Below, piece by piece: positions 1 through 32,000 of a stretch of DNA of 32,000 nucleotides. Source of the DNA: Okeania sp. Lineage in GTDB: Bacteria; Cyanobacteriota; Cyanobacteriia; Cyanobacteriales; Microcoleaceae. The translations under genes and the position numbers were made by a program. Below the pieces are notes generated by a model. That model ran no database searches. It was given only the letters and a program-made list of their open reading frames with translations, and had not been told where the DNA came from. The DNA lies in assembly GCF_035285525.1 (NCBI RefSeq), contig NZ_JAYKGW010000141.1:1-32000 (forward strand). Reading direction: 5' to 3'. The first letter of the stretch is position 1, and each line of letters starts with the position of its first letter.

Positions 1-324
1 CGTTAACTCACTTGTGAAACCCGATTTTTCGGGAACCGTACCCGCCCCTGAGACGGTGGCTTGTATCATCAGGGGGCGGGTTGCTCTGACTTACTTGGAA
101 AACTCGTTAACTCACTTGTGAAACCCGCCCCTACTTGCCGTTCGCCCCTACTTGCCATTTTGCGTAAGTCCTGAAAAAATCGGAAAGTATAGCAATGTGC
201 GCACTTAATTTTTACAAATTGTAGGAGGTTTCCAATAGCCAAAAGCCTTATATTATAAGCCATTCATTTTCCCTGTTCCCAGTTAAGTGTTCCCTGTTCC
301 CTGCGTGCAGCGGTATAGCTATAA

Positions 325-1728
325 TCAAGTTGAGAAATTTTGCTCTAATAAATATTCTTGAAAAATTGGTTTAACGGCGAATAAGGTTGAACTTTGGTCT
401 TCGATTTTTTCTAGGAGCGATCGCTTTCTTAAAGACCTAACGGCCTTGAAAATATCGGAGTCGGAGCGCTCGCTATTTTCCCGAAACCAAGATATGGAAA
501 CAGGTTCTTTTTGAGAGCTTATTTGTAATAAAATCTGTTTTTCTAACTCAGATAACCGACTTAAATGTTGTTCTAAAATAATAGTTAATTCTTCTCCTAA
601 AAATAGAGGTTTGTATTGCAAATATTCTCCTACTCTACCTTCAAATAAGTCTTTAATTCCTGTGGCTGCAATTTTTAACCAGTGGGGGTTGCCTCCATAA
701 ATATGGATTAATTCTGACCATTTTTCTTTATCTAATAAACCTTCTTTTTCTAATATTTTATTGGCGGTTTTTCCTAAGTTTTCTAGTTTTAAACAGGAAA
801 TGGGGGCATTTTTATTTTTTAAATCGACTATTTCTAAAGGTAATTCCCAACTGTTAAAAATTAGACAGCTTTTATGGGATAGTTCAGCAATGGTTTGAAA
901 AAGGTTTCTATAGTTTTCGTATCCCGATTGATAATGACCAACTAATTTTTCTTTTTCTAAGATTTGATGGAGGTCATCTAATATTATTAAACAGCGATTA
1001 TTTCGTAAATATTCTATTAGTAAAGATAGCTGTTCTTCTTGTTTTTGGTTTTTGCCATTTTGGGGAGTATTAGAAAAAAATTGAATTAAAGATTTAAGAG
1101 TAGTTTCTAGGGTGGGTGCGCTACGAAAACTCCGCCAAATTATATAATCGAATTTATCTTCTATTTCTGATAGTAACTCAAGAGCGATCGCTGTTTTGCC
1201 TATACCGCTCATTCCCGATATTGCTATGAGGCGAGTTCGTTTTTCCAGGAGTAAATTTTTGAGGGTGGCGAGTTCCTGGGAGCGATCGCAACAATATTCT
1301 AGGTCTGGTGCTTCCGAGTGATCGATATGGGGTTTGCTGTTGTTTGGGGAAGGAGAACTATTTGTCTGTTCCTGTTTGGGAAGTGCTGACGGTTGTGAAG
1401 TGTTTCCGCAGACACTGACATTACCGATGTGTCCGATATGTCTACTGAAGACTGAGAGATTCGAGACTCGCCACCTGTCGAACATTGCTCGCAGATTAGA
1501 TTTCTTTATTTGTTCTCCATCGTCCAGACTGTGTGAGAGTGTTTTCCACAATCGAGAAGCCACCTTTTTAACATGAACCTCCGTACAATGATAGGAGTTA
1601 GCAATATCCGAGTATTTTTCACGCTCCCAGGTACCGCGCAAAATCGACTTTTGCAAGTCATCCAAGGGTTTTCCCGTGTGGGCCAAAACCTGTTGGTCTG
1701 CCCATGTTAATAATTCTTGGAAGTCCAT
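325..1728 (-). CDS. STAND-class P-loop NTPase (NACHT/NB-ARC-like) with N-terminal HTH-like domain and no C-terminal repeat sensor
   Basis: 467-aa ORF with Walker A GMSGIGKT and Walker B CLIILDDLH. The N-terminal ~90 aa resemble the sigma-70 region-4/LuxR-like HTH module that heads many cyanobacterial NACHT-WD40/TPR proteins. The ORF ends right after the NTPase/helical part. Confidence 0.75.
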   Translation of the reverse strand: MDFQELLTWADQQVLAHTGKPLDDLQKSILRGTWEREKYSDIANSYHCTEVHVKKVASRLWKTLSHSLDDGEQIKKSNLRAMFDRWRVSNLSVFSRHIGHIGNVSVCGNTSQPSALPKQEQTNSSPSPNNSKPHIDHSEAPDLEYCCDRSQELATLKNLLLEKRTRLIAISGMSGIGKTAIALELLSEIEDKFDYIIWRSFRSAPTLETTLKSLIQFFSNTPQNGKNQKQEEQLSLLIEYLRNNRCLIILDDLHQILEKEKLVGHYQSGYENYRNLFQTIAELSHKSCLIFNSWELPLEIVDLKNKNAPISCLKLENLGKTANKILEKEGLLDKEKWSELIHIYGGNPHWLKIAATGIKDLFEGRVGEYLQYKPLFLGEELTIILEQHLSRLSELEKQILLQISSQKEPVSISWFRENSERSDSDIFKAVRSLRKRSLLEKIEDQSSTLFAVKPIFQEYLLEQNFST

Positions 1729-2532
1729 GAGAATTGAGTGGGTTTAGTAGATTTAGTAGATAAGGTTACTTTATCCTACTTTTTCCTACTTGGTAAAGAC
1801 TAATTTAGATATCTCCAGAAAAAAGGGAGTAGGGATGTTGCAACATATTTGTAGGGACGTTCCATGGAACGTCCCTACAAATTAAGGGGAAATAATTGAT
1901 GATTTCTGTAGGACAATTAATGTTCTTTTTTCCAACATTTTTATCTTAATAATGGCTTTGTTGCATAAAAGTAGGGTTCTTAGCATCCATTCCACATTAA
2001 GAGATGAATATTCAGTGAGATGGGCATCCTGCCCGTCCGAAAATATAACTTTTTCCTACTTAGTTATTGGTAGTGGAACGTTTCATCTAAAACGGTGCAA
2101 TAGTAGGGGCGGGTTTTTGAGGAAATTTCCATGCTTACTCTAAAATTTACATAAACCCGCCCCTGGGACAGCGGCAAGGGGGCGGGTTTATCTGACAAAC
2201 CCATGAAAACTTGTTGTACGGACGTATCGCTGCGCGACATGAAGCGCATTTTTGTTATGCAACCTCCCTACGGTTAAACCCGCCCCTACATAGCCTGATT
2301 TCCTAATGCACTATTTAAGATGAAACAATCCACTACTGGACTAAAATATCACTTTTTCCTACTTAGTAGGGTAAAACTCAACAGAATAAACTACCTACTA
2401 AATCCAACTTTTTTTTACTGACAATATTGACTTTTACAAATAAAATTGCTAATAAATTGCGTAAAAAATCCGGTTGAGAAACCCAGTTTCTTTGCGTAAG
2501 GTGTTGATGGGGTAATTCCTGTTAGATTATAG

Positions 2533-4862
2533 ATGGAAGAAACTATGCTGAATTTATCGAATAATTATGCAGTCAGTGGCGCTGACTGCGTAACTCCACT
2601 ACCTGAAACTTTGGTGGCGATCGACTCCAGGGTTGAAGACTCTGAAATGTTACTTACAGGAGTTAAACCGGGGGTTAAGGCTGTAATTATAGATAGCGGG
2701 GAAGATGCTATTCCTCAGATTACTTTGGCTTTATCGAAATATTCTGCTCGTAATTTACAAATTGTTTGTCACGGCGAACCGGGTATTTTGTATTTGGGTA
2801 AAACTGCTATTACTGCTGCTACTCTGGAAGGATATTCCCATTTATTAGCGGAATGGTGTGTAGAGGATATTTTATTATTTGCTTGTCAGGTGGCAGGTTT
2901 TTCTGGGAATAAGGTTAATGGTTTATTGACTCGACTGCATGAGTTGACAGGAGCAAATATCGCTGCATCAACCCGTCGAGTGGGGAGTAAAGAATTAGAT
3001 GGTAGCTGGGAGTTGGATAGGGCGATCGGTGAGGTTAATTCTGAGTTGGCTTTTTTACCGGAAGTAGTGGAGAGTTATTCGGGAGTATTGGCAACATTTG
3101 GTCAAGCTACTACTTATCCTACAGGCGGCAGTGGAGGTGGTTTTCTAGATGTAGGGAATTTAAACGACGATGGCATCCCTGATATTGTTGCTAATAATTT
3201 TGAATCAGATAATGTCTCTATTTTTACAGGGAGACGTAATGGAACTTTTGAAAATCCTTTTATTATTCCAGCAGGAGATGCAGCTCACGGTGTCAATATA
3301 GGTGATTTCAACAAAGATGGCCTTGGCGATATTGTCGTTGGTAATTTTAATGACGATAGTGTGTCAGTGTTTTTAAATGCTGGTAACGGTGGTTTTCTGA
3401 CTCCTCAAACTTTTACAGGAATAAATGGACCTACAGAACTTCAAGTAAAAGATTTTAACAATGACAGTAACCTAGATATAGTAGTTACAACCCAATCCAT
3501 AGGAAATAGTATCATTACCTTACTAGGAGAGGAGATGGTAATGGTGGCTTTAGTCAGCTTACAACTCCAGCAACAGGTGCTATTCTTACGGCTACAGAAG
3601 ATTTTAATCAGGATTCAATCCTAGACCTTGCCACTACTCAATTCATTAATGGTAGTTTCACTCCTTTTATTTCCATCTATTTAGGCAATGGCACTGGTGG
3701 TTTTTCTACTCCTGTTCAATATAATACAGGTGGAAATTCCTTTGATGTGGAAGCAGGTGATTTTAATAATGATGGTAGAATAGACTTAGTTGCCTCTAAC
3801 CAAGACTCAGACAATATTGCTGTTCTATTAGGCAAGGGAAATGGAACTTTTGGTAGTCCTACCTTACTTGGTACAGGTGATGCACCTACTTGGATGAGTG
3901 TAGCCGATCTGAACAAAGACGGTTTTGATGATGTGGTAGTTGAAACGAGCAATAATCTTCTAGTCTTCTTAGGAAAGGGGAATGCTCAATTTGCTTCTCC
4001 TATCAATTTTCCCACAGCCGGAGGTACACACTTAGCAGATATTGACAATGACAATGACTTGGATATCATCGTGAACAGAGACTCTTCTGGTCTCTCAGTC
4101 ATCAAAAACACATCCCTCATCGGTAACAACAAAAACAACACCCTCAACGGCAATAACAAAGCCAACTTCATCAACGGCCTCGGTGGCAAAGATAAATTAA
4201 GAGGCAAAGGCGGTAACGATACCATCTTAGGAGGAGGCGGAAACGATCGCCTAGATGGCAACGGAGGTAACGACATCCTCACAGGAGAAGCAGGAAAAGA
4301 TATCCTTAACGGTGCAGCAGGAAACGACACCCTAACTGGCGGTAAAGGTAACGACACCCTCAATGGCGGCGGTGGACGAGACCGACTCAACGGTGACGGA
4401 GGCAACGATGTATTAATAGGCGGTAGCGGTAACGACACCTTAGTTGGTGGCAGTGGAAAAGATGAACTAACTGGCGGTAGTGGCAACGACGTACTCAATG
4501 GTGGAGGCGGTGCTGACAAATTTATCTATAACACTGGCAGAGGATTTACCAGAAAAAGTATTGGTCAAGACAAAATAACTAACTTTGTCTTAGGTACTGA
4601 TACAATAGTCTTAGATAAAACCACATTCCGAAGCTTAAACAGCAGAGCAGGTGACGGTTTTAGCAACGACAGTGAATTTGATGTAGTCAGGAACAACTCC
4701 GCAGCATCCGGTAGCAGCGCCGAAATAGTTTATGCATCATCCAGTGGTAACTTGTATTATAACCCCAACGGTAGCGATGCAGGTTTTGGTGGTGGCGGGC
4801 AGTTTGCCAAGTTAACTGGCGCTCCCGATCTAACAGAGAGCGACTTCTTGATTCAGAATTAG
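2533..4862 (+). pseudogene. DUF4347 / FG-GAP (VCBS) beta-propeller / RTX calcium-binding-repeat secreted protein, split by a 1-nt frameshift near 3526-3530
   Basis: ORF 2533-3624 carries a DUF4347-like N-domain (IVCHGEPGILYLG...ANIAASTRRVG...GSWELD) and FG-GAP-type repeats (DxNxDGxxDIVV...GNGTF). The protein continues without a break in the other frame, which is open from 3510: ...[30 protein letters not shown]..., running into ORF 3747-4862 with more FG-GAP repeats. About 12 GGxGNDxLx RTX nonapeptides follow. The repeat register predicts [13 protein letters not shown], which implies one missing base in the purine run ggagaggaga. Confidence 0.65.
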
Positions 4863-5287
4863 TTGTTGAGTAGAAACGTAGTAAAAACCCGGTTTTTTAG
4901 AAAAACCAGGTTTCTGGGTTGGCATTATACATCAATATTGTAGGGACGTTAGCATTTTTGTTATGCAACGTCCCTACTGTGGTTTACCGTGCAGGAAAAC
5001 CGCTGTAAGTAACAAGCTAACTTTTTCCATTGAAAAAGTTGACAACTTGCTACAAAAATTAGAAATCAAATAATTATCAATTATCCACGATCAAAGGAAC
5101 GGGCAAGATGCCCATGGAACAACACTATTAAAATCATCCCGGATTTACTGATAACTGATAACTGACAAAGGAACGGGCAAGATGCCCATGGAACAAAACT
5201 TTTTGAATCCAAAAAGTCTTCTATTTAGTACAAAAGTTAGCTAATCAAATAACTATCAATTATCCATTATCAATTATCCATTATCCA

Positions 5288-6166
5288 TTATTCTTCTGCT
5301 GCTTGCTGTATCAACTTCCGAGCTACAGATTGAGTACCTGTATGTTGAAAATAATTTGTTGTCTTATCCATAAACGCAGCTACAACATCTAAAGCGTCAT
5401 CAGAAAAGTCGATAAAACCACCGATACTGTCAAAAATACCTTCTGGCGTTAAACCAACTGAACCGACTAAGTTATCCATCCATCCCTGAACTGCTCCGAA
5501 ACTTTCAGTAATAAAGCCAAATTTGTCATCTCCAGGAATGGCATCGCTAACTGCACCAAAAACAGGATTATCCGCAAAAGCGCTTTCACCCTCTCCATCA
5601 AGGGTATCTTGTACTTTTTGCAGAAAATCTGGACCCAAAGGCAACAAACCATCAATACAAACCAAACCTGCCATTCGCATTAGAGATGGACCATGATACT
5701 CCTCTGCCAGGTTGGTCACAAATTCTCCAGGATTAAGAATAGGCAAACCATTGAGTTTACTATAAGCTATCAATTCTGCAACAATTTTTAGGCACAAGTC
5801 AACAGATTGAGTTGTATCAGCTTTGGGAGTTAAGGCGCCCAAAAAGCTTAAAAAGGGGATTTTTTCACTAACTATTTCGGCCATAGCTGCTGCTGCCAGA
5901 GCGCCATCTACATTATCAACTAGGTTATAATACCACATAGCTCCCTGATATCCATTATCCCCGTCATTGTATAGCTGGATCGCTTTGTTGCCGATCTCTA
6001 AAATTCTGTCGGCATCCGACTCTCCTGTGACTACTTCAATAGTTTGGTTAAAACCTACTACATTTTCCCACTCACCAGGAACTACAAAATCTAGGGCATT
6101 GAGTGTTTTGACTGTGAGATTATCACTAGGTAGTTCATCTAGTAATTCTTTAATTGAATCGCTCAT
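5288..6166 (-). CDS. acidic hypothetical protein (292 aa)
   Basis: Long ORF with a good RBS (AAGGAGTTAAAAATG on the minus strand). No motif that I recognise. Confidence 0.65.
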   Translation of the reverse strand: MSDSIKELLDELPSDNLTVKTLNALDFVVPGEWENVVGFNQTIEVVTGESDADRILEIGNKAIQLYNDGDNGYQGAMWYYNLVDNVDGALAAAAMAEIVSEKIPFLSFLGALTPKADTTQSVDLCLKIVAELIAYSKLNGLPILNPGEFVTNLAEEYHGPSLMRMAGLVCIDGLLPLGPDFLQKVQDTLDGEGESAFADNPVFGAVSDAIPGDDKFGFITESFGAVQGWMDNLVGSVGLTPEGIFDSIGGFIDFSDDALDVVAAFMDKTTNYFQHTGTQSVARKLIQQAAEE

Positions 6167-6220
6167 TTTTAACTCCTTTTTTCAATTATCAGTTATCAAG
6201 CAGATGCACTCTACCTTATC

Positions 6221-6311
6221 AGGACTTATGCACCAAGCACCATATCTAGTAGGGGCAAATGGCATTTGCCCTCTACAGATAGCGTTTTATCTAAGGATTT
6301 GCGTAAGTCCT
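6221..6311. mobile_element. MITE-like element, family with termini AGGACTTA(C/T)GCA ... TGCGTAAGTCCT
   Basis: 91-bp unit with inverted termini aggacttatgca / tgcgtaagtcct. Related copies lie at 11412-11501, 14732-14825 and 30136-30226. Confidence 0.6.
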
Positions 6312-6606
6312 GTTTATAAAACATCATATAGCAGTCCTACTAAATAGGTTGTCAGATTTTATCTTAGGGGTTTGGTTTGCAAATCTTTCGGAACTTGGCT
6401 TTGGAGACCAAACCCCTACAGTTTTTTCTCACAAATAATTTCTTATAGCTATATGACTTACGCAGAAACCGGGTTGATATAGAATCCCGATAATTAGTTG
6501 ATGAAAAACTTTTGTATGTCCTCTCTTGATTTTTTCTTTCTGCCCCCCTTTCAAAGGGGGGTTGGGGGGATATTTTCTACCGCCTTTCTTAGTGTTTATT
6601 ATACTT

Positions 6607-6981
6607 CTAACAATGTCTCAAATAATGAGCAGATACATAACCGTAACAAGGATGTGAAATTTTTGCCCAATCCCCGTGGTAAGCAATTACACGAACACGA
6701 GTACCTCGATGTAATCTGCCGACAATCTTACCCCAAGGATGTGTTCTCACTCGTAAATTTTTATAACGAGTTGCTACTCGACGACACTTACCATGATATG
6801 TATGAGCGAGTTGCTCTTCTCCTTGAGTTTGAGTAGGAACTGTAGTTACTGACTCATCAACAATAAGAGTCTTTGCAGATGATCCTGCTGCTATAGAACT
6901 AAGACTAATACTAGAAACAGCAGCAATAGATAATAAGGTACTCATTGCTGCAGATTTCGTCCAAGTTATCATCCGTTTCAT
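6607..6981 (-). CDS. small secreted protein with bacterial SH3 (SH3b)-like domain
   Basis: 124-aa ORF with RBS GGAGAAATAGAAAATG and an N-terminal hydrophobic signal-like segment. The C-terminal part LRVRTHPWGKIVGRLHRGTRVRVIAYHGDWAKISHPCYGYVSAHYL follows the SH3_3 pattern. Confidence 0.65.
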   Translation of the reverse strand: MKRMITWTKSAAMSTLLSIAAVSSISLSSIAAGSSAKTLIVDESVTTVPTQTQGEEQLAHTYHGKCRRVATRYKNLRVRTHPWGKIVGRLHRGTRVRVIAYHGDWAKISHPCYGYVSAHYLRHC

Positions 6982-7390
6982 TTTCTATTTCTCCACTAGG
7001 ATTTGAGAACTTCTGATATCTGGTTCATCTTCTCAGAAAATATTGTCTAAGGTAAAACATTTAATATTAATTTTATTTCATTAACAACTATAAAAATTGC
7101 CCTGAAAATATTGACATTAAACTAATATTATGATAAGCACAGAGAAGAGTGATTTTGTAAGCAATTAGCGGTCAACTATTTATTTTAGTTTGAGATAAGA
7201 TAAAAGCTTGGCTTTGTTGAGGTAAATTGAATCTTACTATCAAAACCGACTTGAAAGGTTATATTTATTTAAAGTCATTTTCAGCTCTTAAATAGGGTTT
7301 GCTGAATGGGAGCGCATTCCGCAGGAAATGCTTATACTTATATAATTATTGCTCATCAATTTATACTTTATTCTCTAGTTAAAAAGTCTT

Positions 7391-8131
7391 ATGTTATCTA
7401 ATCAAAAAATCTATGAAGGTAAAGCTAAAATTCTTTATACCACAAACGACCCAGAAATATTACTAACTTATTTTAAGGATGATGCGACAGCTTTTAATGC
7501 TCAGAAAAAAGGCAAAATAATAGGAAAAGGCAAGATTAACTGTACTATTTCTAGTTATATTTTTCAAATATTGAAAGCGAATAATATACCTACTCATTTT
7601 ATCGACTGTCCTCAATCAGATCAAATGCGAGTCCGAAGGGTAAAAATTTTACCCATAGAAGTTATTGTCAGAAATATTGCTGCTGGTAGTCTTTGCCGAC
7701 AAACTGGATTAACGGAAGGAACTATTTTGAAATTTCCCTTAGTAGAATATTGTTACAAAAATGACGATTTGCAAGACCCACTTCTAACACGCGATCGCCT
7801 TTTATTATTAGAGTTAGCTACCCCAGAACAATTAGACCAAATCCGAACCTTGACTTTGAAAATTAATGATTTGCTGACAAATTTATTTAACCAATGTCAA
7901 ATTACCCTTGTGGACTTTAAAATCGAATTTGGCCTAGATAAGGATGAAAATTTAATTCTCGCGGATGAAATAAGTCCAGATAGCTGCCGACTTTGGGACT
8001 TATCTCAAGCTGACCCAAACCAGCGAGTTATGGACAAAGACAGATTTCGTCGCGATCTTGGCAATGTAGAAAATGCATATCAACAGGTTTTGGAAAGAAT
8101 TTTAGCTCATCAAGGTTCAAATACCCCTTAA
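7391..8131 (+). CDS. purC: phosphoribosylaminoimidazole-succinocarboxamide (SAICAR) synthase
   Basis: 246 aa. N-terminus YEGKAKILY..., then DDATAFNAQKKG, VRNIAAGS and DEISPDSCRLWD...MDKDRFRRDLG are typical PurC motifs. Confidence 0.93.
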   Translation: MLSNQKIYEGKAKILYTTNDPEILLTYFKDDATAFNAQKKGKIIGKGKINCTISSYIFQILKANNIPTHFIDCPQSDQMRVRRVKILPIEVIVRNIAAGSLCRQTGLTEGTILKFPLVEYCYKNDDLQDPLLTRDRLLLLELATPEQLDQIRTLTLKINDLLTNLFNQCQITLVDFKIEFGLDKDENLILADEISPDSCRLWDLSQADPNQRVMDKDRFRRDLGNVENAYQQVLERILAHQGSNTP

Positions 8132-8197
8132 TATTGTAATATCTTACAATTTATATGAAAATTTCACTGCTTTGTGGATTTTACGGGATGTAATAAT

Positions 8198-10735
8198 ATG
8201 CGCTTGTCTCCGTTTTTAGTGGCCATTTTTGCTGTTTCATCAACTTTTGGCATCTCAAAGTCTGGTAATGCTCAAATATCAGAAACTGATATAGATAATG
8301 ATTTAAGTTCTGTATCAGTTATTTCAAAAACAGGGTTTACTCAATTTTCTTCTGCCAAGTCTGTGAATGAGAGTGAAAGTTCACGGTTCCCGATCAATCA
8401 GAATTTACTTTTGGCAAAATCAACAGAAATTAAATCTGAACCATCAGTTAATAAACAATTTATTTCGACGATTCCTAATCCAGAAATAATTGTCAATCAG
8501 AAGGAAAATTCTCAGAATTTACTTTTGGCAAAATCAACAGAAATTAAATCTGAACCATCAGTTAATAAACAATTTATTTCGACGATTCCTAATCCAGAAA
8601 TAATTGTCAATGAGAAGGAAAATTCTCAGAATTTACTTTTGGCAAAATCAACAGAAAGTAAGTCGGAACCTTCTATTAATAAACAATTTATTTCGACGAT
8701 TCCTAATCCAGAAATAATTGTCAATCAGAAGGAAAATTCTCAGAATTTACTTTTGGCAAAATCAACAGAAATTAAGTCGGAACCTTCTATTAATAAACAA
8801 TTTATTTCGACGATTCCTAATGAAGATGAACTGGTAAAACCAAATAGCAATATCAAACCTACTTCAACAGAATTAAAAGAATATACTGCCCCTTCATCAG
8901 AACAAGCACAAACTTCCCCAGGAGAACAAGAACCCCTAGTATTAGTCGCTGAAGTTTTTGTTAGTGGAGTAAATGATCCTGAACTCCTAGATCAAATTTA
9001 CCAAGTCGTCGGTACTCAACCAGGACGCACAACTACTCGCTCTCAACTACAACAAGACATTAACGCTATCTTTGCCACTGGTTTCTTTCAAAACGTGAGA
9101 GCAATACCAGAAGATACTCCCCTGGGTGTAAGAATTACTTTTGAAGTCACACCCAACCCTGTATTGACTGCTGTAATAGTAGAAGGAGCGCAAGTCTTTC
9201 CTGAGAGTGAAACCGAGAGAATATTCGGCAAGCAATATGGGGAAACTCTGAATCTAAATGTTTTAGAAAAAGGCGTTGAACAGGTTAACCAGTGGTATCA
9301 AGATAATGGTTATGTTCTCGGACAAGTGATCGGTGCGCCCCAAGTTGCTGATGATGGTACTGTCACCTTAGAAGTTGCAGAGGGAGAAATTAAAGATATT
9401 CAGGTGCGTTTCGTGAATGCAGACGGCGAAACAGTCGATGAAGAAGGTAACGAAATCGAAGGTAATACCCGTGAATATATAATCACCAGAGAAATTGAGT
9501 TGCAACCAGGGGATGTATTTAAGCGAGAGACAGCAGAAAAAGATATTAGAAGAGTGTTTGGGTTAGGAATTTTTGAAGATGTGAGATTGGGGTTAGAACC
9601 AGCACCAGACGATCCTAACAAAGCAGTTGTAACTGTGAATATTGTAGAGAAAAGTACAGGTTCTGTAGCACTTGGTGGTGGTATTAGTTCTGCAAGTGGG
9701 TTGTTCGGTACAGTAAGTTATCAACAGCAAAATATTGGTGGTAATAATCAAAAGTTAGGTGCTGAGTTTCAGGTTGGTGAACGCATATTTTTAGCGGATG
9801 TTAGTTTTACAGATCCTTGGGTTGGTGGCACTGATAATCGACTATCCTACACGGTTAATGCTTTCAGACGGCGATCTATTTCAGTGATTTTTGATTCTGA
9901 TGAAGATGCTGGTCAGCGGGATGTCGATTTGCCTTCGGATGGTGAGAACGGTGACAGACCAAGGGTTGTGCGGACAGGAGGTGGCGTTAGTTTCACTCGT
10001 CCGTTTATTCCTAATCCCTTTGTCGATCCACAGTGGACTGCTTCTTTGGGATTAAAATATGAACAGGTAGAAATTCAGGATGCAGATGGTGCAGTTCAAC
10101 CAAGGGATGAATTAGGTAATAAAACGACTGTTGATGATTCTGGTAAAGATGATCTATTTACTGTTCAATTTGGTATTGTCAACGATCAACGGGATAATCC
10201 TCGACAAACTACTTCTGGTAGTTTACTAAGGTTGAGTACAGAACAGTCTCTTCCTGTAGGTTCAGGATCGATTTTTTTCAATCGTTTACGAGCTAATTAC
10301 AGTTATTTTATGCCAGTAGATTTTACTCAGTTTACTGATGGACCTGAAGTTTTAGCAGTGAACTTACAAGGAGGTCATATCACAGGAGACTTACCTCCTT
10401 ATGAGGCTTTTCCATTAGGTGGTAGTAACACAGTCCGTGGGTATGAAGATGGTTCCCTGGCAGCAGCTCGTTCTTTTCTGTTAGCAAGTGTTGAGTATCG
10501 CTTTCCTATATTCAAGGTTTTTGGTGGTGCTTTATTTGTTGATGCTGCAACATCACTTGGTAGTCAAAGTTCTGTTATTGGTAATCCTGGAGGTGTCCGG
10601 CAAAAACCAGGAAATGGCATAGGTTATGGTGCTGGTATTCGGGTACAGTCTCCTCTCGGTCCGATTAGAATTGATTATGCTATTAATGATGAGGGTGATA
10701 GTCGTTTTCACTTTGGTATTGGTGAGCGTTTCTAA
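8198..10735 (+). CDS. Omp85/BamA-family outer membrane protein (cyanobacterial Toc75-like Omp85)
   Basis: The ORF is open from GTG 8174. ATG 8198 gives MRLSPFLVAIFAVSS, a signal peptide. POTRA-like region (VFVSGV...IYQVVGTQPGRTTTRSQLQQDINAIFATGFFQNVR). C-terminal beta-barrel with the VRGY motif and a terminal ...FHFGIGERF aromatic end. Confidence 0.9.
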   Translation: MRLSPFLVAIFAVSSTFGISKSGNAQISETDIDNDLSSVSVISKTGFTQFSSAKSVNESESSRFPINQNLLLAKSTEIKSEPSVNKQFISTIPNPEIIVNQKENSQNLLLAKSTEIKSEPSVNKQFISTIPNPEIIVNEKENSQNLLLAKSTESKSEPSINKQFISTIPNPEIIVNQKENSQNLLLAKSTEIKSEPSINKQFISTIPNEDELVKPNSNIKPTSTELKEYTAPSSEQAQTSPGEQEPLVLVAEVFVSGVNDPELLDQIYQVVGTQPGRTTTRSQLQQDINAIFATGFFQNVRAIPEDTPLGVRITFEVTPNPVLTAVIVEGAQVFPESETERIFGKQYGETLNLNVLEKGVEQVNQWYQDNGYVLGQVIGAPQVADDGTVTLEVAEGEIKDIQVRFVNADGETVDEEGNEIEGNTREYIITREIELQPGDVFKRETAEKDIRRVFGLGIFEDVRLGLEPAPDDPNKAVVTVNIVEKSTGSVALGGGISSASGLFGTVSYQQQNIGGNNQKLGAEFQVGERIFLADVSFTDPWVGGTDNRLSYTVNAFRRRSISVIFDSDEDAGQRDVDLPSDGENGDRPRVVRTGGGVSFTRPFIPNPFVDPQWTASLGLKYEQVEIQDADGAVQPRDELGNKTTVDDSGKDDLFTVQFGIVNDQRDNPRQTTSGSLLRLSTEQSLPVGSGSIFFNRLRANYSYFMPVDFTQFTDGPEVLAVNLQGGHITGDLPPYEAFPLGGSNTVRGYEDGSLAAARSFLLASVEYRFPIFKVFGGALFVDAATSLGSQSSVIGNPGGVRQKPGNGIGYGAGIRVQSPLGPIRIDYAINDEGDSRFHFGIGERF
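8399..8821 (+). repeat. in-frame 114-bp tandem repeat (~3.7 copies) in the Omp85 N-terminal linker
   Basis: Unit starts at 8399, 8513, 8627 and 8741 (38 aa: QNLLLAKSTEIKSEPSVNKQFISTIPNPEIIVNQKENS). Copies 1 and 2 are almost identical at the nucleotide level. Copies 3 and 4 share the variant agtaagtcggaaccttctatt. Confidence 0.95.
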
Positions 10736-10963
10736 TATTAGAGGTGTGGTCGTCGTTTCGCGTCAGCGTTATGGAGCAAATAACCGTGAATACCTGTGCA
10801 TGAGTAACCACTGACGGTAGGGACGTTCTTATGCAATGTCCCTACACATCAATGTTTTAGGTTATGTGACGCTTTGTATCAGTTTGATGAAGCAGCAGAT
10901 ATCTGAGACAAAATCTTTAACTAAGGTTTTTATTTCAATCAGCCACAAAAAAATGATAATCTT

Positions 10964-10991
10964 GTAGGGATGCTGACAACATCCCTTTTTT
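10964..10991 (+). terminator. candidate Rho-independent terminator downstream of the Omp85 gene
   Basis: Stem GGGATG (10967-10972) / CATCCC (10980-10985), 7-nt loop, then T6 (10986-10991). It derives from the GTAGGGA(C/T)G hairpin repeat family. Confidence 0.35.
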
Positions 10992-11003
10992 ATGGTGCTT
11001 TAA

Positions 11004-11117
11004 TCAGTATTTATACTGTATTAATTATCTCTATTTAATTTTTTTGATTCGTCAAATTCTCAGGAAAATTGTCAGCGTAAATACTGACTTAATTGGTGAC
11101 TAATATGACTTTCTCCT
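11004..11117. repeat. 114-bp dispersed repeat, copy 1 (second copy 11638-11751)
   Basis: tcagtatttatactgta...attcgtcaaattctcaggaaaatt...actgacttaatt...atgactttctcct is shared by both copies. Confidence 0.85.
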
Positions 11118-11411
11118 AACTTTATACTACATTATATGATGCGGAATGTAGGTTATATAATTGAGGAGTTAAAAGGGCAAAAAATTTAGAACAATTTAGT
11201 ATAGCTAAACAGTAAAAAGTTTTCTATAGAAAATTAATTAAGCAATTAAGCAGATTTAAGATTGTTTATTGATGAAATGCTAATGCTATGGGAACAAAAT
11301 TAGTAGATGCACCCAAGATGGTTATTTCAGATGGGGAATGGATAATTTTATTTTTTCTTCCCTTGAAAAAGAGAAGGCTTGAAACCTAATTTTTTTTGCT
11401 TAAAACTTATG

Positions 11412-11501
11412 AGGACTTACTCATGGACGCTATATGTAGGGTGCGTTACTACATATGCAAAGGCACCAAGGCTCTATATATAGTGCCTTTGCGTAAGTCC
11501 T
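11412..11501. mobile_element. MITE-like element (AGGACTTAC... family)
   Basis: Termini aggacttactca / tgcgtaagtcct. The internal part is similar to copy 30136-30226 (gacgctat.tgtagg.tgcgttac...caccaag.ctctatatatagtgcc). Confidence 0.6.
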
Positions 11502-11637
11502 GCTTATGTTATAGCAGCTATAGTCTAGAAGTCAAAAGTTTTAGGTGAGCAAAAATTTATCCAATTAGTACAAATGATTTATCCCACATTCAGTACTCAA
11601 AGTTGTAGCACCAAAATCATGAAGAGTAGTGCTTGGG

Positions 11638-11751
11638 TCAGTATTTATACTGTATAAATTATCTCTATCTAACTTTATTTATTCGTCAAATTCTCAGGAA
11701 AATTTTCAGTATCAACACTGACTTAATTGTTGATTACTATGACTTTCTCCT
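11638..11751. repeat. 114-bp dispersed repeat, copy 2
   Basis: See 11004-11117. Confidence 0.85.
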
Positions 11752-12059
11752 GTTTGCTAAGCATTCCGTAGGAAATTATGACTTTTGACCCCGATTACAT
11801 ACTATAATCTGTTATACAAAATATAGGATTTAGACATAATTTAAACACTAATAGTGTATTTTCTCCTATTCAGAGTTTGTATGTGGTGAAAGATATCAAT
11901 TGTTTGTTTCAGATTTAGCTAGTTTTTGCAGTGATCGCTATCACATAAATAATGTGATTCTCTAGCAATCTATTAAATCAAACTCGAAATTAGTAGATGT
12001 AGCCAAGATAGTTAGGTCAGTAAAGATTGATCCAATTACTATGGATGGTTTACTTTATA

Positions 12060-12290
12060 TTACCGTTGTTGATCTGTACGTTCTTGACCTGGTGTAATAT
12101 TTTCGTCATCCCTTTCTATCTGAGCAGTTTCATCAATCTGAGCAATTAGAACTTCCCATGAGTCTTGTTGACCAAATTGTAATTGTTTTTGAGCTGTAAA
12201 ATTACTCTTAATTCCTGAAATCATATTGATTTCTGTTGATACAGAGCTAGCAAGAACCATAAAAATAAGTGAGGCTATGTATTTAGACAT
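12060..12290 (-). CDS. small signal-peptide protein (76 aa), paralog of 13002-13208
   Basis: Hydrophobic N-terminus. The conserved core KSNF.AQKQLQF.QQ.SWE.LIAQ.DET.Q...ITPGQ.R.D is shared with the paralog. Substitutions between the two copies preserve the reading frame, which supports real coding. Confidence 0.5.
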   Translation of the reverse strand: MSKYIASLIFMVLASSVSTEINMISGIKSNFTAQKQLQFGQQDSWEVLIAQIDETAQIERDDENITPGQERTDQQR

Positions 12291-12384
12291 GATTTAAACA
12301 TTAATAGTGTATTTTCTCCTGTTCAGAGTTTGTATGTGGTGAAAGATATGAATTATTAGTTTGAGATTTTAGTGGATATTTGCA

Positions 12385-12412
12385 GTGATAACGATCACAT
12401 CAATAATGTGAT
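12385..12412. promoter_or_regulatory. three-half-site palindrome GTGAT-N4-ATCACAT-N5-ATGTGAT (best copy of five)
   Basis: GTGAT 12385-12389, ATCACAT 12394-12400, ATGTGAT 12406-12412. Equivalent sites lie at 11931-11958, 12608-12635, 12774-12801 (GTGAC variant) and 12885-12912 (ATCGCAT variant). All sit upstream (sense = minus strand) of the small-gene copies. Confidence 0.45.
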
Positions 12413-13001
12413 TTTTTAGTTATCTGTTAAATCAAAAACGAAAGAAATTAGTAGATGTACCCAAGATAGTTAGATTAGTAAAAATCTATCCAATTACTAT
12501 GGATGGTCTATTTTTACTGCGGTTGTTGGTCTCTACCTTCTTGACCTGGTGTAATATTTTTGTCAGAAGACACCAATTATTGTTCAAAAATTTAGGTAGT
12601 CTTTGCAGTGATAATGATCACATCAATAATGTGATTTTTTAGTGATCTGTTAAATCGAAGTCGAAATGAGCAGATGCACCCAAGATAGTTAGGTCAGTCA
12701 AGATTGCTCCAATTAGTATGGATGATCTTATGTAGATATTAATTATTAGTTTAAGATTTAGTTCCTATATGCCGTGACTACGATCACATAAATAATGTGA
12801 TTTTTTGCTTAGTCCCTTAAACTAAAGTCAAAATTAGTACAAGATATATTAATTATTAGTTCGAGATTTAGTTACTCTATGCTGTGACTACGATCGCATA
12901 AATAATGTGATTTTCTACTTAGTCCCTTAAATCAAAGTCAAAATTAGTAGATGCTCCCAATTATAGTTAAGTTAGTAAAGATTGCTCGAATTAATTCTTT
13001 T

Positions 13002-13208
13002 TTATTCCTGTTGTTCGTCTCCACGAGTTTGACCTGGTGTAATATCCTGCTCCGTTTCATCTGTCTGAGCAATTAGAAGTTCCCATGACTCTTGTTGATC
13101 AAATTGTAATTGTTTTTGAGCTATGAAATTACTCTTAACTGCTGAAATTATATTGAGTCCAGTTAATACAGAAGTGGTAAGAATGATTGAAACTATGCAC
13201 TTAGCCAT
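13002..13208 (-). CDS. small signal-peptide protein (68 aa), paralog of 12060-12290
   Basis: Same conserved core and 5' leader (gatttaaacatta.taatagtgt...ttcct) as the 12060-12290 copy. Confidence 0.5.
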   Translation of the reverse strand: MAKCIVSIILTTSVLTGLNIISAVKSNFIAQKQLQFDQQESWELLIAQTDETEQDITPGQTRGDEQQE

Positions 13209-13750
13209 GATTTAAACATTAGTAATAGTGTGTGTTTTCCTATTCACATTTCGTGTTTAGAATCCGGAAACTATACAACTATGCTTAAATCATGTTTTCC
13301 TAAGTAGCATTACAAAAGAAAAGTCTGGATCATTTATATAGAAAATTTAAGTTATAGCAAGATTAAAGAAGTTAGAATGGCAGGAAAATTCTCAAAAATA
13401 ATGTTACAAAAAAAGCATTTCTACTAAAAATACTTAAAAAGGGTTATAATATAGGATTTGCTTAATTTAATATCAAAAAAAATGTGTAAGCATTCCGCAG
13501 TTAGCATTTTCTGCGGAATGGTACGCAAACAGTGGTCAGCTTAAATTTTTAGGACTTATACAAAGGCACTGTAGAACTCCTAACTGAATCTATAAAATTA
13601 GGTAGGGGATGAGGTGATGGGGAGGTGGGGTTATTTCACAGGGGTAGGGGTTTGGTCTCCCAACCCTCTGCAAAATATGACTTTTCGCTCTTTATTCTCT
13701 ATACTTTCCACACTTCTTTGTTTGGGGAGTCTGAGAAGGGTGAGGAGTTC

Positions 13751-14455
13751 CTAAAGTTGAATCTTGGTAATGGCAATATTACCAGCAAAGCAAACATCTA
13801 CATCTGTTCCTGGAGTACGGTCGCGTTCATCATATTTCCCTGTATAATAAAAATCTTCTCCTTCTACCTGATAAGCTACTGGTAATGGTTGGGTAGATGG
13901 TTGGCAAAATATCATTTTTGGGTCTGGTGCTTCTGCTTCTAAATAGGGGAAATTTACGTTCCAAAAAGCTCCTGGTTCAATGGGGCGGTTAAGTAAATCT
14001 GTTAATACTATTTGGGCCAAACGAGTTACTCTTGGCCAGTCCACAGGCTTTTTTCCTTGACGATATTGAGACAAAGCTATTCCTGGAATTCTATGAAATG
14101 CTGCTTCTCTTACTGCTGCTACTGTTCCCGATATATAAACATCTATACCCATATTACCACCTGAGTTAATACCAGAAATTACCCATTTGACATTTTGACT
14201 TATATGTGATAATGCAATTCTTGTGCAATCTGCTGGTGTACCTGCGATCGCATACTCGGTTTCAGAGAGACGCTGGACATTTATCGGACTATTAGTAGTA
14301 ATTTGATGTCCACAGCCAGATAATTGTCCTTGGGGAGCAACAATAATACTTTTGTCGAGAGAGCCTAGAAGTAAATCAGCATTATTGAGAGCCTCCCAAA
14401 GTGCTTTAATTCCAGGAGCATTAATTCCATCATCATTCGTCAAAATAAATGTCAT
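13751..14455 (-). CDS. surE: 5'/3'-nucleotidase SurE
   Basis: 234 aa. MTFILTNDDGINAPGI at the N-terminus and SGINSGGNMG are SurE hallmarks. Confidence 0.92.
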   Translation of the reverse strand: MTFILTNDDGINAPGIKALWEALNNADLLLGSLDKSIIVAPQGQLSGCGHQITTNSPINVQRLSETEYAIAGTPADCTRIALSHISQNVKWVISGINSGGNMGIDVYISGTVAAVREAAFHRIPGIALSQYRQGKKPVDWPRVTRLAQIVLTDLLNRPIEPGAFWNVNFPYLEAEAPDPKMIFCQPSTQPLPVAYQVEGEDFYYTGKYDERDRTPGTDVDVCFAGNIAITKIQL

Positions 14456-14731
14456 ATTCTTTAATAGTTTAAACTTAGTTAACGTTTTTTTACCATATAA
14501 TATATCTTTGGTATGTATTAAAAGTAATAGACATCTTCAGAAAAGAGGGAACAGGGAACAGTTATGGGGAAAAAGAGATGATTAATTGATTCTTTATGGA
14601 TAAGAATTGATTATATTTTGAATTTTTGGAAATATCTAATAAGTACGTAAGCAAAATTAATTATATATTCTATTGACTTCTGGTTATTCCTTTCCTTTTC
14701 CCTGTTCCCTCTCTCAACTAAAGTTACTATC

Positions 14732-14825
14732 AGGACTTACGCAGCCACCCTAGATATAGTGCTTAAAACCCCATACGCAATAGTTTTTCAGATCTATTTA
14801 TATATAGTACCTTTGTGTAAGTCTT
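14732..14825. mobile_element. MITE-like element (AGGACTTAC... family)
   Basis: Termini aggacttacgca / tgtgtaagtctt. Confidence 0.55.
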
Positions 14826-14882
14826 GAGTATAATTAGGTTGATTATTATGAAAAATAGTATTATATTGAAATATTTATAAAT

Positions 14883-15075
14883 GTAAGCATTCAGCTATTA
14901 ATATCAAATCCACTTTTGGAGAATAAAATTAATATTGGCAAAAACTTAAATATTGGTAAGGTTTGGAGATCAAACCTCTACAATATTGAATTGTACCAAT
15001 ATTACTGAATTTGATATTATTTGTGAAATTTATGCTCTAAAGCTAATAGTTGAAAGCTGAAGGCTGAATGCTTAC
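14883..15075. mobile_element. 193-bp MITE-like element with 13-bp perfect inverted termini
   Basis: GTAAGCATTCAGC at 14883-14895 and GCTGAATGCTTAC at 15063-15075. It encloses a GGTTTGGAGA.CAAACC hairpin repeat and lies directly upstream of the helicase-TPR gene. Confidence 0.45.
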
Positions 15076-15111
15076 TAATAAATTCAAAGATAAAAATTGG
15101 AAAGTCAGTGT

Positions 15112-18100
15112 ATGTTATTACCCGCAGTTTTACACCCTGATATAGTAGAGTTTCTCCGCAAAGAGGTAGAAAGTAATTTACAAAAGAAAGTTTGGGAATG
15201 TATTCAAAGATTGAAGCAGCAAAAATTTAATAGTGGACTGCGGGTAAAAAAGCTCAAAGGAATAAACAAAAGAGTATGGGAAGCTAGAATTAATAGTGCT
15301 AGTCGCTTAATTTTCACATACGATAAATCACAACGACCAGAAACAGGAGAAACAGAAGTTTATTTAGTAATTCAAGATATTTGTTTAGACCATGATGATG
15401 TATCGCGACGTGCTAAAGCCAGACAAAAAAAACCTGATTATGAATGGCTAGAAACAACAGAATTTGAATTAATTGTAGAGACGAAAAGTTTCCAAATTCA
15501 AGATGATGATGCAGATGAAAATGTATCATATTCATCAGCAGAAGAAGCGAATATTGAAGCAGCAAAAGCTTTAGATTTAGAAATAAATTCAGATTTCACA
15601 GATGACGAGTTATTAGGAAATGTTGAGTGGCGAGTATTAGAGTCAGAAACAGAATGGCAAAAAGCGATTATTGAGCAAAATACAGATTTACCTTTAAAGC
15701 TAACGCCAGAAGAATATAAATTAGCTAAATTGTCAGGAAATTTATTATTAAATGGTAGTGCAGGTACAGGAAAAACTACCATCGCATTATATAGAATGCT
15801 GCAAAAAAAACCAGGTAGTAATTTAGGGAAACGTTTATATATTGCCTATAACAATTTGCTAGTTAATAATGCTGAAGAACAATTCCAGAAAATACTAACT
15901 ACGAATAGTCCATTAGAATTAGAATCAGAATCCCAAGACTCAACAAATAAAATAGTTTTTGAATTTAAAAATCTGCAAAAACTATGTTTAGAAATTCTCA
16001 GTAATTGTCAAATAAATTATTCTTCTCAAGATGAAGTAAACTATCAAGTATTCTCGGAAATGTACAAAGCCCATCCTAGTAGAAAACAATATTCAACAAC
16101 TTTAGTTTGGGAAGAAATTAGAGGTATGATTAAGGGTAAACAACTAGAAATTACACGAAGTATTTTATCAGAAAAAGAATATCAAAAAATCAGTAAAAAT
16201 AGCATAACATCAATGTATGTTAAGCAGAGAAAAGAAATATATAAAATAGCGGAATGGTATCAAAAAAAGCTAGAAAAAGAAAGATTGTATGATGAAATAG
16301 ATTTAGTCAGAGAAGTGCTGAGATTAATCAAAAAAGATGCTATTGAACAATATGATTTAATTGTTTGTGATGAAGTACAAGATTTAACAGAAATACAGTT
16401 AAAATTATTATTTGATTTAGCTTCTCCTAGTGGAAATTTGTTTTTTGCGGGAGATTCCTATCAAATGATTAGTCCTAGTGGTTTTCGATGGGAAACTCTA
16501 AAAGATAAATTTTATCCAGATAGAACAGTAGATGAACAAACTCTGAAATTTAACTTTCGGAGTGTAGGTAGTTTAGTAAAATTAGCGAATCAACTACTAA
16601 AATTACGTTCTAGATATTTAGCAGAACCGACAATCTATTATTCAAAAACTAATAGTTTTTATGGTCAACCAGCTAGACTAATTTCCGCAGATAATCAAAC
16701 ATTAGTAAGAATATTAAAAGAAACATCCATAAGTCCTGGCGATGCTATTTTAGTTAGAAAAGAATCAGATAAAGAAAAAATTAGAGCTGAACTAAATTCC
16801 AGTTTTGTTTTTACAATAGAAGAAATAAAAGGATTAGAATTTGATACAGTTTTTATCGTAGATTTTTTTCAGACACAAGCAAAACTTTGGGGTAAAGCAA
16901 TACGGGGTGGGGTACTAAAAGAAAAAGAAAAACCACAACTTCAACTAGAATTAAACTTACTTTATGTAGCAATTACCCGTGCCAGTAGAATATTAAATAT
17001 TTGGGAATCTAAACTTAGTCAACTTTGGCAAGAATCAGAATTAATAGGTTTATTTCAGTCAATAATTCCCGAATTAGTTACAAGTGATCGTATAGAACCT
17101 AGTTTAGAAACATGGCGTAAACAAGGAGAATATTATCTCAAAGCCGAATTTTATCAACAAGCAAAAGAATGCTTTAGTAAATCTGGGGATATAACTTTAG
17201 AAAAACACACTGAAGCTAAATTATTAATTCAAAAACAACTTTATAATGAAGCAGTAGAAATTTTACTTGAGTTAACAGAATGGCAAGAAGCAGCAGTTTT
17301 ATTTGAAAAATTAGAAAAGTGGCAAGAAGCAGGAATATGTTGGGCAAACATTGGGGAATATAATCACGAAAAAATTTGTGAAGCTTATCAACTAGAATCA
17401 AGTTCAAAATGGTCAGAAGCAGCTAAAAAATGGGAAGAAGTTTCAAATTTTGCTAATGCTAAACGTTGCTGGATGAATGTTCCCGAAAAAAAAGCAGAAT
17501 ATTCTGCTATGGAATTAGAAGAAAAGGAAGAATGGTTAAAAGCTGCCCTTGAATATGAGGTAGCCAAAATGCCAGACAAAGCAATATTTTGCAGAGCTAG
17601 AGAATATCAAAAGAGAAACCGATGGGAAGAAGCTATTAGTCGGTATGAATCAGTTGGTATGGACGAAGAAGCTGAAAAATGTCGCCAAGAAGCAATCAAT
17701 ATACTGTATAAACGAGGATTATTTAAGCTAAAAAACAAAGATTATAATGGCGCTCTAGAAGACTATAATCGCGCTCTAGTTTTAGAGTCAAATAATCATC
17801 TGTTATATCAGAATAAAGCTATTATTCTGGCGGAAATGGGAAACCTAAAAGAAGCAGCCAAAAATTTTAAAAGAGCATTAGAAATAGAACCCGAACATGT
17901 TCAAAGTTATTATAATTTAGGAGCAGCTTATGTAGAACTAGGAGAGTTTAATCTGGCTATAAAAGTTTTTTCCCAAGCTCTGGAATCAGGTTTTCGAGAC
18001 TATCAAATCTACCAAAACTTAGGAGTAGCTTATTTTAAAGCAGGAGACCACCAAGAAGCTATAGTAAATTATAATCAAGCTATAACACTTAATCCCCATA

Positions 18101-19485
18101 AACCAGAAATTTATTATAACCGAGGTGTTGCTCATCGTTTTCATGGAAATAATCAAAATGCAATTGATGACTTGACAAAAGTATTACAACTCAATCCTCA
18201 AGCAGCAGATGCTTATACCCAACGAGGTATTGTTAAATGTGACATGAGGGATCTCAAAGGAGCAACTGCGGACTTTGATGAAGCTATTAAACTTAATCCG
18301 CAAGATCCTGAACCTATCTATAAGCGAGCTATAATTCGTCGTATGTATAAAGATAATGAAGGTTCACTAGCTGATTTTAATGAAGTTATCAAGATTCGTC
18401 CTAAGTATGCAGATGCTTACATTAGACGAGGTAGAGTTCGTTTTGAACTTGACGATCATTTAGGCGCCCTAGATGACTTAGACTACGCAGTGCAACTGCA
18501 ACCTAAAAATGCAGAAGCTTATTATCATCGAGGTAATACGAAACTTAGTCTGTCTAATTTTGATGGTGCAAGATATGACTTTGAGGTGGCGATCACCTAT
18601 AAGCATGAATATTATCAAGCTTATAACGATTTGGGTGTTGTGTATCTGAGAACAGGAGATATTTTAGCTGCTATCAGAAACTTTGAAACAGCTATACAAA
18701 TTAACTCCCATTATGCTGATGCTTATAATAATCTAGGTTATACGAAATTTAATCTAGGGTATTCAGGAGCAATAAAACTTTTAGAAAAAGCTATAGAAAT
18801 TAATCCTAACTACGCTGAAGCATACAATAATTTGGGAAATTGTCGCCTGAAAACAAGAGATTTTCAGGGAGCAATAAGAGACTTTGGAGAAATTCTACGC
18901 ATTAATCCTAAGCACATTTCAGCTCTGAATAATCGAGCTTTAGCATATTTGAGATTAGAAGATTTCTCCAAAGCGATCGCTGATTGTCATACAGTGCTAG
19001 AAATTGCTCCCAACTATGCTTTAGCTTACTACAATTTAGGCTTAATTCACACTGAGATGGGAGATTTAGAGCAAGCCATTTTAGACTACAATGAATCATT
19101 AAGACTGTCTCCCCAAAATATTGACAGTTATATGAATCGAGGTCGAGTTTATTATAAGTTAAACAACTATACCCAAGCAGTTCAGGATCAAACCAGTGCT
19201 TTGAGTATTAATCCTAATATTCCTCAAGCTTATCGTTTGCGTAGCGAAGGATATATTCAATTAGGACAATTAAAAGAAGCTATTAATGATTTACAGAAAG
19301 CAGTAGATATTTACCAGCAACAAGCAAAACCACAAGAATACAAAAATATGAGCGCTTTAATTGAGAAAGTGGAAATCAGGAATCAAGAGTCAAGATTATT
19401 TAGGAGTCGAGACCAAAGAAAATCACCAAGATTTACTGGTTATTTTAATAATCTTGATCCGGACTTTAATAGCAAACCAGGTTGA
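15112..19485 (+). CDS. fusion protein: RelE/ParE-like N-domain + UvrD/REP-type SF1 helicase + long TPR array
   Basis: The ORF is open from TTG 15097; the first ATG is at 15112. The N-terminal KKLKGINKRVWEARINSASRLIFTY...VYLVIQDICLDHDDV follows the RelE/ParE toxin pattern. Walker A GSAGTGKTT (nt ~15754-15780), Walker B LIVCDEVQD (~16353-16382), KGLEFDTVFIVD and LYVAITRASR are SF1 motifs. From about aa 680 to 1400 there are about 20 TPR units (A.YYN.G.AY...G....AI..F..A....P). Confidence 0.85.
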   Translation: MLLPAVLHPDIVEFLRKEVESNLQKKVWECIQRLKQQKFNSGLRVKKLKGINKRVWEARINSASRLIFTYDKSQRPETGETEVYLVIQDICLDHDDVSRRAKARQKKPDYEWLETTEFELIVETKSFQIQDDDADENVSYSSAEEANIEAAKALDLEINSDFTDDELLGNVEWRVLESETEWQKAIIEQNTDLPLKLTPEEYKLAKLSGNLLLNGSAGTGKTTIALYRMLQKKPGSNLGKRLYIAYNNLLVNNAEEQFQKILTTNSPLELESESQDSTNKIVFEFKNLQKLCLEILSNCQINYSSQDEVNYQVFSEMYKAHPSRKQYSTTLVWEEIRGMIKGKQLEITRSILSEKEYQKISKNSITSMYVKQRKEIYKIAEWYQKKLEKERLYDEIDLVREVLRLIKKDAIEQYDLIVCDEVQDLTEIQLKLLFDLASPSGNLFFAGDSYQMISPSGFRWETLKDKFYPDRTVDEQTLKFNFRSVGSLVKLANQLLKLRSRYLAEPTIYYSKTNSFYGQPARLISADNQTLVRILKETSISPGDAILVRKESDKEKIRAELNSSFVFTIEEIKGLEFDTVFIVDFFQTQAKLWGKAIRGGVLKEKEKPQLQLELNLLYVAITRASRILNIWESKLSQLWQESELIGLFQSIIPELVTSDRIEPSLETWRKQGEYYLKAEFYQQAKECFSKSGDITLEKHTEAKLLIQKQLYNEAVEILLELTEWQEAAVLFEKLEKWQEAGICWANIGEYNHEKICEAYQLESSSKWSEAAKKWEEVSNFANAKRCWMNVPEKKAEYSAMELEEKEEWLKAALEYEVAKMPDKAIFCRAREYQKRNRWEEAISRYESVGMDEEAEKCRQEAINILYKRGLFKLKNKDYNGALEDYNRALVLESNNHLLYQNKAIILAEMGNLKEAAKNFKRALEIEPEHVQSYYNLGAAYVELGEFNLAIKVFSQALESGFRDYQIYQNLGVAYFKAGDHQEAIVNYNQAITLNPHKPEIYYNRGVAHRFHGNNQNAIDDLTKVLQLNPQAADAYTQRGIVKCDMRDLKGATADFDEAIKLNPQDPEPIYKRAIIRRMYKDNEGSLADFNEVIKIRPKYADAYIRRGRVRFELDDHLGALDDLDYAVQLQPKNAEAYYHRGNTKLSLSNFDGARYDFEVAITYKHEYYQAYNDLGVVYLRTGDILAAIRNFETAIQINSHYADAYNNLGYTKFNLGYSGAIKLLEKAIEINPNYAEAYNNLGNCRLKTRDFQGAIRDFGEILRINPKHISALNNRALAYLRLEDFSKAIADCHTVLEIAPNYALAYYNLGLIHTEMGDLEQAILDYNESLRLSPQNIDSYMNRGRVYYKLNNYTQAVQDQTSALSINPNIPQAYRLRSEGYIQLGQLKEAINDLQKAVDIYQQQAKPQEYKNMSALIEKVEIRNQESRLFRSRDQRKSPRFTGYFNNLDPDFNSKPG

Positions 19486-19545
19486 TGAGATAATATTGGT
19501 CTTTAGAGGTATTTAATACAAACCTGGATTTTATACTTTTTGATC

Positions 19546-19646
19546 GGGACTGATCACACGCGCAACCAAGAAACCGGGTTTATCGCTCTGATATTGTCGT
19601 TAAAACCACGAAATTCTTTCATAAACCCGGTTTCTGCATAAGCCCT
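19546..19646. mobile_element. MITE-like element, left flank of the four-gene island
   Basis: Perfect 15-bp internal inverted repeat AGAAACCGGGTTTAT (19569-19583) / ATAAACCCGGTTTCT (19621-19635). It ends 1 nt from the stop codon (19648-19650) of the 990-aa gene. It is a direct-orientation homolog of 28289-28389. Confidence 0.6.
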
Positions 19647-19647
19647 G

Positions 19648-22620
19648 TTAATCTAACTCAGGTGTAACTCCATTCGTTTCTTGTTGATGCTGGTAATCAG
19701 AATCACTCCTAACAATATTTGCATCAGATAACCTAAAGTAATCTACCAGCTTTCTGGGAATATCTAGTATTATTGGAACTTTTAAAGAATACTCATACTG
19801 AATAGAGTCCGATCTTAATTCATGTACAACTCGTGCCCATCCTTCTCGTAGATGAGATTCGTCTGTTGGCACTTTCTGTACAATAAGTTCCACAGGTGTT
19901 CCTTGATGTGGTCTCTGCGACCACTTATTAGGAAGTTGTTCATAATAAATGGTTTTTCCGTCTTTAATTTTTTGAGCTGAGATGAGAACGACTTTATCAG
20001 TTTGATATTTACAACCATTTGCATAATCTGTTCCCATTTTATAAGGTTCAGATGAATATTTCTCCAAGTTATCTATTACCTCTTTCCAAGACTTACTCCC
20101 AGGATAATTTTTGAGCTTCTTTTGATCATTTTCATCCTTCCAAGTTTCATCATATTTTACTTCTTTAAAAGAGTCATCAAGCTTGGAAAAATTAGCGTTG
20201 TGTTGAACAACTCCACGGTCTCCTAGACTTATGTAAATGAAATTATTAACTGGATAAAGTTCTGCACTTGCATAACCTGGATATAATTCTCTATCAATAA
20301 TAATAGGGTTTCTTTTCTCTTTCCAAATTTTATATGCTGTAGATACTTCTTGAGTGCTACTTTTGACAATAACTATTCTCAGATTATCAAAAACAGATTT
20401 TGAACCAGTCGGAACAAAAGGTAATTCATCTAAACAACATTTTTCTGTAGATAAATTAGGAATTACTTGTCTAATATTGTCTTCTTGTACAACTAAAAGC
20501 ACATTCTTGCTAGAGTTTTCGCACAAATTTTTCAGATTTTCTACAAAAAAAGTGCGCACTTTTTGTAAAGCTTTCTCTTTTTGATTATCTTTCAATTCTA
20601 CATATTCTAAATCGTCTGATGCCAATAAAATTTGTGCTTCTTTAACTGATAACCAATTTGTATTATCTTGATTATCTTTTTTATTTTTATTAGCATTCAT
20701 CAAAAGAAGAGAAATTTTTCCAGTGTCATTATTTATTTGTGTTATGACTGGCATAAGTTTAGCAACATTATTAGATGCAGTTTTGCCTGTTATCCTCAGA
20801 ACAAAAAAGCTGACAATTAATAGATTCTCTGGCGCATTTAATACTTCTTGATTTGTCAGTTTAACAATTTCAAATTTTTTGTGACAAGGAATATCTAACT
20901 GTCTCATTAAGTCACTAATTGCATTATTAACACGACTTACTATTTGGACATCTTTTTCCTCTATAATTTTCTCTTCACCAGTCTTTTTATTGCGTCTTAT
21001 TTCGTCGTATGACGTGACAATAAACTGACTAACTATATCAAGTTTAGATAGAATTTTAGTATTAATTGTTTTAGGGTCATTTCTGCCATTTTTGTATTCA
21101 GGATAATCGGCACCTTGAATGGCAATTAAAGCACAGTCAAATGAACAGTTATATTCATTTTCTACTGCTTTAATCATCTCCATAATTTCTGTTTCCCTAC
21201 TACTTATTTTTTCCTTGTCATTTTGCTGACAGGAGCTAACAAAGATATTTGCTAAATCCTCAGATGCCCGAATAATATTGATAGGAAGTTTAACTTGACT
21301 TTCTTTATAGACTTCATTTTTTAATTCATCAAATCCCTTTTCAACTTTTTTATATAATCTATTAAACTGTTCAGGGATTGATACTAAAATATTTATAGAT
21401 TTATTTTGTTGTGCAAATTGTCTTAATGGATTTACTTCAGTTAAATGATTTTTATTCCTAGAAACTTTAACATCGCACTCACTTAATGAATTTGTTGGTT
21501 CAAATTCAGGGAATTTTTTGAACAAATCAAAAATCAAACGTTTATCATGAGAAAATAAACCTTCTTTAGGAATTTCCATTCTAGTTGGTTTTAGTAATGT
21601 TGTTGTTTTTAAAACTAAAACTGTCAAATTTCCAGCATTAAGTTGTTCAGGAATAATTCCATGTTGTGGAATAGCTGAAATAATTTTATCCGGTTCGGGA
21701 GTTAAATTGTTTCCTTCCTCCAAACCGTTTAAAACATCTAAAACTTTGTTTCTAAAGATATATTCTCCATCTCGCTTAATTAAACTAACTGCCTGTAAAC
21801 TTCTATTAAATGGAAGTGTTTTTTTCCAGTAATTTGCAGGTGCTTGAATATGTAAACTAGCAGCACAATTATACTTAGGTTCAAAAGGTTCAGTAATATA
21901 ACGTCGTATTGAGGGATGAATATAAATCTTGGGCGTTGAATCAAAATAACGGAAACCAACTTTAAAGTTCAAACATAAACTACTTAAACCTTTTAATTGA
22001 CTATTTTTTAGCTGTTGTGGTTTAGGAGGCCATTCTTGTATTTCTCCTGGATTTGGTGACTTAATAAACTTGTATTTTTCTCTACCAATAAGTATTGGTT
22101 CATTTTGAGAATAATTAACAATTTTTACAGCGATCGCATCAGCTACAGCTAGTTTCCAAGATAAACTATTCTTCTCAAAAGGAAGGTCTATTAAATTAAT
22201 TTTTTGGGATGGTTCTATTGATTCTAATCCTTCTTGAAGTAGCTCATAATCTTCATCTGAAAAATTTTCTCGGTTGCTAAACTCTACACTTAACCAAGAT
22301 AATAAAACTAATTTTATAGACTCACTATCTATCGGTTCTCCATTAGACATTAACCAATATTGCCTCAAAATTTCATTTTCTTCCTTAGCTATACCTCTAC
22401 CTGTTGATAACACACCACTAGATGCACGAATAGTATCATTTAATGATGCTACAGGAATGAAATTTTCTCCTGTAGCACGTCTATTTTTTTTCTTAATTTT
22501 CTGATAAATCTGATTTAGATTATTGAACAATTCCTCTGGAAAGGATGTATACCAGATAGGCAATGTTTCTTTAATATCGAAACTATAAATTAATTCTTGT
22601 AAGATTTTTTTGTCACTCAT
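19648..22620 (-). CDS. 990-aa protein, candidate pPIWI-RE (Argonaute-related PIWI) module protein
   Basis: Uninterrupted 990-aa ORF with no P-loop or classical nuclease motif. Its size and its position as the last gene after a REase-fold nuclease and a large SF2 helicase match the PIWI-RE three-gene island. The C-terminal VHELR...KVPIILDIPRKLVDY resembles the C-terminal element of PIWI domains. Confidence that it is a real CDS is about 0.9; the score given is for the functional call. Confidence 0.55.
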   Translation of the reverse strand: MSDKKILQELIYSFDIKETLPIWYTSFPEELFNNLNQIYQKIKKKNRRATGENFIPVASLNDTIRASSGVLSTGRGIAKEENEILRQYWLMSNGEPIDSESIKLVLLSWLSVEFSNRENFSDEDYELLQEGLESIEPSQKINLIDLPFEKNSLSWKLAVADAIAVKIVNYSQNEPILIGREKYKFIKSPNPGEIQEWPPKPQQLKNSQLKGLSSLCLNFKVGFRYFDSTPKIYIHPSIRRYITEPFEPKYNCAASLHIQAPANYWKKTLPFNRSLQAVSLIKRDGEYIFRNKVLDVLNGLEEGNNLTPEPDKIISAIPQHGIIPEQLNAGNLTVLVLKTTTLLKPTRMEIPKEGLFSHDKRLIFDLFKKFPEFEPTNSLSECDVKVSRNKNHLTEVNPLRQFAQQNKSINILVSIPEQFNRLYKKVEKGFDELKNEVYKESQVKLPINIIRASEDLANIFVSSCQQNDKEKISSRETEIMEMIKAVENEYNCSFDCALIAIQGADYPEYKNGRNDPKTINTKILSKLDIVSQFIVTSYDEIRRNKKTGEEKIIEEKDVQIVSRVNNAISDLMRQLDIPCHKKFEIVKLTNQEVLNAPENLLIVSFFVLRITGKTASNNVAKLMPVITQINNDTGKISLLLMNANKNKKDNQDNTNWLSVKEAQILLASDDLEYVELKDNQKEKALQKVRTFFVENLKNLCENSSKNVLLVVQEDNIRQVIPNLSTEKCCLDELPFVPTGSKSVFDNLRIVIVKSSTQEVSTAYKIWKEKRNPIIIDRELYPGYASAELYPVNNFIYISLGDRGVVQHNANFSKLDDSFKEVKYDETWKDENDQKKLKNYPGSKSWKEVIDNLEKYSSEPYKMGTDYANGCKYQTDKVVLISAQKIKDGKTIYYEQLPNKWSQRPHQGTPVELIVQKVPTDESHLREGWARVVHELRSDSIQYEYSLKVPIILDIPRKLVDYFRLSDANIVRSDSDYQHQQETNGVTPELD

Positions 22621-22690
22621 AATGATTTTGTTCTATGAAAGTAGTGTTCTAAACATCCGTTCTGCTTCCACGGAAGAATATGAAAGGTGG

Positions 22691-23080
22691 AGCAAGTGCA
22701 GCAGCTATATTGCCAGTCTTTGCTATATGGATGTTTGATTTTTCTCTGCTCTGACTTACAGGAGATGTACTATATATAGAATCAAAAAACTATTGTACAA
22801 GAGTTTTAAACCTTATATATATGATATATGCCTAAGTCGCGCCACCATAGTTACAGAAGTTTTCCCCAGTAACTATATTGCCAGTCTTTGCTATATGGAT
22901 GTTTGATTTTTCTATTGTTCATTTCATTTTTCTATTGTTCAATAGTTACAGCAGTTTTCCCCCAGTAGCTATATTGCCAGTTTTCCGAGAAGGATGTTTG
23001 ATTTTTCTATTGTTCAATAGTTACAACAGTTTCCGTCCGTTGATGAAGTACGTCTGCGCAGCAAGTGTGGCAGTTATATC
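22691..23080. repeat. imperfect direct repeats (3-4 copies) in the gap between the helicase and the 990-aa gene
   Basis: The core CTATATTGCCAG-N12-GGATGTTTGATTTTTCT occurs at 22704-22745, 22871-22913 and 22968-23008. The extended unit atagttaca.cagtt starts at 22847, 22942 and 23017 (spacing 95 and 75 bp). agcaagtg.gcag.tatat occurs at 22691 and 23061. There is an internal 18-bp duplication, tttttctattgttca. Confidence 0.85.
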
Positions 23081-23100
23081 AATACTTTCATGCAACAAAG

Positions 23101-26100
23101 CTACTCATAATAGTAATAATTTGTATCTTTAACGTCAACAGAATCTCCCATCATATCAATAAGAGATTTGTCAAATGGTTTGTACAAAGCACTTCCGACA
23201 GAATTATCTTTGTACTTCATCGCTTCATCAGCAATAGCTACCAACAAACTACTAGCAGCACTATCATAAGTAGAATCTGTCATACCAGAAATTCTCCTTT
23301 GTGCTGTCTTAGGTGCAAATGCGCTATCAACAAAGTAAAGGTGGAAAGAAACACCCCCACGCACCGCCCTTCCTACAACTTGAGTAATCATAACTCGAAG
23401 AGTCGAAGCAATATCCGAACGTAGATCGAGTTCTGGAGTTGCTGTCAGTTTTGAGTATTGAATAGGTAACCCCATAATCTTGTCACAATAGTTTTTAGCA
23501 TCAGTCCGATATTTGTTCCCTAAACTAGCTAAACTAGGATTGTTTGACTTTTTTTCCTTAAATACATATCTAGGGTGTTCCGAATCAAGAGCATCTAACG
23601 CCCAAGCATTCAAAAACCCAATCAAAAGTAGAGGATCGTTCGGAACCGGAAAAGGTCTCGCTAAAAATACCACAACCCCAAAAGCTGCAACTCTTTCAGC
23701 ATTCAGAATATTATGTCCTCGTTCAACTGCCAGAATAGGAGCAATCAAAATTTTAGCGTTCTCTATTTCGGCAAATCGTGAAACATCACTTCTTTGGATA
23801 AAATCAATATCATCACCTAAATTATTGCTATCTCTCCCTAGCGCGACAATTTTTACATTTTTGTCATTGTATTCTCTTTGCAGTGCAGCAGCAACTATAG
23901 CACTATCTGCATAGGAACCTACCAAAAGTAAAGCTCGTTTTCTATCTCCGGCAACTCGATCTATCCAATTATCTATTTTAGTTTTATTGTTAGATTGAAC
24001 TTTGCAAATATCTATAGCTATTTGTTCTAATGCCTCTTGTTTATTAGAATTTCCAGATACTTTAATTGGTTGAGATGTATTTGCTCTTGAAGGTTCAAAA
24101 GATGTTTTTGATTCATTAATAATAGTATTAATACTTGATTCATCAGGACGAAGAACAATATTGACAGGAATTTGTAAATGATACTTTGATGAAGTTCCAG
24201 CCCAGGAAGTTCCTGACATTAATAGTACATTGCAACCAGGAATATTATTCCAAGTAAATAAATTATGGTAATTATATAGTAAATGTCTGCCAACTCCAGA
24301 AAAATTTATAACATCTAGTTTACCTGGTATTCTAGGAGATGAAATATCTTTAGTGTATTTAAAAAACTGTCCTGAACTGATAATAGGAGATGAAGGAAGC
24401 ACTCTAGAAAATTCATCTGAAGATTTAAAGAACGATATATCAGGGTCAATGTCAAAAATTTCTTTGTAGTAAGGAGCGTAGAAAAGTATTGATTGAATAC
24501 AATCAGATAATTGAGTAAAAAGAATTGCTAAATACAGCTTCTTACTTAAAATAGTCCTAGTTTCTTTATCTATTTTTACATTTTTTAGACCTTTTAAAGA
24601 TTCAATCCAATCTACAATATCAACCAATCCTGCTTCTTTATCTATGACTATTCTGGCAATATATTTTAATCCCCATAACATTTTATTTAGCAGTTCTGAA
24701 CTTAAAACTGAACTATCATTTATTGAATCTCCAGTAAAAACATTAAAAATAGCTTCTAGTATTTCTTGATTTTTTAGTTCTCCAGGAAAAAATAAATCTG
24801 ATAATGTTTTAGCTACATCAGTAAAAAGTTGAGAAGATTTAAAAAAACCAGAATCAACTAACCAATTTTCTAAGGATGTATCATCTAATAAAGGTAAAAT
24901 TCTGTTAGCTAAATTATCTGCATTTTTAATATCAACCTGCCAATTTTCTACCTGGGGTTTCCGAAAAAGATGTCCGCGATTAGTTTCTTGATTGCGTTTA
25001 TTTAGAGTTGAAATAAGCCTAGTAATTACTGGTGTTTCTCCTTTGCCAAATAAATGTAAATTCGGACAAAATTCAGAATCAAAATAGACTTGAATATTAT
25101 CAGATTCATCAAATATTATTAGAGAGCTAGCAATATAAATTAATTCACCATATTTAACCTTATAAAGACCTTTAATAAGTTGTCTAGGTACATTTGATTT
25201 CAACAGTGCTTGTGGAGTTGTAATCCAAACAATACTATCAATAACTGCAAGGTCTCCCTGTTTACTAGGACAAACATGAAAAAAAGGACACATCCAATTA
25301 CTTGTAGATGGTTCCTCTGGATTCTTTCGAGATGGCGATCGCAAGTTATTACAGGGAGCTATAGCAGATTCTAAAACATGAAAATCTTCCTCATCTAAAT
25401 AGTTATCCAACAAACAAATTGTAGAAAGTGATGCTGCATTTGCACTATCATCCAAAGATTCTTGTCTACGGATAACAGAATTATGGATTTGACTTGTATA
25501 AGAATAGCGATTAGAAACACCGATAATAGTTGCTGCCTGTTGGTTAAGTCCTTTTAGGAAAATATTTAATTCCTCTTCTACATCCTTGCATTCCATGACA
25601 CTGCCAAAAACCAGAGTGGTTCGGAGATTATGCTTTGCTTGATGTACTGCTACAATTTTAGCAAGAGTGCTTTTGCCTGCATTTACCATACCAACTAAAT
25701 TAACAGTGCCATCTAAATGTAAAGTTTCATCTGGAGTTCCGTCATAACACTGCCAAAATGTTTTATTTAAAATCCTTTCATATTTTCCTGACTTTCCTTT
25801 ATTAATTAGTTGTTCATCCATCCAACAAGCAGTTTCCATTAATTCTGCTTTTGTATAAGTGACATTCCCTTTTTGATTGTTATACTGAGTTAAATCAGAT
25901 AAATTAAAACCTGGTAACTGACTCTTTCTTCTAGCTTGTTGTATAGGATTACCTTGTGTTGGATTAATTCCTAATCGGTTTAAAACCAAGTTATAGTCAT
26001 CTTCTGGTATTTTATAAGATTTGACATCTTCTCCTTTTTGGGGATTTCCCGATAAATAGTGTTGATCAGGACGCGCATATTTAACTGTTGTATCATTTTC

Positions 26101-26556
26101 TTGATAAATGTCTAAATTTCCATTATTAAATATACGATGATAGTCTTGCTCCCGCGTAGCTAATAAACCACTACCCATAGATTGAATAGGTGCAGATAAA
26201 ACAGCATCTGGAAACCATCTCAGATATTGTGGGATAATTTTTTGGTAAGCATCTAAACGCTCCGAAAGTATTTTAGTAGAACGCAAAACTGGCAAAAGAT
26301 ACGATGCTTTTCTTACTTTGTGGCGATCGCTTGTTGATAAGTTCTGTAGTCCTTCGTGTGGCAAATCATATAAACATAGCAGGAAACTTAAACTTTCTAC
26401 AGGTTCATTTGGCATTACCAAGTGTAATAAATACAATCCTGCTTCCAGCTCAATAAACTCTTTTGCTGTTAAATCTCCTAGAGAAAATTGGTTGGAGTTA
26501 TCAATAATATTCTCTAAATCTGTTATAAGAGGAGTCAATACATTTGTTTCAAACAT
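23101..26556 (-). CDS. large SF2 (DinG/DEAD-like) helicase with ~270-aa unassigned N-terminal region
   Basis: 1151 aa. P-loop GMVNAGKST (nt ~25668-25691), IIFDESD (nt 25100-25120), motif VI QVVGRAVRGG (nt 23354-23383). The start overlaps the upstream gene's stop by 8 nt (ATGTTTGA). Confidence 0.8.
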   Translation of the reverse strand: MFETNVLTPLITDLENIIDNSNQFSLGDLTAKEFIELEAGLYLLHLVMPNEPVESLSFLLCLYDLPHEGLQNLSTSDRHKVRKASYLLPVLRSTKILSERLDAYQKIIPQYLRWFPDAVLSAPIQSMGSGLLATREQDYHRIFNNGNLDIYQENDTTVKYARPDQHYLSGNPQKGEDVKSYKIPEDDYNLVLNRLGINPTQGNPIQQARRKSQLPGFNLSDLTQYNNQKGNVTYTKAELMETACWMDEQLINKGKSGKYERILNKTFWQCYDGTPDETLHLDGTVNLVGMVNAGKSTLAKIVAVHQAKHNLRTTLVFGSVMECKDVEEELNIFLKGLNQQAATIIGVSNRYSYTSQIHNSVIRRQESLDDSANAASLSTICLLDNYLDEEDFHVLESAIAPCNNLRSPSRKNPEEPSTSNWMCPFFHVCPSKQGDLAVIDSIVWITTPQALLKSNVPRQLIKGLYKVKYGELIYIASSLIIFDESDNIQVYFDSEFCPNLHLFGKGETPVITRLISTLNKRNQETNRGHLFRKPQVENWQVDIKNADNLANRILPLLDDTSLENWLVDSGFFKSSQLFTDVAKTLSDLFFPGELKNQEILEAIFNVFTGDSINDSSVLSSELLNKMLWGLKYIARIVIDKEAGLVDIVDWIESLKGLKNVKIDKETRTILSKKLYLAILFTQLSDCIQSILFYAPYYKEIFDIDPDISFFKSSDEFSRVLPSSPIISSGQFFKYTKDISSPRIPGKLDVINFSGVGRHLLYNYHNLFTWNNIPGCNVLLMSGTSWAGTSSKYHLQIPVNIVLRPDESSINTIINESKTSFEPSRANTSQPIKVSGNSNKQEALEQIAIDICKVQSNNKTKIDNWIDRVAGDRKRALLLVGSYADSAIVAAALQREYNDKNVKIVALGRDSNNLGDDIDFIQRSDVSRFAEIENAKILIAPILAVERGHNILNAERVAAFGVVVFLARPFPVPNDPLLLIGFLNAWALDALDSEHPRYVFKEKKSNNPSLASLGNKYRTDAKNYCDKIMGLPIQYSKLTATPELDLRSDIASTLRVMITQVVGRAVRGGVSFHLYFVDSAFAPKTAQRRISGMTDSTYDSAASSLLVAIADEAMKYKDNSVGSALYKPFDKSLIDMMGDSVDVKDTNYYYYE

Positions 26557-27676
26557 GATTCTTAATTAAGTCAATTAATTCGCTTTCGTAATAAATTTTT
26601 TCATCTGAATGCTCGATAAATACCTCTTTGTAATTTGGTGTTTTTGCTTTCCGTGCATCTGGAACAACAAAACAGTATTCATCACCTTCTATTCCATATT
26701 TTTTAATATCGTTCATAGGAAAACCTTTTTCGTCACATTTTTGTGCTAAACCATCAGCACTAACCCAGTCCTTGACATCCACACACAATTTATATTCATC
26801 TGGACAAACAATTAGTAAATCGTAAGAATCAAGTCCCGGCCACATTGTCACTTTACATCCGAGTTCTTTAGCTTTATCTCGCAATTTAAGTTCCGGTACT
26901 GAAGGCGAAACCAGAAAATATCGAATGTCTGGAGCTGCTAGTTTGACCGTTTCATTAGGTTCTATATAATCAATAATAATTTCCTTATTTTGTGAAGTGT
27001 TGAAGTCACATTTATGTACCGCACAAATCATTCTTTCATTATACATAGTCACCAGACTTCCACATAATTTACATCTGGCAATTTTATTATTGATAAATTT
27101 GCTAGCAGGAACACAATGAGTATATACCACATCGAAAATTCCCTCTTCTAAAGTTTTTGAATTATCTTTAAATTTTGCTTTAAACTTTGCTTTAAATTTT
27201 ATCCTTTCTTGCAGAGTTGTAATTGAATGCTTGGCTAAAAATTCTCTAACTTGCCGATAGATAGCATCCTTTTCTTCGATGGTTTTACTGCGTGATATTA
27301 GAGCTATAATTTTCTGGTAAACTTCTCTTTGAAGCAGTCCCGACTTATTGCTTTCGATAACATCTTGGGCAAATTCTCGACATTCTTCAGTAATTCTAAT
27401 TTCAGGAATATTTTCTAGTAGATAAATATCTTCCTCTTGAGAAAAATCAAGAGGCCAGTTGATTAAAGAAGTTGTTTTACAGAGCTTAATAACCTCTCCT
27501 AAACTTTGAATAATTGGTTGATTTGCTCTTAAGGATAACAGTGCTAATTGATTTAATGCTCGTTGTAAATTTTTAGGGTAAGGATGAGTAATACCTCCTT
27601 CTTGTTCATAAGCACTCTCTAGGTCTACTAATCCAGTTACAAGTAAATCAAAACAGGTTTCAGATGTCACTTTCAT
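26549..27676 (-). CDS. Zn-ribbon + PD-(D/E)xK (restriction-endonuclease fold) nuclease
   Basis: The ORF is open from ATG 27694, but ATG 27676 is preceded by a perfect AGGAGG with a 9-nt spacer. CKLCG...ICAVHKC is a Cys cluster. CPDEYKLCVDVKDW (nt 26765-26809) fits D...(D/E)xK. Confidence 0.7.
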   Translation of the reverse strand: MKVTSETCFDLLVTGLVDLESAYEQEGGITHPYPKNLQRALNQLALLSLRANQPIIQSLGEVIKLCKTTSLINWPLDFSQEEDIYLLENIPEIRITEECREFAQDVIESNKSGLLQREVYQKIIALISRSKTIEEKDAIYRQVREFLAKHSITTLQERIKFKAKFKAKFKDNSKTLEEGIFDVVYTHCVPASKFINNKIARCKLCGSLVTMYNERMICAVHKCDFNTSQNKEIIIDYIEPNETVKLAAPDIRYFLVSPSVPELKLRDKAKELGCKVTMWPGLDSYDLLIVCPDEYKLCVDVKDWVSADGLAQKCDEKGFPMNDIKKYGIEGDEYCFVVPDARKAKTPNYKEVFIEHSDEKIYYESELIDLIKNHV

Positions 27677-28208
27677 CTTTTTGTTCCTCCTCATTTCTAT
27701 AGAGCGGAATAGACTCTAAAAAATTTTGAATAATTTCCTTTGTGTCAGTGTCACAATTAAAAGTATTTATAGGAGAGCATTTAATCTCAAAAAAAATATC
27801 TTCCAGTTCTTCTCTGAGGCGTTCTAGATAGTCAGAAAATAATGGAAGTTTATGTTGTTTTCCTAGAAGATGTAAGTCTATAATTTCTTTAGTTTTCCTT
27901 GAATCTTCTCCAGCTTTTTTGTAATATTTTCTAATATCTTCTCGTTCATTTATTTTCAGGATTAAATTCCAGACATCATCTAAAGTTGCCTCGTATACTT
28001 TGTTACCAGATATAATTTTTCCAACTTCTGTTAATATTTTCTGAACATTTTTTTCGACAACAACAAAAAACTCTGAATCTGTTAGATGGCTAGACTCTCC
28101 TCTTATTGTTGCCAGTTGCAATCCAGATTTTATCTCCTCTCGGACTACATTTCTGATTTGTTCTATTGCTTCCGGTGTTATTGCTGAATTTGTATTTTTA
28201 AGTGACAT
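27660..28208 (-). CDS. 182-aa helical hypothetical protein, first gene of the operon
   Basis: ORF with charged, helix-like composition. Its stop overlaps the next gene's start region by 17 nt (35 nt if ATG 27694 is used). No motif recognised. Confidence 0.6.
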   Translation of the reverse strand: MSLKNTNSAITPEAIEQIRNVVREEIKSGLQLATIRGESSHLTDSEFFVVVEKNVQKILTEVGKIISGNKVYEATLDDVWNLILKINEREDIRKYYKKAGEDSRKTKEIIDLHLLGKQHKLPLFSDYLERLREELEDIFFEIKCSPINTFNCDTDTKEIIQNFLESIPLYRNEEEQKDESDI

Positions 28209-28288
28209 TTGACCCCAACTATAAATAGTAATTTTGCATAGAAAAATTGCTTTCTAATCATCTATAAAAAATGAAAAAGTAAATAGAC

Positions 28289-28389
28289 AGGATTTACACA
28301 CGCGCAACCAAGAAACCGGGTTTATTGCCGTAATATTGTTGTTCAAACCACAAAATTTTGTTGATAAACCCAGTTTCTGCATAAGTCCT
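28289..28389. mobile_element. MITE-like element, right flank of the four-gene island
   Basis: aggatttacacacgcgcaaccaagaaaccgggtttat...ataaacccagtttctgcataagtcct. It has the same orientation as 19546-19646, and the first 29 nt after the terminus are identical between the two copies. Confidence 0.6.
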
Positions 28390-28673
28390 AATAGACTTAA
28401 CAGACAAATTGAATTAATTTTTCCCAAAACAAATATTTAATTAGTTCTAGTTGTAATCAACTTTTATATACTACCACAAAGAAATTAACTTTTATAGTGA
28501 CTTAATATTTTAGATACTAATGGGAATAGTGCATAGTTTCAAGAATATTGAGAGTAGCGATCGCTTCCAACTCTTGACTTTATTCCACTAATATAATTTT
28601 TGGACATTTAACTATTTTTGCATTGCTCCAGGAGGAGCATTTCCCTCAGAAAAACCCACTCAGAAATTAATTC

Positions 28674-28708
28674 CAACTTTTGACTTTTGACTTTTGACTT
28701 CTGACTTT
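28674..28708 (+). repeat. heptanucleotide tandem repeat (TGACTTT x5, STRR-like)
   Basis: caacttt tgacttt tgacttt tgacttc tgacttt. Confidence 0.9.
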
Positions 28709-28775
28709 TCCTTGGTATTATTGACCTAATAATGCAATAATATTTCGGCACTATGAACGATAATGTTATTCTATT

Positions 28776-32000: not shown

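Follow-up and report, generated by a model that had tools for sequence, protein, structure and literature searches.

A stand-alone, TPR-extended relative of ArmD beside surE in Okeania sp.

One protein of 1457 residues encoded in the window (the whole 32,000-nucleotide stretch of Okeania sp. DNA that was analysed) consists of a RelE/YoeB-like domain, an acidic linker, a UvrD-type helicase and a run of degenerate repeats followed by 16 TPRs. The first three parts form a module that is a homologue of ArmD from one end to the other; ArmD is the fourth protein of ARMADA type II, an anti-phage system of E. coli, and is essential to it (bioRxiv 10.1101/2025.09.15.676423; mBio 2026, PMC13463889). The interpretation that we favour, at a probability of roughly 0.45, is that this is a TPR-extended, stand-alone relative of ArmD in which an RNase-type domain would be tethered to a motor and gated by the TPRs, most plausibly in the service of defence-type surveillance. 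The gene is a stand-alone, stably inherited neighbour of surE and is independent of the pPIWI_RE cassette on its other side.

The protein is the product of a single forward-strand open reading frame that runs from an ATG at 15112 to a stop codon ending at 19485, with an alternative TTG start at 15097. The ATG is taken as the true start because all 17 orthologues open with M-[SL]-L-P-A-V-L-H-P-D at the matching codon; the public gene call likewise gives 1457 residues. A reading made from the sequence only had proposed a fusion of RelE/ParE, UvrD and TPR parts in one frame, and every motif that it quoted is found in the translation.

The N-terminal domain (aa 1-108; 15112..15435, + strand) is elusive at the sequence level, and this speaks against the RNase reading: four RelE-superfamily Pfam models (Gp49, YoeB, HigB and ParE_like) match the same stretch below threshold, and the scores under NCBIfam are sub-threshold as well. 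The structural evidence is consistent, with profile matches against the PDB that are all to YoeB or RelK, an AF2 model with a pLDDT of 81.8 and a beta-alpha-alpha-beta4 topology, and Foldseek hits in the PDB of which the top ~30 are all YoeB, RelE, YafQ or HigB (probability ~1.0, TM 0.6-0.75). Thus, the predicted RelE/ParE-superfamily fold is borne out, with YoeB as the closest relative. Compared with the toxins themselves (E. coli YoeB, PDB 2A6Q; S. aureus YoeB, 7V5Y), the fold and strand order are the same and the register is gapless over residues 17-71, such that R65 of the domain coincides with the catalytic R65 of YoeB and R59 is kept, too. The pair H94-D95, three residues past the last strand, would be equivalent in place to H83-Y84 of YoeB. 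Unlike these toxins, the domain has 10 extra residues inserted between strands 4 and 5 and a further helix at its C-terminal end.

So could this domain still be an enzyme? Catalysis is not assured because the general base of YoeB, E46, is replaced by Lys and Y84 by Asp (D95), substitutions that also tell against an RNase. One might then imagine that the RelE-like module was domesticated in a catalytically dead form and now binds nucleic acid or ribosomes, or has a regulatory task; the protein would then in essence be a DNA helicase, UvrD-like and scaffolded by TPRs. Not every member of the fold is an RNase, the ParE type being an established exception, and this, together with the weak Pfam matches and with an antitoxin gene being needed nowhere among the sampled loci, is compatible with such a scenario. 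Nevertheless, we consider it quite unlikely. Eight residues (G42, R44, L48, E57, R59, R65, H94 and D95), most of them charged and clustered at the position of the YoeB active site, are invariant from cyanobacteria to Acidobacteria-type members of the family, and the equivalents of R59, R65, H94 and D95 are kept in ArmD. At position 46, ArmD shares the Glu of YoeB, whereas our protein has Lys and, in its stead, the invariant E57. Alternative catalytic sets are used by RelE-fold RNases (PMC3710099). The domain is also the best conserved region among the orthologues (86% identity), with the lowest omega in the protein (0.135).

The linker (aa 109-195; 15436..15696, + strand) is mostly predicted to be disordered, with AF2 pLDDT below 50 at aa 95-103, 113-140 and 152-171; in the orthologue alignment, conservation is poor at aa 101-150 and good at aa 151-200, and the linker ends in a conserved pre-helicase segment, W-x-V-L-E-S-E...L-K-L-T-x-E-E. 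Its net charge is -15, compared to -14 in ArmD. All 139 family members have a negatively charged linker, and in 97% of them the N-terminal domain is net positive; ArmD shares this pattern of a basic domain followed by an acidic linker.

The claim of a complete UvrD-type SF1 motor holds throughout. The SF1A core (aa 196-645; 15697..17046, + strand) matches the Pfam models UvrD-helicase, UvrD_C and AAA_19 above threshold, as well as GajB and RTasHel in PADLOC, and contains Walker A (G215-T222), motif II (D420-E421-x-Q423-D424), motif III (G447-D448-x-x-Q451) and motifs IV (R483), V (K573-F577) and VI (Y618-R623); the motif I-VI residues are invariant across 40 diverse family members. The AF2 model of the core has a pLDDT above 90, and its best Foldseek matches are UvrD, PcrA, Rep and HelD, with SLFN11 among the distant ones. 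The core is compact, ~450-465 aa compared to 620-650 aa in the matched UvrD/PcrA/Rep chains, and therefore an accessory subdomain is probably reduced. The fusion of the N-terminal domain to the helicase is obligate: in a search of 1.84 billion representatives, 77 of the 77 long proteins with this domain also contain the helicase, and Walker A lies at a near-fixed spacing from it (residue ~185-240), except in four members with N-terminal extensions.

The remainder of the protein is repetitive. Degenerate alpha-helical repeats of the 'W-x-E-A-A' type (aa 646-864; 17047..17703, + strand), seen in the translation and as weak self-HMM matches, lead into an uninterrupted array of 16 canonical TPRs, each of 34 residues (aa 865-1408; 17704..19335, + strand), which is matched by Pfam TPR_1 at E 1.6e-95 and by related models and was counted by register and self-HMM, so that the earlier count of about 20 TPRs was a fair approximation to 16 canonical repeats preceded by ~200 aa of degenerate ones. 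The first degenerate repeats are kept family-wide, including the Acidobacteria-type members, with a family consensus that runs past the helicase, and distant members show degenerate TPR/SNAP-like Pfam matches. The array itself is remarkably static, with a single one-residue indel across 18 orthologues, a fixed number of TPRs, 60% mean identity and omega 0.26. The C-terminal tail and stop codon (19336..19485, + strand) border directly on the pPIWI_RE cassette junction; the final stretch of ~37 residues (aa 1421-1457) occurs in this genome alone and shows 0-5% identity to the 17 orthologues, whose ends fall ~37 aa earlier.

The relationship to ArmD is the principal clue to function. The RelE-linker-helicase module is collinear with ArmD from end to end (hhalign Prob 99.7, E 4.6e-27, 587 columns), in the same order of RelE-like domain, acidic linker and UvrD/GajB-like SF1 helicase, and the helicases align in BLASTP with E 5e-15 and 23% identity. 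Hence the architecture, previously taken to be unnamed, has a named counterpart as far as this module is concerned, whereas the TPR tail is absent from ArmD and no ARMADA operon is present. The Walker A lysine of ArmD is needed for ARMADA II defence (bioRxiv 10.1101/2025.09.15.676423; mBio 2026, PMC13463889), a system with a strict armA-armB-armC-armD order on mobile islands in which all partners are required (bioRxiv 10.1101/2025.09.15.676423; PMC13463889). ArmD depends on ArmA, ArmB and ArmC, none of which occurs here, and this counts against a reading by analogy with ArmD. The same dependence, along with the homology and the three-gene type I systems reported in cyanobacteria in the ARMADA paper, could suggest that our protein is the fourth component of an ArmABC-like system encoded elsewhere in the genome. 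This appears highly improbable given the strict gene order of ARMADA II, the lack of ArmA/B/C-like genes in the window and in ~30 sampled family loci, and the added ~800-aa solenoid, which suggests an autonomous recognition module.

The favoured scenario, that of a TPR-gated relative of ArmD, could be pictured as follows. A basic RelE/YoeB-fold domain of the endoribonuclease type would be tethered to a UvrD-type SF1A translocase powered by ATP, the leash being ~80 acidic, disordered residues; for the alpha-solenoid of degenerate repeats and 16 TPRs, the most likely task is to bind a ligand or partner that is itself a protein. The TPR platform would sense a protein cue or dock the enzyme onto a partner complex, and the helicase would bind single-stranded nucleic acid and track along it with ATP. 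At rest, the RelE-like domain would be restrained by the acidic linker and/or the remaining protein; a restraint within the same polypeptide is proposed because there is no antitoxin gene. Indeed, the divergent intergenic region between surE and the gene (14456..15111) holds no antitoxin-sized frame, the frames wholly inside it being 22-35 aa with none conserved, and no antitoxin-like partner gene occurs in any sampled family locus. Promoter-like matches in this region are no commoner than in shuffled sequence; in an alignment of 16 upstream regions, the orthologues keep a block, TAGTATTGTGTTAAACTA, ~50 nt before the ATG, which has diverged here. Once released, the RelE-like domain might cut RNA locally, either mRNA on ribosomes, as YoeB/RelE do, or the tracked strand, and thus stop gene expression, either from the offending nucleic acid or in the whole cell. 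We infer this RNase activity, the autoinhibition by the linker, ligand sensing through the TPRs and a part in defence; the last, extrapolated from ArmD, would most likely be a chromosomally fixed surveillance against mobile elements or phages.

The genomic context yields a different emphasis. The gene converges on the PIWI-like gene, as the sequence-only reading had it, the two stop codons lying 162 nt apart, and the neighbouring cassette is indeed defence-related, being the known three-gene pPIWI_RE/'Ppr' system. The low GC content of the shared block is real but not island-specific, because surE, a syntenic housekeeping gene, shares it. Joint action with the cassette could be argued from this adjacency and from its recurrence in Okeania sp. 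SIO3I5 and one metagenome contig. We find it hardly credible: the cassette lies downstream in only 2 of 18 related Dapis/Okeania/Trichodesmium loci, the other 16 having heterogeneous, unrelated downstream genes, pPIWI_RE is a self-contained three-gene unit, and the two are separate, convergent transcription units. Furthermore, the proteins of the cassette share 86-90% identity between the two genomes compared to 74% for the 1457-aa protein, which suggests separate histories. In contrast, surE adjoins the gene in 16 of the 18 loci. More distant members occupy housekeeping contexts, namely the block YqeY-SelB-CoA_binding-[gene]-TPR protein-LOR, conserved between two divergent genomes of the Acidobacteria type, and cobW/dtd-[gene]-cysS-tldD in Nostocales; these contexts are stable and of a general housekeeping kind rather than one of DNA repair, but otherwise close to what would count against the sequence-only reading. 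Selection is surE-like, with dN/dS of 0.14 (RelE), 0.21 (helicase) and 0.26 (TPR) compared to 0.20 for surE, and consistent defence neighbours are lacking among the sampled family loci. With the invariant TPR number, these observations leave the notion of a two-system defence islet unsupported, and they are unlike the behaviour of a typical immune sensor.

Could the same biochemistry, then, serve a conserved factor of nucleic-acid or translation quality control rather than immunity? Its site of action could be, for example, the stalled ribosome or a conflict between transcription, translation and replication; there, access to ribosomal A sites or the cutting of aberrant RNA would fall to the RelE-like domain and the clearing of nucleic acid or protein to the helicase, with the TPRs as a scaffold for partners in the cell. 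The vertical inheritance beside surE, the contexts and selection just described, the invariant TPR count, and the absence of antitoxins and of consistent defence neighbours are all compatible with this possibility, which we regard as somewhat unlikely. Among homologues of the module, ArmD alone has been studied by experiment, and it belongs to a defence system. Some members reside on small plasmids or beside IS or group II intron elements, and some plasmid-borne ones amid VapC, CRISPR and DUF262/DUF3696 genes; clades also differ in their C-terminal module (TPR, LRR, degenerate solenoid, second helicase or none), and swapping of this sort is rather a mark of conflict systems. With no more than 263 clusters at E<=1e-3 in the 1.84 billion representatives searched, the family is also too small to be a universal housekeeping gene.

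Several known systems invite comparison. YoeB and RelE are free toxins of ~85 aa, whereas the domain here is fused and without an antitoxin gene. ArmD, at 704 aa, stops after the helicase without a solenoid or TPRs and is always last in an armABCD operon on mobile islands; the present protein adds ~800 aa of repeats and its gene is stand-alone and vertically inherited. GajB of Gabija shares with UvrD/PcrA/Rep and with our helicase the SF1A fold and all motifs, but GajB has a GajA partner that is missing here, and the resemblance is remote, with E about 1e-6 in phmmer against the PDB. The proposed effector-motor-sensor logic of Avs/STAND (NLR-like) sensors, with an N-terminal effector, a central NTPase and a C-terminal TPR array, is matched in order and is reasonable as an analogy only: the NTPase here is an SF1 helicase rather than STAND, and the orthologue alignment and omega show no sensor diversification. 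In eukaryotes, an RNase is physically coupled to an SF1 helicase in Schlafen-11/13 and UPF1-SMG6, and in the fused toxin-antitoxin CapRel(SJ46) the toxin domain is restrained within its own polypeptide; the RNase folds of these proteins are unrelated to our N-terminal domain, and homology is claimed only at the level of the helicase superfamily.

The target gene is a single forward-strand ORF that reaches its stop at 19485 from either a TTG at 15097 or an ATG at 15112. The ATG is the true start: the sequence M-[SL]-L-P-A-V-L-H-P-D opens 17 of the 17 orthologues at that codon, orthologue conservation in the upstream alignment ends just 5' of it, and the public gene call likewise gives a protein of 1457 aa. 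All motifs quoted in the sequence-only reading were found in the translation, and its proposal that a RelE-like domain, a UvrD helicase and TPRs are fused in one ORF is borne out by Pfam, the fold search and the repeat count. In the full-length Pfam scan, the first 200 residues are left blank, and the UvrD helicase (aa ~204-630) and a dense TPR run (aa ~850-1420) exceed the curated thresholds, TPR_1 matching in 12 stretches with an E value of 1.6e-95. The estimate of about 20 TPRs is a fair approximation: register and a self-HMM count give 16 contiguous canonical 34-residue units (aa 865-1408), preceded by ~200 residues of degenerate 'W-x-E-A-A' helical repeats.

The identity of the N-terminal domain was decided by the fold search, the sequence-level alignment to YoeB being weak. 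When aa 1-105 are scanned alone, Gp49, YoeB, HigB, ParE_like and TIGR02116 all match below threshold, with four RelE-superfamily models falling on a common stretch; the curated Pfam/NCBIfam cut-offs are not reached (Gp49, 18.3 bits against 23.9; YoeB, 17.5 against 27; TIGR02116, 19.2 against 51.8), and a single-sequence phmmer search of the PDB yields spurious matches only. A profile made from a 48-sequence alignment of the domain has none but YoeB and RelK chains as its best PDB matches (E 0.02-0.9), in gapless register with YoeB (query residues 17-71 on YoeB residues 17-71); hhalign of the domain profile with the single YoeB sequence gives an E value of 0.013 (the E. coli YoeB reference sequence is identical to 2A6Q_E). 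The RelE/ParE fold is a compact alpha/beta structure in which beta1 and two helices are followed by a four-stranded antiparallel sheet. AlphaFold2 on the same 48 sequences (pLDDT 81.8, pTM 0.74) predicts one strand, two helices, four strands and one helix, with elements at E5-7, H9-16, H22-35, E45-47, E55-59, E65-74 and E81-91, and the top ~30 Foldseek matches in the PDB are essentially all YoeB, RelE, RelK, YafQ, HigB and H. pylori RelE-like toxins (probability ~1.0 for the top 20; target-normalised TM 0.6-0.75). These two lines of evidence make the assignment to the RelE/YoeB fold solid, as had been suspected for this segment, and, judging from the model, the domain is closest to YoeB within the RelE superfamily.

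Eight residues are invariant in the 48-sequence alignment, namely G42, R44, L48, E57, R59, R65, H94 and D95. With respect to the catalytic set of YoeB, which we take to be E46, R65, H83 and Y84 (E. coli YoeB numbering), retention is partial: R65 is kept, and so is R59, but E46 has given way to a near-invariant lysine, K46. The invariant H94-D95 pair lies three residues past the last strand, where YoeB, by topology and without superposition, has H83-Y84, and the invariant E57 is on the adjoining strand. The domain has a conserved charged patch. An inactive domain that serves for binding only would be compatible with the lysine at position 46 and less so with the catalytic arginine that is preserved; we regard this alternative as improbable.

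The helicase is a complete UvrD/Rep motor, in agreement with the earlier proposal. PF00580, PF13361 and PF13245 are above the Pfam thresholds and place it in the SF1A UvrD/Rep/PcrA group, the predicted fold is UvrD-like, and the residues of motifs I-VI are invariant among 40 diverse members (G215-T222, D420/E421/Q423/D424, G447/D448/Q451, R483, K573-F577 and Y618-R623). The AlphaFold2 model of aa 1-660 has an overall pLDDT of 81.5, with a confident N-domain, a helicase core above 90 and a linker that is largely predicted to be disordered (pLDDT <50 at aa 95-103, 113-140 and 152-171). UvrD, PcrA and Rep are the best Foldseek matches of the helicase, followed by HelD, UvrD1, FBH1, AdnB and AddA; sequence searches reach solved structures only at a distance (E about 1e-6). 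The linker is poorly conserved in sequence and carries a negative net charge in 139 of 139 family members (median -10; -15 in the target), and the net charge of the N-domain is positive in 97% of the same 139.

A search with aa 1-656 returned 189 relatives. Cyanobacteria account for most of them, and a second group, about 30% identical, was found in Acidobacteria-type and spirochaete metagenomes; several JGI records had already been named automatically, e.g. 'Txe/YoeB family toxin / superfamily I helicase / TPR'. Among these relatives the N-domain is conserved more strongly than the helicase. Of the 120 listed, 116 have it; the remaining four look N-terminally truncated, since they begin inside the helicase or shortly before it. 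At E<=1e-3, the N-domain profile finds only 263 of 1.84 billion representative proteins, the match almost invariably falling at the very start of a protein of 800-1900 aa. The helicase is also present in all 77 such matches of at least 700 aa, and the spacing between the N-domain and Walker A hardly varies (residue ~185-240, except in four members with N-terminal extensions). This universal co-presence and near-constant spacing argue that the RelE-like domain, the linker and the helicase form an obligate unit. The C-terminal part differs by clade (canonical TPRs, LRRs, degenerate TPR/SNAP-like solenoids, a second helicase, or nothing); even so, the first repeats after the helicase are conserved family-wide.

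The sole RelE-helicase fusion that full-text literature searches brought up is ArmD, in the papers on ARMADA. ArmD is encoded by the fourth gene of ARMADA type II, a strict operon in which armA (BrxHII-like), armB (PglX-like methyltransferase) and armC (YprA-like helicase) precede armD, and protection requires all four genes as well as the Walker A lysine of ArmD (bioRxiv 10.1101/2025.09.15.676423); a second study confirmed that ArmD is necessary (PMC13463889). The armA-armB-armC-armD order was seen in one of our loci, L024, and armD of E. coli ATCC 8739 was located by merging two published mutagenesis primers. BLASTP aligns the helicases of the target and ArmD at 23% identity (E 5e-15), the N-domain profile aligns with ArmD residues 22-96 (E 0.003) with R59, R65, H94 and D95 matched, and hhalign of a 139-sequence profile of the domain-linker-helicase module with ArmD is collinear over 587 columns (Prob 99.7, E 4.6e-27; query 4-636 on ArmD 7-697). 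Together these alignments identify the first ~640 residues of the target as a homologue of ArmD. Thus, the earlier statement that the architecture is not a named system stands only in part: the module is already represented by ArmD (2025), and its domains have been flagged in homologues by automatic annotation, but the stand-alone, solenoid-extended and vertically inherited family is undescribed in the literature searched, and neither Kaur et al. 2020 (PMC7159879) nor the HEPN survey (PMC3710099) describes the target architecture. Homology to ArmD could be taken to mean that the target is an ARMADA component acting in trans; no methyltransferase or YprA/BrxHII-like ORF was found in the 32-kb window or the sampled family loci, ArmA, ArmB and ArmC being absent from them, and we consider such a role highly unlikely.

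A genome scan identified 18 orthologous loci in Dapis, Okeania, Trichodesmium and other Microcoleaceae, with 63-84% identity over the module. In 16 of the 18, the gene divergently adjoins surE, as in the window. Downstream, it is convergent with the next gene, as the sequence-only reading had it, with a stop-to-stop gap of 162 nt, and the neighbouring PIWI-type cassette proves to be a complete copy of the known three-gene pPIWI_RE ('Ppr') system on the reverse strand (19648-27694), encoding PIWI (990 aa), a DinG-like helicase with domain Z (1151 aa) and an REase with domain Y (381 aa). Apart from the window, only Okeania sp. SIO3I5 has this cassette downstream of the gene; the downstream genes of the other loci are unrelated (macro domain, AAA-WD40, Ser/Thr kinase-GUN4, HEAT, GTPase, SulP, TPR-CHAT, threonine aldolase, vWA and NRPS). 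With surE as the persistent neighbour, the notion of a two-system defence islet is not supported. Synteny likewise disposes of a functional link between the target and pPIWI_RE: the idea that the two constitute a functional unit draws on their convergence in this window, and the unrelated downstream genes elsewhere leave it with a very low probability.

Between the window and Okeania sp. SIO3I5, the pPIWI_RE proteins are 86-90% identical and the resident helicase-TPR protein 74%, and the higher identity of the cassette suggests that its history at this site is distinct and more recent. The ~37-residue C-terminal tail of the target (aa 1421-1457; 19372-19482) belongs to this genome alone, 17 of 17 orthologues stopping earlier; since it sits at the junction of the pPIWI_RE insertion, the insertion may have changed the 3' end of the gene. 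At the far side of the cassette, a reverse-strand ORF of 182 aa (27660-28208) lies directly upstream of the PprRE gene and overlaps its start; it has no Pfam, PADLOC or NCBIfam match and could be either a spurious ORF or a fourth, uncharacterised cassette gene.

Elsewhere in the family, most chromosomal contexts are stable and housekeeping-like, and a minority of copies are plasmid-borne or beside defence or mobile genes. In the Nostocales, the gene lies between cobW/dtd and cysS-tldD; the Tolypothrix and Chamaesiphon contexts are ordinary too; and two genomes with Acidobacteria-type members have a YqeY-SelB-CoA_binding-[gene]-TPR protein-LOR block in common. In the Acidobacteria-type loci L029 (8001-12821) and L031 (8001-12749), a separate ~450-aa TPR-like protein follows the family gene, and in this clade the second gene may encode part of the solenoid. 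Crocosphaera cce_0635 is devoid of TPRs, with IS elements and a group II intron on its flanks. The copies on plasmids of Crinalium (pCRI9333.06), Euhalothece (pEu1) and Paraclostridium, which are unrelated to one another, have ParA-type genes within one or two genes, and that on pEu1 is followed by a second '3'-5' exonuclease'/UvrD-like gene, with VapC and cas1 near. The adjacent cognate antitoxin of a type II toxin-antitoxin module is missing: the 640-bp upstream gap contains no plausible ORF, its small ORFs being of 22-35 aa and unconserved, and no small neighbour recurs across about 30 family loci. Tolypothrix and pEu1 each have a 75-aa HTH gene upstream; these two were considered as a conserved partner and dismissed, being unrelated to each other and absent elsewhere.

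Mean identity between the target and its orthologues is 86% in the RelE-like domain, 69% in the linker, 76% in the helicase, 69% in the degenerate repeats and 60% in the TPR array; the median pairwise dN/dS over 121 pairs is 0.135 for the RelE-like domain, 0.21 for the helicase and 0.26 for the TPR array, with 0.20 for surE of the same genomes. In all 18 proteins taken together, the 570-aa TPR array shows just one indel, of one residue, and the idea of an arms-race sensor was rejected on the dN/dS values together with the fixed repeat number. In the window lineage alone, dN/dS is raised to 0.36-0.50 in the degenerate-repeat and TPR regions (17047-19335), compared with about 0.25 in all other pairs, and stays near 0.1 in the RelE-like domain, which could reflect relaxed constraint or lineage-specific adaptation. 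In the Microcoleaceae clade, the target behaves in evolution like a housekeeping gene. This behaviour fits a role in cellular quality control, with the same biochemistry as would serve in defence, and the homology to ArmD points away from it; we see this alternative as possible but on the unlikely side.

Neither the Rfam nor the tRNA scan of the window gave a match, and promoter and terminator consensus scans gave matches at chance level. The orthologous loci (L006-L023) have in common an upstream block, TAGTATTGTGTTAAACTA, ~50 nt before the start codons, which resembles an extended -10 element, has diverged in the window (~15040-15075) and, by eye, matches the cyanobacterial LexA-box consensus poorly. 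Between surE and the target gene there is an 18-nt inverted repeat, AGAGGGAACAGGGAACAG / CTTTTCCCTGTTCCCTCT (14544-14561 / 14695-14712; 94% complementary, 133 nt apart); the 'TGTTCCCTGTTCC' motif is also upstream of two orthologues (L007 and L019), so that it looks like a small dispersed repeat. A hairpin, GAAACCGGGTTTAT...ATAAACCCGGTTTC (19570-19636), lies between the convergent stop codons and lacks a T-run; similar GAAACCGGGTTTC palindromes are upstream of two further orthologues (L022 and L023), and the hairpin could be either a bidirectional terminator or a palindromic element of a dispersed kind. A 3-kb stretch that is AT-rich and poor in ORFs (10800-13750) lies between the Omp85/BamA gene and surE and contains a family of degenerate direct repeats of 100-170 nt each at about 450-nt spacing. 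On its reverse strand are two paralogous small ORFs (12060-12290, 76 aa; 13002-13208, 68 aa), each of which starts with a hydrophobic, signal-like segment and ends in a tail that is acidic and rich in Gln; the other copies appear decayed.

So what could this protein be doing? The architecture is real and mechanistically intriguing. We are dealing with an obligate RelE-like/helicase unit that, by profile comparison, is homologous to a proven defence component, with an intact UvrD-type motor, a fixed TPR platform, no antitoxin gene and independence from pPIWI_RE. On the favoured reading, the N-domain would cleave RNA and would be masked by the acidic leash, by the remainder of the protein or by both, the TPRs would read a protein cue, and the biological role would be defence; we put the probability of this defence or conflict version at about 0.45. 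A more ambitious reading, which we consider doubtful as a whole, is that of an undescribed autonomous single-protein system of cyanobacteria, Acidobacteria-type bacteria and some Firmicutes/Fusobacteria, in which the motor would patrol nucleic acid with a RelE-type ribosome-dependent mRNase on an acidic leash acting as a built-in antitoxin, the TPR platform would read a conserved protein cue, and ArmD would be a truncated derivative recruited into ARMADA. If so, bacteria would have in this family an equivalent of Schlafen or UPF1-SMG6, with nucleic-acid surveillance coupled directly to translation shut-off. The family is a simpler, partner-free form of the ArmD module, so that the coupling of an SF1 motor to a RelE fold could be studied in one polypeptide. 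A toxin-fold domain has been kept here in the long term without an antitoxin gene, and the conserved acidic leash is a candidate for built-in control. There is also a caution for island-based annotation, in that a textbook effector-motor-sensor gene next to a true defence cassette evolves like a resident housekeeping gene.

PADLOC reports partial matches to the GajB model of Gabija only (best E 1.2e-12), no GajA was found among the seven neighbouring proteins scanned, so that the Gabija pairing is lacking, and GajB does not appear in the top 50 Foldseek matches of the helicase; the 'GajB-like' label therefore rests on the PADLOC HMM matches and on the HHpred analysis of the ARMADA paper. In STAND/Avs sensors, a central NACHT/NB-ARC-type NTPase is expected, whereas the centre of the target is a UvrD-type helicase, and no STAND family scores above threshold in the target. 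A UvrD-like helicase of Shigella dysenteriae plasmids (H20-H25) matches the helicase part only (aa 218-639, 27% identity); labelled 'Ankyrin repeat protein' in one record, it is another helicase-plus-repeat fusion, without the RelE-like domain. With regard to pPIWI_RE, present at 2 of the 18 orthologous loci, the target is neither a component nor an obligate companion. ArmD resembles the target in its pattern of charge (domain +4, linker -14) and differs from it at position 46, which is Glu as in YoeB and Lys in the target; the context differs as well, the upstream gene of the target being a divergent surE in place of an ARMADA operon. Finally, ArmD stops after the helicase, whereas the target continues into repeats.

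What the first reader, a model, noticed from the sequence alone, without database searches (positions are those of the whole stretch)
19648..28208. Four-gene operon with pPIWI-RE-type architecture (nuclease + SF2 helicase + ~1000-aa PIWI-RE-like protein) plus an extra gene
Four co-directional minus-strand ORFs make up the operon. The first is a 182-aa unknown. The second is a Zn-ribbon (CKLCG...CAVHKC) protein with a PD-(D/E)xK-like core, CPDEYKLCVDVKDW. The third is a 1151-aa SF2 helicase with GMVNAGKST, IIFDESD and QVVGRAVRGG, plus an unassigned ~270-aa N-terminal region. The fourth is a 990-aa protein without NTPase motifs, whose C-terminus (VHELR...KVPIILDIPRKLVDY) resembles the end of PIWI domains. 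The first three genes are translationally coupled by a 17-nt overlap and an 8-nt overlap (ATGTTTGA). Sizes, order and domain content match the three-gene island of REase-fold nuclease, DinG-type helicase and PIWI-RE protein. That island was predicted from comparative genomics by Burroughs, Iyer and Aravind (2013, recalled from memory) to be an RNA/R-loop-guided restriction system. To my knowledge its mechanism is barely tested experimentally and cyanobacterial versions are uncharacterised. The PIWI assignment here is architectural inference, not demonstrated homology. If it fails, this is an unclassified nuclease-helicase-giant-protein system, which would be even more novel.
Basis: partly seen in the sequence, partly recalled or inferred. 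Interest (0 to 1): 0.88.

Follow-up and report, generated by a model that had tools for sequence, protein, structure and literature searches.

The report
Cyanobacterial pPIWI-RE defence operon, four-gene variant
This is a genuine but already catalogued type of bacterial defence operon (a PIWI-RE Argonaute-like protein with a DinG-type helicase and a restriction-type nuclease) in an Okeania cyanobacterium; what is unusual is an extra lineage-specific small gene at the front and a small mobile element inserted between two of its genes.

Summary
The four minus-strand ORFs exist exactly as described. All six Pfam pPIWI_RE models hit above their gathering cut-offs: X, MID and RNaseH in the 990-aa protein, Z in the helicase, Y and REase in the 381-aa protein. 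PADLOC models PprPIWI, PprDinG and PprRE match at 5e-52, 2e-145 and 4e-35. NCBI already names the 990-aa protein a pPIWI_RE protein of Okeania sp. The kind has been known since 2013, cyanobacteria included, so this is a new member, not a new system.

Three local peculiarities emerged.
1. The 182-aa first gene is an orphan found only in this clade. It always overlaps the nuclease gene, is under purifying selection, and in one relative carries an N-terminal Bro-N DNA-binding domain.
2. The 480-nt gap before the PIWI-RE gene is a 479-nt MITE-like insertion with a 9-bp target duplication, terminal inverted repeats and an internal 76-nt tandem repeat. It sits at what was an ATGAGTGA stop/start overlap.
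3. The PIWI domain appears to lack the first catalytic aspartate, while the nuclease active site is intact.

Likely mechanism (inferred): guide-bound PIWI-RE senses invader nucleic acid, and the helicase and nuclease destroy the DNA. Interest is modest.

The parts
27660..28208 (-). Gene 1: a 182-aa acidic (pI 4.9), predicted all-helical accessory protein. It is an orphan restricted to the Okeania-like pPIWI-RE clade.
   Evidence: ORF. No match in Pfam, NCBIfam, PADLOC or PHROGs. Only 3 homologues among 5.8 billion proteins. A profile search of 1.84 billion representatives found only 2. In loci L001, L002 and L004 it lies directly upstream of and overlaps the REase gene. dN/dS is 0.22-0.41. Relative P0003 has an added N-terminal Bro-N/antirepressor-like domain.
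26549..27694 (-). Gene 2: nuclease with pPIWI_RE_Y domain, 4-Cys zinc ribbon and PD-(D/E)xK REase domain. The likely true start is the second ATG at 27676, which follows an AGGAGG.
   Evidence: Pfam pPIWI_RE_Y 6.6e-16 and pPIWI_RE_REase 2.2e-21. PADLOC PprRE 3.8e-35. Invariant in 18 homologues: R150, C208, C211, C224, C229, E268, D292, D306, K308. Start-site context. dN/dS is 0.16-0.21.
23101..26556 (-). Gene 3: 1151-aa DinG-type SF2 helicase with an N-terminal pPIWI_RE_Z domain. Its start overlaps the end of gene 2 by 8 nt (ATGTTTGA).
   Evidence: Pfam pPIWI_RE_Z 2.1e-11. PADLOC PprDinG 2e-145 over residues 42-1139. Invariant across 15 homologues: Walker A G289-T297, D483-E484-x-D486, Q1059/G1062/R1063/R1066, and four Cys between Walker A and B (C381, C402, C423, C429). 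Overlap.
22624..23102 (-). A 479-nt MITE-like insertion between the helicase and PIWI-RE genes. It has imperfect terminal inverted repeats and degenerate copies of a 76-nt tandem repeat.
   Evidence: Sequence. Terminal inverted repeats match at 21 of 30 positions in register; 0 of 100,000 shuffles reach this. Okeania sp. SIO3I5 has the orthologous insertion with 4.0 copies of the 76-nt unit at 98% identity. Relative L026 has no insertion, and its two genes overlap by ATGAGTGA. No Rfam family matches.
23103..23111 (-). Left copy of the 9-bp target-site duplication ATTATGAGT. It supplies the last helicase codons; the first two bases of the element (AG) complete the new TAG stop codon.
   Evidence: compare the uninterrupted junction in L026.
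22615..22623 (-). Right copy of the 9-bp target-site duplication ATTATGAGT. It contains the PIWI-RE start codon.
19648..22620 (-). Gene 4: 990-aa pPIWI-RE protein with domain X, MID and an RNase H-like PIWI domain. Slicer activity is predicted to be absent.
   Evidence: Pfam pPIWI_RE_X, MID_pPIWI_RE and RNaseH_pPIWI_RE all score above gathering. PADLOC PprPIWI 5.2e-52. Family-defining R748 and E911 are present. D714 is present (equivalent to PsPIWI-RE D610). The predicted strand 1, residues 600-611 LLIVSFFVLRIT, has no acidic residue where PsPIWI-RE has D525. MID-region residues D515, K517, Q532, D570 and R573 are invariant or nearly so. dN/dS is 0.30-0.45.
28209..28290 (-). Conserved 5' region immediately upstream of gene 1. 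It is a probable promoter or operator of the operon and contains the inverted repeat TAGAAA-N6-TTTCTA.
   Evidence: About 85 nt is conserved among the window, Okeania SIO3I5 and L002, while sequence further upstream diverges. Its function was not tested.
28297..28389 (-). Upstream copy of a ~93-nt palindromic small repeat element. It is a strain-specific insertion and not part of the system.
   Evidence: Direct-repeat families D11 and D17. The two copies are 88% identical. The element is absent at this site in SIO3I5 and L002.
19555..19646 (-). Downstream copy of the same ~93-nt element, starting right after the PIWI-RE stop codon. It contains a 15-nt perfect internal inverted repeat, AGAAACCGGGTTTAT / ATAAACCCGGTTTCT.
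   Evidence: The element is absent at this site in SIO3I5, L027 and L026.

Best explanation
The locus is a chromosomal pPIWI-RE system of an Okeania cyanobacterium. This is the three-gene 'PIWI-RE' class of prokaryotic Argonaute systems, which PADLOC calls argonaute type III. It is preceded by a clade-specific fourth gene and interrupted by a small mobile element.

Shown here:
- family membership of all three core proteins;
- the canonical order REase, then DinG, then PIWI-RE;
- intact nuclease (E268, D292, D306-x-K308), zinc-ribbon, Walker A/B and four-cysteine motifs;
- purifying selection on all four genes;
- conserved coupling of the 182-aa gene to the nuclease gene;
- the insertion nature of the 480-nt gap.

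Inferred mechanism, from the Burroughs 2013 model and the biochemistry of PsPIWI-RE:
1. The PIWI-RE protein anchors the 5' end of a short guide in its MID pocket and recognises complementary invader nucleic acid as an RNA-DNA hybrid or R-loop.
2. It appears to lack the first catalytic aspartate, so it acts as a sensor and not as a slicer.
3. It recruits or licenses the Fe-S DinG-type helicase to unwind or translocate on the target.
4. The Y-ZnR-REase protein then cuts the DNA.

The 182-aa protein is most likely a regulatory or adaptor subunit. This parallels the HTH domains fused to the nuclease in other lineages, and in one sister locus the protein itself carries a Bro-N DNA-binding domain.

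The MITE-like insertion broke the ancestral translational coupling of helicase and PIWI-RE. It left both ORFs intact, and I found no terminator-like site inside it, so read-through transcription is plausible.

My confidence that this is a pPIWI-RE system is about 0.95. My confidence in the mechanistic chain as written is about 0.4.
For: - Pfam hits above gathering for all six pPIWI_RE models; full-length PADLOC hits; NCBI and UniRef naming.
- ORFs and overlaps.
- Conserved catalytic and metal-binding residues in 15-18-sequence alignments.
- dN/dS 0.16-0.45 for all four genes.
- The fourth gene is coupled to the REase gene in four loci and two different genomic contexts.
- Bro-N fusion in P0003.
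- MITE evidence.
- No terminator-like site in the gap on the coding strand.
- PsPIWI-RE cleaves only RNA/DNA hybrid combinations, and D525A or D610A abolishes cleavage (PMC10991935).
- Other cyanobacterial triads lie beside R-M systems on plasmids, a defence-island context.
- The operon has 32.4% GC against 41.7% for the neighbouring rpoC2.
Against: - No experiment on any complete three-gene pPIWI-RE system was found in the searched literature. Defence function, guide type and the order of events are therefore model-based.
- The only in-vivo phenotype reported for the family is ciprofloxacin sensitivity and a cell-division defect, not phage or plasmid defence.
- The call that PIWI is catalytically inactive rests on sequence alignment alone. 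AlphaFold models were unusable (pLDDT 30.7).
- Profile searches did not independently link the proteins to solved Argonaute or DinG structures.
- The locus is syntenic between housekeeping genes in two Okeania genomes. It is therefore not obviously on a mobile island.
- The role of the 182-aa protein is pure inference.
Confidence: 0.85

Rival explanations
1. The same proteins serve a housekeeping role in chromosome replication, decatenation or R-loop removal, not in defence. The PIWI-RE, DinG and nuclease proteins would then process replication-transcription conflicts or replication termini.
For: Deleting piwi-re in P. stutzeri raises ciprofloxacin sensitivity and disturbs cell division, and the authors propose a replication role (also reviewed in PMC11555693). 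The locus lies in the chromosome between surE and rpoC2 and is syntenic in two Okeania genomes.
Against: The family has a patchy, horizontally spread distribution. Triads lie on plasmids next to R-M systems. The operon has lower GC than neighbouring housekeeping genes. It sits beside another defence-like gene, a UvrD/GajB-like helicase with TPR repeats. Classical pAgos with proven defence roles also give ciprofloxacin phenotypes.
Confidence: 0.12
2. The operon is a decaying relic. The MITE-like insertion uncoupled or silenced the PIWI-RE gene and the PIWI domain has lost catalysis, so the system no longer functions as a unit.
For: A 479-nt insertion replaces the ancestral stop/start overlap. 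The PIWI-RE gene has the highest dN/dS of the four genes, 0.30-0.45. The first catalytic Asp is missing. Further small repeat elements have landed on both flanks.
Against: All four ORFs are intact in the window. In the relatives every copy that is recovered is intact as far as its contig reaches, although several copies are cut by contig ends. All four genes evolve under purifying selection, including comparisons between strains that share the insertion. Loss of the catalytic Asp is common in functional Argonaute-type sensors and is stated for most pPIWI-RE proteins. No terminator-like site lies in the insertion on the coding strand.
Confidence: 0.08
3. The 182-aa gene is not a component of the system. 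It would be an unrelated neighbour, for example a remnant of a phage antirepressor-type gene that happens to sit upstream.
For: It has no homologues outside this clade. It is absent from 17 Clostridia triads and from the Nostoc, Calothrix, Fremyella, Streptomyces and Azospirillum triads. Its longer relative carries a Bro-N domain typical of phage antirepressors.
Against: Its stop overlaps the REase start in all four loci where it is seen. One of these (L001) is about 60% identical and has a different upstream neighbour, a protein kinase instead of the 345-aa gene and rpoC2. dN/dS is 0.22-0.41. The conserved promoter-like region lies upstream of it, not of the REase gene.
Confidence: 0.2
4. The locus is an unclassified nuclease-helicase-giant-protein system unrelated to PIWI.
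For: HMM searches against PDB sequences gave no Argonaute or DinG match, and the structure prediction failed.
Against: All dedicated Pfam and PADLOC models match above threshold, with the expected domain order on each protein.
Confidence: 0.02

Closest known systems
pPIWI-RE three-gene system (Burroughs, Iyer and Aravind 2013, PMC3702460; 'PIWI-RE systems', which PADLOC calls argonaute type III, PMC11333966)
   Same: It has the same three proteins with the same domain sets: Y-ZnR-REase, Z-DinG-type SF2 helicase, and X-MID-PIWI(RE). Gene order is the same, the REase/DinG termini overlap, there is no methyltransferase, and the defining R and E residues are present.
   Different: An additional translationally coupled 182-aa gene precedes the REase gene. 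The DinG/PIWI-RE junction is split by a 479-nt repeat element instead of being overlapping or closely spaced. The PIWI-RE protein carries clade-specific insertions, for example about 65 residues at 840-908.
PsPIWI-RE of Pseudomonas stutzeri (PMC10991935), the only biochemically studied family member
   Same: It belongs to the same family and is also encoded right after a dinG gene in a triad. The R/E pair and the second catalytic Asp (D610, equivalent to D714 here) are conserved.
   Different: PsPIWI-RE is 784 aa and has both catalytic aspartates; it cleaves DNA with RNA guides and RNA with DNA guides. The Okeania protein is 990 aa and has no acidic residue at the position aligned to D525, so slicing is not expected.
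Plasmid-borne cyanobacterial pPIWI-RE triads (Nostoc sp. TCL26-01 pTCL26-01_D; Calothrix sp. PCC 7716 p3; Fremyella diplosiphon NIES-3275 plasmid08)
   Same: They have the same three-gene order, similar protein sizes and the same phylum.
   Different: They are on plasmids, two of them (Nostoc, Calothrix) next to R-M systems. The Nostoc nuclease protein is annotated as a MerR-family DNA-binding regulator, which suggests an HTH fused to it. None has a coupled upstream gene. REase identity to the Okeania protein is only about 21-24%.
Inactive-Argonaute-plus-effector defence systems such as DdmDE, long-B pAgo and short pAgo systems (functional analogy from my own knowledge and from PMC11333966)
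   Same: The logic is the same: a catalytically inactive PIWI-fold sensor paired with separate nuclease and/or helicase effectors.
   Different: These are different protein families. No PADLOC Ddm model or other pAgo model matched, and there is no PAZ domain or classical Piwi Pfam domain. Membership is not claimed.

Membership tests
pPIWI-RE three-gene system | A large protein with pPIWI_RE_X, MID_pPIWI_RE and RNaseH_pPIWI_RE domains in that order | tested here: met
   residues 21-391, 470-575 and 603-771, all above gathering. PprPIWI 5.2e-52 over residues 20-954.
pPIWI-RE three-gene system | The conserved arginine and glutamate that give the family its name | tested here: met
   R748 is invariant in 13 of 13 diverse homologues and E911 in 12 of 13. 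Allowing for the clade-specific insertion, the spacing matches R639/E718 of PsPIWI-RE. The test is alignment-based; no structure is available.
pPIWI-RE three-gene system | First core gene encodes domain Y (with a conserved Arg), a zinc ribbon and a restriction-endonuclease-fold domain | tested here: met
   pPIWI_RE_Y at 16-160 and pPIWI_RE_REase at 266-380; invariant R150, C208/C211/C224/C229, E268, D292, D306, K308.
pPIWI-RE three-gene system | Second gene encodes an SF2 helicase with domain Z and the features Burroughs used for DinG assignment (a Cys-rich Fe-S region after the Walker A strand and a long helical insert) | tested here: met
   pPIWI_RE_Z 2.1e-11. PprDinG 2e-145. Four invariant Cys (381, 402, 423, 429) lie between Walker A and the DESD box, and about 290 residues separate the DESD box from the next conserved block. 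The helical nature of that insert was not tested.
DinG/XPD helicase clade (independent check) | Detectable sequence similarity to solved DinG, XPD or CasDinG helicases, or to the Pfam DEAD_2/Helicase_C_2 models | tested here: inconclusive
   There were no Pfam DEAD_2 or Helicase_C_2 hits. A 15-sequence profile hit only P-loop segments of unrelated NTPases in the PDB. The assignment rests on motif anatomy and on the literature.
pPIWI-RE three-gene system | Strict gene order REase, DinG, PIWI-RE on one strand | tested here: met
   The same order holds in 17 Clostridia loci and 5 plasmid loci.
pPIWI-RE three-gene system | Overlapping or very closely spaced gene termini | tested here: not met
   REase/DinG overlap by 8 nt, but DinG and PIWI-RE are 480 nt apart. 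The gap is explained by a secondary insertion: relative L026 keeps an ATGAGTGA overlap, and the gap has a target-site duplication and terminal inverted repeats. This is a descriptive feature, not one that excludes membership.
pPIWI-RE three-gene system | No cognate DNA methyltransferase in the operon | tested here: met
   Pfam scans of all ORFs of at least 90 aa in the window found no methyltransferase domain.
pPIWI-RE three-gene system | Restriction of invading DNA guided by RNA or R-loops | not testable with these tools
   This is a prediction of PMC3702460 only. No experimental test of a full triad was found.
Catalytically active (slicer) PIWI | Acidic residues at the ends of RNase H strands 1 and 4 (D525 and D610 in PsPIWI-RE) | tested here: not met
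   D714 aligns with the strand-4 Asp. The segment aligned to strand 1 (600-611, LLIVSFFVLRIT) has no D or E, and neither do any of the 17 other aligned triad proteins. The test is alignment-only, because the AF2 model was unusable.
Classical long pAgo (N-PAZ-MID-PIWI) | Pfam Piwi (PF02171) and PAZ domains | tested here: not met
   Neither appears at E up to 1. A profile of 18 pPIWI-RE proteins found no Argonaute in the PDB. The relationship to Argonaute is remote and comes from the literature.
Bro-N / antirepressor proteins (for the 182-aa product) | An N-terminal Bro-N domain (PF02498) | tested here: not met
   The domain is absent from the window protein. tblastn found no remnant upstream. 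It is present only in the 302-aa relative P0003.
MITE (for the 479-nt insertion) | Small, non-coding, with terminal inverted repeats and a target-site duplication, and an empty site in a relative | tested here: met
   The element is 479 nt with a 9-bp duplication ATTATGAGT. The inverted repeats match at 21 of 30 positions (0 of 100,000 shuffles). L026 has the empty site.
MITE (for the 479-nt insertion) | Multiple dispersed copies in the genome | tested here: inconclusive
   The element was found only at the orthologous site in Okeania SIO3I5, with a partial right end in L027. One 20-nt match to the terminal repeat lies at window 1953-1973 (I3). A metagenome scan with a 21-mer gave only two chance matches. 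The full genome was not available.

The most novel reading that the evidence does not exclude
In the Okeania-like clade the pPIWI-RE system may have become a true four-component machine. In this reading the orphan 182-aa helical protein (fused to a Bro-N DNA-binding domain in a sister lineage) is an obligatory subunit. It would either hold the first-translated nuclease in check or tether and license the complex on particular DNA, adding a regulatory layer not described for any Argonaute-type system. An even more speculative reading is that transcripts of the 76-nt tandem repeat inserted just upstream of the PIWI-RE gene interact with the PIWI-RE protein.
Probability: 0.25. Interest if true: 0.55.

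Novelty: new member of a known kind. Interest (0 to 1): 0.3.

Why it matters
PIWI-RE systems are the least understood class of prokaryotic Argonaute systems. In the literature I could search, no complete three-gene system had been reconstituted or challenged with phage or plasmid, and my sequence searches of the PDB with these proteins and their homologue profiles found no related solved structure.

This locus does not change that picture. It adds a well-documented cyanobacterial example with three useful natural contrasts:
- a PIWI protein that appears to lack slicer chemistry beside an intact nuclease, which supports a 'sensor plus effector' division of labour;
- a clade-specific accessory gene that could reveal how the dangerous first-translated nuclease is controlled;
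- a natural insertion that uncouples PIWI-RE translation from the helicase.

Tried and rejected
- AlphaFold2 on the 990-aa protein with the only 4 available homologues gave mean pLDDT 30.7. On the 182-aa protein it gave pLDDT 46.1. Both were too poor for Foldseek, so I ran no fold search.
- phmmer of the three core proteins against PDB sequences found nothing relevant.
- hmmsearch with an 18-sequence PIWI-RE profile found no Argonaute. A 15-sequence helicase profile found only P-loop hits.
- Word-indexed homologue searches returned only 3-4 relatives per protein because the clade is divergent. I obtained more distant triads through a genome scan and plasmid tblastn instead.
- I considered whether the 480-nt gap encodes a known RNA or a CRISPR-like array. 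There was no Rfam hit. The 76-nt units are near-identical with no variable spacers, so I rejected this.
- I considered whether the 93-nt direct repeats bracketing the operon are attachment sites of a mobile cassette. I rejected this because both copies are absent at the same sites in related strains that carry the operon in the same place.
- I looked for a degraded Bro-N domain upstream of gene 1 and found none.
- I searched for the helicase in phage genomes and found no match.
- A metagenome scan for the repeat's 21-mer found only two unrelated chance matches.
- NCBIfam gave no informative hit for any of the four proteins.

Full report
**Observation**

The window carries four co-directional minus-strand ORFs at exactly the stated coordinates:
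- 27660-28208, 182 aa
- 26549-27694, 381 aa
- 23101-26556, 1151 aa
- 19648-22620, 990 aa

The nuclease and helicase genes overlap by the 8-nt ATGTTTGA.

Gene 1 and the nuclease gene overlap by 35 nt if the longest ORF is used. The overlap is 17 nt if translation starts at the second ATG (27676). An AGGAGG Shine-Dalgarno sequence precedes that ATG, so it is the more likely start.

The PIWI-RE gene is separated from the helicase gene by 480 nt. No earlier in-frame start exists, because the ORF listing already begins at the first start codon after a stop.

**Identity**

- The 990-aa protein matches pPIWI_RE_X, MID_pPIWI_RE and RNaseH_pPIWI_RE.
- The helicase matches pPIWI_RE_Z.
- The 381-aa protein matches pPIWI_RE_Y and pPIWI_RE_REase.
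- Every match scores above Pfam's gathering threshold.
- PADLOC full-length models agree: PprPIWI 5.2e-52, PprDinG 2e-145, PprRE 3.8e-35.
- NCBIfam has nothing for these proteins.

The exact 990-aa sequence is in NCBI as 'pPIWI_RE module domain-containing protein [Okeania sp.]' on a 63-kb contig. The helicase is a UniRef 'pPIWI_RE_Z domain-containing protein'.

The flanks carry housekeeping genes, so the locus is chromosomal:
- purC, 7391-8131
- an Omp85/BamA gene, 8174-10735
- surE, 13751-14455
- an rpoC2-like gene, 30464-31990; this name comes from my reading of the translation and was not profile-tested

**What the literature says**

Burroughs, Iyer and Aravind (PMC3702460) defined the pPIWI-RE family and its three-gene operon, with the strict order REase, DinG-type helicase, PIWI-RE.
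- They listed cyanobacteria among the carriers and used an Acaryochloris nuclease as their HHpred query.
- They noted the lack of a methylase and occasional HTH domains fused to the nuclease.
- They proposed an RNA/R-loop-dependent restriction model.

Current classifications treat 'PIWI-RE systems' as one of the pAgo classes, and PADLOC calls them argonaute type III (PMC11333966).

One family member, PsPIWI-RE, has been studied (PMC10991935).
- It also follows a dinG gene.
- It cleaves DNA with RNA guides and RNA with DNA guides.
- It needs D525 and D610 but not R639 or E718.
- Its deletion sensitises cells to ciprofloxacin.

I found no paper testing a complete triad for defence. Sequence searches of the PDB with these three proteins, and with profiles of their homologues, found no related solved structure.

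**Anatomy of the core proteins**

*Nuclease.* An 18-sequence alignment covered four Okeania-like loci and 14 Clostridia loci found by a genome scan. The invariant residues are:
- R150, the conserved Arg of domain Y
- C208, C211, C224 and C229, the zinc ribbon
- E268, D292, D306 and K308, a complete PD-(D/E)xK site

*Helicase.* A 15-sequence alignment gives these invariant features:
- the Walker A loop, G289-T297
- D483-E484-x-D486
- Q1059/G1062/R1063/R1066
- four cysteines between Walker A and Walker B (C381, C402, C423, C429), which fit the Fe-S region Burroughs used to place these helicases in the DinG clade

I could not independently recover DinG or XPD by sequence. Pfam gave no DEAD_2 hit and the profile hit only P-loops in the PDB.

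*PIWI-RE protein.* I used alignments of 18 and 13 homologues; the second includes plasmid triads from Nostoc, Calothrix, Fremyella, Streptomyces and Azospirillum.
- Conserved MID-region residues are D515, K517, Q532, D570 and R573.
- The family-defining pair is R748/E911.
- An Asp at 714 aligns with the strand-4 catalytic Asp.
- The segment aligned to RNase H strand 1 (600-611, LLIVSFFVLRIT) has no acidic residue.
- Once the ~65-residue clade-specific insertion at 840-908 is discounted, the spacings between strand 1, D714, R748 and E911 match the D525, D610, R639, E718 spacings of PsPIWI-RE.

I therefore infer that this PIWI domain binds but does not slice. This rests on alignment only. AlphaFold2 with the four available homologues gave pLDDT 30.7, so no fold comparison was possible.

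**The extra gene**

The 182-aa product has no match in Pfam, NCBIfam, PADLOC or PHROGs. It has three homologues among 5.8 billion clustered proteins. A profile search of 1.84 billion representatives finds only two, one of which is the window's own sequence.

In every place where it occurs it lies immediately upstream of, and overlaps, a pPIWI_RE_Y/REase gene:
- L002, a close relative
- L004, Okeania sp. SIO3I5, which has the same neighbours as the window
- L001, about 60% identical, which has a protein kinase gene upstream instead

Other properties:
- Its dN/dS against these relatives is 0.22-0.41, comparable to the core genes at 0.16-0.45.
- The L001 version (P0003, 302 aa) carries an extra N-terminal Bro-N domain that matches phage antirepressor families at 1e-17 to 1e-24.
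- The window has no trace of such a domain upstream.
- The roughly 85 nt before the start codon are conserved among three Okeania-type loci, while sequence further upstream is not. This suggests that the operon's promoter sits in front of this gene.
- None of the 17 Clostridia triads or five plasmid triads has a coupled upstream gene.
- The protein is acidic (pI 4.9, with a strongly acidic tail) and predicted to be helical.

I conclude that it is a real, clade-specific accessory component of unknown biochemical role. The nearest parallel is the HTH domains fused to the nuclease in other lineages. The Nostoc plasmid nuclease protein, for instance, is annotated as a MerR-family regulator.

**The 480-nt gap**

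In the more distant relative L026 the helicase stop and the PIWI-RE start overlap as ATGAGTGA.

In the window, 479 nt are inserted at exactly that point.
- They are flanked by a 9-bp direct repeat, ATTATGAGT (23103-23111 and 22615-22623).
- Their ends are inverted repeats matching at 21 of 30 positions in register; 0 of 100,000 shuffles reach this.
- The left duplicate supplies the last helicase codons, and the element's first two bases complete a new TAG stop.
- The right duplicate carries the PIWI-RE ATG.

Okeania sp. SIO3I5 has the orthologous insertion with a clean 76-nt tandem repeat of 4.0 copies at 98% identity. The window has about three copies, one of them disrupted.

There is no Rfam match. 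The repeat units are near-identical and have no spacers, so this is not a CRISPR-like array. The coding strand of the gap has no terminator-like site.

This fits a MITE-like element. Dispersal elsewhere in the genome could not be shown with the data available.

**Other repeats**

A ~93-nt palindromic element occurs just downstream of the PIWI-RE stop (19555-19646) and about 90 nt upstream of gene 1 (28297-28389). The two copies are 88% identical.

Both copies are missing at the same sites in related strains that carry the operon. They are therefore independent, strain-specific insertions and not cassette boundaries.

**Mechanism**

Shown here: membership, gene order, intact nuclease, helicase and zinc motifs, purifying selection on all four genes, and the structural history of the operon.

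Inferred, from the 2013 model and the hybrid-only activity of PsPIWI-RE:
1. The PIWI-RE protein holds a short guide by its 5' end and recognises invader nucleic acid as an RNA-DNA hybrid.
2. Lacking slicer chemistry, it signals to or recruits the DinG-type helicase.
3. The nuclease cleaves the DNA.
4. The 182-aa protein regulates or tethers this machinery.

I put about 0.95 on the identification and about 0.4 on this chain of events.

The main rival is a housekeeping role in replication and chromosome segregation, which the only in-vivo data for the family suggest. A relic scenario is disfavoured by the intact ORFs and by dN/dS.

**Novelty and score**

The kind of system is known, modelled in Pfam and PADLOC, and this very protein is already named in NCBI. 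Cyanobacterial members, including plasmid-borne ones, are in public records.

The locus is a new member of a known kind. It has a lineage-specific fourth gene and a mobile-element scar. These details could help in choosing constructs but would not surprise a specialist. The interest score is 0.3.

Noticed in passing
window 15097-19485 (+): A 1462-aa protein lies convergent with the PIWI-RE gene. It has a UvrD-type helicase core (Pfam UvrD-helicase 5.7e-17) followed by about 15 TPR repeats. PADLOC hits are RTasHel 1e-18 and many GajB models. Its ~200-aa N-terminus is unassigned; a motif there (KKLKG..RVWEARINSASRLIFTY) looks RelE/ParE-like to my eye, with only a weak PHROG 'toxin of TA system' hit (E 0.025). 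The same gene neighbours PIWI-RE in Okeania SIO3I5 (L025). It has the same low GC3 (0.19) as the operon, so it may be a second defence gene in the same islet.
   Followed up: partly
window 19555-19646 and 28297-28389: Two copies (88% identical) of a ~93-nt palindromic element bracket the operon in direct orientation. The downstream copy contains a 15-nt perfect internal inverted repeat. Both copies are absent from the same sites in related strains, so they are recent independent insertions of a small mobile repeat.
   Followed up: yes
window 10735-13751: About 3 kb has no ORF longer than 76 aa. It is filled with several interleaved direct-repeat families (D2-D9, units of 34-171 nt at 62-92% identity, including a 110-nt tandem repeat at 12736-12949). 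The nature of this region is unexplained; it may be a nest of degenerate repeat elements.
   Followed up: no
window 8398-8821, inside the Omp85/BamA-like gene 8174-10735: A 114-nt tandem repeat (38 codons) of 3.7 copies at 97% identity lies in frame in the N-terminal part of the outer-membrane Omp85 protein. This suggests recent expansion of a repeat in the protein's N-terminal region.
   Followed up: no
window 325-1728 (-): A 467-aa STAND-type NTPase (NB-ARC 1.9e-14; also AAA_16 and NACHT-like hits) has a C-terminal winged-helix hit. It could be another immunity or signalling gene in the neighbourhood.
   Followed up: no
window 28776-29813 (+): A 345-aa protein is transcribed divergently from the operon. 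It has no Pfam or PADLOC family and only a weak PHROG hit (phrog_1733, 6e-05). It is conserved in the same position in Okeania SIO3I5 (L004 4634-5671). Its GC (41.9%) resembles rpoC2 and not the operon, so it is probably a host gene.
   Followed up: partly
window 11407-11488 and 30131-30212; also 11471-11502 / 14731-14762 and 22753-22783 / 30194-30224: Another short dispersed repeat family contains AGGACTTAC...CTCTATATATAGTGCC. It occurs in several intergenic regions, and one partial copy lies inside the disrupted third unit of the 479-nt insertion. This points to nested insertions of small repeats.
   Followed up: no
window 19648-19690 (3' end of the PIWI-RE gene): The PIWI-RE ORF extends further in the window than in SIO3I5 and L027, which have a stop (TAG) earlier. 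The C-terminal tail (…DYQHQQETNGVTPELD) is therefore variable and acidic among strains.
   Followed up: partly
L030 (Nostoc sp. TCL26-01 plasmid) and L031 (Calothrix sp. PCC 7716 plasmid): The canonical pPIWI-RE triads on these cyanobacterial plasmids lie directly beside type II R-M gene pairs: HaeIII-family REase with a Dam methylase, and Eco29kI-family REase with a methyltransferase. The Nostoc triad is also followed by a tyrosine recombinase. This is a defence-island context.
   Followed up: partly
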